Source: an uncultured Acidobacteriota bacterium
Lineage (GTDB): Bacteria; Acidobacteriota; Vicinamibacteria; Vicinamibacterales; 2-12-FULL-66-21
NCBI GenBank assembly: GCA_963725145.1
Contig: CAVRXL010000010.1
Location: forward strand, 410,693-474,692
Direction of reading: 5' to 3'
Length of the DNA: 64,000 bases
In this document: piece by piece, positions 1 through 64,000 of the stretch
Layout: every line of letters starts with the position of its first letter
Numbering within the stretch: the first letter of the stretch is position 1
The notes under the pieces: generated by a model
Told to the model about the DNA's origin: nothing
The model's input: only the letters and a program-made list of their open reading frames with translations
Databases searched by the model: none
Translations under genes and position numbers: made by a program

Positions 1-2649
1 CGCAAGCCTTGCACCGCGTCGCGCCCTTCCGTGATCGCCTTCGCCGCGTGATCAATCGCACCAGCCAGTTGCCCTTTCGCTTCTGCCGGGCGATCTGGCA
101 GTAGGTACAAGGCGGTCTGGAGTCGCAGCAGCAATCCGTGGAAGCTCTGAAGCAGCGTGTCGTGCAGCTCCCGCGCGATGCGTGTGCGCTCGTTGACGCG
201 TTCGTCGAGGCGTCGCTGGTACTGACGTGCGACTTGGCGGACACGGGCACGATAACCCGCCCAAACAAAGCCAAGGGACGAGGCCACGACGAGCCCCTGG
301 AACCAGCGCGTCTGGTAATACGCCGGCGCGATCGAGAATTCCAGTGTCGCGCCCACTTCGTTCCACACGCCGCTGTTGTTGGAGGCCCTGAGCCGGAATG
401 TGTAGCTCCCCGGAGCGAGGTTCGAGTATTGCACCCGGCGATCGTTTACGACTTCGCGCCAGTCGCTGTCTTGTCCTTCGAGCTTGAAGCGGAACTGCAC
501 CTTCTCGGGTGCGACCAGACTCAGCGCCGTGTAATCAATCGTGAGGTCGCGAACAAGCGGCGGCAGTTCCGGCGACAACGGAGCCTCGCCTGACACGTTC
601 CGCCAGTAGGTCTTGCCGTCGGCAGTGACTTGCTCAATGTGCACCGGTGGCGGAAGTTTGTTGAACGCAAGATGATGCGGATCGATGACGCTGGCGCCGC
701 CAGGTCGCACGAACCACAACTTGCCATCCGCGGATTTTGCGACGACCGAGTTATGAGCGCCCGTGAACCGATGGCTGCTCACTCCGTCGGAACTATCGAA
801 CACCGTCACCTGGATCGTCTGCTTTGGATGAGAGGTCCAGGCGTCCAGCTCAGACCGGCCAACGCGCACCAGGCCACAGGACAGATACAGCCAGACCGAT
901 TGGGCGTCATCCTCCATCATCCAGTGAACCGTATTGCACGGCAGTCCGTTCTGGCTGGTGAGCGTGAGAATGTGGCCGTCTTTGATACGGCTCAGCCCCC
1001 CCTCAGTTGGGACCCAGAGTGTACCGTGGCCATCGATGTAGAAACCGCGGACCATTCCCTCTCCCAGCCCTTCGACGCCTGAGTACGAGGTGCGGAGTTG
1101 ACCGTCCTTGAAATACGCGACGCCACCGTCTCGAAATCCAAGCCATAAACCACCCTGCACAGCATCATGCAGGAGAGCACTCGCCGGTTGTCTGCGCCCG
1201 AGCCTGGCCCAGGGGATGCGTTCGACCACACGCTCCTGGAACAAATGGAAAAGCCCCTCCTGATGACTCACCCAGACGTTCCCTGCACTGTCGTCGGTGA
1301 AGGAAGAGACGATTCCGTACGGTACGGATGCTACGGGAACAAACCGGTCAGCCTTGAGAAAGGCAACCCCGCTTGGCGTTCCGACCCACATTCGCCCGCG
1401 AGCGTCCTGAAAGAGGGAGTGCGCCTTATCCGGCAACCCACTGTCGGTGATCTCACGAACCGTGCCCCTCGAGTCGGCCTCCCTTCCCGCAGTGAGTCCG
1501 CTGACCAGGGAACCACCGCGCACGCCACCGAAGCCTCGATAGCGATAATTCGTGATCTGGCCTTTATTCCATCTATTCAGCCCATCAGACGTGCCCAGCC
1601 AAAGACTGCCATCCTTCGCGGTCAGAACCGAAAAAATCCCTCCGCTCGAGAAACCCTGCAGGTCAGAAAACGTTGGGATGGCGAAGTCGCGAAACCGGTC
1701 CAGGCCTTCCGCGGTCGCCACCCAAATATTGCCTTCCCGATCCTCGAAGAAAGAGTTAACGGACCTGCCTGACAGGCCGTCGGCTTGGGAAAACCGATCC
1801 ATTCTCCCGTCGTGGATATGCAACAGCCCCCTGTCCACCAGGGCGCCGATCCACAGGCCGCCATCGTGATCCCGATGCAGCCTGTGGGGCTGGAACCCAG
1901 CCGGAAGCGGATACGCCTCGGACTTCCCGTTCCTCAGTTTTGTGATTCCGCGGTGCGTGGCAATCAAGATTCCATCGTCGTCGCTTTCGATCAGCGCGTA
2001 GATTCGCTGCGCCGGATCTGGCATGGGATAGAGCGTGGGTGGACCAGGCTTCCATCGCCACAGGCCAGTCATCGCTCCCGCCCAGAGATTGCCTCCGCTA
2101 TCCTCATATAAGGGCGTCACTCCAGAGCCGAAACGGCCGTCCTCTCCATGGCATTGGATGTTGCCGCTCTGAATCCTGCAGAGCCTCCCCGCGGAAGGCG
2201 CCCACCCGGCGACCCAGATCGTTCCTTCACGATCCTCGAGCAGCGCTTCAATAACCTGCCCATCAAGTTCCGGGTAGTGAGTCAGCTTGCCGTCCTTCCA
2301 GCTGGCAAGCCCGTTATAGGTGCCAATCCACAGACGTCCGTCGCGCGCGCCCTGCACGCTTCTGATATCGCTGCTGGGGAGATGCTGCCCCGCCGGTGGC
2401 TCCCACGGGACGGCCCTCACGCCATCGAACCGAAGCAAGCCGAATTCGGTGCCCAGCCAGAGATACCCATCGGCCGTCTGTGCAATTGACCGAATGAAGC
2501 CTTCAGAAAACCCTTCGCTGATTTTCCATGAGGTGTGCGCGTACTGACTCACGTCGAGACTGGAGTTCGACGCGAAAGCATACAGCCCGGCACACGAGGA
2601 GCATGCAGCCGGCTATAACAGCGCTTCGTCTCCTATCCGCCCTCTTCAT
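1..2649 (-). CDS. Sensor histidine kinase of the periplasmic two-component-regulator beta-propeller / Y_Y_Y type with a HisKA_3 H-box. The 3' end (HATPase) lies beyond the left window edge. There is an apparent 1-nt frameshift inside the signal peptide (~2586-2592).
   Basis: Absent from the ORF track because no stop codon lies inside the window. My reverse-strand translation reads from 2558 down: LDVSQYAHTSWKISEGFSEGFIRSIAQTADGYLWLGTEFGLLRFDG. From 359 down to 3 it reads EVGATLEFSIAPAYYQTRWF..(TM)..NERTRIARELHDTLLQSFHGLLLRLQ..AIDHAAKAITEGRDAVQGLR. Both stretches are in one frame and collinear with the paralogue at 17891-20980. The ATG at 2649 gives MKRADRRRSAVIAGCMLLVC in another frame. After a 1-nt shift this joins to ..AGLYAFA/SNSSLDV, an AxA-type signal cleavage site. 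Confidence 0.8.
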
Positions 2650-2663
2650 CTTGTGCAGCAGGA

Positions 2664-5600
2664 TCAAAAACTGTACTTCAAGCCCAGCTGGATGACGCGT
2701 TCAGTCTGCGTGAATCCGAAATCACTGGCCGACGTGATCTTTCCGGCCAGCGGGTTGTTGCCGGGCGTCACCACCGGATCGTCAAATTGCGGATGATTGA
2801 ACGCATTGAACAATTCCGCCCTGAACTCCAGTCGATGTCCGTCCGCGATGTCGAAGAACTTCGAAATAATCAAATCCCATTTGTTGTTTCCGCTGCCGCG
2901 AATCACTCCTTTTCCTGCGTTACCGAGCTGACCCGGAGCTGGATTCGCCAGCTGGCTGACGTCGAACCATCGATCAATGGTGCGGTCACCGCGTGGTAGG
3001 TTCGGGTCGCCCAGAAGATTGGCGTGGGACCCGACGAACGGGACCCCAAACGAAGAGGGCGTCAGAGCCGGACCGTTCTGGAAAGTACCAATTCCACCGA
3101 TCTGCCAGTCCCCGGCGACTTTCCGCAACAGATCATCTCTTTGCTTGAAAAACGGAAGCTCGTAAAGCCAGCTCGCGACTAAACGGTGCGGCCGATCAAA
3201 GGGCGCCGGACCCCAGTTGGCGCGAACATCCTTCATCGTTTGTAGGCCAGCTCCGGCACCGATGGCAACGCCAGCGCTGCTGACATCGAGATCGGTCAAC
3301 GTCTGCTGAAACGTATATGAGACGAGGCCGGTAAAGCCGTCGGCGAACCGGCGTTCGAGTCGTGCCTGCACCGCGGTGTACTTTGCCGCCGCGCGTGACT
3401 CGTAGATATTGACGCTGCCCAGCTGGCGGGTATGGACGGATGAGCGCAAAACCCGGCGGCTGAGGCGGGAACGGGTTGGTTTCGTTGTAGTTGAGAACGC
3501 CCATCAGGTGCGCGCTCTTGGAACCGTGATAAGCCACTTCGAGCAACGTAGCATTCGTGAGGAGATACTGGACGGACGCAGTCCATTGCTGCACCTGACC
3601 ATCGCGCAGGTTGCGCTGCATGCCGTTGCGGCTGTTCGTGGACAGGCGAGTGGCCTGCGTCAAAGGATCGTCGACCGTGAAGACGGGCAGCGGATTTTGC
3701 GGATCCGTGGGACGGGCCGTCAAGTTGCTGATCCCTCCAAACGGCTCCTGAAACCCGAGTTGCCGATACGTGTTGATGACATCCGGGGTGTAGAAAATCC
3801 CGTAACCACCCCGCAGCGCTGTGCGGTTGCCGGCGCGCCAGGCAAGGCCAACCCTGGGCGCGAAGTTTTTGTAATAGGGGTCGACCAGGCTGCGCGGGTA
3901 CCCATTCTGTCCAGGAAACACCTGCTGGCCAGTCGCAAGATCGAAACTGGCAATCCGATCATCGCGCTCAACCGGGCGACCGAAGTATTCCCAGCGCAGT
4001 CCCACATTCGCCGTCAGACTGTCCGTCACTCTCCAGTCGTCCTGTATGTAATAGCCCATGGCTGTATACGACAGGTGTGGCGAAAACGGAGTGGTCTGGA
4101 CTGTATAGCTCGAAGGGTATCCGAGAAGCAGATCGGCCAGCGCATTGTAGCGAGAGGTGGCCGACAAGGGCACGGGAGCACTGAATTGGCCGGAGAAGGT
4201 ATACGCCCCGTTGGGCTGACCCCACTGTCTGGTGTTCATCCGCTTGAGTTGAATCGTCAGACCGGCTTTGAGGGTGTGCGTGGCGCGAACAGCAGAGAAG
4301 TTATTGACGATCTGTACCGATTGTGTGACCCATTTGAACACCGCGTTGTTGGAGGAATAGCCGATCTCGGGATATCCGCTCGGAGTCATCGAAGGCGCCG
4401 CCCAGGTAAGCGGATCGGGTGAGATCCCGTTAATGCCCAACTCCTGGATCCAGTTGCGCGTGAAGGCGTCAACGGAACGGCGCTCACGCCGAAATTGCAC
4501 GAACCCGATGTTCACTTCATTAATCGTCGTCGGCGTGAAGCTGTGCGCATGTCCGAGGGCAAGCTGCAGGTTGTTGTCGGACTGTTCCTGATCGAATCCG
4601 GGGAATGCAGGCGAGAGCGCCTGTCCGACGCCGCGATCGACAGGAGCGTTCCTGGTGAATCGGCCCCAGATCGTATCTCGGCTTCCAGGCCTATAGTCAA
4701 TTCGCGCTGCCAGGACGTTGTTATCGGACCTCCCTGTTGGATGACCGATGTAGTTGCGTGCGGAGTCGGCGTTATTGGGGGCCGGATACAAATTTGCCAA
4801 TGCGGCGCCCACAGGATTGATCCTCTCCGCCGGAATCACATTTCCGGGAAAGGGACTTTTGGTAAAAGGATCGACGATAACCGCTGACACGTCGCTGAAG
4901 TCCCCGGCGCGCTCCTTGAGAGTCGGCACCAGGGCCGTGGTTGTGACCGCCTGCCGCCGTCGCGTCCCTTCATACGAGAACATCCAAAAGAGCCTGTCTT
5001 TGCCGTTGTACAGTCCGGGTAGCAACACCGGCCCGCTGGCGACGAAACCAAACTGATTCCGATTCAGCGGATCAACCGTGGTGCTGAAGGGGTTCCGTGC
5101 ATCCAGAGCGTCGTCGCGAAGAAACTCGAATACCGTGGAGTGAAATGCGTTTGAGCCGCGCTTCGACGCCACGTTGATCACAGCCCCGGAGTTGCCGCCG
5201 AACTCCGACGAGTAATTGGAGGTCTGCACTCGGAATTCGGCCAATGAATCCAGCGGAGGTATCGCCAATGGATAATTGTTGAGTTCCTGTCCGCTGATTT
5301 CCATGCCGTCAATCAGCACCACGGACGTGTTGTCTCTCTGCCCGCCGACCGAGAACCCCGGGCCGTAATTGGCCTGGCGTTGAGTGGCGCTGGCACGCCC
5401 TCCGTTGATCACGCCGGCAGATAGAGAAACGAGTTGCATGACATTGCGCCCGTTAATCGGTAGTTCCAGCAACCGCTTGTCATCGATGACTTGAGACAAG
5501 CTTGCATCTGAAGCCTCGAGCAAACTACGGCCGGCTTGAACGGCAATCGACTCAGTCACCGATCCGACCTGCAACGTTACATTCACACTCACCGTCTGCG

Positions 5601-6009
5601 CCACTTGCAGCGCGACATCCTCAATCACTGCTTTCTTGAAGCCGGGATGATCAAGTTCAATCCTGTAATTGCCGAACGGCAATGCCCGGAATTCGAACAA
5701 TCCGCTCTGGTTCGACTGTTGCTCCCAACTCTGATGTCGAGCGTCGTCGATCAACTTCACATGCACGTCCGGCACGACGGCGCCAGTAGGGTCTGCAACC
5801 GTCCCGCGAATCACACCGGTGGCGGTCTGCGCGAGGACGACAGACGTCATGCGCAGGTACAAGACAATCGCGAGAATCAGGTGGCGTCGCAGCTGCGCGC
5901 GAGTGTCCGTCCCCCGAACAAGGCGCAGTGCTCCGGAAGCATAGGTCGACGGCCATCGCGCGTACGCCGCGACTCGGCTGATGATGTTGTTGCGGAACAG
6001 CCCGGCCAC
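2664..6009 (-). CDS. TonB-dependent outer-membrane receptor with an N-terminal carboxypeptidase-regulatory-like domain. The reading frame is broken once (~3424-3432).
   Basis: ORFs 3196..6009 and 2664..3449 are two pieces of one protein. In order: signal-like LILAIVLYLRMTSVVLAQ; TATGVIRGTVADPTGAVVPDVHVKL..GNYRIELDHPGFKK (CarboxypepD_reg-like); plug-like LELPINGRNVMQLVSLSAGV; a long barrel; terminal ..ERVIQLGLKYSF with an aromatic C-terminus. The pieces join as ..PGFALIRPYP / QLGSVNIYESRAAAKYTAVQ after a 1-nt shift. The start is uncertain: 6009 is a GTG about 50 codons before the signal peptide. Confidence 0.85.
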
Positions 6010-6468
6010 CGCGCCAAGGCCGGTCGTTCAGCCGGACGACGGACAGCACCACGAATGTTCCCGCACAGCGCATTGTGGGTTCGCCCCTACAGCTTGATTA
6101 CCCAAGTGCGTGGGGCACCGCGAACCGCTGGCTCGACGAACAGGATAATACGCGAAGTGAATCGCGCGCGTGCCGCCAACTCCAACATTCTTCTGCGTCA
6201 AGAGTCAGCAGACGACGCCGGGAGTCTGGATTAACGTTGTGTGGGATTGACTCTGGCCGACCCCTGCGACTTCCGCCCCCGCACGCCCAGGGGCAGCGCC
6301 AGCCCGACGCGATGGCGCGACATGGCGTTCACGCGATCGAGGTTCGCGAGCATGAGGGCAGCCGCATCGGCGTAGGGCACGATCATCTCAATGCTGAACC
6401 TCATCGTCCTCGTTTGAGCGTGGAGGCGGGACAGTCCCCGCTGCTCCCGCAGGATCCAATTCATTCGC

Positions 6469-6672
6469 TTAGCGGGCTTGGGCGTCGTCCGGCTGCAGCC
6501 GAATCGCTGCACGGTATTCGGGGAGCGCGGCGGGCCGCGGTTCGGCGCCGGCGCGCTTCATCTCGAAGTGCCACTTCCAGATTTCGTAGATCGCCGGGTA
6601 GACGACGAGCTCGAGGACGAACGATGTGAAGATGCCGCCTACCATCGGCGCGTGGAGAAACGGTTCTGACAT
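6469..6672 (-). pseudogene. Relic of the 3' end of a CusA/CzcA-type RND gene. It retains the last TM helix plus the tail, with a fortuitous ATG.
   Basis: ORF 6469..6750 contains ..APMVGGIFTSFVLELVVYPAIYEIWKWHFEMKRAGAEP. This nearly matches the C-terminus of the intact cusA (..APMVGGILTSFVLELVVYPAIYEIWKWHFEMKRARAEA). At nucleotide level, 6541-6652 aligns by eye with 8424-8534 with only a handful of mismatches. Upstream of the shared block the sequence is unrelated (MSEPFLH). Confidence 0.8.
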
Positions 6673-6703
6673 CTGCTTCCTTCGCAGCGCTTCAATGCTT
6701 TTC

Positions 6704-7315
6704 CTACTCCGGCAATCCCGGAGACTGGTGATCGTGCAATTCCTGCCCAACGATGCAAAGCAGGATCGCGACCTGCGCGTAGCTGGCGATCAACACGCTG
6801 TAGTGAAGTAACTCTTCTTCGCCAAAAAGCGCCAGGGCTGTCGCGTACGTCGCTGGCGTAACCTGCTTCGCCCCCACCGCCTCGCGCGCGAGATGAATGA
6901 GCGCAGCCTCTCTTTCTGGTACATCTGAAAGCGGCCTGCCGTGGCGGATCATGTCGATGGTCGCAGCGGGAACACCCATCTCCAGCGCCACCGGTTCATG
7001 CATGGCCCACTCGAACTGGCTTTGCATCTCCCGCGCGGTGGCGAGAATGGTTAACTCAACCAGGCGCGCATCAAGCCCCAGCTCGGAACGCAGCATGCGG
7101 TTGACGTCGCCCAGGGACTTGGCGAGCTTGGGCATGCGCAGGATCACTCCGCCAGGCCCCTTGATGCCCGCGAGATTCAAGCGTCCCGAACGTGGCGCCG
7201 TCACCGCGTCGTAGGCCTTTTGCTGTGCCTCGTTCAAGGTCTCGCGTTTCAGCGGCGGCAAGCGCGAGAGGGTTTCGGGATACACATCGGCGGGAAGTTG
7301 TGTTGCGGTTGCCAT
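6704..7315 (-). CDS. Carboxymuconolactone decarboxylase (CMD/AhpD-like) family protein
   Basis: Within ORF 6704..7402. The ATG at 7315 (MATATQLPADVYPE) is preceded by AAGGAG with 5-nt spacing. The block ..RLVELTILATAREMQSQFEWAMHEPVALEMGVPAATIDMI.. is typical of CMD-family proteins of about 200 aa. Confidence 0.8.
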   Translation of the reverse strand: MATATQLPADVYPETLSRLPPLKRETLNEAQQKAYDAVTAPRSGRLNLAGIKGPGGVILRMPKLAKSLGDVNRMLRSELGLDARLVELTILATAREMQSQFEWAMHEPVALEMGVPAATIDMIRHGRPLSDVPEREAALIHLAREAVGAKQVTPATYATALALFGEEELLHYSVLIASYAQVAILLCIVGQELHDHQSPGLPE

Positions 7316-7411
7316 GCCATCTCCTTCGTGATGACGTTGGTACCGGTCGAGCCCGCAGCTCACCGCGGTGCTCGGGCACCCGTTCGGGTCGAGCATCGTC
7401 ATGCCGCCGCG

Positions 7412-8275
7412 TCATGCCTGGGCAGGCTTCAGCACAAAGTCGTAGTGCATACGATAAAACGGCGCTTCGACCTGGTATTTCGCCGCTTCTTCACGCGTCT
7501 TCACGCGCTCACAGTCGACCACCAACGATTCTTTCACCCCAAACACCGCATCCGAATCGAGGTATTGGTCGCCTGTGACGAACAACTGCGTCACCAGACG
7601 CTCGTGCCCTGGGGCGCTGATCATGAAATGCAAATGCGCGGCGCGCATGTTATGCCGCTTGGTGGCCTCCAGCATGGCGCCCACTGGCCCGTCGGTTGGT
7701 ATCCCATAGTTCACCGGCCGCACCGCCCGGAACCAAAACTGGCCTGAGGCATCCGTCCGCAGCCGTGCCCGCAGGCTGAGACCGTTGGGTTTTTGCAAAT
7801 CGTAGAACCCGTCACCGTCGGCTTCCCAGAAATCCACCACTGCGCCCGCCAGCGGGGTGCCGTCGAGGCTTGCGACACTGCCGGCGATCACGCAAGGCTC
7901 GCCATCGCTTGGGTGCTTGGCAAGATTACTCCCCAGCGGGAGTTCCGGTGCGCCCTCGACGAAGGCTGGCCCGAGCAGGTCCGACTCGGTGGCATTGCCA
8001 ACCTTGCCATGATTGAGAAGGTCGACCAGCATCGACACCCCAAGCGAGTCTGAGAGCAGAATGAACTCCTGCCGCTTGTCATCACACTTCTGGCCAACCG
8101 CCGTGAGGAACTGGATACCGGCCAGCCATTCCTCCGAGGTTGGCCGTACCTCGCGCACAAAGCCGTGCAGATGCGTGACCAGACTGGTCATGATCTGCCG
8201 CAGACGCGGGTCGGGCGTTGCGGCAACGCGGTTGATCACCGCTTCCATCAGGGTCTGTTCGTTATAGTCACTCAT
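7412..8275 (-). CDS. Intradiol ring-cleavage dioxygenase (catechol / hydroxyquinol 1,2-dioxygenase family)
   Basis: Within ORF 7412..8293. The ATG at 8275 (MSDYNEQTLMEAV) follows AAGGTGGA. It has an N-terminal dioxygenase helical domain (RLRQIMTSLVTHLHGFVREVRPTSEEWLAGIQFL). The catalytic core reads ..VDFWEADGDGFYD..YGIPTDGPVG..RAAHLHFMI.., where R.AH.HF is the conserved His-ligand block. Confidence 0.9.
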   Translation of the reverse strand: MSDYNEQTLMEAVINRVAATPDPRLRQIMTSLVTHLHGFVREVRPTSEEWLAGIQFLTAVGQKCDDKRQEFILLSDSLGVSMLVDLLNHGKVGNATESDLLGPAFVEGAPELPLGSNLAKHPSDGEPCVIAGSVASLDGTPLAGAVVDFWEADGDGFYDLQKPNGLSLRARLRTDASGQFWFRAVRPVNYGIPTDGPVGAMLEATKRHNMRAAHLHFMISAPGHERLVTQLFVTGDQYLDSDAVFGVKESLVVDCERVKTREEAAKYQVEAPFYRMHYDFVLKPAQA

Positions 8276-8372
8276 GTCTTCCACCTTATGCACGGTGTGG
8301 CCTGCGCCATAACTTGCGGATGGCGAATGAAACGGTCCCGGCGCCAGCTCGATCCATGGATGTCGATCGCTG

Positions 8373-11300
8373 TCATTGCGCCGCCTCGGGCGACGGCAGG
8401 GCGGCGAGCAGGGCGGGCTGCGCTTCGGCGCGGGCGCGCTTCATCTCGAAGTGCCACTTCCAGATTTCGTAGATGGCCGGGTAGACGACGAGCTCGAGGA
8501 CGAACGACGTGAGGATGCCGCCAACCATCGGCGCGGCGATCCGCTTCCACACGTCGGACCCGGTGCCGGTGGCCCACATGATCGGGAGGAGCCCGAGGAA
8601 CGTCGTCGCCATCGTCATGAACTTCGGGCGCAGCCGCTTCGCGGCGCCTTCCACGATCGTCGCCTGGAGATCGGCGAGCGTTCGCAGGCGTCCTTCGCGC
8701 GACGCCTTCGCGTACGCGAGGTCGAGATACAGCAGCATGAAGACGCCGGTCTGGGCGTCGACGCCGAGCAGCGCGATCAGCCCGACCCATACGGCGATGC
8801 TCATGTTGTAGCCGAGCAGGTACAGGAACCAGACGGCGCCGACGGCCGAGAACGGCACGGCCAGCAACACGATCGCCGTCTTCACGAGCGACCGCGTGTT
8901 CAGGTACAGAAGCACGACCACGAGCAACAGCGTGAACGGGATGATGTACGCGAGACGCGCACGCACGCGCGCCATCGCTTCGTACTGGCCGCTCCAGAGC
9001 ACCGCGTAACCGGGCGGCAGCTTCACCTGCTCGCGCACGACGCGGCTCGCCTCGTCCACGTAGCTGCTGATGTCGCGGCCTGCGACGTCCACGAAGACGT
9101 ATCCGGTGAGCAGCCCGTCCTCGTTGCGGATCATCGCGGGTCCTGTCGCGACCTTCACGCGCGCCAGCTCGCCGAGCGGGATCTGCCGCTGCCCATCCGA
9201 CGCCGGCACGAGCACGCGCGCGATCGCGTCGGTGTCGGACCGGAAATCGCGCATGTAGCGGACGTTCACCGGATACCGCTCGCGCCCCTCGATCGTGGTG
9301 GTCACGTTCTCGCCGCCGATCGCGTTCTGCACCACGCCCTGCGCCGCCTCGACGCTCAAGCCGTAGCGCGCGAGCGCGTCACGGTTCCATTCGATGTCGA
9401 GGAAGAACCCGCTGCCGGTGCGCTCCGCGAACACGTTGCGCGTCCCGCTCACGGAGGGAAGCGCCGCCTCGATCGCCGTGCCGATCTTCTCGATCTCGGC
9501 AAAGTCCGCCCCGGAGATCTTCAGCCCGACCGGCGTGCGGATGCCGGTCGTCAGCATGTCGATCCGCCCCTTGATCGGCATCGTCCAGGCGTTCGAGACG
9601 CCGGGATACGTCAGGGCCGCGTTCATCTCCTCGACCAGCTGTTCTTCCGAGATGTGATCGGGCGTGACGTGCCGGAGCACGCGCTTGATCCACTCCGGCG
9701 CCCACCCGGAGTACCACGTCTCGACCCGGCGCCACTCGGACGTGGGCTTGAGCGTGATCACCGTCTCGAGCATCGAGAGCGGCGCGGGATCGGTGCTCGT
9801 GTCCGCGCGCCCCGCCTTGCCGAGCACACGATCGACCTCGGGGAACTGCTTGATGGCACGGTCACTCACCTGCACCAGCTTCTGCGCCTCGCCGATCGCA
9901 ATGCCCGGCATCGTCGTCGGCATGTAAAGAAGCGATCCCTCGTAGAGCGGCGGCATGAACTCCGATCCCAGGCGCGTGAACACCGGCACCGTGACGACGA
10001 CGAGGGCTGCGGCGCCGCCGATGACCGCCCATTTCCACCGCAACGACCAGCGGACGACCGGCTCGTACATCTTCATGAGGAAGCGGCTGATGGGATGCGA
10101 CTCCTCGGAGCGGATGCGGCCGACGAGCACCGCGTTGGTCACCCGGCAGAGCCAGGCCGGCCGGAACTCGAAGCGCCGCACGCGCGTGAAGAGAACACGC
10201 AGCGCGGGGTCGAGCGTGATCACGAGGCCCGCCGCCACGAGCATCGTGAGCGTCTTGGTGTAGGCGAGCGGCTTGAACAGCCGCCCTTCCTGCGACTCGA
10301 GCGCCAGCACCGGGAGAAACGACACCGCGATCACGAGCAGCGCAAAGAAGCTCGCCGGCGCCACCTCCTTGACCGCCTCGAGGACAACCTTGTGATAGTC
10401 GCGCGTCGATCCGTCGCGCTGCGCCTGCTCGAGCTTCTTGTGGGTCTGCTCCACGACGACGATCGCCGCGTCCACCAGCTCGCCCATCGCGATCGCGATG
10501 CCGCCGAGCGACATGATGTTCGCCGTGATCCCCATCGCGCGGAACGGGATGAACGCCACGAGCACGGCAACCGGAATGGTGATGAGCGGGATCAGCGCGC
10601 TCGGCACGTGCCACAGGAACAGCAGCACGATGAAGACGACGGCGAGCACCACCTCGACGAGCGTCTCGCTCACGTTGTCGATCGCGCGGCGGATCAGCAC
10701 CGAGCGGTCGTAGATGGGGACGATCTCCATCCCGGACGGCAAGCCCGGCTCGATCTGGCGGATGCGCTCCTTGACGCGATCGATCACGTCGACCGCGTTC
10801 TCCCCCTGGCGCATCACGACGATCCCCGACACCACTTCGCCGGCGCCGTCCAGATCCGCCACGCCCCGCCGCAGATCCGGGCCGAGCGTTACGTGCCCGA
10901 TGTCGCGGACCCGGATCGGCGTGCCGCTCTCGCTGGCCGTCACGACGATGCTCTCGAAGTCGGCGACCGACTTGGCGTACCCGCGGCCGCGCACCATGTA
11001 CTCGGTGCCGCCGAACTCGATGAGCCGACCGGCAGTCTCGGCGTTGCCGCCGCGCACAGCCTCGACGACCCGCTGTATCGAGAGGCCGTAGTTGCGCAGC
11101 CGGTTCGGGTCGACGTTCACCTGGTACTGCCGGCCGAAGCCACCGACCGAGGCCACCTCGGACACGCCGGGCACCGCCTTCAGGTAGTAGCGCAGGTACC
11201 AGTCCTGGTACGACCGCACATCCGCCAGGCTGTGTCTGCCCGAGCGGTCCACGAGCGCGTACTGGAACACCCAGCCGAGACCGGTCGCGTCGGGCCCGAG

Positions 11301-11681
11301 CTCCGTGCGCGCATCGGGCGGCAGCCGCGACAGCACGCCGGAGAGGTACTCCAGTGTCCGCGTGCGCGCCCAGTAGGTGTCGGTTCCATCCTCGAAGATC
11401 ACGTAGACGAACGAGTAGCCAAAATCGGAGACGCCGCGGACCGCTTTCACGCGCGGCGCGCCGAGCATCGCCGTCACGATCGGATACGTGACCTGCGCCT
11501 CGATGAGGTCGGGACTGCGATCCCACCGCGAGTAGACGATGACCTGTGTGTCGCCGAGGTCAGGGATCGCGTCCAGCGGCACGTTCCGCAGCGCGCGCGC
11601 GCCGGCGAGCGCGGCGGCGCCCACCAGCAACAGGACCAGGAACTTGTTCCTGACCGAGAAGTCGATGATGCGCTCGATCAT
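8373..11681 (-). CDS. cusA: CusA/CzcA-family heavy-metal (Cu/Ag-type) RND efflux pump
   Basis: Intact 1102-aa ORF. It begins MIERIIDFSVRNKFLVLLLVGAAALAGARALRNVPLDAIPDLGDTQVIVYSRWDRSPDLIEAQVTYPIV and shows 12-TM RND architecture throughout. Its ATG overlaps the cusB stop (ATGA). Confidence 0.95.
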   Translation of the reverse strand: MIERIIDFSVRNKFLVLLLVGAAALAGARALRNVPLDAIPDLGDTQVIVYSRWDRSPDLIEAQVTYPIVTAMLGAPRVKAVRGVSDFGYSFVYVIFEDGTDTYWARTRTLEYLSGVLSRLPPDARTELGPDATGLGWVFQYALVDRSGRHSLADVRSYQDWYLRYYLKAVPGVSEVASVGGFGRQYQVNVDPNRLRNYGLSIQRVVEAVRGGNAETAGRLIEFGGTEYMVRGRGYAKSVADFESIVVTASESGTPIRVRDIGHVTLGPDLRRGVADLDGAGEVVSGIVVMRQGENAVDVIDRVKERIRQIEPGLPSGMEIVPIYDRSVLIRRAIDNVSETLVEVVLAVVFIVLLFLWHVPSALIPLITIPVAVLVAFIPFRAMGITANIMSLGGIAIAMGELVDAAIVVVEQTHKKLEQAQRDGSTRDYHKVVLEAVKEVAPASFFALLVIAVSFLPVLALESQEGRLFKPLAYTKTLTMLVAAGLVITLDPALRVLFTRVRRFEFRPAWLCRVTNAVLVGRIRSEESHPISRFLMKMYEPVVRWSLRWKWAVIGGAAALVVVTVPVFTRLGSEFMPPLYEGSLLYMPTTMPGIAIGEAQKLVQVSDRAIKQFPEVDRVLGKAGRADTSTDPAPLSMLETVITLKPTSEWRRVETWYSGWAPEWIKRVLRHVTPDHISEEQLVEEMNAALTYPGVSNAWTMPIKGRIDMLTTGIRTPVGLKISGADFAEIEKIGTAIEAALPSVSGTRNVFAERTGSGFFLDIEWNRDALARYGLSVEAAQGVVQNAIGGENVTTTIEGRERYPVNVRYMRDFRSDTDAIARVLVPASDGQRQIPLGELARVKVATGPAMIRNEDGLLTGYVFVDVAGRDISSYVDEASRVVREQVKLPPGYAVLWSGQYEAMARVRARLAYIIPFTLLLVVVLLYLNTRSLVKTAIVLLAVPFSAVGAVWFLYLLGYNMSIAVWVGLIALLGVDAQTGVFMLLYLDLAYAKASREGRLRTLADLQATIVEGAAKRLRPKFMTMATTFLGLLPIMWATGTGSDVWKRIAAPMVGGILTSFVLELVVYPAIYEIWKWHFEMKRARAEAQPALLAALPSPEAAQ

Positions 11682-13129
11682 GGCCTCGCGACCTTCCGGT
11701 TCGCGTGGCGCGACGGGTCGGCCGCAAACTGCTGCTTACAGGTGTCCGAGCAAAAGAAGAACACGTGTCCGCCATGCGCCGCCGTGCGGCCGGCGTTGCC
11801 GGCTTCCCTGGGATCCACGTGCATCCCGCACACCGGATCGAGCACCGGCGCCGCCGGCGCCCGCCGCGTTGGGGCTTTCATGCGGCTCTCCGAATCGATG
11901 AAGAACGTGCCCGAGATCACGATCCGCTCGCCCGGCACGAGCCCGTTCGTCACCTCGACGTCGTCGCCGAAGCGCGACCCCGTCTCGATCAGCCGCGGCT
12001 CGAAGTAGCCGTGGCCGCTGTCGACGAACACCGTTTTGCGCAGCCCCGAGTCCACGATCGCATCCGCCGGCACGACGAGCGCCGGTGGGACGTCGACCGG
12101 AAACTCCACGTCAACGAACATGCCGGGCTTGAGCGCCAGACTCGGGTTCGCCGCCTCGAGCCGCACCTGCAGCGTCTGCGTCGCCTCGTCGAAAATCGGC
12201 TCCGAGGTGCTCACCGCCGCCGGCAGCGCGCGGCGCGCTTCGGCCGTGGTGATCCGCGCCGAGGCGCCGCGGCGGATGAACGGCAGCTGGTGGCGGTACA
12301 CGTCAGCCAGGATCCACACGCGGTTCAGATCCGCGATCCGGTAGAACTCGAAGCCGCGATCGAACCGGAGGCCGGGCGAGACGCTGCGCTTCAGCACGAC
12401 GCCGTCCACCGGCGACTCCACGCGGATATCAGGCACGACCTCCCGGCGAGTGGCCATCTCTTGCAGCTGCGAATTGGAGACGCCCATGGTCCGCAGCTCA
12501 TCGGCCATCCGGTCGATCGCGTCGGCGCCGCGCACCGAGGCGTGCGACCGCGACTGGGGCTGTTGGGGCTGCGTGACCGCCATCCGATAGAACGCCTCGA
12601 CGCCGGTGTAGTACGACTGCTGCGCACTCCTGAACTCGACTTCGGGCGCAAGGAACGACGCGAGCACCTGGTCCTTCTTCACAGCCTCGCCCGTTGCTAC
12701 GCTTTCCACCTTCCGGATCCAGCCGCTCACGGCTGCGACGATCGGATACGTGCGGTTCTCGTCCGGCGCCACGCGCCCGGTCGTCCGCAGCAGCCGGGTG
12801 CCCGCGAACCGGGTGACGACACCGAGCCGGACGCCGATCGCCTGCTGCCGCTCCGGACTCACCTGCACCGCGCCGTGCGGGAGGGCGCGCGCCTCGGCGT
12901 CGCCGCCCGTTACCCTGGTTGCACGATCCGCCTCGAGCGACATGCCGCAGATCGGGCAGGTGCCGGAATTGCCGCTGCGGTAGTCCGGGTGCATCGGGCA
13001 GGTGTAGACGGTGGCGGCGTGCGCGCTCGCGTGCGCAGCGCCGGCGCGGTGCGCCCACCACGTGCCGCCGGCGAACGAGCCCGCGCCGAGCGAAACAGCG
13101 ACAGCCGTGACGGCAATGATACGTTTCAT
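11678..13129 (-). CDS. cusB: CusB-type RND periplasmic adaptor with an N-terminal heavy-metal-binding motif and a C-terminal YHS/TRASH-like domain
   Basis: 483-aa ORF with GGAGG before the ATG. It has a signal/anchor (MKRIIAVTAVAVSLGAGSFAG) followed by VYTCPMHPDYRSGNSGTCPICGMSL. The central part is HlyD/CusB-like, with barrel-sandwich and beta-barrel regions. The C-terminus reads VLDPVCGMHVDPREAG..HGGHVFFFCSDTCKQQFAADP (YHS-like). Confidence 0.9.
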   Translation of the reverse strand: MKRIIAVTAVAVSLGAGSFAGGTWWAHRAGAAHASAHAATVYTCPMHPDYRSGNSGTCPICGMSLEADRATRVTGGDAEARALPHGAVQVSPERQQAIGVRLGVVTRFAGTRLLRTTGRVAPDENRTYPIVAAVSGWIRKVESVATGEAVKKDQVLASFLAPEVEFRSAQQSYYTGVEAFYRMAVTQPQQPQSRSHASVRGADAIDRMADELRTMGVSNSQLQEMATRREVVPDIRVESPVDGVVLKRSVSPGLRFDRGFEFYRIADLNRVWILADVYRHQLPFIRRGASARITTAEARRALPAAVSTSEPIFDEATQTLQVRLEAANPSLALKPGMFVDVEFPVDVPPALVVPADAIVDSGLRKTVFVDSGHGYFEPRLIETGSRFGDDVEVTNGLVPGERIVISGTFFIDSESRMKAPTRRAPAAPVLDPVCGMHVDPREAGNAGRTAAHGGHVFFFCSDTCKQQFAADPSRHANRKVARP

Positions 13130-13195
13130 GATCGTGGCCTCCGCGTCAGCTCGCCGCCAGCGCGGCGTCCTGCCGGCGTTCGTCGTTCTTCCATG

Positions 13196-13513
13196 TCATG
13201 CGACCGTTGACCGGTACGACTGCACCATCACGAGGAGCAGCGTAAGCGCCGGCAGAGCAACATGCGACAGGCCTTCGCGGTGCCTGATCAGGGTTGCGAG
13301 TGCGCCGACCAGCACGAGGGCGAGGCTTGCCGCACCAACGAGTTCGAGTCCTGGCCACCAGAAGAGGGCGAGCGCGGCAAGTTCGGCAATGCCGGTGGCA
13401 TACATGAACTGCCGCGAATAGCCCCAGCGATCCCAGTTCGGCGCCACCTTGCCGGTGAGTTTCTGCACTGCGGCGCCAACGAAGATCACGCTGATCAGCA
13501 GCTGCAGGATCAC
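13196..13513 (-). CDS. DoxX-family small integral membrane protein
   Basis: 105-aa ORF with hydrophobic segments. The sequence ..[44 protein letters not shown].. matches the DoxX pattern. Its GTG start overlaps the stop of the upstream tyrosinase gene (GTGA). Confidence 0.75.
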
Positions 13514-15759
13514 TGCTGCTTTCCTCCCGAAGGCAGCGACCCATGCGCGCCACCGCGCGAACCGCCAAGGGCACGCTCGTGGAGAGTCTTGTAGGTGCGA
13601 TCTCTCTCGGCGGCCTCCTCTGTGGACAGGCGTTGTGGCTTGGGCGGCTTTTCATAGGCGTCATACTCGTAGCCCATCTGCGCGGTACGATCACTCGCGC
13701 TGACCGGTAGATCCGCGCGCTTGTTGCTTCTGTCCCCATACGAGAAAATGCGATTGAGATACTTGGGATCGGTAGGATTCTTGTTCCCGAGCTGATTCCA
13801 GCTTTCCCAAATACGATCGATGTTGGCGTGATGGATATAGAACATCGGGTCGCCACCGACGGTGGAGAATTCGGCCATGTCGCCGCCGAGTGCGAAATGC
13901 GTAAAGAAGTGCGGGTTCTGGTCCATCCTCGGATTGAACCCAATGTTCCCCGTCGGCGAGTTGATGTAGGTCTTCTCGTTGAGGGCGTCCAGATTGATCC
14001 ATTCCTTGTAGAGGATGTCGATCCGCTCGCCCCCGTTGACCCAGGGCCAGCGCGTGCCGTTGTACAGCGTGGTGCCCGGGACCCGGAACATGGCCGGGAC
14101 GATGAAATCGTCGGGGTTGCCGGTGACCGGGTTCCAGTAAGGAAGTGAAAAATCCTCGTCCTGCAGCACTTCGCGAATGACGCCTTCGAACTGGGCGAGC
14201 ATCAGCCGATGCCACGGCAGGAAGTACCACTGCTGAAACTGCTCGGGGTTCGACGGGTTGAACGGGTGCGCCTGGCACCCGTTCCATACGGCCTCCGCAT
14301 CGGCTCGCGCCTCCGGCGGCAGCGATGCAATCAATTCGGTCTTGAGCTTCCGGGAGTGATCCCACAGGAACGCCGGAAATCCCTTGATCCAGTGGGTATT
14401 CCACCACCACTGCCACGAACGCTGATCGTGTTGCGGCAACTCCCGCATGATCTCGATCGCCTGCGCGTACTTCGCGAGCATCACCTGGCCCTGCGGGCTG
14501 TTGACGTTGTAGCGCGTGTAGAGTCTCTTCGGACCCTGGGAAGGCGCTGCCGCCGCGGTCGTTGCAGCCGTCGTAGGCTGTTGGGAAAGGGCCGGGGTTG
14601 CGCTCGCAGCCGTAGCCGGAGCCTGCGAAGGCGCCGCGGCCGCGCTCTTGCCAGCAGCTGTTGGCGGCGGCGCACCGAACTGCAGCTCCAGAATGTCGTG
14701 CATCGCCGTGTGCGTTGAGAGTGTCGGGTCGAGGAACACCAGCGCCCCCGCCGACTGCATCATCCCGCTCACCAGGTGAAAGCGATTGCCGATCACCCCG
14801 CCCGCGATGCCGTGACGCGGCATCGGCATGGAGGGCAGCGTCATCCACGAATTCGTCACCGGGTCGTACGCCTCGACGCTTTTAAACGCCCCGACCAGAT
14901 CCTTGGTCGTCACCTCGCCGCCGGCGACGTAGATCCGGCGCCCGTCCGTCCCAGAGGCGCCTCCGCTTCGCGCGGTCGGCATCCGCTCCTTCGGAACACT
15001 CCACGTGTTCGAGATCGGGTTGTACTCCTCTACGACGTCCGTGTTGGTGGCCGACAGGATGAAGCCGTGACCGGTGCGCCCGCCAATGACGTAGATCTTG
15101 CCGTTGACGACGCCGCTGAACGCGTGATTACGCGGCACCGACATTGGCGCGCGGCTCTCCCATTTGTTCGTCGCGGGGTCGTACACTTCGTTCGTGCCGA
15201 GGACGCGAGACGGTCCGAAGAAGCTGAAGAACGGGTCCTTCGATCCTTCCATCGTCGTGGCGCCGCCGATCACGTAGATCTTGCCGCCGACTTCCGCGGC
15301 GATCGCCGATCCGCGCTTGCCGGGCAACGGCGGCAGCGACTTCCAGGAATCGGCCGCCGGGTCGTATTCCCACGCGTTGTCAATCGGTTCCCAGGCGCCG
15401 CCAACGGGGATGGCGGTGTCCTTCGGGGGGACGAAGCCGCCGATCACATAGATCTTGCCGTTCGCAGCGGCGAGGGCCGCATGGTGGGCCGGCCGCGGCA
15501 TCGACGTCTTCTTCGTCCATTTGTCGGTGACCGGGTCGTATTGGTAAGCAACGCCCCGAGCCTTGCCTCCGTCCCAGCCGCCAAACACGTAGAGTTTGCC
15601 GTTCAACGGAACGCCGTAGAGCTCCTCATCGGGCTCCGGAAATGGTGCGCCCTTCTTCCAGGGCGATGTTGGCATCTGCGCCAGTGCGGTCGTGACGACC
15701 ACCAGGCAGGTGATCAACACGGCCAGCATGGCAGTTCCTCGTTTCAACACGTTCGACAT
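13510..15759 (-). CDS. Exported fusion protein: six-bladed Kelch beta-propeller, Ala/Pro/Thr/Ser linker, and a type-3 copper tyrosinase / polyphenol-oxidase domain
   Basis: 749-aa ORF with Sec signal [28 protein letters not shown]. Six Kelch-like blades are marked by [45 protein letters not shown] and [10 protein letters not shown] low-complexity linker occupies aa ~361-410. Tyrosinase blocks are [21 protein letters not shown] and [15 protein letters not shown] (the CuB signature D-P-x-F-x-x2-H-x3-D). Confidence 0.9.
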
Positions 15760-15799
15760 AAGTGGTCTCCTTTCACGGTCGTTGACGATGTATCAGGTC

Positions 15800-16555
15800 C
15801 TATCGCGTATTGACGATCAGGCCAAACAAGAGGTAGTCGACGGTTCTACTGCCGTCACTGGTCTCCCACATGTAGGATGGCTGGAAGAACACGCGCTTGT
15901 TGAGTGGCAACGTGACGCCAGTCCAAACGCGCACTCTGTTCCATCCACCATCCTGCTCATAGTAGGTTTCGTATGCGGCAAAGGGCTTCCAGACGTGCCC
16001 TCGAACCGTGAGGGGATGCGCGATCGCAATTTTTCCGCGGTAACGGTTCGTATCGTTCGCTGGCACTGGACGGAACCGTCTGACATACATGTTGCGGCCG
16101 GAGATCTCGAACTTGCGAACGGAGAACGCCACGGTTCCGTCAATTCGAAACTGGTGCTCGTCGTAGCTGTCGGTGAATCGTCCCGGCTGCGGCGGCAGCT
16201 TATTGAGCCCGCTTGCAGGAACCGAGTAATACATGTAGCTGGGAGTCACCGTCAGAAACTTTGCCGTCCGAATTGGAACGTCAACTTGTGCGACTGGTGT
16301 GTCTAATCTGCCGATGTAAAACCCATACAGTTTCAGATCGATCTGTTTCTGCACCGGGGTACTCAGCACCATCCAGGCCGAAGGCGCGAAGAGTGCGCCA
16401 CGTCCATCGCCTGGATCGGGTACAGCAGGTACAGTAGGTGGGTCTACGTTTTCTTGGGCAGCACACGGTGCGCCGAGCGACATCAAACAGACCACCAGAG
16501 CACTTGGCACGAGATACCGCGCAGACCTTGTGAACCCTCGCATAACCATCTCCAC
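15800..16555 (-). CDS. Putative outer-membrane beta-barrel protein (DUF2490-like); function unknown
   Basis: 251-aa ORF with a signal peptide (..LVVCLMSLGAPCAAQ). It has alternating-hydrophobicity strands rich in Y/F/W/R (KLYGFYIGRL, FLTVTPSYMYYSV, FEISGRNMYVRRF, FFQPSYMWETS). It ends 40 bp upstream of the tyrosinase start. The family call is from memory only. Confidence 0.6.
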   Translation of the reverse strand: MEMVMRGFTRSARYLVPSALVVCLMSLGAPCAAQENVDPPTVPAVPDPGDGRGALFAPSAWMVLSTPVQKQIDLKLYGFYIGRLDTPVAQVDVPIRTAKFLTVTPSYMYYSVPASGLNKLPPQPGRFTDSYDEHQFRIDGTVAFSVRKFEISGRNMYVRRFRPVPANDTNRYRGKIAIAHPLTVRGHVWKPFAAYETYYEQDGGWNRVRVWTGVTLPLNKRVFFQPSYMWETSDGSRTVDYLLFGLIVNTR

Positions 16556-16913
16556 GGACCTCGTCCATCGACGCGACAGTCACCGTTCGGCGAAACCTCG
16601 TTGCGAGGTCCCTTCCGCTACGCGTCGTGAGATGGCAACGGCGATGCCGGCGCACAATGCCTCGTGAACACGCCAGAATTGGCGTTTTTGCCTGCGCACA
16701 CCGCGCAAATGAGTGTGTGGTTTCGCGCGATGTGTGCGATCACACGCAGCCGCCGTTCAGGCACGCTTGGCGTTGATGCGCCCGGCCACGAGAAGGCAAT
16801 TACGTCGATCTCGCCGCGTTTCTCACGGATTGCCTTACGAGCGAGTAGAGAGGCTGTGAGTGCCGAGCGGGAGGCATCACCTTTGCCGTGCACTTCGACC
16901 GGAGAGGTCAAAG

Positions 16914-17813
16914 ATGGCAAGGCAAAAGGTCATAACGGGTCTGGTTGTCGTTCTCGCATTCGCGTGCGCGGCGAACGCAGGCTTTGCGCAAACGCAGGCG
17001 ACAACAACCAACGCAACACAGACATCAGGCGGTGACGGTCAGTCTGCCGCCGCACAGGCCCAGGAGGCGAGTAATCCCTTCGCCAAGAGTTGGCTGATGC
17101 AGTTGCAGCAGAACAACAATTGGACGGAGATGCCCCGCGGCGACGATCACACTCGGGTGCAGAGTAATCTGGTGTTCCAGCCGTTGATGAGTCTCAGGCT
17201 GACCGAGAAGCAGGGGCTGGTTGTCCGCCCCATGGTGACCATCGTTAATTCCATCCCCCATTTCGATCAGAGCGGCCAGAATGAACGGACCGCCGGGTTC
17301 GGCGACACCGTTCTCGCATTTGCGCTGCCGCGTCCGTTCTTCGGCGGCCGGCTCACGGTCGGCGCAGGCCCGACGTTCATCTTCCCTACGGCATCGAAGG
17401 ATCTGCTCAGCCAGGACACATGGCAGGTGGGGCCTGATGCGGGAGCCGTGTTGCTCGGCAAGAACTTCATCGCCTACGGCTTCGTGCAGCAATGGTTCAA
17501 AATCGGGGGAGACGGCGAGGACACGAACCACATGAACGGAACGTTCAACTTCACGTACATGCTCGCAAACGGGTTCACGATAGGCACCCAGCCGAACCTC
17601 TCGGTCGATTGGGAGGCGCCCGAAGACAACCGAGTGGCATTTTCGATCGGACCACAGATAGGAAAGCTCTGCAGATGCGGGGGCCTGCCGACGTTGTTCC
17701 AGTTGCAGGTTCAGTACTACCCGGTTCGCCCAGATGTCGCCGGTCCGAAGTGGAATATTCAGCTGCAAGCGACGCCGACGATCCCGGCCCTCATCAAGAA
17801 AGCGCTCTTCTGA
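16914..17813 (+). CDS. Outer-membrane beta-barrel channel, possibly of the 'MetA-pathway of phenol degradation'/transporter family; assignment tentative
   Basis: The ATG at 16914 lies inside ORF 16860..17813 and follows GGAGAG. The signal peptide is MARQKVITGLVVVLAFACAANAGFAQ. The body has beta-strand periodicity and a terminal ..ALIKKALF (C-terminal Phe). Confidence 0.65.
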   Translation: MARQKVITGLVVVLAFACAANAGFAQTQATTTNATQTSGGDGQSAAAQAQEASNPFAKSWLMQLQQNNNWTEMPRGDDHTRVQSNLVFQPLMSLRLTEKQGLVVRPMVTIVNSIPHFDQSGQNERTAGFGDTVLAFALPRPFFGGRLTVGAGPTFIFPTASKDLLSQDTWQVGPDAGAVLLGKNFIAYGFVQQWFKIGGDGEDTNHMNGTFNFTYMLANGFTIGTQPNLSVDWEAPEDNRVAFSIGPQIGKLCRCGGLPTLFQLQVQYYPVRPDVAGPKWNIQLQATPTIPALIKKALF

Positions 17814-17890
17814 CTGTGAGCAGAGTTTTCTGCACCGTTCCTGGTTCAGACAGCTCCCGCGCAGGCAGGACAGATCGTAAATGCTGGCGT

Positions 17891-20800
17891 ATGGATCCTC
17901 GCCGACCGCGCCTCCTTCGTATCACCCGGGCCTGCGCCACGGCTGCGGCCAGCCTGAGCTCGTTGCTCATCTGCGTACTCGTGTCGGCGGGGCCCGCCTA
18001 TGGCTTGGATCCGGATAAGCGAGTCACTCAGTACATTCACACGTCCTGGCGAATTCAGGATGGCTCGCTGCCGGCCGGCATGTTCTCGATCACCCAAACC
18101 TCCGACGGCTTTCTCTGGTTGTTATCTCTCCCAGGCGAGGTCTACAGGTTCGACGGTGTTCGGTTCGTACGTTGGCCTGTCCCTCCCGGTCCTTCAGGGA
18201 AGGTCTTTGCCGACAGCGCCGGCGGTCTCTGGGTAACCGCGACAGAGCTCGTTCACCTGAAGAATGGGGTTGTCGCTTCTCATTTCGAGTTGGCAGGCAC
18301 TCACGGGTTTCAAAGCATCAGCGAAGATCCTGAGGGCACTGTGTGGGTCGGGCTACGCGGAGAAGACGCGCCGCTCTGCAGCGCGAGCGACCACGGGGTC
18401 AAGTGTTTCGGAAAGAGCGATGGGCTTCCGCTTAGCGAGATCAATGCGGTGCTGCCCGATGGCAGCGGTGGCTTATGGCTGGGAGGATCGACCGCCCTCG
18501 TTCGCTGGAACCGTGGTGGTGTGTCCGAGACGTACCCGGTCAAAGCCCCCATATCGAGTCTGGCCCGCACGCCCGATGGAACGCTCTGGGTGGGCCTGTC
18601 GGAGGAGGGACCAGGGCTGGGGCTTCAAGAGCTAGGCGACGGTGTTCTGAAGACCTTCGTCACCCCGCACTTCGACGGAAGCAAAGTCAGCGTCACCAGT
18701 CTGATGGTGGATCGTGACGGCAACCTCTGGGCCGGCACCGATGCTAGCGGTGTCGTTCGTATCCATGGAGACGCCGTCGAACGCTACCGTCAGACGGACG
18801 GCCTTTCCGGCGATTCCGTGTGGGCCCTGTTTGAAGACCGTGAAGGCATCGTCTGGGCGGGAACCACGAGCGGCATAGACAGCTTCCGCGATCCGCGTGT
18901 CGTCACCTTCTCGGCTGTACAAGGGTTGGGAAAGGATCTGGCAGCCGGCATTCTGGCCAGCCGAGACGGCACGCTCTGGGTGGCAAATCACGGGTCGCTC
19001 GACCGGATCAGGAACGGGACGGTCACATCCATCGACAGCAGCAATGGTCTTCCGGGGAACCAAGTCGCCGCCATGCTGGAAGACCGCGCCGGCAACATGT
19101 GGGTAGGAGTGGACGACGGACTGTATCTCTTCAAAGATGGGCGATTCCGTCGTCTGCCGGAACCAGACCACCAGCCGCTCGGAATGGTGGTTGGACTGAC
19201 CGAGGATGTCGACGGAAATATCTGGGCAGCATGCGGCAGACCAAGAAAGCTCGTGCGAATACGCGATTTCCAGGTGCGCGACGTGTTCACTGCCGCGCAG
19301 GTTCCGCCTGGATCTCATCACCTTGCTCCGGACCCACACGGAGGGATTTGGATCGCGACATCAACAGGAGACGTCGTGTTGATGCGGAACGGCACGGTCG
19401 AAACGACGATTCCGCTCGATCCCAGAAGTTCTCCGTTGAATCGGCACATCGTCGCTGGCGCAGATGGCTCCGTTCTCGTCGGCTCCGAAAACGGTCTGCT
19501 GGGCTGGCGTGCGGGCAAAGTCCGGCGGATGACCACGAAAAACGGCCTGCCCTGCGACTTCGTCATCGCGTTCATTCAGGACACGGAACAGCAGTGGTGG
19601 CTGTATACCCGCTGCGGTGTCGTGGGCTTCCCGGACGCTGAGCTCCAGAAGTGGTGGGCGAACCCGGATGCCATGATTCGGAACCGCGTCTACGATGCGT
19701 TCGACGGCGCCCAGCCAAACATCGGTTCTTTCAACGCAGCGGCGTCGACTTCCGATGGGCGCGTGTGGTTCTCCAGCGGAGTCGTCGTACAGATGCTGGA
19801 CCCGTCCAGGATCTCGCAACCAGCCAGGCCGGCGGCAGCTTCCGTCGAGTCCGTGATCGTCGACCGAGAGGAATTCGCGGCTGTTGACAACCTCGAGTTT
19901 GGCCCGCACCCGCGCGACTTGCAGATCGACTACACGTCGCCGACCTTCTCGATCCCACAGAAGGTCAAGTTTCGCTACAAGCTCGATGGCTTCGACGCCG
20001 GTTGGCATGAAGCCGGTCTGCGGCGGCAGGCGTTCTACACCGATGTGCCCCCGGGGAAGTACACGTTCCGCGTGATGGCGGCCAACAGCGACGGCGTCTG
20101 GAACGAGCGCGCCGCAACCCTGAAGTTCTCCATCGCTCCGGCGTACTACCAGACGACCTGGTTTCGCGCAGTGTCCGCGGTTGCGTTCGTGGCGCTCCTA
20201 TGGGCGGCGCACCGGTATCGGATGCGCCATGTGCAACAGTCGTTTGCTCTGACGCTCGAGGCACGGGTCGGAGAACGCACGCGAATCGCACGGGAGCTGC
20301 ACGACACGCTGCTGCAAAGTTTCCACGGTGTGTTGCTGCGCTTTCAGACGGCGTCGTACCTGCTGTCGGAACGCCCGGCAGAGGCGAAAGAGAAACTGGA
20401 TGACGCGATCGAACATGCGGCGAACGCAATCACCGAAGGCCGCGACGCGGTGCAGGGCTTGCGGACGTCAACCATCGAACGGAACGATCTGGCCAAGGCG
20501 ATCAGAACGCTCGGCGACGAGCTCGCGGCCAACGCGAGTGACCACCCTCCTTCCGGCTTCCACGTCGTTGTCGAGGGGGAGCCGAGGGATCTGCACCCGA
20601 TCGTGCGTGACGAGATCTACAAGATTGCTGCGGAAGCACTTCGGAATGCCTTCCGGCACGCGCATGCCGGACGGGTCGAGGTCGACATCCGCTACGACGA
20701 CGAGCAATTCCGATTGCGCGTGCGCGACGATGGCAGGGGGATCGATCCGGCGGTGCTCGCCAACCAGGGTGTGGAGGGACACTACGGCCTGCGCGGCATG

Positions 20801-20980
20801 CCGGAACGCGCCGCGCTGATCGGAGGGAAACTGGCGGTGTGGAGCGAAGCGGGCGCAGGGACGGAGGTGGAGCTGCGCCTTCCTGCGGGCATCGTTTACG
20901 CGACATCCCCGAGACGCACCTGGTGGTCACGGCTCCTGGCACCTAAGACGCCGGCTAACGTCCGAGGAGACGCGTCCTGA
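17891..20980 (+). CDS. Sensor histidine kinase: periplasmic two-component-regulator propeller repeats, Y_Y_Y domain, TM segment, HisKA_3 and HATPase_c
   Basis: The ORF-track start at 17492 overlaps the preceding OMP gene, so the in-frame ATG at 17891 is preferred (MDPRRPRLLRITRACATAAASLSSLLICVLVSAGPAYG). Repeated ..DG.LW.G.. blades are present. The Y_Y_Y-like block is KFRYKLDGFDAGWHEAGLRRQAFYTDVPPGKYTFRVMAANSDGVWN. The TM segment is WFRAVSAVAFVALLWAA and the H-box is ARELHDTLLQSFHG. The ATPase blocks read EALRNAFRHAHA..DDGRGID..GLRGMPERAALIGGKL. Confidence 0.9.
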   Translation: MDPRRPRLLRITRACATAAASLSSLLICVLVSAGPAYGLDPDKRVTQYIHTSWRIQDGSLPAGMFSITQTSDGFLWLLSLPGEVYRFDGVRFVRWPVPPGPSGKVFADSAGGLWVTATELVHLKNGVVASHFELAGTHGFQSISEDPEGTVWVGLRGEDAPLCSASDHGVKCFGKSDGLPLSEINAVLPDGSGGLWLGGSTALVRWNRGGVSETYPVKAPISSLARTPDGTLWVGLSEEGPGLGLQELGDGVLKTFVTPHFDGSKVSVTSLMVDRDGNLWAGTDASGVVRIHGDAVERYRQTDGLSGDSVWALFEDREGIVWAGTTSGIDSFRDPRVVTFSAVQGLGKDLAAGILASRDGTLWVANHGSLDRIRNGTVTSIDSSNGLPGNQVAAMLEDRAGNMWVGVDDGLYLFKDGRFRRLPEPDHQPLGMVVGLTEDVDGNIWAACGRPRKLVRIRDFQVRDVFTAAQVPPGSHHLAPDPHGGIWIATSTGDVVLMRNGTVETTIPLDPRSSPLNRHIVAGADGSVLVGSENGLLGWRAGKVRRMTTKNGLPCDFVIAFIQDTEQQWWLYTRCGVVGFPDAELQKWWANPDAMIRNRVYDAFDGAQPNIGSFNAAASTSDGRVWFSSGVVVQMLDPSRISQPARPAAASVESVIVDREEFAAVDNLEFGPHPRDLQIDYTSPTFSIPQKVKFRYKLDGFDAGWHEAGLRRQAFYTDVPPGKYTFRVMAANSDGVWNERAATLKFSIAPAYYQTTWFRAVSAVAFVALLWAAHRYRMRHVQQSFALTLEARVGERTRIARELHDTLLQSFHGVLLRFQTASYLLSERPAEAKEKLDDAIEHAANAITEGRDAVQGLRTSTIERNDLAKAIRTLGDELAANASDHPPSGFHVVVEGEPRDLHPIVRDEIYKIAAEALRNAFRHAHAGRVEVDIRYDDEQFRLRVRDDGRGIDPAVLANQGVEGHYGLRGMPERAALIGGKLAVWSEAGAGTEVELRLPAGIVYATSPRRTWWSRLLAPKTPANVRGDAS

Positions 20981-20987
20981 CCGCAGC

Positions 20988-21090
20988 GTGGACGAGGGGA
21001 GCCGCGTCGTGCGCGAGCAGGTGAAGCTGCCGCCCGGCTACGCGGCGCTCTGGAGCGGCCAGTACGAAGCGATGGCCCGCGTGCGCGCGA
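20988..21090 (+). pseudogene. Internal fragment of a cusA-like gene (about 100 bp), a non-functional relic
   Basis: The plus-strand translation is VDEGSRVVREQVKLPPGYAALWSGQYEAMARVRA. The intact CusA reads VDEASRVVREQVKLPPGYAVLWSGQYEAMARVRA, encoded at about 8963-9066 on the minus strand. The nucleotide sequences are near-identical by eye. Similarity ends abruptly on both sides, and the fragment starts 8 bp after the kinase stop. Confidence 0.8.
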
Positions 21091-21584
21091 AGCAAGCGGG
21101 GCTGGCGCAGTACCGAAAGGCCTCTGAGCTCTTCGGCTACGAGCGTGGCCCCGGCGGGTAGTTCTTGAACATCTTCTCCGTCGCCTTCGCGCGCCGTTAG
21201 TTCGGCGGTCCCGCGGCCTGCCGGGTTATCCCAGGGACGCTCGAGGATCGTGGCGCCTTCCACGAGCCGGCCGTTACCGTCCGATTCGCAGACTTGCCGC
21301 CGGCCTCCGTTGGTGCCTTTGGCAAGACCGAAGCCAGCTTCGCTCCGTTGCGCGAGTCCCTCCAACACGGCTGGCATTCCGTTCGACCGGATGTGCGTTG
21401 ATGCGTGTGATCGCGCATGGCGTGCGCCAACGCGCAGTACGGAGGCCCGTCGTTTCGTCGGACTACCGAAGAAAAGCAGGTTCGGGGACAGCAGATGTCC
21501 ATGTGACGCACGGGCTCGGTGCTGCTCGCGCAGCGTGGCGTGGATGTTGCCGTGGCCCGGTGCAGCGCCAAAGGAGGCGTCGTC

Positions 21585-21794
21585 ATGTCACAAACGGGTG
21601 TTGGAAACGTCGTCGAGCAGCTCCTCACGGATGAGAACCTTCGCATCCGATTTGCGCTCGATCGGATCGAGACAGTCGCCGAGCTCTGTCTGCGAGGTTT
21701 CGATCTCAACCGGGAAGACATCGACCTGTTTTGCCGGACGGATGCTCGTCTGTGGTTCCTGGGTGACATCGCGAGAGGCGAACGGCCGCAGTGA
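21585..21794 (+). CDS. Small stand-alone protein (69 aa), hypothetical, with a weak Nif11/NHLP-like helical pattern
   Basis: The ATG at 21585 follows AAAGGAGG with 7-nt spacing. The product is MSQTGVGNVVEQLLTDENLRIRFALDRIETVAELCLRGFDLNREDIDLFCRTDARLWFLGDIARGERPQ. A GC hairpin lies directly after the stop. The family resemblance is pattern-level only. Confidence 0.55.
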   Translation: MSQTGVGNVVEQLLTDENLRIRFALDRIETVAELCLRGFDLNREDIDLFCRTDARLWFLGDIARGERPQ

Positions 21795-21795
21795 G

Positions 21796-21822
21796 GCCGC
21801 CCGGACGACGGGCGGCTACTTT
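21796..21822 (+). terminator. Putative intrinsic terminator after the small ORF
   Basis: The stem GCCGCCCG / CGGGCGGC (21796-21803 and 21809-21816) has a 5-nt loop and is followed by TACTTT. Confidence 0.45.
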
Positions 21823-22161
21823 GGTGGCCGACGCGAGATCACACGCGAACCCGTGCCCCTCACACTCGCCCCCCCTTTGCCCCAGCCTCCGGTTTTTCTC
21901 CACGACGACCGCCTCGTTTGAAAACGCACGTACCGTGTGCCACGACGCACCCGCCCGCGACGGACGATGAGTGCTCATGCACCCGAGCGCGAGAACGAAC
22001 CGGTCGATCTGGGCCGCGTTCCTCGAAAAGTGACTGCGGCACGCGACTGGGCGCTCGGCGCTGTGCGCAGGCATCACCTTTGCCCTTGCGTGCACCGACC
22101 GCAGCGCGGTGATGCGCCATCGGTCACAGACACGCACGGAGAAGGTCGCTTGGAGGACGAT

Positions 22162-23397
22162 ATGCCCGCTGTTCGCTGTTCCGTTGTCAGACCTGTGTGC
22201 GGTGCCGCATTGCTCGCGGCCGCCACGATGTTCCTGGTGCCCCCGGGCCAGGCGATGGCCCAGGAGACCAGGGGGGAAATCATCCGCCAGGAGCAGGCGG
22301 ACAAGCTGCGCACGGTCACGCCGCCAGAGCCGAACGGCGCGGAAAAAATCGTGTACCGGCTCGAAGACTGGGGATGGCTCACCGGCGAGCCCCATGGGGT
22401 ATATCCGCTGCTCGACTCCGTCTATCCCGGCGGCGGCTTCGCCGCCGGCCTCGGCGCGCGGAAGCCGTTCGGGGACGACGGCGCGATCAGTGTGATCGGC
22501 GCCTATTCGATCAAGAGCTTCTGGCGGGCGCAGACGGACGTGTCGCTGCCGACCTTCGCCTCGAACCGCGGCCGGGTGTCGCTGACGGCTCGCTACCTGG
22601 ACGCGCCCGATGTGAAGTACTACGGCATCGGCGCGGACTCGGACAAGGACGACAAGACGTTTTTCGGCTACACGCCGTGGGGAGGAGGCGGACGTCTCGA
22701 CTTCGACGTCAGCCGGTATTTCTCCGTCGGCGGCGGCGTCAACTACATCGACATCGGAACCGATTCAGGCGCCACCGGGCCGTCGATCGAGGAACAGTTC
22801 TCACCAGCCGACACCCCGGGGCTCGAGCTCGACCAGTTCAAGTACGTCAACAGCACCGCGCGGGCGGTCGTCGACTGGCGGCGACAGCTGGGCTACTCGG
22901 GCACGGGCGGGCTGTACCGGGTCCAGTTCGATGACTTCCGCGAGAACGACAACAACCAGTACTCGTACCGCTCGCTCGAGGCGGAGGTGGTACAGCTGAT
23001 TCCGCTGATGCGGGCCAACTGGGTCATCGCCTTGCGGGGTCTCACGACCATCACCGACATCGACGAGGCCGAAGCAATCCCGTACTTCATGCTCCCAGCC
23101 CTGGGCGGGGGCAAGACCCTGCGAGGGTTTCCGGACTTCCGGTTCCGCGATCGCCATCGCCTGGTCATGAACGCGGAGCTGCGATGGACCCCCGCGCGCT
23201 TCCTCGACATGGCGATCTTCTATGACGCCGGCAAGGTCGCGGCGCAGAAAGGGGATCTCGATTTCCGCGATCTGGAGGACTCGTACGGGATCGGCATGCG
23301 GATCATCGGTCTGAAAGGCTACGCGTTCAGGGTCGAAGTGGCGCACAGCCGGGAGCACGCCGCGCGTCTCCTCGTCAGCGCCGGAGGAGCATTCTGA
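22162..23397 (+). CDS. Omp85/D15 (bacterial surface antigen) family outer-membrane beta-barrel protein, short form (~411 aa)
   Basis: The ATG at 22162 lies inside ORF 21937..23397 and follows GGAGGA. The signal peptide is MPAVRCSVVRPVCGAALLAAATMFLVPPGQAMAQ. Barrel-type strands include ..FMLPALGGGKTLRGFPDFRFRDRHRLVMNAELRW..FYDAGKV..YGIGMRIIGLKGYAFRVEVAHS..LLVSAGGAF, ending in a terminal Phe. Confidence 0.8.
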   Translation: MPAVRCSVVRPVCGAALLAAATMFLVPPGQAMAQETRGEIIRQEQADKLRTVTPPEPNGAEKIVYRLEDWGWLTGEPHGVYPLLDSVYPGGGFAAGLGARKPFGDDGAISVIGAYSIKSFWRAQTDVSLPTFASNRGRVSLTARYLDAPDVKYYGIGADSDKDDKTFFGYTPWGGGGRLDFDVSRYFSVGGGVNYIDIGTDSGATGPSIEEQFSPADTPGLELDQFKYVNSTARAVVDWRRQLGYSGTGGLYRVQFDDFRENDNNQYSYRSLEAEVVQLIPLMRANWVIALRGLTTITDIDEAEAIPYFMLPALGGGKTLRGFPDFRFRDRHRLVMNAELRWTPARFLDMAIFYDAGKVAAQKGDLDFRDLEDSYGIGMRIIGLKGYAFRVEVAHSREHAARLLVSAGGAF

Positions 23398-25107
23398 TGA
23401 TGAGCAACGCAAGCAGGGGACGTCAGGGGCTGGTCGCGCTGGCGTGTGCCGTCGCCGTGACGGTGACGGCAGGAGCGGGCGCGAACGGCCAGAAGTTCTA
23501 TCCCGACGATCCGATCACGCGGATCGTCGACGCAGAGGGCGCGTCGGACGTGCAGGAGCGGGAAATCGATCTGGAGTATGACACCCTCGAGAACCTGTTC
23601 TACCTGGCCCGGCGACCAGACGCCGAACGTCCGCGCGCAGAACCTCAACACGATCGATGAAGTGCCGGACTCGACCTGGTTCACGAACCGGCTGGGGACT
23701 GTAGCCGTCACGGTCGACGAACTCGTCAAAGGGCCGGGGTCCGGCGCCGGCCCGGCGCCGGGCGGCTTCACGGTGATTTCGGCCAAGAACGATGGCGTGA
23801 TGCCGGGGTTCACCGTGCGCGATTCCGCCGGGCAGGTCTGGTTCATCAAATTCGATCCGCCAGGCTATCCGGCCATGGCGACTGGCACGGAGGTCCTCGT
23901 CGCCAGGCTCTTCTGGGGGCTGGGCTATCACGTGCCGGAGACGCACCTGGCGACGCTGCGGCCCGAGGAATTGACGATCGACGACCAGGCCCGCATCAAA
24001 TCGCCGAGCGGCAACCGGCGTCGCTTCAAGGAATCGGATATCCGGCTGCTGCTGCGCAGAGCGCACCGCGAGTCCGATGGATCGTACCGCGTCGTCGCCA
24101 GCAAGGCGCTCGAGGGGCGGCCCGTCGGTGGTTTCCGGTTCTACGGCACGCGGTCCGACGATCCCAACGATGTGGTCCCCCACGAGCATCGTCGCGAGCT
24201 GCGGGGCTACGGGACCTTCTCCGCCTGGCTGAACCACGTCGACTCGAAGTCCATCAACACGCTCGACACGGTCGTCGAGCAGAACGGGAAACACGTCGTC
24301 CGTCATCACCTGCTGGATTTCGGATCGACGATCGGGAGCGCGGGAGTCTATCCGCGCGAGGCGTACGAAGGCTTTGAGTACCTCGTGGAAGGCAAGAAGG
24401 CACTGGCCGGCATGCCGAGCCTTGGGCTCTACGTCAAGAACTGGCGGACGATCCCGCTGTATCGTGCAAAATCCGTCGGCGCCTTCCCCATCGACAACAC
24501 GAAGTGGGATCCCGAGCGGTGGAAACCCCGCTACGCCAATTCCGCGTTCCGATCGGCGCGCCTGGACGACAAGTTCTGGGCCGCGCGGCGGCTCCAGGCA
24601 TTCACCGACGAGATGCTGAACACGCTCATCGGCGTCGGCCGGTTCAACGATCCGAAATCCGAGGAGATGCTCTCGAAGTTCCTGATCGAGCGCCGCGACG
24701 CGATTCTCCGTCGTTATCTTCCGGCCGTGAACCCGGTCGTCGACGTGCGCCTGTCGCCGTCGGGTACCTTGACGTTCCGGAACGCCGCGGTGGATGCCGA
24801 CGTGGCGCACGCGCCCGCAGAATACGTCGTGGTCTGGCAGCGGTTCGACAGTGCGACCGGCACGACGACGAACCTCGGCGAGACCCGCGCGTCGGCGACG
24901 AACGTCAATGCGCCGAAGGATCTTCCTGCGGCAGCGAGCACGTATATCCGTGTCGAGATTTCCGCCAACGGCGGGCCGGAGAGCTGGACGGAACCCGCAC
25001 ATGCTTACTTCCGGCGCGAGGCGGCTGGCTGGACGCTGGTCGGCTTCGAGCGTGTGCCGGGCGGCAATCCGCCCGGAAGCAAGGACGCCAGGCGCCGGAC
25101 TAATTAG
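23397..25107 (+). CDS. Exported hypothetical protein with a protein-kinase-like motif set. The frame is broken once (~23605-23613).
   Basis: ORFs 23397..23660 and 23578..25107 form one gene. The ATG overlaps the Omp85 stop (TGATG). The signal peptide is MMSNASRGRQGLVALACAVAVTVTAGAGA. The pieces join as ..DTLENLFYL / GDQTPNVRAQNLNTIDEVPDSTWFTNR. Ordered kinase-like motifs are GQVWFIKF, TEVLVARLFW, AWLNHVDSKSINTLD (H-x-D-x-K-x-x-N) and HHLLDFGST (DFG). Confidence 0.8.
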
Positions 25108-25109
25108 TT

Positions 25110-25131
25110 CCGAGGGGCTTTCGCCCCTCGG
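25110..25131 (+). terminator. Putative terminator hairpin
   Basis: The stem CCGAGGGGC / GCCCCTCGG has loop TTTC and starts 3 nt after the TAG stop. No clear U-tract follows. A second palindrome (GGCGCGCC-TGT-GGCGCGCC) lies about 60 bp downstream. Confidence 0.45.
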
Positions 25132-25288
25132 ACTCCCCTACGCCGTCGCTCGCGGGGGCCCCGATGCCCCGCTCCGCTCCGGCGGGCGCGCCTGTGGCGC
25201 GCCTAACTGAGGTAAGTGCGATGAGCGCTCGGGAACCATGCCGCCGGCACCACGTCGTGATCGTCGCTGCGGATTCGAAGGAGACAAG

Positions 25289-25696
25289 ATGCCACGAAAG
25301 ATTGCGTACTGGGGAGCCACAGGTCTAGTGGGGATCGTGACGCTGTTCGCCGCCTTCAGCTATCTGACCACCACCCCCGAGGCGGTCGAGAACTTCCGGC
25401 ACGTGGGATATCCCCAGCAGTTGCGTGTCCTGCTCGGCATCGGGAAGCTGGCGGGAGCCATCGTGCTGCTCCTGCCACGGCTGCCGACCTTGAAGGAATG
25501 GGCCTACGCAGGCTTTACCTTCATGTGGATCGCGGCAGTCGTGGCGCACTATCTGGCGGGCGACGGGGCCTTGTCCTTGCTGCCCGTCGCGTTGCTCGGG
25601 TCGCTGGCGGTTTCGTACGTCACGCGCTCGGCGAATCGCGGCGGTTCCGCGAAGGCGACACGATCGCTGAAGGAGAGACGACCTGGGGAGCCATGA
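25289..25696 (+). CDS. DoxX-like family membrane protein
   Basis: The ATG at 25289 lies inside ORF 25238..25696 and follows AAGGAG. The product MPRKIAYWGATGLVGIVTLFAAFSYL..FRHVGYPQQLRVLLGIGKLAGAIVLLLPRLPTLKEWAYAGFTFMWIAAVVAHY has four hydrophobic segments and a DoxX_2-like pattern. Confidence 0.75.
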   Translation: MPRKIAYWGATGLVGIVTLFAAFSYLTTTPEAVENFRHVGYPQQLRVLLGIGKLAGAIVLLLPRLPTLKEWAYAGFTFMWIAAVVAHYLAGDGALSLLPVALLGSLAVSYVTRSANRGGSAKATRSLKERRPGEP

Positions 25697-25750
25697 CCGA
25701 GCGAAGCGAGGCAATGGCTCGCCGCACTGGACGAATTTTCGGGGTTCCGC

Positions 25751-27670
25751 CTACGAGGCCTGGTCGGGGTCGGCGGTCAGTAAACGCGCCGCGGCCGCCT
25801 CCATGCGGGCCGCGTCAACCGGCTTCGACATGTAGTCGTCATAGCCGGCGACGATCGCCCGATCGCTGTGCCCGGTGTACGCGCTGACGGCAATGGCAGG
25901 GATACGTCGCACCTTCGGATCCGGAAGGCTTCGGACAGCAGCGATGAGCGCATACCCGTCCTGGCCCGGCATGCCGAGATCGGCCAGCAGCAGATCGAAC
26001 GAGCCCGACAAGAGGAGCCGTATCGCGTCGCCCGCCGACGTGGCGGTCACGACCGTCGCACCGGAGCGCTCCATCATGTGCTTCAACAGGTCGACCGCAT
26101 CCGGCTCGTCGTCCACGATGAGCAGGCGAGCCCGCTCGACGGCCCGCAGCGGGGAGCGGCGCGCCGACTCGTGTGTGTCCTGGCCGACGGCCACGATGCC
26201 TGTGGAACCCAGCGGAAGCGTCACGGTGAAGGTCGCGCCAAGGCCGTCACCAGGGCTTTCGGCCGATACGGTTCCGCCGTGGGCCTCGACGAGATATTTG
26301 ACGATCGTCAGCCCGAGTCCAAGGCCTCCATGCCGGCGCGTGGTGCTCGTGTCCGCCTGGCGGAACCGTTCGAAGACATGCGACACGAACTCGCGGCCGA
26401 TGCCCTGCCCGGTATCGCTGACCACGATCTGCGCGTGCGCCCCGGCGCGTTGAAGCCGGAGCTCGATCCGGCCGCGCTCCGGCGTGAACTTGATCGCGTT
26501 CGTCAGCAGGTTCCAGACCACCTGGTGCAGGCGGCCCGCATCGCCGGTGACGAAGCGCGCCGACCGATCGAGCTCGACCGCCAGCACGATCCCCTTGGCG
26601 TCCGCCGCCGGGCGCACGCTGTCGGCCGCGCCGGCGAGGACCGTCGCCAGGTTCACGCGATCGGGGTTCAACCGCAGCTTGCCCGTGATGATGCGCGAGA
26701 CGTCGAGGAGATCGTCGATCAGGTGGACCTGGAGCGTCGCGTTGCGCTGGATGACGTCGAGCGCCCGCCGGATGGTCGCTTCGTCGGTCTGAGGGTCGCG
26801 GACGATGTGGGACCAGCCGAGGATCGCGTTGAGCGGCGTGCGCAGCTCGTGAGACAGCACGGCGAGAAATTCGTCCTTCAGACGGTTCGCCGCCTCGGCC
26901 TCGGTGCGCGCTTCTCGTTCGGCGGCGAGCAGCCGCTCGCGGTCCCCTTCGGCGCGCTGTCGATCGACGAGCGCATCGCGCAGCGACTGCTCGAGCTTCT
27001 CGCGTTGCGCGATCTCCGCCTCGAGCGCGCGCGCGCGCTGCTGAAGGCGGCTGATCTCCCGCGCCTTGCCATCGTCACCAGCGGCCTGCGTGTAGCTCTC
27101 CGCGGGAATCACGTGCGTGTGCGTCCGGCACATGTCTCGGAACTTTTCCGCGTGCGCTTCCTTGTAGAAGCTTCCCATCGCGTACGCGCAGAGCAGCGAG
27201 AACGAATGCGTGCGGCCCAGGTCGTTCCAGAGCTCCTCCAGCCGGATGGCGCCGTCGACATTCTGCTCGCGCCAGAGAAGGTCCACCATCTCGCCATACG
27301 CCCGCGCGGTGGTCTTCCGCCCGCCGAGGCTGCGCTCGATGACCCCGCCCACGAGCCTCCGGAATCTGCGCGGGTCGGGTTGATTGCCGTCCATGAAGGC
27401 CGACAACGTTTCTCTCGCGTCGAGGAACAGCAGCTGACCCGCGTCGAGCAGCCCGTCGAAATCGAGTCCCTTCGCCTCGAGACGCGCCTGAAAGGCTTCC
27501 CGATGCGGGGCCGTGGCGATGGCGATTGCGGGCTGACCAGCCTTGAGCCCGTCCGCCAGGAACGTGGCCACAGCGTTCGAAAGGTAGTCGTCGCTTTCGT
27601 AGAACTGGACGATGTGGTCGTGCCGCGCGCCGGGAAAGTTGAGGAGAGAGCCGCTCGTCACTGATTCCAT
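25751..27670 (-). CDS. Hybrid sensor histidine kinase / response regulator with an N-terminal MEDS domain
   Basis: Within ORF 25751..27685; the ATG at 27670 is preferred. The MEDS block is ..HDHIVQFYESDDYLSNAVATFLADGL... A coiled coil is followed by the HisKA H-box FLAVLSHELRTPLNAILGW. HATPase blocks read NLLTNAIKFT..DTGQGI..GGLGLGLTIV. The receiver domain reads LLIVDDEPD..LLLADLGMPGQDGY..SKP. Confidence 0.9.
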   Translation of the reverse strand: MESVTSGSLLNFPGARHDHIVQFYESDDYLSNAVATFLADGLKAGQPAIAIATAPHREAFQARLEAKGLDFDGLLDAGQLLFLDARETLSAFMDGNQPDPRRFRRLVGGVIERSLGGRKTTARAYGEMVDLLWREQNVDGAIRLEELWNDLGRTHSFSLLCAYAMGSFYKEAHAEKFRDMCRTHTHVIPAESYTQAAGDDGKAREISRLQQRARALEAEIAQREKLEQSLRDALVDRQRAEGDRERLLAAEREARTEAEAANRLKDEFLAVLSHELRTPLNAILGWSHIVRDPQTDEATIRRALDVIQRNATLQVHLIDDLLDVSRIITGKLRLNPDRVNLATVLAGAADSVRPAADAKGIVLAVELDRSARFVTGDAGRLHQVVWNLLTNAIKFTPERGRIELRLQRAGAHAQIVVSDTGQGIGREFVSHVFERFRQADTSTTRRHGGLGLGLTIVKYLVEAHGGTVSAESPGDGLGATFTVTLPLGSTGIVAVGQDTHESARRSPLRAVERARLLIVDDEPDAVDLLKHMMERSGATVVTATSAGDAIRLLLSGSFDLLLADLGMPGQDGYALIAAVRSLPDPKVRRIPAIAVSAYTGHSDRAIVAGYDDYMSKPVDAARMEAAAARLLTADPDQAS

Positions 27671-27825
27671 GATGTCGTCCCGCACTACAGCCCTGTCCCC
27701 GATCGCGTCACGAGCGCGCGCCGGGACCCATTACCGAATCACTGCGTTTCGGCCGCTTTCAGCGGTCCAGGTCGAGAGCCTGGGGAGACGGGGGCCCACT
27801 ATAGCAAGAAGCGGGCCTCCGGGCG

Positions 27826-30252
<2,427 letters not shown>

Positions 30253-30305
30253 GGAGGGTTGGACGGGTCCGCGGGGAGAAGGGTTCTGGTGTTAAATTGT
30301 CGGCG

Positions 30306-31787
30306 ATGAAACTCTCGCGTCGGGACCTCCTGCTGACGGCGGCCGGCGCCGCCGCGGCCTCTTGCACGGCAGCGCGCCGCCCGGCGGCCGTCGCCGCGAC
30401 CCCGCAGCCAAAGACGCCGCCGAGCGGCCGGATCACGGTCGCGTGCCTCGGCGTCGGCTCGCAGGGGCTGCGCGTGATGATGAACTTCCTGGCGCACCCC
30501 GACGTGCAGATCGTCGCCGTCTGCGACGTCAACGCAGGCAGCGACGACTACTCCGAGTGGGGCAAGTTCGAGCTGCGCGACAAGGTTCGCGCGCTCCTCG
30601 GCGCCGGCCATACGTCCTGGGGAGGCGACGGGACGACGTATCGCGGTGGCATCGCCGGGCGGAAACCGGCGCGCGACGTCGTCGAATCCTATTACGCCGG
30701 GCAGAAGACGTCGGGAACCTTCAGCGGGTGCGCGGAGTTCGAGGATTACCGCGAGCTCCTGGCCAAGCGGAGCGACGTCGACGCCATCCTCATCGGAGCG
30801 CCCGATCATCTGCACGCGCCGATGGCGGTCGCCGCGATGCGCGCCGGCAAGCACGTCTTCTGTCAGAAGCCCATGGCGCACTCCGTCTTCGAGGCACGGC
30901 GAATGGCGGAAGTGGCGCGGGAGACGCGCATGGCGACGCAGGTCGCGGTCGGCAACCAGGCATCCGAGGCGACGCGGCTGCTCTGCGAGTGGATCTGGGC
31001 CGGCGCCATCGGGCCGGTCCGAGAAGTGATCAACTGGTCGAGCCGTCCGTTCTGGCCGCAGGGGATTGCGAAGCCGGAGACCGAGGAGCCCGTGCCGTCG
31101 CACTTGAACTGGGATCTCTGGCTCGGTCCCGCGGCGGCGCGCCCCTACAACCACTTGTACCAACCGTTCGTGTGGCGCGGCTGGTACGACTTCGGCACGG
31201 GCGCGATCGGCGACATGGGCTGCTACAGCTTCGACACGATCGTGCGCGCGCTGAAGCTCGGGCCGCCGACGACGGTCGAGGCGAGCTCGACGGAGCGGCT
31301 GCCCGACACGTTCCCGAGGGCTTCAATCATTCACTTCCAGTTCCCCGCGCGCGGGGACATGCCGCCGGTCCGGCTGACGTGGTACGACGGCGGGCTGAAG
31401 CCCAAACGGCCGGAGGAACTGGACGAGACGTTCGACGCGGAAGGGCTCCTCTTCATTGGAGACGAAGGAAAAATCCTGTGCGGCTTCAACGGCGCGAAGC
31501 CGCGATTGATTCCGGCGGCGCGCATGCAGGCGTTCCAGCAGCCGCCAAAAACCCTGCCGAGATCGCCCGGAAACGATCGTGAATGGATCGACGCGTGCAA
31601 GGGCGGCGCGGCCGGCGGCGCGAACTTCGAGTTCACGGCGGGCGTCACCGAAACCGTTCTGTTGGGGAACGTCGCGGCGCGTACCGGCGAACGGTTGTTG
31701 TGGGACAGCTCCGGTTTCAAGATCACGAACGTCGCCGAGGCCAACCGGTACTTGCAGCGCGAGTATCGACAGGGTTGGGCGGTGTAG
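30306..31787 (+). CDS. Gfo/Idh/MocA-family oxidoreductase with a Tat-type signal
   Basis: The ORF-track start at 30297 is a TTG; the ATG at 30306 gives MKLSRRDLLLTAAGAAAAS (a twin-Arg signal). The Rossmann fold reads ITVACLGVGSQG and the FCQKPMA block is EKP-like. Confidence 0.9.
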   Translation: MKLSRRDLLLTAAGAAAASCTAARRPAAVAATPQPKTPPSGRITVACLGVGSQGLRVMMNFLAHPDVQIVAVCDVNAGSDDYSEWGKFELRDKVRALLGAGHTSWGGDGTTYRGGIAGRKPARDVVESYYAGQKTSGTFSGCAEFEDYRELLAKRSDVDAILIGAPDHLHAPMAVAAMRAGKHVFCQKPMAHSVFEARRMAEVARETRMATQVAVGNQASEATRLLCEWIWAGAIGPVREVINWSSRPFWPQGIAKPETEEPVPSHLNWDLWLGPAAARPYNHLYQPFVWRGWYDFGTGAIGDMGCYSFDTIVRALKLGPPTTVEASSTERLPDTFPRASIIHFQFPARGDMPPVRLTWYDGGLKPKRPEELDETFDAEGLLFIGDEGKILCGFNGAKPRLIPAARMQAFQQPPKTLPRSPGNDREWIDACKGGAAGGANFEFTAGVTETVLLGNVAARTGERLLWDSSGFKITNVAEANRYLQREYRQGWAV

Positions 31788-31797
31788 GATTCTGTCG

Positions 31798-32127
31798 GAC
31801 CACGGATTGGACGGATTCCGATTTCACGACCACGGATTTGACGGATAAAAACCGATCTCCTTGTTTTTGACGACCACAGATTTCACGGATAGCACGGATT
31901 CGTTTTCCTCAGCCTGAACGTCACAGCGACACCACGGATTGGACGATCCCGGTTTCACGACCACGGATTTGACGGATGGTCTCGGTTCAAGCGTCCGTGG
32001 AATCCGTGTCATCCGTGGTTCGTGAAGAACCAGTCAAGCATCCGTGGACTCCGTGTCATCCGTGGTTGTGAGTATCCGTGTTCATCCGTGGAGCACAGAT
32101 TTGGTGTCCGCAGTTTCTGGATCCGTG
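31798..32127. repeat. Intergenic array of the heptamer CACGGAT (direct copies) followed by ATCCGTG (inverted copies), giving a large imperfect palindrome
   Basis: Six exact CACGGAT copies plus GACGGAT/CACAGAT variants lie in 31801-31977. Seven exact ATCCGTG copies plus two variants lie in 32002-32127. A 24-bp unit (TTTCACGACCACGGATTTGACGGAT) occurs at both 31823-31846 and 31954-31977. TCCGTGTCATCCGTGGTT occurs at both 32003-32020 and 32050-32067. Confidence 0.9.
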
Positions 32128-32248
32128 GTTCAAACTCGTCACCCGCACACGATCCAGATTCTGACATTCCCCTCAGGAGCGTCGTTTTAGGCCGGTTTTC
32201 GGCACCGGGTGTGCGGGCGCATCGATTGCAGGATTGTCCCGTTTCCCG

Positions 32249-33787
32249 ATGAGAACGAAGGCCGTCGTGGCGCTCGCCGCGCTTGCCGCTGCGATTTCCG
32301 TGGCCGCGTGGAATCTCGTCGCGCGCCGCGCGAACGCCCAGGCGGCGACGATCGCGGCGGAGGCCGCTGCGGACGACCCCGTCGAGGCGCGGCGGCGAGC
32401 GGACGTCGCCGCGATGGAAACCTTCAGGCCGGGCTATCCGTTCTGGCGGCACGTCTTCACGATTCCCGACCACTCGATCGCCTTTGGCAGCGCCATCGAC
32501 GGACGACTCATCGCGACGTTTCCCACGAAAGGGGACTGGACGCGGAAGGCCGTGTGGAGCGATCCCGATCTCGATCGCATCCTCGACGGTCTCTACCTCC
32601 CCCGCAAACTGAGCGATCGACGTGACCACGTCGCGCGAATCCTGGAAAACGCCGTGGGACCGGTGCTGCACAACTCGACGCGCGGCGATGCGTTGCTGAA
32701 AAACGTCCCTCAGTACGGCGCCTTCCTGCAGGAATGGGGCACTATCTACGAGCGGTTCGGCGTGCCCGCGGACATCGGCCTGGCTCAGGTCATCTTCGAA
32801 TCCGGCCTCAACCCCACGAAGCGTTCCGAAGCCAACGCGATCGGGTTCTGCCAGTGGCTCCAGAAGAACTGGCGGCGGCTGAACTACTTTTCACCCACGC
32901 CGATCGAGGGACGGAATCAGACGACGCAGGCGCCGTATTGCGCCGCGTACTTGTCGGTGCTGGCGACCAAGTACGGCTCGTTCATCCCCGCGCTCTCCGA
33001 GCACAACGCCGGCGGCACGAACGTCGGACGGGCGTTGATCACCGGCGAGCACCTCGGCGCGGAAGATGTCCGCCAGCGATATTTTGCGGGATCGCGGCTC
33101 GCCCGCGACCTGCGCGAGCTGCCGGGCAAGCACTACGAGGACGTGTATCGGAGCTACGGCCACCGCTCGTATCTCTACGCGGAGATGGTGTTCGGCAACA
33201 GCTTCAACGTCAGGGCCGTGATCGCGTCGATGCCGCAGGTACCCATCCATGCGATGCGCACGGAGCGCGCGATTTCGCTTGCGGAGATCATGAAGCGAAC
33301 GGGCCTGTCCAGGGACGAGGTCCGGCGCTTCAATCCGGCGATCGTCGAGCGGATTCCGGCTCGCGGTACGCTCTATCTTCCGTCCTACATCAGCGAGTTC
33401 GGCGCCGACGTCGCGTTCTGGCGCCGGCCGGCCGACCCTTCGTACGTGGCCGTTCTCGACGACTTCCTGCGCCTCACCCCCGGTCCCGAACAGTGGGACG
33501 ATCCTTCCTTCGCGCCTGTGCTGGCGGACTTCAAGCGTCGTTTTCGACAGACGAACACCGAGGAAGGCACGGTGATGGAGACGGTGCTCACCTACGCGAT
33601 GGACCAGGCGTTCACGAGCCCCCGCCGCACGCTGCTGGCAGAGTTCCGAGGGAGCGAGAACGTCCGCGAACTGATCGGGCGCGGGATGATGGAGCTGGAT
33701 GCACTGCGCAGCGTTCAGGCTCTGCGCACGGCGGACTGCGAGAGCGTTCCGACGCCCGCAGGGCCACCGCTTCCGGGCTGCCGGTGA
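32249..33787 (+). CDS. Lytic transglycosylase (SLT domain) with a LysM-like module
   Basis: The ATG at 32249 lies inside ORF 32234..33787 (whose start is a TTG) and gives MRTKAVVALAALAAAISVAAW. The SLT block is GLAQVIFESGLNPTKRSEANAIGFCQW. The LysM-like block is ISLAEIMKRTGLSRDEVRRFNPAIVERIPARGTLYLP. Confidence 0.8.
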   Translation: MRTKAVVALAALAAAISVAAWNLVARRANAQAATIAAEAAADDPVEARRRADVAAMETFRPGYPFWRHVFTIPDHSIAFGSAIDGRLIATFPTKGDWTRKAVWSDPDLDRILDGLYLPRKLSDRRDHVARILENAVGPVLHNSTRGDALLKNVPQYGAFLQEWGTIYERFGVPADIGLAQVIFESGLNPTKRSEANAIGFCQWLQKNWRRLNYFSPTPIEGRNQTTQAPYCAAYLSVLATKYGSFIPALSEHNAGGTNVGRALITGEHLGAEDVRQRYFAGSRLARDLRELPGKHYEDVYRSYGHRSYLYAEMVFGNSFNVRAVIASMPQVPIHAMRTERAISLAEIMKRTGLSRDEVRRFNPAIVERIPARGTLYLPSYISEFGADVAFWRRPADPSYVAVLDDFLRLTPGPEQWDDPSFAPVLADFKRRFRQTNTEEGTVMETVLTYAMDQAFTSPRRTLLAEFRGSENVRELIGRGMMELDALRSVQALRTADCESVPTPAGPPLPGCR

Positions 33788-33791
33788 TCGG

Positions 33792-36323
<2,532 letters not shown>

Positions 36324-36383
36324 CGTCCGGGAACAGTCGCACGGGTTTCATCGGGATGTCAAAACGTAGTTGAGGAGCCTCGG

Positions 36384-36409
36384 GAGATCGTGTGCGCAAC
36401 CACGATCTC
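36384..36409. promoter_or_regulatory. Inverted repeat in a divergent promoter region; candidate operator
   Basis: GAGATCGTG-(8 nt)-CACGATCTC lies between the divergent ADOP (start 36323) and heparinase-like (start 36564) genes. Confidence 0.25.
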
Positions 36410-36563
36410 AACGTTTAGATCGTCACTTCCGCTGCGACCTTCCGATCCAAGTTTGGGTGAGCCAGTTACAAAGACCGGCATCATCGGGCGTGATCGCAAG
36501 GCAGTGCAGGCCTCAGAGCCTGTCGAAAGGTGGCACGCAGTTGGCGTACGACCGGGTCTTCCA

Positions 36564-38528
36564 ATGAGACGCGCCGTCGCCATCGCTATCGCCGCCCTCT
36601 GCCTGACGCCGGCGGCCGTGCACGGACAGCAGGTCGTCGCTGGTCATCCGAGAATCTACCTGCGCCCCGCCGATCTGCCCACGTTGCGCACCCGTGTGAC
36701 GCAGGCGCCGATCTCGACCTACTACACGCAGATGCGGAGCCGCATGGACGGCTCCAGCGCGCGCCACTCCAACAACGAGGTCGCCGGATTCGAGCTCGAG
36801 AGCCTGGCGCTGCTGCACGCGATCGCGGGCGGTACGACATACCGCGACAAGATTCTGAACGTCTGGCGCTTCTCGTCGTACACCCCGGGTCAGATCACGC
36901 ACTGGGATCTCCCCTACCAGGTCATGGGGCACGCCCTCGCGCTGGACTATCTGTGGAGCGACATCTCTCCGGCGCAACGCACCGAGCTGGGCAACGTCAT
37001 CGTCGCGATGATGGACGACCTGTACAACTACGCGCCGTACAACGTCTCCTTCGCGAACCAGATGTCGGACTACTCGAACCAGCTCTACTACCACCTCGGC
37101 GCGCTGGCGTTCGCGGGGATCGTGCTCGCCGGAGAAGGCATCAACGACGCCCGCGCGCAGTTCTATCTCTCGGAAGCGGCCGTTCTCCTGAACGACCACA
37201 TGATCCCCGCGATGAACCAGGAGGCGGGCGGCGACGCGGACCTCCCGCGCCGCAGCGGCTTCGTCGGCAACGGCGGCTGGGGCGAGGACATGGGCCATCT
37301 CGACATGACGCACCCGTTGTTCGGCCGGATGGTCGAAGCCTGGCGCACCGGCGTCGGCGAGAATCTGTTTCCCGCAATCAACGGGCTGGCCAGGTACTCG
37401 CAGTACGTCGTGTACATGCGCCGGCCGGGCGGCCGGCTGTCGCCGAAGGGCAACAGCAGCTACCAGGTCGGGATGAGCGACAAGAACTACGGCACGCTCG
37501 GCTCACTGCTGAGCGCGCGGTATGGCGACCCGCTCGGCAAGTTCGTCAAGGATGCCGCGTACGTCGGCCAGACGTTCGGCTTTCATCAGTTGGGCGCGAT
37601 CCTCTGGTACAACCAGTCGCTTTCCGCGCCGGCGTTTTCGAGCATGCCGAAGGCGATGCACTTCCAGGGACAGGGTGAAGTCGTGATGCGGTCAGGCTTC
37701 GGGCCGCAGGACACCTGGGTGTATCTGCGCTCCGGACCGATCTACAACGGCCACCAGCACGACGATCAGGGCAACCTGCTCGTCGAGGCCTACGGCGGGG
37801 AGCTGCTCGTCGAGAACGCCGGCAGCGGGGTCAATCACGAGACGGTCTATCACAACAGCATCCGCGTCGGCGGCAGCGATCAGATCCCGTATGGCAACAA
37901 CGAGGTTCAGCGCGCGAGGCCGATGGCCGGAACGCCGCAGGAGCGCGGACGGGTCACGTCGGTCGTCACCGATCCCGCATACACATACGTCGCGACCGAC
38001 TTCAGCAACGCGTACGCCGACAGCGTCGTGCCAGCGCCCAGGGCCGGGAAGGTGACGCGCGAGGTCGTGACGATCCTGCCCGACGTGGTGATCGTACGAG
38101 ATCGCGTGACGGGCGCGAACCCCGAAGTCCTGTTTCACGTCTGGAGCGGCGGCGGCGCGCTCAACGCCGGCGCGCGCGAGCTGACGGTGACGCACGGAAG
38201 CGGTCACGCGTGGCTCAAGACCGTGTTCCCCGCCGGCGCCTCGGTCCAGCTGACGGCGCAGGCGCCGACGGATCTCCTGACCGTACGGTCCACGGGGTCA
38301 GGCCCGACGGTCGACTTCGTTCACGTCGTGTACGTTTCGCCCGCCGCGACCCGCTTCATTCCGACGAACCTCACCCAGATTGATACTGCCAGCCAGATAG
38401 GCGTGTCGTTCCGCGACCGGCAGGGGCAACAGTGGTCCGTTGCGTTTCACACGAACGGCGTCGGCCTGTCGGGCGTGATCGCCGGCAACGCGCCGTCCGC
38501 GCCGACCGGCCTGCGCGTCGTGCGGTGA
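36564..38528 (+). CDS. Heparinase II/III-like (polysaccharide-lyase-like) exported protein
   Basis: The ATG at 36564 lies inside the long ORF 34914..38528, whose upstream part is antisense to the ADOP gene. The signal peptide is MRRAVAIAIAALCLTPAAVHGQ. An N-terminal alpha-helical (toroid-like) region is followed by SGPIYNGHQHDDQGNLLVEAYGGELLVE, which matches the Hepar_II_III H-x-H-x-D-x-G block. Confidence 0.75.
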   Translation: MRRAVAIAIAALCLTPAAVHGQQVVAGHPRIYLRPADLPTLRTRVTQAPISTYYTQMRSRMDGSSARHSNNEVAGFELESLALLHAIAGGTTYRDKILNVWRFSSYTPGQITHWDLPYQVMGHALALDYLWSDISPAQRTELGNVIVAMMDDLYNYAPYNVSFANQMSDYSNQLYYHLGALAFAGIVLAGEGINDARAQFYLSEAAVLLNDHMIPAMNQEAGGDADLPRRSGFVGNGGWGEDMGHLDMTHPLFGRMVEAWRTGVGENLFPAINGLARYSQYVVYMRRPGGRLSPKGNSSYQVGMSDKNYGTLGSLLSARYGDPLGKFVKDAAYVGQTFGFHQLGAILWYNQSLSAPAFSSMPKAMHFQGQGEVVMRSGFGPQDTWVYLRSGPIYNGHQHDDQGNLLVEAYGGELLVENAGSGVNHETVYHNSIRVGGSDQIPYGNNEVQRARPMAGTPQERGRVTSVVTDPAYTYVATDFSNAYADSVVPAPRAGKVTREVVTILPDVVIVRDRVTGANPEVLFHVWSGGGALNAGARELTVTHGSGHAWLKTVFPAGASVQLTAQAPTDLLTVRSTGSGPTVDFVHVVYVSPAATRFIPTNLTQIDTASQIGVSFRDRQGQQWSVAFHTNGVGLSGVIAGNAPSAPTGLRVVR

Positions 38529-38537
38529 CGCGCCCCG

Positions 38538-39152
38538 TCAGGTCTTCACCTTGACCTGCACCTCGTTCAGCCTCACAGGCTCGCTCGAGTAGTTCTCGAG
38601 GACGATCTGCTTCTTGTCCTTGTTGAAGTCGATTTTGGTCGCGACAGCCATCTTGCCGACGCCCTTCCCGTCCTTGTCGGCGCGAATCTCGATGAGCATG
38701 AACGGGTAGTCGATCGTCCGCGGCTGGTTCCGCGCTTCCTGAAAGCCGATGTACCGGTCGGTCGCCAGGACGATCCGGCGGCCGCCTTCGGGCAGCGGCG
38801 TCTGCCACGCGTAGTGCAGGTTGAGTCCGAGCGCGAGATGATGCGGATCGGGTGGCCTTGCGGCTGGAATGCGGAGACGGCCCCTCTCGGGCAACTTCTG
38901 GAGCTCGCGCAGCAGCGCATCGGCGTTTTTTTCTACCATCGTCGTGAGCAGGTGTTCGCGCTCCTCGGGTGTCGACCACGAGTTGATGGTGATGGCCACT
39001 ACCGCGTTCGACCCCGTCGCGATATTGCTCATGTTCACGGCGAACGCTGAGATCTCCAGCTTCTCGTTCTGAGCGTACACACCCGCGGTGCCCACGCCAG
39101 CGAGCGCTCCCATGGCCGTCGCCGCGATGCCAAGTAGAAGTTTCCTCGTCAC
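38538..39152 (-). CDS. Hypothetical exported protein (~204 aa)
   Basis: The GTG at 39152 follows GGGGGAG. The signal peptide is (M)TRKLLLGIAATAMGALAGVGTAGVYAQ. The mature part is ..LEISAFAVNMSNIATGSNAVVAITINSWSTPEEREHLL..IEIRADKDGKGVGKMAVATKIDFNKDKKQIVLENY... I recognise no family. Confidence 0.6.
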   Translation of the reverse strand: MTRKLLLGIAATAMGALAGVGTAGVYAQNEKLEISAFAVNMSNIATGSNAVVAITINSWSTPEEREHLLTTMVEKNADALLRELQKLPERGRLRIPAARPPDPHHLALGLNLHYAWQTPLPEGGRRIVLATDRYIGFQEARNQPRTIDYPFMLIEIRADKDGKGVGKMAVATKIDFNKDKKQIVLENYSSEPVRLNEVQVKVKT

Positions 39153-39231
39153 AATCTCCCCCAATTTCTGGTCAGGGACCACTCGACAAGCCCTGAAACG
39201 TCGCTGTGGCATTCTACTTCGGCGGCGCCGA

Positions 39232-40122
39232 TCAGATCGACCGACTGGACTGCCCTCGCTTCGCCTTGAGAAACTCCACCGAACGCCGCATCTCGTCAAG
39301 GCCGTTCATGCCGTCCTCGATCGAGATCCAGCCGTCGAAACCGGCCTCTGACAGCAGCCGGAAGACCGCGTCGTAGTCGATCAAACCTTGTCCGACCTCG
39401 CCATGCCTCAGCACTGCGGCATAACCGGTCGCCCCATCCGCCTTCTTCAGATCCTCCATCGTCGCGCCAGGCGCAAGCGAGCGGTCGGACGCGTGCATCG
39501 TCACGACGCGGTGCCGCACCTTCTCGAGAAACCGGATGGGATCGTAGCCGCCGATCCACGCGTTGGACGGATCGTACTGGACGCCAAAGAAGGGAGAGTC
39601 GATCTGCTCGATGATCTCGAGAAAGATGTCCTCAGGCTGCGCGAACTCCGGGTAGCGCCACAGCCCGTCCTTGTAGTGGTTCTCCATGCAGAGCACGACG
39701 CCGCGGCGCTCGGCGTAGTCGAGCGAGCGGCGGATGCCGTCGAGCGTCCGGGCGATACCTTCCGCGCGTGTCAGCCCTTCGTGGCGCTGGCCGCTCAGCG
39801 TGCGGCAATGCCGCGCGCCGAGACGCACCGTGAGGTCGATGGCGGCTTTCTGCCGCTCCACCTGCCGCTTCCGCTCGCCAGGATCGGGATGCGTGAAATC
39901 AGGCGAGAAGCAGATCATGGACGTGATCTGCCCCGTATCCTCCATCGCGCGCACAATTGGGTCGACGTCCACGGGTGTCAGGCTGCGGAAGAAGCCGTCG
40001 TAGTGCTCGACCCCTTCCCCGCCGAGTGTGACCGCCTGACGGATCCACCCGTCGAACGGCATGCGGCCGTCCGCGAGCTGGTCGAAATAGCACTTGGGGA
40101 AGACGCTGATCCGCGGAGGCAC
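39232..40122 (-). CDS. Sugar-phosphate isomerase/epimerase (xylose-isomerase-like TIM barrel)
   Basis: 296-aa ORF with a GTG start. It shows AP_endonuc_2-type blocks: ..ARHCRTLSG.., VVLCMENHY, FGVQYDPSNAWIGG, TMHASD, GWISIED. Confidence 0.8.
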   Translation of the reverse strand: MPPRISVFPKCYFDQLADGRMPFDGWIRQAVTLGGEGVEHYDGFFRSLTPVDVDPIVRAMEDTGQITSMICFSPDFTHPDPGERKRQVERQKAAIDLTVRLGARHCRTLSGQRHEGLTRAEGIARTLDGIRRSLDYAERRGVVLCMENHYKDGLWRYPEFAQPEDIFLEIIEQIDSPFFGVQYDPSNAWIGGYDPIRFLEKVRHRVVTMHASDRSLAPGATMEDLKKADGATGYAAVLRHGEVGQGLIDYDAVFRLLSEAGFDGWISIEDGMNGLDEMRRSVEFLKAKRGQSSRSI

Positions 40123-40134
40123 GGCGTCCGCTGT

Positions 40135-40914
40135 CTACCGGTTCTCCGGGGCGCCGACGGGGAACTGTTCGAGATCCATCACCGTGCCGGTCACGACGGC
40201 ACTGTCGTCTGACGCAAAGTACGCGGCTGCGAAGGCGATGTCCTGCGGTGTCAGGAGGCGACCAAAGGGACGCGTGGCGACGGCCTCGCGAAGCCAGTCG
40301 TCACCCTTCCCTTCCTCCTCGCGCTTGACGCGCTGCTCACCTTCCGTCAAGGTCCACCCGACGTTGATCTGGTTCACGCGGATCCGATACTTGCTCAGCG
40401 ATGCGGCCGCGTTTCGCGTCAGCGTCATGAGCGCGCCTTTCGAGACCGAATAGGGTCCGAGCTTCGGCTCGCCGATGTAGGCATTGATGGACCCGATGTT
40501 GACGATCGACCCGCCGCCGCGCGTCTTCATCGACTTCACCGCTTCCTGCAGGCAGAGCAACGGCGCCCGCACGTTGACGTGCATGACGAAGTCCCACAGT
40601 TCGACCGGCGCATCCTCGAGGAACGCGCGCGCCGTGGTCGCCGCGTTGTTGACCAGGACGTCGACACCGCCGCAGCGCTCGATCGTCTGCCGGACAACGC
40701 CCCGGCACGACTCGACGTCCGAAAGATCCCCCGGGACGAATTCCGCCTTCTGGCCGTCGCGGCTCAGCCGCGACGCCACCTCCAGTCCCTGAGCCTCCTC
40801 CAGGCCGTGCACGACGACGCGCGCGCCGAGTGAGGCGAAATGTTCGGCGATTCCGCGCCCGATCCCGGACGTCGATCCGGTTATAAGGGCGACTTTGTTG
40901 GTGAGAGAGGCCAT
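40135..40914 (-). CDS. Short-chain dehydrogenase/reductase (SDR)
   Basis: The ATG at 40914 (MASLTNKVALITGSTSGIGRGIA) lies 1 nt after the ADH stop; the ORF-track start 40926 would overlap that gene. SDR motifs are TGxxxGIG, NNAA and YSVSK (YxxxK). Confidence 0.9.
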   Translation of the reverse strand: MASLTNKVALITGSTSGIGRGIAEHFASLGARVVVHGLEEAQGLEVASRLSRDGQKAEFVPGDLSDVESCRGVVRQTIERCGGVDVLVNNAATTARAFLEDAPVELWDFVMHVNVRAPLLCLQEAVKSMKTRGGGSIVNIGSINAYIGEPKLGPYSVSKGALMTLTRNAAASLSKYRIRVNQINVGWTLTEGEQRVKREEEGKGDDWLREAVATRPFGRLLTPQDIAFAAAYFASDDSAVVTGTVMDLEQFPVGAPENR

Positions 40915-40915
40915 G

Positions 40916-41971
40916 TCAGCCGCCACCTGGAATGAGGACCGACTTAATCACACGCCCGTCGTGCATCGCGTCGAACGCCTCGCGCCAGCCTTCGAGCGGC
41001 GCCCGGAGGCCGACGATCGTCTCCGGCATCGTCACACCCCGGTCGAGCAAGTGGATCACCCGCTCCCAGACCGGATAGTTGTGGCTGAAGGAGCCCTGCA
41101 ACCGAAGGTTCCGCTGAACGAGCGGGTTGATGTCCACCGCCACCGCATCCGGCGACCACCCGACTTTCGTGACCTGGCCGTCGGGCCGCGCCAGGCGAAG
41201 CGCGACGTCGAGCGGCCGGCTCGAGCCAGACGCGTCGCAGACCAGGTCGGCTCCAATCGCAGAGTGTCCACGCACGATGTCCTCGAGATTCTCCGTCTGA
41301 ACGTCCACTGTGCGTGTCGCGCCGAGCCGCCGTGCCGCGTCGAGGCGAGGACCGTCGGTCGACAGGCCCGCCACGATCAACGGATCCGCGCCGGAGAGCG
41401 CCGCCATCCGCGCGCAGAGCAGACCGATCGGGCCCGGGCCGAGGATCACGACGAGGTCCCCCGGCCGGATCGTCGAATTGACGCACATCGCCTGATACGC
41501 GACGGCGTGCGGCTCCGACAGGCAGGCGATCTCGAACGGCAGCGAATCCGGAATGCGGTGCAGGCATCGAGCCGGCACGCGAACCCAGCGCGCCATGGCG
41601 CCGTCGATGCCGTAGCCGAAGCCCTTGCGCCGCGGGCAGAGGTTGTAGCGCCCGGTCCGGCAGAGCAGACACTCGCCGCAGACCCGCGCCGCGGTTTCGC
41701 TGACGACGCGGTCGCCCTCCTTGAAACCCCGAACAGCCTGACCGAGCCTCGAGACCACGCCGCTGAACTCGTGACCGAGGACGACAGGCGTCTGCACGGG
41801 CCACGACTGCGTGTTTCGCGCCTGATGCACGTCCGAGCCGCAGACCGACACCGCACCGACCTCGAGCAGAACCTCGTCCTCTTCGATGTCGGGCACGGGC
41901 ACTTCGCGCAGCTCCACCGCGTTCGGCTCGAGCGCGTAGTGGACGACGGCTTGTTGAAAGGGGACAGTCAC
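40916..41971 (-). CDS. Zinc-dependent medium-chain alcohol/polyol dehydrogenase
   Basis: 351-aa ORF with a GTG start. Motifs are GAVSVCGSDVH, GHEFSGVV, the structural-Zn cluster CGECLLCRTGRYNLC, and the Rossmann fold VILGPGPIGLL. Confidence 0.9.
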   Translation of the reverse strand: MTVPFQQAVVHYALEPNAVELREVPVPDIEEDEVLLEVGAVSVCGSDVHQARNTQSWPVQTPVVLGHEFSGVVSRLGQAVRGFKEGDRVVSETAARVCGECLLCRTGRYNLCPRRKGFGYGIDGAMARWVRVPARCLHRIPDSLPFEIACLSEPHAVAYQAMCVNSTIRPGDLVVILGPGPIGLLCARMAALSGADPLIVAGLSTDGPRLDAARRLGATRTVDVQTENLEDIVRGHSAIGADLVCDASGSSRPLDVALRLARPDGQVTKVGWSPDAVAVDINPLVQRNLRLQGSFSHNYPVWERVIHLLDRGVTMPETIVGLRAPLEGWREAFDAMHDGRVIKSVLIPGGG

Positions 41972-42009
41972 CTTTTTACGCCCTTCGTAAAAAGGTGACT
42001 GTCCCCTTT
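41957..42009 (-). promoter_or_regulatory. Perfect 23-bp stem / 7-nt loop hairpin spanning the HPS-like stop and the ADH start
   Basis: 41957-41979 (AAAGGGGACAGTCACCTTTTTAC) is the exact reverse complement of 41987-42009. The overlapping GTGA (ADH GTG at 41971-41969, upstream TGA at 41970-41968) lies inside the 3' arm of the mRNA hairpin. Confidence 0.85.
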
Positions 42010-42696
42010 TACCGCGCCACAGATCTCCTTCAGTCTCGCCAGGAGATCGCCATCAGCGGCACGAAAAGCGGCGCCGTCAATCACCAGCGGCGCTCCGATC
42101 ACGACCAGCGGCGCGCCGTGGGCAGGACACGCGATCGCCTGCTCGATCGACAGGCCGCCGACAGCCTGAACGGGAATCGACACGGCGGCGACGACGGCGT
42201 CGAGCTCGTCGAGCGGGCTGAGGCCGGCAACCATGTTCCTCTCGTCGTATCCGATGTGATGGACGATGAAGTCGACGCCGAGGCGCTCGAGCCACCGGGC
42301 GCACGCGACGCGATCGTCGGCGGCGAGATTGTCCCCCATCACCTTGATGCCGAAGTCGCGTCCCGCGTCCACGACGCGGCGGATCGTGGCTTCGTGCGCG
42401 CGGCCCATGACCACCACGAGGTCGGCGCCCGCTCGCGCCATCATCTCGGCCTCGAGGTAGCCGCCGTCCATGGTCTTCAGGTCGGCGACGATCGGATGGT
42501 CGGGAAAACGCGCGCGAAGCGCCTCTACCGCATGCAGCCCTTCGGCGAGCAGCAGCGGCGTGCCCGCCTCGAGCCAGTCCACGCCCGCTTCAACCCCGAT
42601 CGCGGCGGTCTCGAGCGCTTCGTCGAGCGACGTCAAGTCGAGCGAGAGCTGAACGATCGGATGCGTGAGCTCCCCGACGCGCCGTCCGCTTTTCAC
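41968..42696 (-). CDS. 3-hexulose-6-phosphate synthase / 3-keto-L-gulonate-6-phosphate decarboxylase family (OMP-decarboxylase-like) enzyme
   Basis: This is the C-terminal part of the artefactual 976-aa ORF 41968..44898. The GTG at 42696 overlaps the MFS stop (GTGA). The sequence reads ..IVQLSLDLTSLDEALETAAIGVEAGVDWLEAGTPLLLAEG..PIVADLKTMDGG..VVVMG..DFIVHHIG.. Confidence 0.75.
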   Translation of the reverse strand: MKSGRRVGELTHPIVQLSLDLTSLDEALETAAIGVEAGVDWLEAGTPLLLAEGLHAVEALRARFPDHPIVADLKTMDGGYLEAEMMARAGADLVVVMGRAHEATIRRVVDAGRDFGIKVMGDNLAADDRVACARWLERLGVDFIVHHIGYDERNMVAGLSPLDELDAVVAAVSIPVQAVGGLSIEQAIACPAHGAPLVVIGAPLVIDGAAFRAADGDLLARLKEICGAVKGDSHLFTKGVKR

Positions 42697-43898
42697 GGAC
42701 GTCCGCTCGCGGCGGAGCCTGGCAGCCTTTCGACCGCGTAGCCGCCTCGCCCCTTGTCGTAGAGATAGATGCCGCCAAAAATGGCGACGAGTGTCACCGG
42801 CAGGAGCGCCCAGTACGCCAGCACCCGGTCCGCGCCGTAGGTCTCGCTGATCCAGCCCATGATGGGCCCCGCGATCGCCGTCGAGAAGCTGCCGGTCGCG
42901 CCGATGATCGCCAGCAGCAGCGCCCCGCCGCGCGGGAACCGCTCGGATGTGATGCCGAGCATCGTCGGCCACCAGAACGCGACGCCGGCGGCGAAGAGCG
43001 TCGCGGCGCCGAAAGCGGCCGCGGTGCTGTTCGCGAGGCTGAACAGATAGAGCCCGACGGCCGCGGGGACCGCCGTCATCGCGATGAGGGCGATGGGCGA
43101 CATCGCATGGGCCGCGTTCGCGCCGAACTGCCGCAGGAGATACATGATGCCGTTGATCCAGACGACGACGAGGATCCCCGCCTGCGCCGAGCTGCCCATC
43201 ACGCGGTTGAAGATCGTCGGAATCCAGGCGCCCGGACCGAGCTCTGTCGCCGCGGTGATCCACATGGCGATCCAGATGATCAGGAACAGCGGCCGCCCGA
43301 TCTGTCCCACCATCTCGCCGAGCGGCACGCCGGCCGCCTTGCGTTCGGTTTCCGGGAAGCGCTGGCCGATCACCATGGCGGCGTAGATGACCGAGGGAAT
43401 CAGCAGCATCAGGGTCTTGGCCTGCCAGTTGAACCCGAGCTGCGTGAAGACGAACGCGAGGACGCCGCCGATCACGATCCCGCCGGGGAACCAGGCGTGG
43501 AGCGCGACGAGCCGCCGCGTCTTGTCCTCGGAGTAGATCGTCGCGACGAGCGGATTGATGGCCGCCTCCACCAGCCCGTTCGCGATCCCGACGATGACCG
43601 TCGACGCGAAGAACATCTCGAAGCTCGTCGAGAATACCGTCAGCAGCGCGCCGCCGATGTGACCCGCCGCCGCGAGGCGGAGGATCGTGCCCATCCCGAG
43701 GACGTCGCAGAGCGGCCCTCCGACGAGGATCGACAGCCCGAAGCCCCAGAAGGCCGCGCCCAGAATCCACCCGACCTGGACGTCGTCGAGCGTGAGGAGG
43801 CGCTGGACGTCGCCCATGATGTCGCCCCGGATGGCAAACGACATGGCGGTGGCGATGAGGGAAATGCAGCTGGCGAGGAAGAGGCGTTGTCTGTTCAC
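42693..43898 (-). CDS. MFS transporter (sugar / sugar-acid type likely)
   Basis: Within ORF 42693..43928, whose start is a TTG. The GTG at 43898 gives (M)[28 protein letters not shown]... About 12 hydrophobic segments run throughout. Confidence 0.8.
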
Positions 43899-43920
43899 GG
43901 GTGACGATAATATACGAGCC

Positions 43921-45552
43921 GTGCCCAAGCCAGCCCCGGCGCCGCCTTACCGCGACGTCACCGTCGGCGGGCTGTTGACCCGGCTCGCCGAGGCGGTGCC
44001 GGACAACGAAGCGCTCGTGTATGGCGACCGCGGCCTGCGATGGACCTTCGCACGTCTGGACGCCGAGGCGCGCGAGATCGGCCGGGGCCTGCTGGCGCTC
44101 GGCGTCAAACCGGGTGAGCGCGTCGCGGTCTGGGCGACCAACGTTCCCGAATGGGTGGTGCTGCAATTCGCGCTGGCCAAGATCGGCGCGATTCTCGTCA
44201 CGGTCAACACGGCGCTCCGCGGGCAGGAGATCGACTACCTGCTCCGCCAGAGCGGCACCGCCACGCTCGTCACGATCCGCGGCTTCAGGGACGTCGACTA
44301 CATCCAGGTGCTGCGCGACGTCGGCGCGCTCGGCGGCGGCTACGCGGCGCTCGAGCGCATCATCTTCGTCGGCGCCGATCCCCCGTCCGGAACGATCCCG
44401 TACGACGAGCTGCACGCGCAGGCGCGCCGGATCTCCGAGGACCGGCTCGCCGACCGCGAGCGCGACGTGACGCTGGATACCGTGATCAACATGCAGTACA
44501 CGTCGGGCACGACCGGGTTTCCCAAAGGCGTCCGCCTCTCCAGCCGGAACATCGTCAACAACGGCTACTGGCTCGGCCAAGGGCTCGGCTTCACGCCGCA
44601 CGATCGACTGTGCCTGTGCGTCCCGCTCTTTCACTGCTTTGGCTGCGTGATCGGCGTGCTGGGCTCGTACACACACGGCGCCTGCCTCTGCCCGATCGAG
44701 TTCTTCGAGCCGCGGAAGGTTCTGGAGACCGTCGCGCGCGAGCGCTGCACGGCGCTCTATGGCGTGCCGACGATGTACCTCGCCCAACTGGAGCACCCGG
44801 ATTTCCCGCGCTTCGACCTTTCGTCGCTGCGGACGGGGATCATGGCGGGCTCGCTGTGCCCGGAGGCGCTGATGCGGCGGGTCATCGCCGACATGCACCT
44901 TCCGGAGATGACGATCGCCTACGGCCTGACCGAGGCATCTCCCGGCATCACCCAGACGTCACGAGATGACTCGCTCGAGCACCGGACGCAAACGGTCGGC
45001 CGCGTCCTGCCAGAGATGGACGTGAAAATCGTCGATCCCGGCAGCGGCGCGCCGGTCTCCACGGGCGAGCCGGGTGAGCTCTGCGTGCGCGGCTACAACG
45101 TCATGGAGGGCTATCACGACAACGACGCCGCCACGCGGGCGGCGATCGACGCGGACGGCTGGCTTCGCACCGGCGACCAGGCGACGCTGGACGACGAGGG
45201 ATACCTGCGCATCACCGGACGAATCAAAGATCTCATCATCCGCGGCGGGGAGAACATCGCGCCGAAGGAGATCGAGGATCTGCTCCGCGAGCATCCGGCG
45301 GTCGCCGACGCGTACGTCTACGGCGTCGCGAGCGACTGGTTCGGCGAAGAGGTCGCCGCGGCCGTTCGCCTGAAGCCCGGGACGCCGGCCGCGGCCGAAG
45401 CGCTCGCGTCGTTCTGTGAAAGCCGGCTCGCGCGCTTCAAGGTGCCCCGATTCATCCGCTTCGTGGACGACTTCCCGATGACGGCGTCAGGGAAGATTCA
45501 GAAGTACAAGCTCCGCGAGATGCACGAGAGAGAGCTTCAACGGGTGCACTAA
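43921..45552 (+). CDS. AMP-dependent acyl-CoA synthetase/ligase
   Basis: The GTG at 43921 lies inside ORF 43687..45552, whose upstream part overlaps the MFS gene. Motifs are [17 protein letters not shown] (AMP-binding motif), YGLTEASPG and [30 protein letters not shown]. Confidence 0.9.
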
Positions 45553-45682
45553 GGTGCCCTTGGTGCACTGGGTGCCCTCTGGTGCGAGTGCACCGGGTGC
45601 TGAGTGCGAGTGCACCTGCACCCAGGGCACCTCGGGCACCCCCGTGCACCTGGTGCACCTTGTAATCATCCCGGGTGCACCC
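45543..45682. repeat. Array of the palindromic hexamer GTGCAC with flanking GTGCCC / GGGCAC variants between convergent genes
   Basis: Seven exact GTGCAC copies lie at 45544, 45563, 45588, 45610, 45644, 45653 and 45675. GTGCCC occurs twice in the left half and its complement GGGCAC twice in the right half. The outermost copies encode the terminal Val-His of both convergent genes (..RVH* and ..PWVHPG*). Confidence 0.9.
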
Positions 45683-47002
45683 ACGGCCCGCGATAGGGAC
45701 GGCGCAGCAGCCGATTCGCTTCCTCATCCCCAACGATGAGGCCGCGCGCGTGGTCCCACGCGAGCGAGCGGCCGAGGCGCATGGACAGATTCGCGAGAAT
45801 GCAGGCGGTTGTGGAGATATATCCCTGCTCGATGTCGGCGACCGGCGTCCGGCGGGTTGAGATGCACTCGAGGAAGTCCCGCATGTGCGCGCGGATCGCG
45901 GGCGCGACGTGCCGCTCCAGGTCCTTCTCGGTGCGGTCCTCCGGAAACTGATCGAGCTCGTAGGTGACGTCCTCGTGGATGGGCGACTCGTCTTTCGACG
46001 AGGAAACGAAGTCGTAGCTCATGACGCTCGCCTTGAGCGTCCCCTTGTCGCCGTAAAACGTGGCGCCCCACGGATACTTCGGATCGGGCGGATCGCCGTA
46101 CGTGCGGTGCGTCCACACGACCTGCAGTGAGCCGAAATCGAACGTCGCCGTCTGCGTGTCGGAGATGTTCGCCTTGCTGGCCTTGTCGACGAGGATGCCG
46201 CCCGACGACGTGACGCGCGCCGGCATGCCGAGGTCCAGCATCCAGCGGACCATGTCGAGCATGTGGACGCACATGTCGCCGACGATGCCGTTGCCGTACT
46301 CCATGAACGCGCGCCAGCGCCGCGGGTGCACCAGCGCGTTGTAGGGCCGCATCGGCGCCGGCCCCGTCCACATGTCGTAGTCGAGGTACTCGGGCGGGCT
46401 CGCGTCGGGCGGATTCTCGCGCGCCCGCATGTGGTAGTAGCAGTAAATCTCCACCAGGCCGATCGTCCCCAGACGCCCCTCGCGAATCACGCGGTCGCGC
46501 GCGCGGACCAGGTGCGGCGTGCTGCGGCGCTGCGTCCCGACCTGGACGACGCGCTTGTGCTTGCGCGCGGCGGCGAGCATCGCCTGTCCTTCGATGACGT
46601 CGACGCTGATCGGCTTCTGGAGATAGACGTCCGCGCCGGACTCGAGCGCCGCGATCGTCGGCAGCGCGTGCCAGTGATCGGGCGTGACGACGAGGACGAT
46701 GTCGAGGTCGCGCTCGGCGAGCATCTTGCGGTAGTCGGTGTACGTGCGCGGCGTCTTTTTCGATGCCTGGCGCGCGGCGACCTGCTGCGCCGCATCCGCG
46801 AGCATCCGGCTGTCGACATCGCAGAGCGAGACGACCTCGACCGGCGCGACCTGAATCAGGCGGAACAGATCGGTCTTGCCGTACCAGCCGCTGCCGATGA
46901 GGCCGACACGTTTGCGGGGTCGCCGAGTTGCGCTGCGTAGGCCGGGATCCCGGCCGCTGCAAATGCAGCAGCGCTCCGCTTGAGAAAGTCGCGACGATGC
47001 AT
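45666..47002 (-). CDS. Gfo/Idh/MocA-family oxidoreductase with a Tat signal. The frame is broken once (~46916-46919, a GGGG run).
   Basis: The ATG at 47002 gives MHRRDFLKRSAAAFAAAGIPAYAAQLGDP. After a 1-nt shift the sequence continues RKRVGLIGSGWYGKTDLFRLIQVAPVEVVSLCDVDSRMLADAAQQ.., which is the frame of ORF 45666..46805. The LQKPIS block is present. Confidence 0.85.
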
Positions 47003-47035
47003 GACATCAACTCCGGCGCAAAGCAAAACATTAAA

Positions 47036-47237
47036 CGCAGAGTGCGCAGAGAACGCGGAGGTGTCGGCCGCGCGCCTGCGGCGCGTCGGCGACGCGACAA
47101 GACCCGGATACACGAGCCTCGGAGCTACGGTGGGCTCGTGCATCCGGACCTTGTCGCGCCGCCGTAGGCCCGACCGTAGGTCGGGCCCGGCCGACACTCG
47201 CTGTCTCTGCGTCCTCTGCGTCCTCTGCGTCCTCTGC
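47036..47237. repeat. CGCAGAG copies (47036-47060) facing a 4-unit 9-bp tandem repeat of TCCTCTGCG (47202-47237), with a GC hairpin between them
   Basis: CGCAGAG lies at 47036 and 47045, and CGCGGAG at 47054. The tandem repeat is GTCTCTGCG followed by TCCTCTGCG x3 at 47202-47237. The hairpin GGCCCGAC-CGTAG-GTCGGGCC lies at 47166-47186. ATCCGT x2 follows at about 47249-47263. Confidence 0.85.
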
Positions 47238-47267
47238 GTTTCAACCGTGATCCGTTGAATCCGTTCA

Positions 47268-48345
47268 TCAACTCCAGGCTTTCTGCAAAAACCGAACGAA
47301 ATTGCCGTGCGCGATCCCCTCGACGTCCTGGCCGCTGTACCCGCGCGCCGCGAGCACCGCGGGCAGGCGGGAGAGGTCGGCGATCGTGTGAATATCGGAC
47401 GGACACTGCTCCCGTCCGAACGCTCCGTCCAGATCGGATCCGATCCCGCAGTGCCGCGCGTTGCCGGCGATCTGGCAGATGTGGTCGATGTGATCGACGA
47501 CGGTCTCGAGCGTCACGCCGGCGCGCTCGGGCGTCGTCTCGCCGCGCACCCAGCCGGGCACCAGCATCCACGCGTCGAACGCCAGGCCGATGACGGCGTC
47601 CCGCTCGATGAGCTCGCGAATCTGATCGTCGGAGAACTGACGCCCGTCCGGCACGAGCGACCGGCAGTTGGTGTGGCTCGCCCACACGTGGCCGCTGGAA
47701 ATGATCCAGCGCCTCGCGAAAGCTGTCGTCGCAGAGGTGCGTGACGTCGAGGATGATGCCGAGCCGTTCCATCTCGCGGAGCAGCTCGCGGCCGCGCGTG
47801 CCCAGGTCGCCGCTCGCGTGGGTGCCCTGCGCGTAGACGCCCGGCCCGTAGTGCGCCGGGCCGACGGCGCGAAGTCCGTACGCGTAGGCCCGCTCCAGGT
47901 GCGGCAGGGTCACTATCGAGTCGGCGCCTTCGAGGCTCAGCACGTACCCGATCGGCATCCTGTCGGTGGAGGCGCCTTGCCACCGCGAGAGATGGCCGTC
48001 CAGCCCGGCGCGATCGCGAATCTGCACGAGCTCCCCGCGATCCTCCATGGCGCGATACCACGCGAGCTGCGCCTGGGTCATCGCCCACGCCTGCTCGGGC
48101 GAGTGCCAGCCCGGCAGCCGGTTGTCCGGCGCCACGTACCGGGCGATCTGCGTGCCGACGCAGAGACCGACGCCGCCGCGGCGCATCTCGGGAAACGACA
48201 CGGTGCCGCGCCCACGATCGGGCCTGTCGGTCAGGTGGCGCTCGCGCGCGCGGATCTCGTCGATCGGCCGCGACAGGTCGCGGTTCCACTCGAGCGCGTT
48301 CATCGCCAGGTCAAGGTGCGCGTCCAGGATCAGCATGTCCGACAT
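47268..48345 (-). CDS. Membrane dipeptidase (peptidase family M19). The frame is broken once (~47695-47700).
   Basis: The ATG at 48345 gives MSDMLILDAHLDLAMNALEW... ORF 47125..48372 carries the N-terminal two thirds (..ILDVTHLCDDSFREALDHF). ORF 47268..47687 carries the rest (VWASHTNCRSL..IGLAFDAWML..VDHIDHICQIAGNARHCGIGSDLDG..). Confidence 0.85.
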
Positions 48346-48444
48346 TATTTTCTTGCGCTCGCGGGGCCCCACCCCCGCTCGCTCTCGCTCGCGGGCCCGG
48401 CTTCGCCGGGCTGCCCTCCGGCCGCTCGCTCGGGCCGCAGGCGC

Positions 48445-49791
48445 TCAGCCCGTCACCAATCCGAGAAGCAGCACGCCGGCCAGGCCGGCCACGGCGATGA
48501 TCGTCTCCATCAGCGTCCAGGTCGCCACCGTCTGCGGGACGCTCATGTTGAGATACTCCTTCACCAGCCAGAACCCTCCGTCGTTCACGTGCGACGCGAT
48601 GAGCGAGCCCGCGCCGATCGCGACCACCAGCAAGTCCTTGTTTAGGTCCGGCAGCGCAAACGCGATAGGCGACATGATACCGGCGGCGGTCACCACCGCG
48701 ACGGTGGCCGAGCCGACCGACAGGCGAAGCAGCGATGCGATCACCCACCCGAGCACGAGCGGCGAGAGCTGGAGCCCTCCCATCGCGTTCGCGATCGCGG
48801 TATCGACCCCGGCGGCATCCAGTACCCTCCCGAACCCGCCACCGGCGCCGACCACGAGCAGCACGCTCGCGATCGGCGGGAGCGCCTCCTCCGCAAAGCG
48901 CAGCAGACGCGCGCGGTCGAACCCGCAGGCCCGGCCGAAGGTGTACAGCGAGAGGAGCGTCGCGACGAGCATCGCGACGAGCGGGCTTCCCGCGAATCCG
49001 AGCCACTGGCGTACGACGCCGTTGGGCAGCGTAGCCTGCGCCAGCGCCGCGACCAGCATCAGGAGCACCGGCAGCAGGATCGTGAGCAGCGTGACCGCCA
49101 ACGAGGGCGCTCGCGCCCCGGTCCCGGTTCCGGTGAGCTGCTCGGCCATCGCGCCGGCGTCGACCCGCACGCGCCGGCTGATGAAGCGGCCGAAGAGCGG
49201 CCCCGCGATCACGGCGACCGGAAGGCTGACGATCAACGAATAGAACAGCGTACGACCCGTATCCGCACCGAGCAGCTCGATGGCGGCGAGCGGTCCGGGA
49301 TGCGGCGGGACGAGGCCGTGGGCGACAGACAGACCCGCAACCATGGGAATTCCGAGACGGATCAGCGAACCGGGTCTCGTTCGCGCCAGCGTGAACAGCA
49401 CCGGCGCGAGCAGGACGAGGCCCACTTGAAAGAACACCGGCAGCCCGATGATGAGCCCGGACAGCATCATGGCCCAGTCGAGCCTTCGTTCGCCGAGGGC
49501 GCGCGCGAGCGCCCCGGACACGACGACCGCGCCGCCCGACTCCGCGAGGAGCTTGCCGATGATCGTGCCGAGCCCGATCACCACGGCGATGAATCCCAGA
49601 GTGTCTCCCACGCCCTGCTGAAACGCGCGCGGGATGTCCGCCAGCGGCATGCGCGCGGCCAACCCCACGAAGAACGCCCCCGCCGCCAGCGCGACGAACG
49701 CCGGAATCTTGAGCCATGTGATCAGGAAGACGACGAGCGCGACGCCGAGGAAGCAGACGAGCAGGAGGGTGGTGGGATCCGCGGCGGGCAA
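48445..49791 (-). CDS. GntP-family (gluconate:H+ symporter type) permease
   Basis: 448-aa ORF with a TTG start as called by the ORF track. The sequence is ..LLLVCFLGVALVVFLITWLKIPAFVALAAGAFFVGLAARMPLADIPRAFQQGVGDTLGFIAVVIGLGTIIGKLLAESGGA.. and continues hydrophobic throughout. Confidence 0.85.
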   Translation of the reverse strand: MPAADPTTLLLVCFLGVALVVFLITWLKIPAFVALAAGAFFVGLAARMPLADIPRAFQQGVGDTLGFIAVVIGLGTIIGKLLAESGGAVVVSGALARALGERRLDWAMMLSGLIIGLPVFFQVGLVLLAPVLFTLARTRPGSLIRLGIPMVAGLSVAHGLVPPHPGPLAAIELLGADTGRTLFYSLIVSLPVAVIAGPLFGRFISRRVRVDAGAMAEQLTGTGTGARAPSLAVTLLTILLPVLLMLVAALAQATLPNGVVRQWLGFAGSPLVAMLVATLLSLYTFGRACGFDRARLLRFAEEALPPIASVLLVVGAGGGFGRVLDAAGVDTAIANAMGGLQLSPLVLGWVIASLLRLSVGSATVAVVTAAGIMSPIAFALPDLNKDLLVVAIGAGSLIASHVNDGGFWLVKEYLNMSVPQTVATWTLMETIIAVAGLAGVLLLGLVTG

Positions 49792-49853
49792 AGTGGTGAA
49801 AGCTTAACCTGACAGGGACCTATCGCATAAAATGCGTGCCGTCTCCATATCGC

Positions 49854-50849
49854 ATGCATCGAACAATCACGGGCCTGTTGACGTTCGCACTCGCCACCTC
49901 CGGCACCGCCGCGTGCTCAATCAAGAAAATGGCGATCAACCGCCTGGCCGATACGCTCGCGGCGAGCGGCGACACCTTTTCTTCCGACGAAGACCCCGAC
50001 CTCATTCGCGACGCGGTGCCCTTCTCGCTGAAGACGATAGAGTCCCTCCTCGCCGAAGTCCCTGAACACAAAGGCTTGCTGTTGACCGCGTGCAGTGGCT
50101 TTACGCAGTATGCCTACGCGTTTGTCCAGACCGACGCGGAACTCATCGAGCCCAAGGACTTCGAGGCGTCGGTCGCCGGACGCGAACGGGCCCTCAAGAT
50201 GTATCAGCGGGCGCTTGGCTATTGCCTGCGTCGCGTCGAGCTCACCCACAAAGGATTTCGCGCGGCGGTCGAGAAAGATCCGACAGGGACGATGAAGGCG
50301 TTCTCGAAGGAGGAAGTGCCGGTACTCTATTGGACCGGCGCGACCTGGGGCGCCCTCGTCTCGGCGGGATCCGAAAAGCCGGAGTTGCTCAATCAGCTAC
50401 CCATCGTTCGCGCCATCATGGACCGCGCGCTCGAGCTCGACGAGGCCTACGAGCTCGGCTCCATCCACGACGTCCTGATCTCGCTCGACTCGCTGCCCGA
50501 GGCGATGGGCGGGTCCGTCAAGAACGCTCGCCTCCACTACGCCCGTTCGGTGGAGCTGTCGAAGGGGGAATCGGCGAGTCCCCACGTGTCACTGGCGTCG
50601 GGCATCAGCGTTGCGGAGCAGAATCGCAAGGAATTCGAAGAGCTCCTCGCGAAGGCGCTGGCCATCGACGTCAACCAGGTGCCCCGCCTCCGGCTGTCGA
50701 ACGTCATCTATCAACGGAAGGCGCGTGCGCTCCTGGCGCGCGCCGACGATCTGTTCACGCCAGACAAGTCTCCGGAGCCACCGGGCGCGGTGGTCGGATT
50801 GACCGGACTCCACTCGCTGGCATATCGGGGGTTGGGAGTAGCGCGATGA
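49854..50849 (+). CDS. TRAP-transporter TatT-component family lipoprotein (TPR-like)
   Basis: The ATG at 49854 gives MHRTITGLLTFALATSGTAAC (lipobox-like). The block ..INRLADTLAASGDTFSSDEDPDLIRDAVPFSLKTIESLLAEVPEHKGLLLTACSGFTQYAYAFV.. matches the TatT pattern. The stop overlaps the next start (ATGA). Confidence 0.75.
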   Translation: MHRTITGLLTFALATSGTAACSIKKMAINRLADTLAASGDTFSSDEDPDLIRDAVPFSLKTIESLLAEVPEHKGLLLTACSGFTQYAYAFVQTDAELIEPKDFEASVAGRERALKMYQRALGYCLRRVELTHKGFRAAVEKDPTGTMKAFSKEEVPVLYWTGATWGALVSAGSEKPELLNQLPIVRAIMDRALELDEAYELGSIHDVLISLDSLPEAMGGSVKNARLHYARSVELSKGESASPHVSLASGISVAEQNRKEFEELLAKALAIDVNQVPRLRLSNVIYQRKARALLARADDLFTPDKSPEPPGAVVGLTGLHSLAYRGLGVAR

Positions 50850-51860
50850 GAGTGTTGGCCTCGCTGGTGGCAATCGGACTTCTGGCTGCGGGATATCCGC
50901 ACGCGCAAGGCGTGACGCAGGTCCGTCTCGGCACCGTGATTCCGGCCGGTACGATCTGGAACACCATCCTCAAAGAACAGGCCTCGGAATGGGGGCGGCT
51001 GACGGGCGGCCGCGTGCGCCTCACGGTGATGGCCGGAACGCAGGGCGACGAGGACGCCATCATCCGCAAGATGCGGACGTCCGGACAATTGCAGGCCGCC
51101 TCGCTCTCGGCCGTCAGCCTGGCGATGTGCGATCGATCAGTCCTTCAACGTGTTCTTCATCCCGATGTTCTTCCAGGACTACGCCGAGCTCGACCACGTC
51201 ATGGGCAAGCTCGAGCCGATGATCACCCAGCGGCTCGCCGACAAGGGCTTCGTCTTCATCAACTGGGGCAGCGGCGGGTGGGTTCAGGTCTTCAGCAAGA
51301 AGCCGGCGAAGAATCTGCGGGACCTGAAGAGCATGAAGCTCTTCACCTCCGCGGGTGACGACGTGACCGTGCAATGGTACAAGGACAACGGGTTCCAGCC
51401 GGTGCCGCTGTCGTCGGCAGACATGTTGTCGTCGCTGACGACCGGCATGATTGAGGCCGTCCCGGTGACGCCGCTCTCGGCGCTCTCGTTCCAGTGGTAC
51501 AAGTACACGCCGTACATGCTCGACGTCGGCATCTCGCCGCTCGTCGGCGCGACGATTGTCAACAAGAAGACGTGGGAGGCGATCAGCGAGGCCGACCGTG
51601 CGCTGCTGACGGCAGCCGCCCGCAAGACCGAGGCGCGTTTCCGCACCGAAGTCCCCCGCACCGACGCCGAGTCGATTGCCGTGATGCAGAAGAGTGGCAT
51701 GACCGTCGTCAAGGCGGACGCGGCCGCGCTGGCAGAGTTCCGGACGGTTGCTGACGGCTTCACCAAAACGATGCGCGACGACCTGATACCGCGCGATGTC
51801 TTCGAGCTCGCGGTGCGCGAGCGCGATGCCTATCGGAAGGCGCGGCCGATCGCCAAGTGA
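50846..51860 (+). CDS. TRAP-transporter DctP-type solute-binding protein. The frame is broken once (~51126-51131).
   Basis: The ATG at 50846 gives MRVLASLVAIGLLAAGYPHAQGVTQVRLGTVIPAGTIWNTILKEQ..QAASLSAVSLA. The sequence continues in ORF 51150..51860 (IDQSFNVFFIPMFFQDYAELDHVMGKLEP..). Confidence 0.8.
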
Positions 51861-53706
51861 CGAGCGTCGTTCCGGCCGCGCCGCCGCGCACCGGCTCGCC
51901 GGTGGTCCGGCTGCTTCATCGGGTCGAGGATGGCCTCGCGGCCGTCGCGCTTGGCGTGATGGTCGTCCTGCCTCTCGCGGAGATCCTGCTTCGCCGCTTC
52001 GCCGGCACGGGCATTCGCGGGTCCATTCCGTTCGTCCAGCATCTGGTGCTCTGGGTCGGGTTTCTCGGCGCGGCGCTGGCCGCGCGCGAGGGCACGATGC
52101 TGGCGCTGGCGACCGGCACGTTCCTTCCGGCGGGTCGCGCCCGTGACTGGGCCGATACGTTTGCCGCCACGGTTGCCGCCGCGGTGTCGGCGATGCTGTG
52201 CGTCGGCGCGTTCGAGCTGGTGAGGAGCGAGCGCGAGGCTGGCACCGTGATCGCTGCCGGCGTCACCACGTGGATCGCGCAAACGGTGCTGCCGTTTGCA
52301 TTCGGGCTGATCGCGTTGCGCACGGTGTGGCGAGCGAAAGGCGGCTGGGCGTCCCGCGCGATCGCGGCGTGCGGCATGGTCGCCGGCGGATGGCTGGTGT
52401 GGAATGCGACCCCCACACTTCCGGCGGGCCTTCAGTGGCCGCTCGTCGCAGCGCTCCTCGTCGCAGCCGGCTGCGGAACGCCGATCTTCGTCGTGCTTGG
52501 AGGAGTGGCGGTCGTCCTGTTCATCACCGACGGCGTCGGGCCGTCGGCGATTCTCATCGAGACCTACCAGCTGGCGGTGAAGCCCACGCTGGCGTCGATT
52601 CCGTTGTTTACGCTCTGTGGATTTCTGCTCGCCGAGGGGAAAGCTCCCGAGCGGCTCCTGAACGTGTTCCGCGCCTTGTTCGGGTGGTTCCCCGGAGGAA
52701 CCGCGGTCGTCTGCGCGATGCTCTCGGCGTTCTTCACGATCTTCACCGGCGGATCCGGGGTCACCATCCTCGCCCTCGGCGGCCTGTTGCTGCCGGCGCT
52801 CATCAAGGACGGCTATCGCGAGAAGTTTTCCGTGGGGCTGCTCACGGCGTCCGGCTCGCTCGGACTGCTGCTCCCGCCGTCGCTGCCCTTGATTCTGTAC
52901 GCGATCGTGGCGCAGATCCCGGTGGAGGATCTGTTCATCGGCGGCATCCTGCCCGGAGTGCTGCTGCTCGGGCTCACGGCCGCATGGGGCGTGCGTGAAG
53001 GCGCCACGCATGCTACTGGCCGCACTCCGTTTTCACCGGCGGCGCGATCCGCGCTTTATGGCAGGGCAAGTGGGAAGTGGCGCTGCCGGTCGTGGTGCTG
53101 GTCGCGCTCTTCGGAGGGTTTGCGACGATCGTCGAAGCGGCGGCGCTCGCGGCGCTCTACGCGTTCATCGTCCAGGTGTTCGTCCACAGTGACGTCCGGC
53201 AGTTCGACACGCTGCGGCGGGTCTTCGCGGAATGTGTGGCCACTGTCGGCGGGGTGCTGGTGATCCTTGGAGTGGCCGTCGGCCTGACGAGCTACCTGAT
53301 TGGTGCGGACGTCCCTGGCCGGTTGCTCGAATGGACGCAGGCCTATATCAGCTCGCCGATGGTCTTTCTGCTGATGCTGAACCTGTTCCTGCTCGTCGTC
53401 GGCTGCCTGATGGACATCTACTCCGCCACCTTCGTCGTCGTACCGCTCATCGTGCCGCTCGGGCAGCATTTCGGCATCCATCCGGTGCACCTCGGCATCA
53501 TCTTCGTCGCGAACCTCGAACTGGGGTACCTCACGCCGCCAGTCGGCATGAACCTGTTTCTTGCGTCCTATCGTTTCAAGAAACCGCTGCTCGAAGTCAC
53601 CGCCGCCTCATTGCCGATGCTGGGCGTCCTTGGCCTCGGCGTCGTGCTCATCACGTACATTCCGTGGATGACAACGGCGCTGCTGGAGGTACTGGGTAAG
53701 ATGTAA
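51857..53706 (+). CDS. TRAP-transporter fused DctQ-DctM permease. The frame is broken once (~53030-53036, a TTTT run).
   Basis: The GTG at 51857 overlaps the dctP stop (GTGA). ORF 51857..53263 carries the DctQ-like N-terminus plus the first DctM helices. ORF 53077..53706 carries the C-terminal helices (..LGYLTPPVGMNLFLASY..). The pieces join near ..GRTPF / AIRALWQGKWEVALPVVVL. Confidence 0.85.
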
Positions 53707-53760
53707 AGAACAGAGAACTAGAGGAGATCGAGGCCGCAGAGAAAAGCGTGGACGGTGAGG

Positions 53761-53820
53761 CACAGAGACGCAGAGACACAGAGGACCGTCTATTTTCTTT
53801 TCTCTGTGTCTCTGTGTCTC
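53761..53820. repeat. CACAGAG/GCAGAGA-motif dyad forming a 19-bp (one mismatch) hairpin after the TRAP operon; probable terminator
   Basis: GAGACGCAGAGACACAGAG (53765-53783) pairs with CTCTGTGTCTCTGTGTCTC (53802-53820). The loop is T-rich. Further CAGAGA and CCTCTGTGG copies lie at about 53711-53745 and 53844-53852. Confidence 0.75.
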
Positions 53821-53867
53821 TTCGTCCCCGCCTTTCTCAAGGGCCTCTGTGGCCTCTATCATTGGTC

Positions 53868-55589
53868 ATGCTCAAGAGTCTCGGGATCCTCCTCGCGATC
53901 GGCATGACGGTCACCGCCTACCAGGCACCCTCGACGCCGCCCGCCGTCGCCGCAACCATTGCCCTCGCGGATGAAGTGGTCGCGGCGTTCAAGCGCCATT
54001 TTCCGGAGCTGGGAACCTACCTGGGGCTGCCGGACGCCGAGCACGGGCGGATCAGCGACAACTCGCTCGACGCCCGCGCGAAGCGCCGTGTCCGAAGAGG
54101 ATCAGTTCCTGCAAAAAGCTGAACGCGATCGACGAGCAGGCGCTCGCCGGGCGCCCCGAGTGGGTGATCCACGGCTTCCTGCGGGAAGCGCTCGACACCT
54201 CGATCGGCAATCGCGTGTGCGAGGCGGAGCTCTGGAGTGTCGATCAAATGGGCGGCTGGCAGGCGTCGTACGGTCAGCTCGCGCAGATCCAGCCGATCGA
54301 CACCGAGGCGCTGCAGAAGCAGGCCATCGCGCGTTTCCGCGGGCTCGCGGGCTATGCGGACAACGAGATCGCGAACCTGCGCGAGGGATTGAAGCGCGGA
54401 TACTCGGCCCCGCGGGGCAACGTCCAGCAGGTGATCACGCAGATGGACGGCTTCGCAGACGACCCGAGCCCTTACTTCGGTCCGGCCGAGCGCACGAAGT
54501 CACAATCCTTCGCGGCAGCCTGGCGTGAAATGGTGAAGAAGGATCTCGTACCCGCGTTCCGTCGCTATCAATCGTTCCTTCGCGATGAGTACCTGCCTCG
54601 CGCGAGGGAAGCGGTGGGCGTCTCCGCGCTGCCGGACGGCAGCGCCTGCTACAAGGCGCGATTGCGCGACATGACGACGATGGCGGTGACGGCGGACGAG
54701 GTACACAAGACCGGGCTCGAGGAGCTGGAGCGCATCAAGACCGCTGAGCGAGCGATCGTCGAGCGGCTGTTCAAAACGTCCGACCTGGACGCGGCCTTCA
54801 CCCAGCTCGAACAGCCGCAATACAAGTGGGACAACCGCGACGCCGTCATCACCCAGGCGCGCAAGCGCTGCCGAGCGTGCGGCCGCCGCGATGCCGCAGT
54901 GGTTCGGACGGCTGCCGAAAACGAAAGTCATCGTGACGCCGATTCCGCTCGTCGAAGAACCGACGGCCGCGGACCGGTATCAGGCCGGGACGATCGACGG
55001 GAAGCGGCCGGGCGAATACCAGATCAACGCCGGCAAATGGATCGGCAACCGGAAGTCGGATCTGGAAGCGGTCGTCTTCCATGAAACGATTCCCGGTCAC
55101 CATCTGGAGTTCTCGCTCTCCAGAGAGCGTGCCGACGCGCACCTGATCACGAAGATCATTTCGACCTCCGCGTTCAGCGAGGGATGGGGCCTGTACGCGG
55201 AGCGGCTCGCCGATGAGATGAAGCTCTACTCGTCGGACCTCGACCTGCTCGGCATGTGGCAGAGCCGCGCCTACCGCGCCGCGCGACTCGTCGTCGACAC
55301 CGGCCTGCACGCGTTCGGCTGGCCGCGCCAGCGCGCGATCGATTTCATGAAGGCGCTCCACCTGGCGAACGACGCGGAGATCACGTCCGAGGTCGATCGC
55401 TACATCATCTGGCCGGGACAGGCGACGGCCTACATGGTGGGCGCGCTGGAGATCGAGCGCCTCAGGGCCGAGTCGCAGCAGCGACAGGGCGAGTCGCTTC
55501 GACGATCGCGGCGCTTCCACGACGCGGTGCTTCAGGACGGCTCGCTGCCGCTGCCGATGCTGCGCGAGAAGATCAGCCGGTTGCCGTAG
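53868..55589 (+). CDS. DUF885-family (metallopeptidase-like, HExxH-related) exported protein. The frame is broken three times (~54080-54090, 54113-54117, ~54862-54872).
   Basis: The ATG at 53868 gives MLKSLGILLAIGMTVTAYQ... The gene is assembled from ORFs 53748..54122, 53959.. (short stretch), 54164..55084 and 54891..55589. Key blocks are ..VVFHETIPGHHLEFS.., ..FSEGWGLYAERLADEM.. and ..DRYIIWPGQATAYMVG... Confidence 0.8.
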
Positions 55590-55590
55590 C

Positions 55591-55607
55591 GCAGCCCTTA
55601 GGGCTGC
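55591..55607. terminator. Short bidirectional hairpin between convergent genes
   Basis: The stem is GCAGCCC-TTA-GGGCTGC. The loop TTA is the complement of the TolB-like gene's TAA stop, and the DUF885 TAG ends at 55589. Confidence 0.35.
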
Positions 55608-56500
55608 TTCACCAACCGATAGCTGACGAACGCAAATCGTGAGCTGTCGGGCGACCAGGATGGCACGTTGATCGTGCCCTGACCGCCGAACAGCTTCGCG
55701 ATGACTTTCGGCGTCCCGCCCGCGAGCGGCATAAGCCGCAGCACGACGTCATGGTTGGGCGGATGTCCTTTGACGCCCTTGTCGTAGGAGAGGAACACAA
55801 TCCAGCGCCCGTCAGGCGAGGGGTGCGGAAACCAGTCCGCGTACGCGTCGTCGAACGTCACCTGCTCCTGCCCGGTTCCATCCGCCGCCATCCGCCAGAT
55901 GCGCATGACGCCGCTGCGCTCGGAGTTGAAGTAGATGAACCGTCCGTCCGCCGTGTAGTCCGGACCGTCGTCCAGCCCCGGCGCCGTCGTCAGGCGCGTC
56001 TCCGCTCCGCCCTCGACCGGGATCGTATAGATGTCGAACTCGCCGTTGCGCTGCGCGCAGTACGTCAGCTTCTTCCCGTCCGGTGACCAGCCGTGCCAGT
56101 AGGACGGACCGAGGGGCGTGACGAGACGCGGCTCGCCGCCGATCGCGGGCAGGACATAGATCAATGACTGCCGCTCTGGCGAATGGCTGATCGCCAGCAG
56201 GCGGCCGTCGGGCGAGAAGCCGTGGTCGTTGTTCAGGCGGCTGGCCGTTCCCGTGTCGATCGCTTCGAGCGTCCCGCCCGTTGTCGGCACGCGGTACAAC
56301 CGGCCGGCACGATTGATGACCAGGAATTTGCCGTCCCGCGACCAGTTCGGCGCCTCGAAGTGCTCCTGCGCACGGTACACGACCTGACGCGCACCCGTCG
56401 CGACGTCGATGATCTCCAGCGTGCTCTCGACGTTGGCCGTCTGCGGCGCACCCCCGACGAGGAGCAGCAGCGCCAGCGGGGCGATCGAGAGCTTCGCCAT
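55598..56500 (-). CDS. TolB-like / PD40 beta-propeller periplasmic protein
   Basis: 300-aa ORF with signal [22 protein letters not shown]. It has repeated PD40-type units: [64 protein letters not shown] and [13 protein letters not shown]. Confidence 0.85.
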
Positions 56501-56528
56501 GGTGCGGGTATTATGCTTCCGAATCGAG

Positions 56529-59183
56529 ATGAGTCTTCAGCCGGGTGAGCAGCTTGGACCGTACCGCATCGAGGCCAGCCTGGGCAAAGGCGGGATGGGC
56601 GAGGTCGTGCGCGCCAGGGACACGCGGCTCGATCGTCCGGTCGCGATCAAGTTCGTCTCCTCGGCATTCGTGGACGAGTCAGCCCGGCGGCGCTTCTTAC
56701 AGGAAGCGCGGATGGCGTCGGCGCTCAACCATCCGCACATCCTCACGGTCCACGAGGTCGGAGAGTCGGACGGCCGTCAGTACCTCGTCACGGAGTTCGT
56801 CGACGGAGGAACCCTCCGCGACTGGGCGCAGGCGGAACGGCGCACGTGGCGGCAGGTCGTCGACCTGCTCGCCGGCGTCGCCGACGGCCTCGCGACCGCG
56901 CATCAGGCAGGGATCCTGCACCGGGACGTCAAGCCAGCGAACATCCTCGTGACCGCAGGCGGGCACGCGAAGCTGGCGGACTTCGGCCTCGCGAAGCTCG
57001 AGGCGCACGCGACGTCAGACGATGCGACCCGAACGATCACGGACGCGACGTCGCCGGGGGCCGTCATCGGGACGGTTGGGTACATGTCGCCCGAGCAGGC
57101 GATGGGCAAGCCGCTCGACGCGCGCAGCGACATCTTTTCCTTCGGACTCGTGCTCTACGAGTTGCTGGCCGGGCGGAAGCCGTTTACAGGCCGGTCGGAC
57201 TTCGAGGTTCTGCAGGCGATCACCTCGCGGCCGGCCGAGCCGCTGCCGGACGATGTCCCCGCTGCGCTCCAGTCGCTCGTCGCGAAGGCGATCGAAAAAG
57301 ACCCGGGCGACCGCTACCAGTCGATGCGGGATGTCGTCGTCGATCTCCGGCGGGTCGCACGACAGAGCGCGGACGGGATCTCCGCACCCATTGCCGCGTA
57401 CCATTCGACGCGCCGACGGACGTGGTGGGTGGCAGGTCCAGTCCTCGCGCTCGTGCTCGCGGCCATCGGTGCGCTCTGGGCCTGGGGAGCGTTCGGGCGC
57501 GCGGATCCGACGTCTCTGACCTACACGCCGCTGACCAACTTCGCCGATTCGGCCGTCGCGCCCGCGCTCTCCCTCGACGGCCGCATGCTGGCCTTCATCC
57601 GCGGAGAGAACACGTTTGTAGGGCCGGGCGATCTGTACGTGAAGCTCCTGCCCGACGGCGAGCCCGTACGGCTCACGCGCGACGGCTCAACCAAGATGGG
57701 ACCCACGATGTTCTCTCCCGACGGGTCGCGGATCGCGTACACCTCCGAATTCGCCGATACCTGGGTCGTGCCGGTCCTGGGCGGGGAACCGAGCCCGCTG
57801 CTCGCGAACGCATCCGGTCTGACGTGGATCGATTCCAGTTCCGGCCAGCGCAATGTCCTCTTCTCAAAGTACATGAATCGTGGCGAGAGCATTCACATGG
57901 GAATCTTCACCTCCAGCGAGAGCCGTGCGGGCGAGCGGAGGGTGTACGTGCCGGCCGACACGAACGGCATGGCTCACCGGTCCTTTCAGTCGCCCGACGG
58001 GCGGCACGTGCTTGTCGTCGAAATGGGCCTCGGCGGATGGCTGCCCTGCCGACTCGTGCCGTTCGACGGGACCTCACCCGGGAAGGCCGTCGGCCCTTCG
58101 CCCGCGCAGTGCACGGACTCGGCCTGGACGCCGGACGGCGCCTGGATGTACTTCTCCGCCAATACCGGGGACGGGTTTCACATCTGGCGACAGCGCTTTC
58201 CCGACGGCCGGCCGGAGCAGCTGACGTCCGGGCCCGCCGAAGAGCAAGGGATTGCGTTCGCCCCGGACGGCCGGTCCTTCGTCACGTCGGTCGGCGAGAG
58301 TCAGAGCACCATATGGATCCAGGATTCCCGAGGGGAGAGGCAGCTTACGTCGCAGGGCTACGCGTTTCTTCCGTCGTTCTCGTCGGATGGGCGACGGTTG
58401 TATTACCTGCAGCGCTCGCGCGCGAATCGGCGATTCGTCAGCGGCGAGCTGTGGGTCACCGACGTCGAGAGCGGCAAGCGCGATCGGCTCCTGCCCGACT
58501 ACTTGATGGAACACTACGCCGTTTCCGGTGATGGGACGCGTGTCCTCTTCATCAACATCGACGATGAAGGGCGCTCCGGGATCTGGGTGGCGCAGCTCGA
58601 CGGGGGCTCGCCCCCGCGGCGGTTGCGTTCGTTGGACCACGTGACACGCGCCGTGTTCGATCCGAAGGGCGGTGTGTTCTTCGTGGGATGGGAACGCGGA
58701 GTGCCGTTCTTGTACCGGATGCAGGATGACGGCAGCGGGATGCGTCGAATCTTGTCGACGCCGATCAGCTTCATCTATGACGTCTCGCCGGACGGAAGCG
58801 TCGTCGCGCTCTGGGAGGGAGAATCGGTCGTCATCTACCCCGCCGCCGGTGGCAGCCGGCTCACGACGATCTGTACGGACTGCGCTACCGCGGGAGAGGA
58901 GAACCGCGGCGTCACGCCGCCTCTCGTCAAATGGTCGCCGGATGGAAGACTGGTGTACGTGCATTCGGCGCCGACGCGCCAGACGTATGTCGTGCCCCTG
59001 AAGCCGGGACAGGTCCTGCCGCCGCTGCCCGCCTCAGGGATGGCCTCGGTGGCAGCGGCGAAAGATCTCCCGGGCGCGCGCCTCCTTCCTCACGCGAGAG
59101 TCTTCTCGAGCGCGGACCCTTCCGTGTATGCCTTCATCCGCGTCGCGACCCATCGCAACATCTATCGTGTGTCCGTTCCATGA
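56529..59183 (+). CDS. Ser/Thr protein kinase (Hanks type) with one TM helix and a C-terminal PD40/TolB-like propeller region
   Basis: The ATG at 56529 lies inside ORF 56409..59183. Kinase motifs are [35 protein letters not shown] and [10 protein letters not shown]. The TM helix is [24 protein letters not shown]. Repeats follow: [64 protein letters not shown] and [11 protein letters not shown]. Confidence 0.9.
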
Positions 59184-60853
59184 CCGTGGCGTCGACCCTC
59201 AGGCCCTCGCTCGCTGCGCTGGCGGTTCTCCTCGCCGTGATGGCAGCGCCCGTCGGCTGGTCCCAGGAGCCCACACCGCAGGCGCTCGCGCGCGAGCGTG
59301 GACGACGGTTCGAGAGAGCGCTGACCGCGATGGACCGTCTGATGCGCGCCTGGTTGAAACATGCCGACGAGCGCACGCTGCTGCTCCCGGATCGCATCGC
59401 GCCTCCGGGTGGCCCGCCGCCCGCGAAGCGCGAGTACACGCCGCACAACTCCGGCGCGGATCTGTATCCTTATTTGATCCTCACCGCTCACCTCACGGAT
59501 CCCGAGCTGTATCGCGGCCGGATGATGGAGATGCTCCGCAACGAGGTGCGCTACACGAGCGCGGAGGCATCGATCCCCGGCAACCTCGATCTGGCGACCG
59601 GTCGCCTGGGTCCGCCAAGCTTCTTCGGCGCTGGTGAATATGCGAAGGACGGCCTCGTGTCCGTCACGGAGTACCTGGGCCGCACGCCCTGGTTCGCGCG
59701 GATGGTGGACATGATGGCCGACGCGATGGAGCGGGCGCCGGTCGAGTCGCGCCACGGCCGGCTGCCCGCGTCCGACTCGGAGCTGAACGGCGATTATCTC
59801 CAGGTGCTGGCGCGGCTCGCGGTCATGACGGGCGAGCAGCGCTTCATCGACTGGGCGCGCCGCATCGCCGACGCCTACATCGAGGAGGTCATCCCTGGCA
59901 GCCACGGCGTGCCGAGCGGCCAGTGGGACTTCGCCGCTCACACCGGCAACCAGCGCCTCCGGTTCCGCGATCACGGCAACGAGCTCATCGTCGGGCTCGT
60001 GCTCCAGTACGCGAACGAGCGGCGCTGGCAGAGCCCGCGCGCGGAGCGTTGGCGTCCCGTCATCGCCCGCATGCTCGACCGGGTCCTCGAGTCCGCGAAC
60101 CCGGATGGCCTGCTGTACAACGAAGTGGATGCGGCCACGTTGAAGCCGATCGACACCGGGCTCTCCGACAACTGGGGATACGTCTACGGCGCCGTCTACT
60201 CGTTCTATCAGTGCACGGGAGACGAGCGGTACCGCGAGGCGGTCAGGCGCGTCCTGCGCAGCCTGCCGAAATATCGACGGCATGTCTGGGAGCCGAGGTC
60301 CGATCCCGCGCTGCCGCTGGGCTCGTTCGACGGTTATGCGGACAGCCTCGAGAGCGCGCTGTACCTGACGGCGCGTGAACCGGCGCCCGAGGCCCTGGAC
60401 TGGATTGAATCAGAAATGGACGTGATGCTCGGGATGCAGCGGCCCGACGGTCACGTCGAGTATTGGTACGGCGAAGGGAATTTCAACCGCACCGCCATGC
60501 TGTACGCGCTCATGCAGAGCCAGGGCGTCCGGCCGGCCCACTGGCGGCCCGGCATGCGAGTCGGAGCGGTTCGCGATGGCGATCGGCTCCACGTGAGCCT
60601 GGAGATGCCGGCCGCATCGACCATCCGGTTCGACTTCGCCCGGCACCGGCGCGCGATGAACCTTCATCAGAACTACGTCCGCCTGAACGAGTTCCCCGAA
60701 TGGTTCGTCGTCGACGAGAACACGCTGTACGAGCTTCGTCGGACCGCGCCTGGTCCAGCGTCGCTCGTCCGGCTCGGATCGGAATTGATCGATGGCGTGA
60801 TGCTCGAACCCGGAGCGTGGATCGTCTCGAAGGCGCAGCCTGCCGCGCCGTAG
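59180..60853 (+). CDS. Hypothetical exported protein, possibly an all-alpha (alpha/alpha-barrel-like) enzyme
   Basis: The ATG at 59180 overlaps the kinase stop (ATGA). The signal peptide is [29 protein letters not shown]. The helix-rich body reads ..DLYPYLILTAHLTDPELYRGRMMEMLRNE..DNWGYVYGAVYSFYQCTGDERYREAVRRVL..YADSLESALYL... I recognise no family. Confidence 0.65.
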   Translation: MTVASTLRPSLAALAVLLAVMAAPVGWSQEPTPQALARERGRRFERALTAMDRLMRAWLKHADERTLLLPDRIAPPGGPPPAKREYTPHNSGADLYPYLILTAHLTDPELYRGRMMEMLRNEVRYTSAEASIPGNLDLATGRLGPPSFFGAGEYAKDGLVSVTEYLGRTPWFARMVDMMADAMERAPVESRHGRLPASDSELNGDYLQVLARLAVMTGEQRFIDWARRIADAYIEEVIPGSHGVPSGQWDFAAHTGNQRLRFRDHGNELIVGLVLQYANERRWQSPRAERWRPVIARMLDRVLESANPDGLLYNEVDAATLKPIDTGLSDNWGYVYGAVYSFYQCTGDERYREAVRRVLRSLPKYRRHVWEPRSDPALPLGSFDGYADSLESALYLTAREPAPEALDWIESEMDVMLGMQRPDGHVEYWYGEGNFNRTAMLYALMQSQGVRPAHWRPGMRVGAVRDGDRLHVSLEMPAASTIRFDFARHRRAMNLHQNYVRLNEFPEWFVVDENTLYELRRTAPGPASLVRLGSELIDGVMLEPGAWIVSKAQPAAP

Positions 60854-60871
60854 CTTTAGCGAAGGCGGGCT

Positions 60872-62218
60872 ATGATGACATCAGTGGAACACCACAAGAA
60901 CCTGGCGATCCTCGTGGGCGGGGGACCCGCACCCGGCATCAACAGCGTGATCGGCGCGGCGACGATCCGCGCGCGGCTCGAGGGCATCGAGGTGCTCGGC
61001 GTGCGCGACGGCTTCGAGTGGATCATGCAGGGCGACATCGACCACGTGATGCCGCTGACGATCGACGCCGTCAGCCGCATCCACTTCCGCGGCGGGTCGC
61101 ATATCGGCATCGCGCGGGCCAACCCCACGTCCGACCCGGCGCTGCTCGAGAAGTGCGTGATGTCGCTGCTGCGGCTCAACGTCACGCAGCTCATCACCAT
61201 CGGCGGCGACGACACGGCGTTTTCCGCGATGAAGCTGGAACAGCGCGCCGCCGGCCGCATCCACGTGGTTCACGTCCCGAAGACGATCGACAACGATCTC
61301 GACCTGCCGCCGCACGTCGACACGTTCGGGTTCCAGACCGCCCGGCACTACGGCGTCGACATCGTGAAGAACCTGATGGTGGACGCGAAGACGACCTCGC
61401 GCTGGTACTTCGTGATCGCGATGGGGCGCAAGGCCGGCCACCTGGCGCTCGGCATCGGGAAGGCCGCCGGCGCGACGCTGACGCTCATTCCTGAAGAGTT
61501 CCCCAAGCCGATCCGTCTGAAGGCGATCGTGGACACGCTCGTCGGCGCGATCATCAAGCGCCTGAGCTACGGGCGCCGCGACGGCGTGGCGATGATCGCC
61601 GAGGGAGTCGTCCTCGACGTCGCCGACGAGGACCTCGCGGGATTGGAAGAGGTCGAGCGCGATGCCCACGGGCACCTCCGCATCGCGGAAGTCAACCTGG
61701 GCGAGATCCTCAAGGCGCAGGTGAACGCACGGCTCAAGAAGTTCGGGATCAAGACGACGACGGCCGTGAAGAACGTCGGGTACGAGCTGCGGTGCGCCGA
61801 TCCCATCCCGTTCGACATGGAGTACACGCGCGACCTCGGCTACTGCGCCGCGAAGTACCTCCTGTCGGGCGGGAACGCCGGCATGATCTCGATCCAGGGC
61901 GGCCACTTCGTGCCGATTCCATTCCATCAGATGATGGATCCGGAGACCGGCCGGACGCGGCTCCGCCTGGTCGACGTCGCGTCTACGCGCTACGCGATCG
62001 CGCGGCGCTACATGATCCGTCTGCGACGCGACGACTTCGAGGATCCGCACGAGCTCGCGAAGCTGGCCGCTACGGCCCGCCTGTCGCTTCAGGATTTCCG
62101 GCGTGAGTTCGAGTACCTCATCGCCAGCGAGCCGCCGCCGCTTCTCGTCGATGAGTGGGGCGAGCAGGTGCCGGCTTCGGGAGATCCGAACCAGTCCCGC
62201 CGCCACGAAGGCGACTGA
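60872..62218 (+). CDS. pfp: 6-phosphofructokinase with pyrophosphate-dependent-type signature residues
   Basis: 448-aa ORF. Motifs are LAILVGGGPAPGINSVI, TIGGDDTAFSA (GGDD rather than GGDG), HVPKTIDNDL (Lys rather than Gly before TIDND) and MGRKAGHLAL. Confidence 0.85.
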   Translation: MMTSVEHHKNLAILVGGGPAPGINSVIGAATIRARLEGIEVLGVRDGFEWIMQGDIDHVMPLTIDAVSRIHFRGGSHIGIARANPTSDPALLEKCVMSLLRLNVTQLITIGGDDTAFSAMKLEQRAAGRIHVVHVPKTIDNDLDLPPHVDTFGFQTARHYGVDIVKNLMVDAKTTSRWYFVIAMGRKAGHLALGIGKAAGATLTLIPEEFPKPIRLKAIVDTLVGAIIKRLSYGRRDGVAMIAEGVVLDVADEDLAGLEEVERDAHGHLRIAEVNLGEILKAQVNARLKKFGIKTTTAVKNVGYELRCADPIPFDMEYTRDLGYCAAKYLLSGGNAGMISIQGGHFVPIPFHQMMDPETGRTRLRLVDVASTRYAIARRYMIRLRRDDFEDPHELAKLAATARLSLQDFRREFEYLIASEPPPLLVDEWGEQVPASGDPNQSRRHEGD

Positions 62219-62219
62219 G

Positions 62220-63443
62220 GTGCGCATTCGCATCGCCTTGTGTGTCCTACTTTGCGCGGTCGCCTCCGCGGCTTCAGGCGAGGACTGGCCCGCGTTCCGC
62301 GGGCCGACCGGCCAGGGGCACTCCGCCGAGCAGGGCCTGCCGCTCGAGTGGAGCGAGTCCCGAAACGTCGTATGGAAAACCCCGGTCCCGGGCGCGGGAT
62401 GGTCGTCTCCGGTGGTCGGCGGCGGCCGCGTGTGGGTGACGACGGCGGATGGCGAGCGAGGCCGATCGCTGCGCGCGCTGGCGTTCGACGTCGAGACCGG
62501 GCGCGAGCTGCTCAACGTCGAAGTCTTCCGGACCAGGAACGACAATCCGATCAACCCCAAGAACAACCGCGCGTCGCCGACGCCAATCGTCGACGGTGAC
62601 CGGATCTACGTGCACTTCGGCGCCGAGGGCACGGCGGCGCTGACGACCAGCGGCGAGATCGTCTGGAAGGCGCGCTTTTCCTACGAGTCTCAGCACGGCG
62701 CCGGCGGGTCGCCCGTGCTCCACGGCGATCTTCTCATTTTCAGTTGCGACGGCAGCGACGCGGCGTTCGTCGTGGCGCTCGACAAGCGGACCGGCAAGGT
62801 TCGCTGGAAGCGGGACCGGAGTCAACCCGCGGACCAGGCGTACTCGACGCCGCTCGTGATTCGCGTCGGGGAGCGTGACGAGGTCGTAAGCGTCGGCGCG
62901 TATCGCGCGACCGCGTACGAGCCGGAGTCGGGCAAGGAGATCTGGCGGGTCGGCTACGACAATGGCTTCTCGAACGTGCCGCGGCCGATTTACGGCCACG
63001 GGCTCGTCTACATCGCGACAGGCTTCAACCAGCCGTCTTTGATCGCGGTCCGCCCGGACGGGTCCGGCGACGTGACCCGAACGCACGTCGCCTGGAAATT
63101 GCAGCGAGCGGCGCCGCTGACGCCCTCTCCCCTTCTCGTGGGTGACGAGCTCTACGTCGTGAACGACGCCGGCATTGCCTCCTGCCTGGACGCCAGGACC
63201 GGACACATCTACTGGCAGCAGCGTCTCGGAGGCGCGTACTCGGCCTCTCCAGTCTTCGCGGACGGACGGATCTATTTCCTGGCCGAGGAGGGGGTCGCGA
63301 CCGTCGTCGCACCTGGCCGGGAGTTCCGCAAGCTGGCAACCAGCACGCTCGATGGCGCGACGCTCGCGTCGATGGCCGTGTCGGCCAGGTCATTGTTCAT
63401 TCGAACGGACACACATCTCTACCGGCTCGCGACCCGACAATAG
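62220..63443 (+). CDS. PQQ-like / BamB-like beta-propeller repeat exported protein
   Basis: The GTG at 62220 lies inside ORF 62103..63443, 1 nt after the pfk stop. The signal peptide is (M)RIRIALCVLLCAVASAASG, followed by EDWPAFRGPTGQGHS. Repeated W-containing blades include VVWKTPV, GRVWVTT, GEIVWKA, GKVRWKR, KEIWRV, HVAWKL and GHIYWQQ. Confidence 0.8.
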   Translation: MRIRIALCVLLCAVASAASGEDWPAFRGPTGQGHSAEQGLPLEWSESRNVVWKTPVPGAGWSSPVVGGGRVWVTTADGERGRSLRALAFDVETGRELLNVEVFRTRNDNPINPKNNRASPTPIVDGDRIYVHFGAEGTAALTTSGEIVWKARFSYESQHGAGGSPVLHGDLLIFSCDGSDAAFVVALDKRTGKVRWKRDRSQPADQAYSTPLVIRVGERDEVVSVGAYRATAYEPESGKEIWRVGYDNGFSNVPRPIYGHGLVYIATGFNQPSLIAVRPDGSGDVTRTHVAWKLQRAAPLTPSPLLVGDELYVVNDAGIASCLDARTGHIYWQQRLGGAYSASPVFADGRIYFLAEEGVATVVAPGREFRKLATSTLDGATLASMAVSARSLFIRTDTHLYRLATRQ

Positions 63444-63465
63444 GGCTTCCAATGAAGGAGTGGGA

Positions 63466-64000
63466 ATGATCCGCGTGTGCGCCGCGTCGCTGCTTCTGTT
63501 CGTCGTCGCCGTCAGCCCCGTCGCCGAGGGGCAGGCGCCCGCGCAGCCTTTGCGCGTGATCGCCTTCGGCGCGCATCCAGACGACGCCGAGTTGAAAGCG
63601 GGCGGAGTCGCGGCGCTCTGGGCCGGCCGGGGACACAAGGTCAAGTTCGTCGCGATGACCAACGGCGACGTCGGGCATTTCGAGACGGCCGGCGGCCCGC
63701 TCGCGCGGCGGCGCAAGGCCGAAGTGGCGGAATGCGCGCGGCTGCTCGGCATCGAGACCGAGGTGCTCGACATCCACGACGGCGAGCTGACGCCGTCGCT
63801 CGAGAACCGCAAGACCGTCGCGCGGCTGATTCGCGGATGGCAGGCGGACGTGGTCATGAGTCACCGCCCGTACGACTACCATCCCGACCACCGCTACACG
63901 GGCGTCCTCACCGATGACGCCGCGGTCGTCGTCGTGGCGCCGTTCTTCGTGCCCGACACCCCGCCGACGCCCCGCAACCCCGTGTTCCTCCACTACTCGG
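63466..64000 (+). CDS. PIG-L/LmbE-family deacetylase; the 3' end lies beyond the right window edge
   Basis: Absent from the ORF track because there is no stop in the window. The ATG at 63466 follows AAGGAG (63455-63460). My translation is MIRVCAASLLLFVVAVSPVAEGQAPAQPLRVIAFGAHPDDAELKAGGVAALWAGRGHKVKFVAMTNGDVGHFE..VLDIHDGEL..SHRPYDYHPDHR. The AHPDD and HPDH blocks are characteristic of this family. Confidence 0.8.
   Translation, partial: MIRVCAASLLLFVVAVSPVAEGQAPAQPLRVIAFGAHPDDAELKAGGVAALWAGRGHKVKFVAMTNGDVGHFETAGGPLARRRKAEVAECARLLGIETEVLDIHDGELTPSLENRKTVARLIRGWQADVVMSHRPYDYHPDHRYTGVLTDDAAVVVVAPFFVPDTPPTPRNPVFLHYS

Follow-up and report, generated by a model that had tools for sequence, protein, structure and literature searches.

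A Kelch-tyrosinase fusion usually labelled as a mutarotase is a widespread, uncharacterised enzyme design of uncultured soil bacteria

The Kelch-tyrosinase fusion is an uncharacterised enzyme design that is frequent in uncultured soil bacteria. In the window, the whole 64,000-nt stretch of DNA analysed here, it is encoded as a single polypeptide consisting of an export leader, a Kelch β-propeller, a low-complexity linker, and a C-terminal domain that is, as judged from its sequence, a type-3 copper phenol oxidase of predicted activity (Table 1). The explanation that best fits the evidence as a whole, held with slightly better than even confidence, is a periplasmic phenol oxidase that acquires its copper after export and carries the Kelch propeller as a tethered docking module.

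Table 1. Features of the Kelch-tyrosinase fusion and its neighbours, given as positions in the window
Feature	Position	Strand	Basis or remark
Kelch-tyrosinase fusion ORF	13510..15759	-	ATG start, 749 aa
Sec-type signal peptide, aa 1-27	15679..15759	-	translation read directly; cleavage after ALA, before QM
Six-bladed Kelch β-propeller, aa 30-360	14680..15672	-	Pfam Kelch_1, model, Foldseek
Ala/Pro/Thr/Ser low-complexity linker, aa 361-412	14524..14679	-	composition; pLDDT <50 for residues 362-412
Type-3 copper (tyrosinase/PPO) catalytic domain, aa 413-706	13642..14523	-	PF00264, ligands, model
Short C-terminal tail, aa 707-749	13513..13641	-	predicted helix ~713-730 in both models
DUF2490 protein, first operon gene	15800..16555	-	PF10677 E 4e-13; 40 nt upstream of fusion
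DoxX_2 small membrane protein	13196..13513	-	PF13564 E 5.5e-13
CusB-like periplasmic adaptor	11678..13129	-	HlyD_D23 3e-48, HMBD 6e-11, YHS 5e-9
CusA-type Cu(I)/Ag(I) RND efflux permease	8373..11681	-	TIGR00914 1047.8 bits vs cut-off 701
Porin-like protein, divergent	16860..17813	+	likely true start ATG ~16914 (MARQKVITG...)
Candidate sigma-54 -24/-12 promoter (cGGCAT-CGCCG-TTGC)	16635..16648	-	~80 nt upstream of DUF2490
Second candidate sigma-54 promoter	16873..16886	+	faces porin-like gene, ~30 nt upstream of likely ATG

The first-pass annotation described one polypeptide combining a Kelch propeller, a linker of about 50 residues at about 14530-14680, and a tyrosinase domain, and the gene bears this out. 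The ORF runs uninterrupted from its ATG, an AAGGAG Shine-Dalgarno sequence lies 7 nt 5′ of that start, both Pfam domains are recognised, and the linker measures 52 residues (19 Ala, 9 Pro, 7 Thr, and 5 Ser). The probability of an assembly chimera, or of a mis-called ORF, is virtually nil. GC content does fall, from ~65% over the Kelch part of the gene to ~58% over the 3′ tyrosinase part, as it might at an artificial junction, but the reading frame is unbroken and the ribosome-binding site is strong. The same annotation had named a break within the linker as the mark of a chimera. Instead, the fusion recurs full-length in more than 120 independent clusters from JGI, ENA, NCBI, and Logan assemblies and, with conserved synteny, in about 20 genomes, some on contigs of up to 4.7 Mb. 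It is this independent recurrence that identifies the fusion as genuine.

The fusion is found in Vicinamibacteria, other Acidobacteriota, Gemmatimonadales, and Planctomycetota, and the family, which belongs mainly to Vicinamibacteria, is abundant in soil metagenomes. The best 120 database matches cover the protein over its full length at 73-91% identity and contain both Pfam domains in every case, while an exact-sequence look-up of the window protein returned no record. The possibility had been raised that the architecture is common and already characterised; it is indeed common in soil metagenomes, but the literature searched contains no description of it. No Kelch-less version of the family was seen among the homologues found. 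Candidate “tyrosinase-only” members were rejected as truncated gene calls because they begin inside the last Kelch blade or contain frameshifts, and a search with the catalytic domain alone recovered only fragments of the same family, together with peroxiredoxin and DoxX fusions. In public databases the fusion is usually labelled “N-acetylneuraminic acid mutarotase”. This label is unsupported, as the protein scores below the NCBIfam subfamily thresholds for NanM/YjhT (PRK14131, 76 bits vs. 416; TIGR03547, 62 bits vs. 256).

The N-terminal half of the mature protein is a six-bladed Kelch β-propeller by both profile and fold. Pfam Kelch_1 matches five stretches (173 bits, E 5.5e-52), and AlphaFold predicts a closed propeller of 6 × 4 strands, with blocks mostly at pLDDT 85-97 and Foldseek TM scores of 0.77-0.87 to KLHL, Keap1, and NS1-BP Kelch domains. 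All six blades originally described as G-K-[IL]-Y-V-x-G-G repeats are present, but only four of them carry the exact motif (residues 54, 101, 159, and 220); blades 5 and 6 are degenerate and read GRRIYVAGG at 273 and GNRFHLVSG at 324. The blade periodicity is also detectable in the DNA (repeat family D2).

The propeller is most likely an autonomous, tethered binding or docking module. The same Kelch subfamily occurs as a standalone protein in more than 50 genomes, at 50-61% identity and with the same leader and N-terminus, and among these genomes only one locus (L022; loci are cited by number) has tyrosinases nearby. Neighbourhoods of the standalone form, which contain genes for RNase R, shikimate dehydrogenase, TonB, and amidohydrolase, gave no functional signal. 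Extra standalone copies also adjoin the fusion itself in four loci (L004, L008, L013, and L020).

Alternatively, the propeller could act within the molecule as a lid or caddie that shields the dicopper site before activation, aids copper insertion, or both. Loss of the lid and gain of the Kelch domain at the same evolutionary step are consistent with such a role, as are conservation of the Kelch domain as high as that of the catalytic domain (85% vs. 82% across 121 homologues) and the three tyrosinase genes of L022, which lie beside a standalone Kelch protein of 61% identity. Nevertheless, this role is rather improbable, since the subfamily stands alone in contexts without a tyrosinase and the disordered linker is highly variable, ranging from 18 to 68 residues across the 121 homologues with 42% identity vs. 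82-85% in the two domains it joins. Beyond the usual blade residues, no conserved Cys/Met/His-rich copper motif is evident in the 121-sequence alignment of the Kelch domain. In the full-length AlphaFold model built from 121 close homologues, the Kelch half is good, but the catalytic half, at pLDDT 30-60, gives no usable inter-domain contacts for or against an interface. Among the roles proposed for the propeller, a substrate- or partner-binding module is the most plausible reading short of proof.

A related proposal is that the enzyme modifies peptide or protein tyrosine and that its KLHL-type propeller recruits the peptide. The nearest propeller structures are the peptide-binding KLHL and Keap1 domains, and PvdP shows that a periplasmic tyrosinase with several domains can act on a peptide (PMC9305348). 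However, structural likeness among Kelch domains says nothing about the type of ligand, and the loci examined contain no NRPS, RiPP precursor, or conserved small ORF alongside the fusion, leaving this proposal only a faint chance of being correct.

The catalytic domain matches Pfam Tyrosinase (PF00264) at 82.4 bits against a cut-off of 22.6 (E 7.9e-23), and the tyrosinase motifs cited in the first-pass annotation are confirmed at residues 513 (FLPWHR), 539 (LPYWNP), and 637 (a 12-residue motif). Modelled in isolation, the domain reaches pLDDT 91.9 and pTM 0.88 and adopts a tyrosinase fold, with a Foldseek probability of 1.0 to 8b74, 2p3x, 7xio, 6els, and 1bt1; the closest structures are the Hahella tyrosinase 8b74, grape PPO, and Ralstonia TYR. 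The CuA ligands are H456, H498, and H517 and the CuB ligands are H617, H621, and H644, with His in 107-108 of the 108 clade members at each of the six columns. H498 is assigned as the second CuA ligand by homology and conservation. It lies 19 residues before H517, not the usual 9, within the sequence C495-Q-A-H498, whose cysteine is invariant in the clade. This C-x-x-H motif and its 19-residue spacing are common to the fusion and a sister clade of ~500-aa tyrosinases, and CQAH aligns with the TCCLH of mollusc haemocyanin, which holds the second CuA histidine. When the domain is aligned pairwise with plant PPOs, Phe508 falls at the canonical -9 spot, which had raised the possibility that the second CuA histidine is lost; the clade alignment and profile rule this out, and the invariant C-x-x-H 19 residues upstream, aligned with the haemocyanin CuA motif, points to an insertion and not to a lost ligand.

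Asn after the first CuB histidine, together with a nearby Glu “water-keeper”, is a rule for monophenolase activity that is debated in the field. In the fusion, the residue after the first CuB histidine is F618, not Asn, and the acid four positions before H617 is D613, not Glu, so the signature of a strict tyrosinase is absent. On the basis of these two substitutions, which are not decisive, the enzyme is more likely a diphenolase (catechol oxidase) than an efficient monophenolase.

The leader of the fusion spans 27 residues, is followed by QM, and contains only K6-R7 in place of a twin arginine; the family consensus likewise has a single R. Residues A25, A27, and Q28 are invariant in a 22-sequence alignment and at least 90% conserved in the 121-sequence alignment. 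Without an RR motif, this leader reads as a signal for export through Sec, and from the same Sec-type leader the protein is assumed to be periplasmic, not extracellular. In the sister clade, by contrast, 90 of the 107 proteins carry the RR (Tat) motif.

The C-terminus also differs from that of the sister proteins. Only 105 residues follow the third CuB histidine, vs. a median of 230 in the sister clade, and the whole lid block is missing from the fusion in an alignment of the two; a short tail, 60% conserved, occupies the position of the ~150-aa lid domain. The fusion therefore falls outside both the lid-bearing latent tyrosinases and PPOs, which possess a ~150-aa lid and a placeholder residue, and the Tat-exported tyrosinases, which possess a twin-arginine leader. 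The expectation that the protein would have neither a C-terminal lid nor a caddie gene holds, as no MelC1-type gene is found among the neighbours, the nearest of which encode the DUF2490 and DoxX_2 proteins. Taken together, comparison of the two clades indicates that in the fusion a Tat leader gave way to a Sec-type one, the lid was lost, and a Kelch propeller was added N-terminally through a flexible linker.

The fusion is encoded in a compact operon with the order DUF2490/fusion/DoxX/CusB/CusA, whose successive gaps are 40 nt, -4 nt, 66 nt, and -4 nt, and this synteny is found in at least 12 loci. The DUF2490 protein is probably an outer-membrane protein, and its gene directly precedes the fusion in at least 14 related loci. 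DoxX lies directly downstream in at least 9 loci, and in the window its start overlaps the stop codon of the fusion by 4 nt (GTGA), so that the two genes are translationally coupled; several metagenomic gene calls merge DoxX with the tyrosinase. The divergent porin-like gene lies opposite DUF2490 in at least 12 loci, and its product matches the PF13557 Phenol_MetA_deg family weakly, at 21.7 bits vs. a cut-off of 22. Genes for outer-membrane channels accompany the fusion across phyla, with OprB in L010 and OprD in L007 and L021.

In other phyla, DoxX is replaced at this position by a protein or domain with a thioredoxin fold. In both Planctomycetota loci the C-terminus of the fusion is extended by an AhpC/TSA domain bearing a CxxC motif, in L013 and L021 a thioredoxin-like gene and then an HMBD-protein gene follow downstream, and several metagenomic matches carry peroxiredoxin or DoxX Pfam labels. 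DoxX and DoxD proteins serve as membrane subunits in oxidoreductases linked to quinones or hydroquinones (PMC10084136). MhqP was also considered as a DoxX-like parallel in quinone resistance and was rejected, as it is described as an azoreductase; BtdS/DoxD is used in its place.

The pump encoded at the end of the operon belongs to the heavy-metal-efflux RND family and retains its methionine-triad site. The permease is 46% identical to E. coli CusA, whose Met triad M573/M623/M672 is kept as M587/M637/M709, and the CusB-like adaptor passes the NCBIfam RND_mfp cut-off. The cluster has no identified CusC or CusF homologue, and the fusions of Planctomycetota and Gemmatimonadales have no Cus genes alongside.

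Two candidate sigma-54 promoters flank the start of the operon and the divergent porin-like gene. The sigma-54-like block is identical in 8 of the 10 loci that have it, and the pattern occurs four times in the window vs. 0.45 expected. A sigma-54 activator gene adjoins the cluster in L008, and no activator with a GAFTGA motif is encoded in the window. A scan of the window for sigma-70 promoters and terminators found nothing above shuffled background.

Under the favoured explanation, the fusion would cross the inner membrane through Sec unfolded and copper-free and would fold in the periplasm, where co-expressed Cu(I)-handling proteins would make copper available. The thiol-redox or DoxX partner may keep Cys495 and copper reduced for assembly of the site, or it may handle thiol-reactive o-quinones. 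Small phenolics would enter through the co-encoded outer-membrane channels and be oxidised with O2 to o-quinones. Because it has no lid, the enzyme is probably not produced as a latent zymogen, and the propeller would position it on a partner or ligand, not cap the dicopper site. A precedent for periplasmic loading exists in PvdP, in which copper assembles spontaneously after the substrate displaces an active-site tyrosine (PMC9305348). CusBA normally expels copper, and its adjacency could reflect co-regulation under copper stress and not supply. A more specific version, which is possible but held only tentatively, regards the operon as a self-contained periplasmic phenol-oxidising system that had gone unnoticed in abundant uncultured soil bacteria. 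A Tat-exported zymogen under lid control would have been remodelled into a Sec-exported, lid-less enzyme, which would receive copper after export from a dedicated Cu(I) pump and a thiol-redox or DoxX partner and dock through its Kelch domain to phenolic polymers or to the outer-membrane channel that delivers its substrate.

The multicopper oxidases CueO and PcoA form the oxidase arm of copper-stress defence, and the operon could be a defence module in which the tyrosinase plays the corresponding part. It would oxidise catechols in the periplasm that otherwise reduce Cu(II) to toxic Cu(I), or make copper-binding melanin-like polymers, while CusBA exports Cu(I). This alternative overlaps with the favoured explanation and differs mainly in the direction of the copper link. 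The tight, repeated linkage to CusBA, a Cu(I)-type pump that contains HMBD and YHS domains, argues for it, as do the HMBD proteins found nearby even without CusBA (L013 and L021). It is nonetheless unlikely: Cus genes are missing beside the Planctomycetota and Gemmatimonadales copies, the window shows no copper-responsive regulator, the conserved candidate promoter looks sigma-54-like, and no tyrosinase is known in such a role.

Two genes follow cusA on the same strand, at 7412-8293 (catechol 1,2-dioxygenase-like) and 6704-7402 (CMD family), and could suggest a role in aromatic catabolism, with phenols hydroxylated to catechols and these cleaved by the intradiol dioxygenase. The pair also occurs near the fusion in L002 and L021, and the weak match of the porin-like protein to the “MetA phenol degradation” family points in the same direction. 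However, only 3 of the ~20 fusion loci have the pair, and a duplicated 134-nt stretch of the cusA 3′ end encloses it in the window, a sign of secondary insertion. Neither protein has a signal peptide, so both would be cytoplasmic, the dioxygenase scores under the equivalog cut-offs, and tyrosinases release quinones, not catechols. A catabolic role is thus very improbable, and the periplasmic phenol oxidase with a tethered Kelch module remains the favoured explanation.

The activity of phenol oxidase in soils and wetlands helps to control the rate of organic-carbon decomposition, the so-called “enzyme latch” (PMC9454253, PMC10515480). Soil phenol oxidase is mostly credited to fungi and a few cultured bacterial tyrosinases. 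Vicinamibacteria are a common, uncultured soil lineage, and the mutarotase label largely hides their Kelch-tyrosinase family; if the self-contained reading is true, the family could make a substantial bacterial contribution to the “phenol oxidase” activity of soils. The fusion also offers a test case for how a Sec-exported enzyme loads a dicopper site in the periplasm, with its candidate helpers (the Cu(I) pump, HMBD proteins, a thioredoxin-fold CxxC domain, and DoxX) encoded alongside, and for what replaces control by a lid or caddie once both are lost. The enzyme could also serve as a biocatalyst: it lacks a lid, probably needs no activation, and has a separable binding module.

Among known systems, the tyrosinase HcTyr1 of Hahella sp. 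CCB MM4 (PDB 8B74) is the top structural match to the catalytic domain (Foldseek E 5.7e-16, TM 0.66) and the best single-domain sequence match to the clade profile (E 2.6e-75). The two share the type-3 copper fold and six His ligands. HcTyr1 is an active tyrosinase that oxidises lignin-derived phenols and is restrained by its lid (PMC11609597). Its C-terminal lid carries the placeholder Phe397, a Kelch domain is absent, the third CuA histidine follows the second at a distance of 9 residues (His78/His87) vs. 19 in the fusion, and its identity to the fusion is only ~25%. The sister clade of ~500-aa proteins that it represents mostly carries a Tat leader and always a lid, whereas the leader of the fusion is Sec-type.

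Mollusc haemocyanin units and plant polyphenol oxidases are the strongest sequence matches to the catalytic domain. In haemocyanin, the cysteine of the CuA motif forms a thioether with the second CuA histidine. The fusion differs in having its Cys at -3 from the His, with a ~10-residue insertion between the second and third CuA histidines, and in lacking a C-terminal β-sandwich domain. The Aspergillus oryzae pro-tyrosinase MelB (PDB 3W6Q/3W6W) uses a CXXC motif in its C-terminal domain for copper insertion. Its cysteine-dependent copper loading and Cys-His thioether are reminiscent of the CxxC thioredoxin-fold domain fused or adjacent to the fusion family, although MelB is a distant homologue (E ~0.01) and its CXXC lies in the lid domain, not in a thioredoxin fold.

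The Streptomyces MelC2/MelC1 pair is likewise an exported type-3 copper phenol oxidase that needs help to acquire copper. Unlike MelC2, which is exported by Tat via its caddie, the fusion has a Sec-type leader, no adjacent MelC1, and a score of 43.3 bits vs. a cut-off of 450 for the MelC2 model NF047834. The extra domain of PvdP is a small β-barrel, not a Kelch propeller. PvdP resembles the fusion as a bacterial periplasmic tyrosinase with an extra non-catalytic domain and periplasmic copper uptake (PMC9305348); it differs in acting on a specific peptide within the pyoverdine siderophore pathway, and it is absent from the homology-search matches to the fusion and the clade profile. The generalisation that bacterial tyrosinases are single-domain proteins, made in the first-pass annotation, is consequently too strong, given the lid-bearing HcTyr1 (PMC11609597) and the “noncanonical domain architecture” of PvdP (Poppe et al. 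2018, as cited in PMC9305348).

Galactose oxidase and GlxA share with the fusion Kelch-type blades, copper chemistry, and secretion. The link to galactose-oxidase-type propellers drawn in the initial annotation nevertheless fails, because the fusion has six KLHL-type blades and scores only 19.2 bits against the GlxA model NF052501, far under its cut-off of 800. In galactose oxidase and GlxA, a mononuclear copper and its Tyr-Cys cofactor are housed in the seven-bladed propeller itself, whereas in the fusion a six-bladed propeller stands apart from the dinuclear copper domain.

The Kelch-tyrosinase fusion is encoded by an uninterrupted ORF of 749 aa that opens with ATG, 7 nt downstream of an AAGGAG ribosome-binding site. 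Pfam recognizes both Kelch_1 (173 bits, E 5.5e-52) and the PF00264 tyrosinase central domain (82.4 bits against a cut-off of 22.6), which bears out the first-pass annotation's view of one polypeptide joining Kelch, linker, and tyrosinase. The Ala/Pro/Thr/Ser-rich linker, put there at about 50 residues, comprises 52 (residues 361-412, nt 14524-14679) and is predicted by modelling to be disordered. All quoted tyrosinase motifs were located: FLPWHR at residue 513, LPYWNP at 539, and a third at 637. The count of six Kelch blades also holds, but the exact GK[IL]YVxGG motif claimed for each occurs in four only, and two are degenerate. The N-terminus reads as a putative Sec-type leader that ends at ALA, ahead of QM, and carries no twin arginine. 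Base composition changes within and around the gene (window 13500-16500): GC content is about 58% for the 3' tyrosinase half and 56% for DUF2490, against 64-68% for the Kelch half and 66-72% for cusBA. Such a step is consistent with the fusion being of mosaic origin.

The first-pass annotation had allowed that the two halves might be an assembly chimera, or that the architecture might be common and already characterised. The best 120 protein-database clusters all match over the full length at 73-91% identity, carry both Pfam domains, and come from JGI, ENA, NCBI, and Logan assemblies. The fusion also occurs in about 20 metagenome-assembled genomes among the species-representative genomes searched. 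Against these independent full-length copies, joining of the halves by misassembly is scarcely credible. Most hosts are Vicinamibacteria or other Acidobacteriota; Gemmatimonadales have two paralogues on one contig, and Planctomycetota have one copy in Tepidisphaeraceae and one in Fimbriiglobus. Apparent members with a tyrosinase domain only were rejected, since they start inside the last Kelch blade or carry frameshifts and are therefore truncated gene calls. Kelch-tyrosinase is genuine and always fused, and its leader marks it as a probable exported protein. Clustering at 50% leaves essentially one representative, so the family is tight (at least 65% identical across phyla), and this tightness suggests lateral spread. 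Two related loci come from bins labelled 'uncultured cyanobacterium' (L014) and 'Bryobacteraceae' (L002); these labels look doubtful because the same operon there encodes proteins 86-91% identical to Vicinamibacteria copies.

Public records mostly name the fusion 'N-acetylneuraminic acid mutarotase', a label that falls below NCBIfam thresholds (76 bits versus 416); the remainder read 'hypothetical protein' or 'tyrosinase family protein [Vicinamibacterales bacterium]'. A literature search found no paper on the fusion, nor does it figure in surveys of bacterial tyrosinases from soil and wetland. The architecture is common in nature, as the first-pass annotation had allowed, but uncharacterised and largely mis-annotated.

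By profile, ligands, and fold, the fusion belongs to the type-3 copper tyrosinase/polyphenol oxidase (PPO) family. Ligand conservation was scored on an alignment of 108 diverse clade members, in which Cys495 is invariant, His498 of the CQAH motif is His in 107, and H456, H517, H617, H621, and H644 are each His in 107-108. In the clade profile, CQAH aligns with TCCLH of mollusc haemocyanin units, which bears the second CuA histidine. Pairwise alignment with plant PPOs had placed Phe508 at this position, nine residues before the third CuA histidine; this candidate was rejected in favor of the conserved His498, its placement being an artefact of an insertion before the third histidine. The second CuA histidine precedes the third by 11-24 residues in the clade and by 19 in the fusion family. 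As judged from the alignment, the set of ligand histidines is intact. A catalytic-domain model built from the diverse alignment (pLDDT 91.9, pTM 0.88) is closest to solved structures of Hahella tyrosinase (8b74), grape PPO, apple PPO, and Ralstonia TYR. The Asn/Glu rule for monophenolase activity is debated; under it, Phe after the first CuB histidine and Asp four positions before that histidine would point to catechol oxidase rather than efficient monophenolase activity.

The closest relatives outside the fusion family are 470-520 aa proteins, 33-52% identical, with an N-terminal catalytic domain followed by a lid-sized block. A twin-arginine motif is present in 90 of 107 of their leaders. 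The fusion has 105 residues after the third CuB histidine versus a median of 230 in these relatives, and its tail is modelled as a short, moderately conserved helix. It lacks both the lid and the Tat leader that most relatives have. Two sister-clade tyrosinases, P0153 (1752 aa) and P0166 (1019 aa), have long, differing N-terminal regions that include Pro-rich linkers and Cys-rich stretches; therefore, accessory-domain fusions recur in the sister clade.

The propeller model closes as six four-stranded blades, and its superposition on the Kelch domains of KLHL/Keap1/NS1-BP gives TM 0.77-0.87. Identity within the family is 85% for the propeller, 82% for the catalytic domain, and 42% for the linker, whose length ranges from 18 to 68 aa. 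Standalone proteins of the same Kelch subfamily occur in more than 50 genomes of Betaproteobacteria, Rokubacteria, Binatia, Terriglobia, and Verrucomicrobiota; they are 50-61% identical to the fusion's propeller and share its leader and PSPWKKGAP start. Additional standalone copies adjoin the fusion itself in four loci (L004, L008, L013, L020). Leaving those aside, tyrosinases lie near a standalone Kelch gene only in the Verrucomicrobiota locus L022; the remaining copies have unrelated neighborhoods with no tyrosinase nearby. In L022 (3036-9080), three tandem genes match PF00264 at E 1e-30 to 1e-37, and Tat leaders are visible in two of them. They adjoin a standalone Kelch gene whose product shares 61% identity with the propeller of the fusion; no other unfused Kelch-tyrosinase neighborhood was found. 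Four Terriglobia loci (L026, L027, L028, L030) each hold six tandem Kelch-subfamily paralogues beside a TonB-dependent-receptor-like outer-membrane protein. Together, these features of the propeller, its linker, and its standalone relatives agree with an autonomous periplasmic binding module recruited to the enzyme. They agree less with a dedicated lid or caddie, which is an improbable role.

Features of the fusion cluster and its flanks, in window coordinates
Feature	Position	Strand	Remark
Sensor kinase	1-2612	-	paralogous to the 17492-20980 kinase
Overlapping ORFs	2664-3449 and 3196-6009	-	match OMP_b-brl_4 positions 2-598 and 589-838
134-nt direct repeat	6519-6652 and 8402-8535		93% identical
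Catechol-dioxygenase/CMD pair	6704-8293		
CusA-like pump	8373-11681	-	last of the five-gene run
103-nt inverted repeat	8958-9060 and 20987-21089		95% complementary
CusB-like adaptor with HMBD and YHS domains	11678-13129	-	4-nt overlap with CusA-like pump
DoxX_2	13196-13513	-	66-nt gap to CusB-like adaptor
Kelch-tyrosinase	13510-15759	-	GTGA stop/start overlap with DoxX_2
DUF2490	15800-16555	-	40-nt gap to Kelch-tyrosinase
GGCAT-N5-TTGC site 1	16635-16648	-	conserved across related loci, identical in 8 of 10
GGCAT-N5-TTGC site 2	16873-16886	+	GGCATCACCTTTGC, identical to site 3
Sensor kinase	17492-20980	+	paralogous to the 1-2612 kinase
GGCAT-N5-TTGC site 3	22070-22083	+	GGCATCACCTTTGC, identical to site 2
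GGCAT-N5-TTGC site 4	50601-50614	+	sigma-54-like pattern match

At least 12 related loci repeat the gene order DUF2490/fusion/DoxX_2/CusB/CusA, and they also have sensor kinases and a porin-like gene transcribed divergently. The CusA-like pump scores above the heavy-metal RND threshold; it shares 46% identity with E. coli CusA, whose Cu(I)/Ag(I) methionine triad it retains. Proteins of the DoxX/DoxD type serve as small membrane subunits in oxidoreductases linked to quinone or hydroquinone (PMC10084136). Outside Vicinamibacteria, the Cus genes are missing beside the fusion, and the outer-membrane channels persist (DUF2490 in L006, OprB in L010, OprD in L007 and L021), as does a redox partner on the 3' side. 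In L013 and L021, a thioredoxin-like gene and then an HMBD-protein gene follow the fusion, and in both Planctomycetota proteins an AhpC/TSA thioredoxin-fold domain with CxxC is fused at the C-terminus. A Cu(I) pump, outer-membrane proteins, and a partner of the DoxX or thioredoxin-fold type are conserved in their linkage to the fusion. A copper-stress defence role, as for CueO, is an unlikely but possible account of an enzyme in such company.

The three-domain Planctomycetota proteins (L010 3205-5808, L011 5019-7613) have an ECF sigma factor gene upstream; on the downstream side, L010 has an SMP-30/gluconolactonase-like propeller and an OprB porin. The two sensor kinases in the window, with periplasmic Reg_prop/Y_Y_Y propellers and HisKA_3, flank the cluster, likewise in related loci. 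The overlapping ORFs match consecutive parts of OMP_b-brl_4 and are probably one TonB-dependent-type gene split by frameshift or sequencing error.

Ten loci have the block CGGCATCGCCGTTGC 5' of DUF2490, and in eight of them it is identical. Its match to the -24/-12 consensus, together with this conservation, makes it a candidate sigma-54 promoter. The window contains four matches to GGCAT-N5-TTGC where 0.45 would be expected, two of them facing the divergent genes. A sigma-54 activator gene adjoins the cluster in L008; no gene for such an activator or enhancer-binding protein is encoded within the 64-kb window.

Genes for an intradiol dioxygenase and a CMD-family protein lie 3' of cusA, which raises phenol catabolism feeding the dioxygenase as a rival role. 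However, the pair accompanies the fusion in three loci only, and both of its proteins look cytoplasmic. It is bracketed by the copies of the 134-nt repeat, a duplicate of the cusA 3' end beyond the CMD gene, and therefore looks like a later, secondary insertion or recombination product. The catabolic role is accordingly quite improbable. The 103-nt inverted repeat, a cusA-internal fragment just past the sensor kinase gene end, may be what is left of a rearrangement or of another copy of cusA.

Taken as a whole, a Sec-exported, periplasm-metallated, non-latent phenol oxidase with a Kelch binding module is, by a modest measure, the probable explanation. On the sequence reading of its leader, the apo-protein would leave the cytoplasm through Sec and take up copper in the periplasm. 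PvdP is a precedent for copper assembly in that compartment (PMC9305348); modification of peptide tyrosines, as for PvdP, is a very unlikely role for the fusion. Co-encoded copper-handling and thiol-redox proteins may help metallation or deal with reactive quinone products. Small phenolics would enter via the co-encoded channels and be oxidised to o-quinones by an enzyme that is active as made rather than latent, while the Kelch module may bind a partner or ligand.

The nearest solved relative is the sister-clade HcTyr1 (8B74), whose tyrosinase activity has been shown by experiment; its substrates include lignin-derived phenols, and a C-terminal lid with Phe397 as placeholder restrains it (PMC11609597). 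In HcTyr1 and canonical enzymes the second CuA histidine stands 9 residues from the third, whereas this spacing is 19 in the fusion family. The fusion lacks the lid that defines lid-bearing latent tyrosinases and the twin-arginine leader that defines Tat-exported ones. It is likewise set apart by their defining features from MelC2/MelC1 caddie systems, NanM mutarotases, and galactose-oxidase-type enzymes.

Follow-up and report, generated by a model that had tools for sequence, protein, structure and literature searches.

An outer-membrane/periplasm module encoded by a two-gene operon

The segment at 22162-25107 on the plus strand of the window, by which we mean the whole stretch of 64,000 nucleotides that was analysed, is an operon of two overlapping genes for an outer-membrane/periplasm module. 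Its genes and the signals around them are as follows.

22152-22157, plus strand: SD-like GGAGGA, 5' of the barrel gene (sequence)
22162-23397, plus strand: gene 1, 411 aa, predicted outer-membrane barrel of the Omp85 superfamily without POTRA domains ('noNterm') (ORF, NCBIfam, homologues, AF2, Foldseek)
22162-22260, plus strand: Sec signal peptide of the barrel, 33 aa, ...GQAMA-QE (sequence; A33 and Q34 invariant in alignment A3; helix 10-25 in the model)
23119-23130, plus strand: loop-6 LRGF of the Omp85 lid-lock, residues 320-323 (sequence; R321 and G322 invariant in A3)
23218-23232, plus strand: strand-13 FYDAG, the FxDxG lid-lock partner, residues 353-357 (sequence; F353, Y354, D355 and G357 invariant in A3)
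23383-23399, plus strand: coupling junction, GGAGGAG at 23383-23389, then TGATG at 23395-23399 (sequence)
23397-25107, plus strand: gene 2, predicted Sec-exported atypical protein-kinase-like (PKL) protein, ~569 aa after removal of an extra base (ORFs, homologues, tblastn, DNA alignment, AF2, Foldseek)
23397-23483, plus strand: Sec signal peptide of the PKL protein, 29 aa, ...AGAGA-NGQKF (sequence; n-region, h-region and AGA-NG pattern shared by homologues)
23602, plus strand: one extra A, which breaks gene 2 into two frames (tblastn frame jump; DNA alignment; homologues read ENLFSWPGDQ)
25106-25134, plus strand: GC-rich hairpin spanning the final two stop-codon bases of gene 2, without a U tract (folding -22.5 kcal/mol, z = -3.8)

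Gene 1 is intact from its ATG at 22162 to its TGA at 23395-23397, and the A of this stop doubles as the A of the gene 2 ATG (23397). The TGATG overlap is thus present just as a first-pass annotation of this DNA had described it; short or overlapping junctions between the two genes are also found in related loci, and the translation of gene 2 is coupled to that of gene 1. The hairpin at the far end is likely the end of the operon.

The product of gene 1 is, on the evidence of its model, a Sec-exported 16-stranded barrel of the Omp85 superfamily without POTRA domains, in agreement with the first-pass proposal of an Omp85/D15-type barrel of ~411 aa. The AF2 model (pLDDT 69, a moderate confidence; pTM 0.65) consists of two N-terminal helices and 16 strands, and about 45 mature, periplasmic residues ahead of strand 1 are modelled as two helices. 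Foldseek matched it to the BamA barrel 6qgw (E 1.7e-10), with BamA barrels at TM 0.51-0.59 and 109 matches at E<=1e-3. Both lid-lock motifs were found in alignment A3 (83 barrel homologues), and the loop-6 (V/I/L)RG(F/Y) motif is known for Omp85 proteins (PMC11358297). A Pfam search of the window protein returned no family at E<=1, and NCBIfam NF047779 (Omp85_fam) matched at 65 bits (E 7e-18), below its cut-off of 200 and over residues 264-399 only; among 544 barrel homologues PF01103 is on record for most. Counting POTRA domains, as had been advised, gave zero, with no Pfam match and no beta-alpha-alpha-beta-beta unit in the AF2 model, which rules out the POTRA-bearing classes BamA, TamA and TpsB for gene 1. 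By model and Foldseek, gene 1 encodes a barrel without N-terminal periplasmic domain, the feature of the noNterm Omp85 class (PMC4104836; Heinz & Lithgow 2014). With known members (PMC4104836; Leptospira LIC12252/12254/12258, PMC11358297) it shares the 16 strands, the lid-lock of L6 RG[F/Y] and FxDxG and the lack of POTRA; like it they have no assigned function, and a gene for an exported partner often comes next. DUF5982 (first two strands), which marks a Leptospira/Cytophagales subset of the class, was not detected in the barrel, with no Pfam match at E<=1 from a Pfam copy that may omit this model.

As assembled, gene 2 runs from 23397 to 23601 in one frame and from 23603 to 25107 in the next, which would part the signal peptide from the enzyme; the open frames over it are 23397-23660 (with the signal peptide that the first-pass annotation had ascribed to a downstream protein of ~570 aa) and 23578-25107. 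By tblastn, homologue residues 1-67 fall on 23400-23600 and residues 68-568 on 23602-25104, and when the DNA is aligned with that of related genomes L002, L003 and L005, the window reads GTTCT[A]CCTGG versus GTTCT-CCTGG in these three. Because tblastn shows the frame jump and the DNA alignment a single inserted base, gene 2 is a single gene of ~569 aa, and the suspicion that the two frames near 23605 belong together was right. PKL homologues are unbroken at 560-573 aa. The inserted A is either an assembly error or a very recent inactivating mutation. That the base is real and the locus dead in this genome, its products limited to a signal-peptide fragment of 87 aa and a remnant of 509 aa that would stay in the cytoplasm unexported, seems to us rather unlikely. 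It would fit the one-base difference from three related genomes, the frame jump in tblastn and the position of the A outside any long homopolymer; however, the remaining 1.5 kb form an open frame that shares 92-96% identity with intact homologues and has no second lesion, and the barrel gene is intact. Moreover, single-base indels are common in long-read assemblies, and many of the related MAGs are of that kind.

The predicted kinase-like fold of gene 2

Structural modelling indicates that gene 2 encodes a Sec-exported enzyme of ~569 aa with a protein-kinase-like fold, most like HipA/CtkA and Fam20. Its motifs are listed below, residues being numbered after homologue P0004 (window numbers are one higher, so that D281 is window D282) and counts given in the order close homologues, representatives at 50% identity and Omnitrophota clade, roughly 370 homologues in total.

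23647-23691, plus strand: family-specific N-terminal motif NTIDEVPDSTWFTNR (W93 97/102 and R97 100/102 in alignment A1; R97 near-invariant in all three homologue groups)
23839-23856, plus strand: WFIKFD, the beta3 strand (146-151 in the model), whose VAIK-type Lys is encoded by AAA at 23848-23850 (Lys kept in 119/119, 109/136 and 116/118)
23890-23892, plus strand: alpha-C Glu of TEVLVARLF (modelled helix 159-174; Glu or Asp kept in 119/119, 111/137 and 119/119)
24145-24207, plus strand: GTRSDDPNDVVPHEHRRELRG, the family's most conserved block, just 5' of the catalytic loop (A1 and homologue groups)
24232-24258, plus strand: catalytic-loop NHVDSKSIN, HxDx[K/R]xxN (modelled after helix 265-277; Asp kept in 118/119, 122/146 and 119/119, and Asn in 118/119, 127/146 and 118/119)
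24316-24324, plus strand: DFG motif (after beta-hairpin 287-304 in the model; D in 119/119, 138/143 and 117/119)
24736-25053, plus strand: C-terminal beta-sandwich domain (strands 446-551 in the model; FN3-type partial Foldseek matches)

The Lys, the Glu, HxDxKxxN and DFG had been named before in this canonical order, and all of them lie at the expected sites. In the AF2 model of P0004 (92% identical to the window protein; pLDDT 94.2, pTM 0.92) they map to the beta3 strand, helix alpha-C, the catalytic loop and the site of DFG, and the predicted structure is bilobal with Lys, Glu, Asp/Asn and the DFG Asp in canonical order. The quartet K150, D281, N286 and D306 is found together in 118/119 of the close homologues, in 95/131 of the representatives at 50% identity and in 114/118 of the Omnitrophota-clade homologues, and because of this co-occurrence we consider the motif set to be beyond chance. 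Its residues persist in homologues of only about 30% identity and in members from a second phylum; the alpha-C Glu and the Gly in the beta1-beta2 loop are conserved, too. The GTRSDDPNDVVPHEHRRELRG block, in which D257 and R265 are invariant in A1 and R251, D253, D254, N256, H261, R264 and R268 reach at least 90%, is not present in canonical kinases.

Searching the PDB with the P0004 model, Foldseek placed CtkA first (3akk; E 1.7e-4, prob 1.00, TM 0.50 on target), followed by Fam20C, Fam20, Rio2, PI4KII-alpha, HipT and HipA; the likeness to kinases is remote, with TM no better than 0.5 and 8-14% identity. The viral library gave phage proteins (without an assigned function or annotated as ADP-ribosyltransferase/portal, with a presumed kinase-like region) and then giant-virus Ser/Thr kinases. 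Across both libraries PKL proteins dominate and nothing else is of note, so that the kinase fold expected from the motifs is borne out in the predicted structure. No sequence profile ties the family to a known kinase: neither Pfam nor NCBIfam holds a model for the gene 2 product, PDB sequence and profile searches with the PKL protein were empty, and hhalign of alignment A4 against E. coli HipA gave nothing. Pkinase PF00069 returned nothing at E<=1 for the window protein, nor at E<=10 for four homologues, and a eukaryotic-type protein kinase as defined by that profile was accordingly rejected. Pfam HipA_2 matched one homologue, P0476, over the N-lobe only (26.8 bits, E 3.8e-6, threshold 27), and the other homologues at E>=0.17.

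The best structural matches are thus the HipA/CtkA-like kinases (H. pylori CtkA 3akk; HipA/HipT), to which the marginal HipA_2 match of one homologue also points, and CtkA likewise works outside the cytoplasm of the cell that produces it. In contrast to these kinases, with which there is no significant sequence relationship, the PKL protein has the catalytic loop HxDx[K/R]xxN as in eukaryotic-type kinases and adds an N-terminal wrap, the DDPND/HEHRRELR block, the C-terminal beta-sandwich, a signal peptide and an Omp85 partner. The secretory-pathway kinases Fam20C/Fam20B, with Fam20 among the top structural matches, also combine a kinase fold with a signal peptide and a non-cytosolic compartment; unlike them, the PKL protein is bacterial, the match is remote (TM about 0.3), the exchanger found with its relatives is of the TLC/NTT type, and the barrel partner has no eukaryotic counterpart. 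Fam20 enzymes act on proteins and glycans, and their ER/Golgi compartment offers an analogy in that it needs ATP through an antiporter, the lumenal ATP/ADP exchanger.

The barrel/PKL pair and its neighbours in related genomes

The PKL family is unnamed and comprises 3,564 clusters at 50% identity. A barrel gene lies directly upstream of the PKL gene in 77/79 GTDB loci, likewise directly upstream in all loci with full context (63/63 Acidobacteriota and 29/29 Omnitrophota-like), and it is also present in 7/7 divergent representatives checked. Hence the same barrel family was found at essentially every locus with enough flank. Pairwise distances of barrel and PKL proteins are correlated at r = 0.93 overall and at 0.83 and 0.94 within clades (Mantel 0/999). 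The pair is obligate in two phyla and undescribed in any characterised system, as the first-pass annotation had suspected for both proteins, and the database names are all 'hypothetical'. With a kinase-like fold, conserved motif residues, an Omp85 neighbour and one gene rather than two, none of the tests that the annotation had set for its interpretation refuted it, and the interpretation is supported. We infer that barrel and PKL protein work as a pair, the PKL protein docking on, or being handled by, its cognate barrel at the outer membrane. In the noNterm Omp85 systems compared above the partner is an adhesin-like lipoprotein, whereas here it is a kinase-fold enzyme and the pairing is obligate over two phyla.

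Apart from the barrel, no neighbour is universal, and the accessory genes vary in order from locus to locus. A TLC/NTT nucleotide antiporter (PF03219, 36-65 bits versus a threshold of 21) was found in 13/63 Acidobacteriota and 23/29 Omnitrophota-like loci, in at least six gene orders. The Omnitrophota versions bear a C-terminal HEAT domain of the kind described for NTT-HEAT proteins, a clade that is widespread but uncharacterised (Major et al. 2017, PMC5381601). An exported PAP2 phosphatase is encoded in 14/63 Acidobacteriota loci, a CX5R-type phosphatase with an N-terminal membrane anchor in 5/29 Omnitrophota-like loci and a DUF5329 lipoprotein in 20/29 of the latter; PPK2 is occasional; in L076 and L058 its gene has the PKL gene on one side and the TLC gene on the other. 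Core pairs are abundant in Vicinamibacterales-type MAGs, with several paralogues per genome and TLC missing at most such loci, and in Omnitrophota the module adjoins the housekeeping genes rpsP-trmD-rplS-rnhB. Within the 64 kb of the window no homologue of TLC, PAP2, PPK2, DUF5329 or the CX5R phosphatase was found. The window copy is the minimal form, the core pair only with gene 2 frameshifted, and the TLC/NTT-linked extended module was rejected for it, the PF03219 gene being absent.

A proposed envelope phosphotransfer system and its alternatives

The PKL protein might be a kinase, a pseudokinase or an enzyme of other nucleotide-dependent chemistry. Judged from gene content, the TLC transporter, phosphatases and PPK2 that neighbour PKL genes favour a real ATP-using phosphotransferase, and we lean, with modest confidence, towards an undescribed envelope phosphotransfer system that would take its ATP from the cytoplasm and in which the PKL protein and its cognate barrel would act as a pair. 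The least probable of the readings that we weighed is a pseudo-enzyme standing in for POTRA, which would form the periplasmic arm of a machine for BAM/TAM-like assembly or for lipid handling. The barrel does retain the BamA-type lid-lock motifs, TamA has a separate periplasmic partner (see PMC4494059), PKL folds are frequently reused as scaffolds (bioRxiv 10.64898/2026.09.18.752743), and 36/131 diverse representatives lack at least one quartet residue in the alignment. Yet the quartet is kept in 96-99% of two well-sampled clades together with the alpha-C Glu and the beta1-beta2 loop Gly, and the module is linked to TLC and PPK2, genes for nucleotide supply. TamA/TamB resembles the pair as an Omp85 barrel with a separately encoded periplasmic partner in the same operon, but TamA has three POTRA, and TamB is an inner-membrane-anchored AsmA-like lipid-transfer protein without a kinase fold.

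For an ATP-using PKL protein, the periplasmic face rather than the surface is favoured, since ATP delivered by the transporter would be there. A surface location would follow if the barrel were a dedicated translocator that exports the PKL protein, as an effector, toxin or surface enzyme, to the surface or medium in a manner like two-partner or type V secretion, which we consider unlikely. Two-partner secretion (type Vb, TpsB/TpsA, e.g. FhaC/FHA) likewise has an Omp85 barrel followed by a Sec-exported partner, one-to-one in one operon; CtkA, which matched best in structure, is a kinase that H. pylori secretes; mature PKL proteins are nearly Cys-free like type V passengers (0 Cys in 104/114 and 86/115); and POTRA-less Omp85 genes of Leptospira precede surface lipoprotein genes (PMC11358297). 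However, the barrel has no substrate-receiving POTRA, and the partner, a compact multi-domain globular enzyme of 570 aa rather than a long, extended beta-helix, has no TPS domain by Pfam, as had been noted before. Furthermore, the TLC antiporter, PPK2 and membrane-bound phosphatases indicate periplasmic chemistry, and the Omnitrophota module has a housekeeping neighbourhood. A type Vb partner was rejected as the identity of gene 2, where in the model the N-terminal region packs on the kinase-like core.

In an envelope phosphotransfer system as suggested by the recurrent neighbours in relatives, the PKL protein would be a true ATP-dependent phosphotransferase outside the cytoplasm, with candidate substrates among the lipids and glycans of the envelope and the proteins of the outer membrane or periplasm. 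An inner-membrane antiporter of the TLC/NTT type would swap cytoplasmic ATP for periplasmic ADP, and PPK2, beside TLC in a few loci, could regenerate nucleotide from polyphosphate. Exported phosphatases might undo the modification (PAP2 in Acidobacteriota, the signal-anchored CX5R phosphatase in Omnitrophota), and the DUF5329 lipoprotein would be part of the module in Omnitrophota. For most Acidobacteriota loci the source of ATP is unexplained, since 43/63 are core-only. More tentatively still, and with somewhat more doubt than belief, it might be possible that diderms of at least two phyla carry out ATP-dependent phosphorylation in the periplasm or outer membrane, using ATP exported by TLC/NTT proteins (with a PPK2 top-up in some lineages), a new kinase family docked on a POTRA-less Omp85 and exported phosphatases that reverse the mark. 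If true, this would give a function to 'noNterm' Omp85 proteins and to the NTTs that free-living bacteria have, and it would go against the working rule of a periplasm without ATP-driven enzymology.

The transporter of the relatives resembles the TLC/NTT family, NTT-HEAT included (PMC5381601), in scoring above the PF03219 threshold and in the HEAT domain of its Omnitrophota versions, and it is absent from the window itself. The NTTs characterised so far bring host ATP into intracellular parasites or plastids, and the relatives in free-living bacteria are uncharacterised (PMC5381601); in contrast, the TLC gene here lies in an operon with envelope proteins and in mostly free-living lineages, which suggests ATP export. 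There are also NTTs for other nucleotides or for NAD, and that the transport here runs outward is something that we infer. ATP would leak through porins, a point against its use in the periplasm. It is very unlikely, in our view, that the module instead scavenges nucleotides, with the barrel as an outer-membrane channel, the PKL protein as a periplasmic nucleotide-binding or -processing factor and TLC importing external or host ATP. The ATP/ADP translocases of Omnitrophota have been interpreted as symbiosis factors that scavenge host ATP (PMC10066038), and the 23/29 Omnitrophota-like loci with TLC, as well as the import activity of characterised NTTs, would suit such a role. But the pair abounds in multiple paralogues in Vicinamibacterales-type MAGs, mostly without TLC; the conserved catalytic Asp, Asn and Asp would be needless for a mere binding protein; and the phosphatases and PPK2 suit a phosphorylation cycle more than uptake.

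The barrel and kinase-like genes of the window

The two genes of the pair overlap on the plus strand, in the setting listed here.

Genes in and around the pair (window coordinates)
15800-16555, minus strand: DUF2490 protein, near the pair
17906-20980, plus strand: sensor kinase of the Reg_prop/Y_Y_Y/HisKA_3 type, upstream of the pair
21519-21794, plus strand: putative gene, a small ORF of 69-91 aa in the 1.2-kb gap 5' of the barrel gene, no Pfam match
22162 (ATG) to 23395-23397 (TGA), plus strand: gene 1, the barrel, 411 aa, with GGAGGA ahead
23395-23399, plus strand: TGATG junction, where the stop of gene 1 overlaps the start of gene 2; GGAGGAG lies 8 nt 5' of that start
25238-25696, plus strand: DoxX_2 membrane protein, directly 3' of the operon
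25751-27685, minus strand: hybrid sensor kinase MEDS-HisKA-HATPase-REC, downstream of the pair
27826-30252, minus strand: MacB_PCD/FtsX permease, near the pair

As assembled, gene 2 is split into an 87-aa signal-peptide fragment, read from 23397 with a Sec signal peptide (MMSNASRGRQGLVALACAVAVTVTAGAGA, followed by NGQKF) to a stop at 23660, and a 509-aa remainder within a second open frame (23578-25107). The first-pass annotation had suspected a single gene behind the two frames, and this is what we found: the homologues are unbroken (560-573 aa, the junction reading ...ENLFSWPGDQTP...), tblastn aligns homologue residues 1-67 to 23400-23600 and 68-568 to 23602-25104, and alignment to the DNA of three related genomes exposes a single surplus A at 23602 in the window. 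Therefore gene 2 is one gene of ~569 aa that carries a one-base insertion. The A stems either from an error in the assembly or from a very recent lesion; the other 1.5 kb of the gene is undamaged and 92-96% identical to intact relatives. If the extra A is real, the genome of the window might hold a dead copy of the gene, which we consider possible, if somewhat unlikely. The window itself contributes one minimal, frameshifted copy, and its worth lies in the family found through it. A strong hairpin at 25106-25134 (-22.5 kcal/mol, z = -3.8) spans the last two bases of the gene 2 stop.

None of the DoxX_2, MacB_PCD/FtsX and DUF2490 genes is conserved beside the pair in other loci. Sensor histidine kinases, Ser/Thr kinases, MacB-type permeases and TonB-type receptors were considered as parts of the system and rejected: each occurs in at most 12 of 81 loci, and all are common in these genomes. 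The sensor kinases that flank the pair are probably common gene content. PAS/GAF hybrid kinases lie ~3 kb downstream of the pair in 12 of the 81 related loci.

Fold and conservation of the two proteins

No Pfam or NCBIfam model matches the protein-kinase-like (PKL) protein of the window, and its homologues are all named 'hypothetical protein' in databases. Searches of all PDB sequences with phmmer and a 102-sequence profile returned only chance matches (armadillo repeats, CPSF5), and nothing came from hhalign of a profile of the Omnitrophota clade, the second phylum with homologues, against E. coli HipA, which is a weak target as a single sequence. Pfam HipA_2 touches one homologue at 26.8 bits (threshold 27). 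The family comprises more than 7,300 matches among 8,000 candidates scored; at 50% identity 3,564 representatives reach E<=1e-3, 937 of them E<=1e-30.

An AlphaFold model of a 92%-identical full-length homologue, built with a diverse alignment (pLDDT 94.2, pTM 0.92), has an N-lobe of three strands, the third closed by the Lys of WFIKF, then a long helix bearing the Glu of TEV and, further on, a helix, NHVDSKSIN, a beta-hairpin, DFG and a helical C-lobe. In this model the elements follow one another as in protein kinases, and a C-terminal beta-sandwich follows the kinase-like core. In Foldseek nearly all PDB matches have a kinase fold; H. pylori CtkA is the best (E 1.7e-4, prob 1.00, target TM 0.50), followed by Fam20C, Fam20, Rio2, PI4KII-alpha, HipT, HipA, PINK1 and IRE1, and in a viral library phage proteins (E ~1e-6) come first and giant-virus Ser/Thr kinases next. 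The similarity to kinases is remote, yet different libraries and methods agree on it, and the predicted fold comes out kinase-like with both libraries.

Conservation was counted over ~370 homologues in three groups. The Lys (K151 in the window protein), the catalytic Asp (D282), the Asn and the DFG Asp (D307) occur together in 118 of 119 close relatives, 95 of 131 diverse representatives and 114 of 118 homologues of the second-phylum clade, and nearly all of them have E or D at the alpha-C Glu position. The complete kinase-like motif set that the first-pass annotation had claimed is thus upheld by the model positions and by this conservation. The family also has marks of its own that are invariant or nearly so, R97 (numbered as in the modelled homologue) in NTxDEVPDSxWFTNR and a block, GTRxDDPNDxxPHEHRRELR, that directly precedes the catalytic loop. 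Judged from sequence and model, the protein is probably a catalytically active member of a new family of the protein-kinase-like superfamily.

A lipoprotein identity was rejected as the Cys of the signal peptide is not conserved, and so was a conserved C-terminal beta-signal for docking, as the C-termini differ between clades. One clade of the family (P0294, P0329, P0353, P0378 and P0288; loci L082, L083 and L086) shares a C-terminal extension of 200-600 aa that has no Pfam match and aligns mutually at E 1e-20 to 1e-107; by eye, the next gene in L086 (8544-9521) resembles the end of this extension. The top viral matches, A0A516M4V9, A0A4D6E245 (Gordonia phage GodonK) and A0A6B9L6W7 (Mycobacterium phage Onyinye), all at prob 1.0, are actinophage proteins of 1,000-1,500 aa annotated as ADP-ribosyltransferase, portal or unknown, and align over ~350-470 presumably kinase-like columns.

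For the barrel of the window Pfam gives no match at E<=1, and the NCBIfam Omp85-family model matches the C-terminal third with E 7e-18, under the model's own cut-off. PF01103 is recorded on most of the 544 barrel homologues detected, and some sources use the name BamA. The AlphaFold model (83 homologues, moderate pLDDT of 69) has 16 strands, preceded by a signal helix and two short helices, and a POTRA count of zero. Foldseek aligns it to BamA barrels (E 1.7e-10, TM 0.51-0.59), and the lid-lock motifs are present as LRGF in loop 6 and FYDAG in strand 13, with invariant key residues. An Omp85-type barrel had been proposed from the sequence, and Foldseek, these motifs and PF01103 on the homologues agree with it; the predicted structure, its matches and the motifs place the barrel in the noNterm class of the Omp85 superfamily, which lacks POTRA domains and is poorly understood (PMC4104836, PMC11358297). 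As identities for the barrel BamA, TamA and TpsB were rejected, no POTRA being found.

Pairing and accessory genes

A GTDB search seeded with a 17-sequence subset of the diverse alignment of PKL homologues (A1) gave 80 loci, mostly from Vicinamibacterales and other Acidobacteriota MAGs, with multiple copies per genome. A barrel homologue lies immediately 5' on the same strand in 77 of the 79 loci with an upstream flank, and seven divergent loci (32-37% identity, GC 46-67%) all have it. A metagenome scan seeded with the Omnitrophota clade added 72 loci, with the barrel in 45 of 47 that extend at least 1.3 kb upstream. The Omp85 neighbour first noticed in the window is present in all 63 Acidobacteriota loci with at least 4 kb available on both sides, and in 29/29 scan loci with full context. 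Distances between barrels and between PKL proteins correlate with r = 0.93 over 118 loci (0.83 and 0.94 within clades; 0/999 permutations as high), and therefore the two genes co-diverge, paralogues included. Two weak partial PKL relatives (L161, L166; 29-39% identity over 220-270 residues) lack an upstream barrel gene and may be more distant paralogues working without one.

No other flanking gene was universal when the flanking ORFs were clustered all against all at E 1e-10; this clustering overlooked TLC and PAP2 genes because they are divergent. The first clue to PAP2 was a representative called as a PKL-PAP2 fusion (P0363), and a homologue of TLC ATP/ADP transporters was first seen at one distant Omnitrophota locus. 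In targeted searches 13/63 Acidobacteriota and 23/29 Omnitrophota-like loci have a TLC gene beside the pair; the ten TLC sequences tested all score 36-65 bits against PF03219 (threshold 21), which beats the generic MFS model in nine. A PAP2-family phosphatase gene adjoins the pair in 14 of the 63 Acidobacteriota loci, after the enzyme or before the barrel gene. Among the Omnitrophota-like loci 20 of 29 encode a DUF5329 protein (PF17263) with a lipoprotein-type lipobox on inspection, and one arrangement includes a signal-anchored CX5R phosphatase (HCKRGAERTG). PPK2 (Pfam E 1.6e-69) sits between the enzyme and TLC genes in two Acidobacteriota loci (L076, 6598-7521; L058, 6659-7573) and just 5' of the barrel gene in two others (L045, 2840-3658; L033, 3372-3701), which links the pair to polyphosphate-driven nucleotide regeneration. 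As for P0363 (782 aa), its kinase-like residues 7-440 are joined by a low-complexity linker to PAP2 at 644-754, and the protein may be a genuine fusion or the product of two frameshift-merged genes.

Acidobacteriota four-gene modules with TLC and PAP2 flanking the pair in either order
L029, 2148-7692
L077, 2705-7984
L056, 2901-8029
L031
L032
L011

The gene orders include tlc-duf-bar-kin, ptp-bar-kin-tlc-duf, duf-bar-kin-tlc, bar-kin-tlc, tlc-bar-kin-pap, pap-bar-kin-tlc and others, and accessory genes that are kept despite shuffled order are what functional coupling predicts. On inspection every module product except PPK2 carries a signal peptide, lipobox or transmembrane segment, and these products hence appear to be envelope proteins. 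At five distinct Omnitrophota loci the module follows an rpsP-trmD-rplS-rnhB cluster, a position that argues for a core and not a mobile function; in L084 and L089-L094 it always comes after this cluster (full order: EPSP-synthase-family gene-rpsP-trmD-rplS-rnhB-UPF0102). Two-thirds of the Acidobacteriota loci consist of barrel and PKL genes only; the window likewise has just the pair, and its 64 kb holds no TLC, PAP2 or PPK2 homologue. It might also be imagined that the PKL protein is a non-catalytic substitute for the missing POTRA domains. However, its catalytic set is conserved and nucleotide-supply genes are linked to it, and we find such a role very improbable.

A possible phosphorylation cycle in the envelope

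The periplasm and the outer membrane are generally held to be ATP-free, and envelope machines borrow energy from the inner membrane. An exported PKL protein with an intact catalytic set, genetically linked to an ATP/ADP-type antiporter, two unrelated phosphatase folds and sometimes PPK2, is the genomic signature one would expect of an extracytoplasmic phosphorylation cycle. The evidence consists of predicted folds, conserved motifs, export signals, the obligate synteny and co-divergence of the two genes, and accessory genes that recur. The PKL protein may well be an ATP-using phosphotransferase that acts outside the cytoplasm with its cognate barrel. Where encoded, the TLC antiporter would swap cytoplasmic ATP for periplasmic ADP, PAP2 or CX5R phosphatases would reverse the mark, and PPK2 might support nucleotide supply. 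We favour the periplasmic face over the cell surface as the location of the enzyme because transporter-delivered ATP would be there. Its substrates might be envelope lipids, glycans or proteins: atypical CX5R phosphatases, like PAP2 enzymes, frequently use lipid phosphates as substrates, HipA, CtkA and Fam20C phosphorylate proteins, and Fam20B and PI4KII phosphorylate other kinds of molecule.

The first-pass annotation had likened the pair to a two-partner arrangement, in which the barrel would export the kinase-like protein. The gene order does fit, the cargo is Cys-poor and its best structural match in the PDB, CtkA, is itself secreted. However, the PKL protein carries no TPS domain, the barrel has no POTRA, which also sets the pair apart from BamA, TamA and TpsB systems, and the accessory neighbours point to the periplasm; a secretion pair of this kind is therefore unlikely in our view. 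Alternatively, the module could be an apparatus for scavenging ATP, as translocases of Omnitrophota have been read (PMC10066038). We consider this improbable, since the pair abounds in free-living soil Acidobacteria, the catalytic residues are conserved and phosphatases are co-encoded. A phosphorylation cycle is our preferred reading.

In the literature on Omp85-kinase systems, periplasmic kinases and ATP, DUF5329 and new PKL families, no paper that we found describes the module, nor the enzyme family, nor DUF5329; the new PKL families reported in 2026 from a structure-based survey of the oral microbiome are different ones. As far as the models tell, the enzyme is a new family in the PKL fold and the barrel belongs to the noNterm Omp85 class. 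The system as predicted from comparative genomics and structure models pairs an exported enzyme of kinase fold with its own POTRA-less Omp85 barrel, has TLC, phosphatases, lipoprotein and PPK2 as optional parts, and is rated as previously undescribed. If confirmed, it would give a purpose to POTRA-less Omp85 barrels and a function to an unnamed family that forms ~3,500 clusters at 50% identity and has multiple copies per genome in soil Acidobacteriota. It would also give a role to the NTT/TLC transporters of free-living bacteria, which are now read as markers of energy parasitism (e.g. in Omnitrophota) and are uncharacterised (PMC5381601). The system is testable, as both proteins are of a size suited to biochemistry. 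Cultured Vicinamibacteria include Vicinamibacter and Luteitalea.
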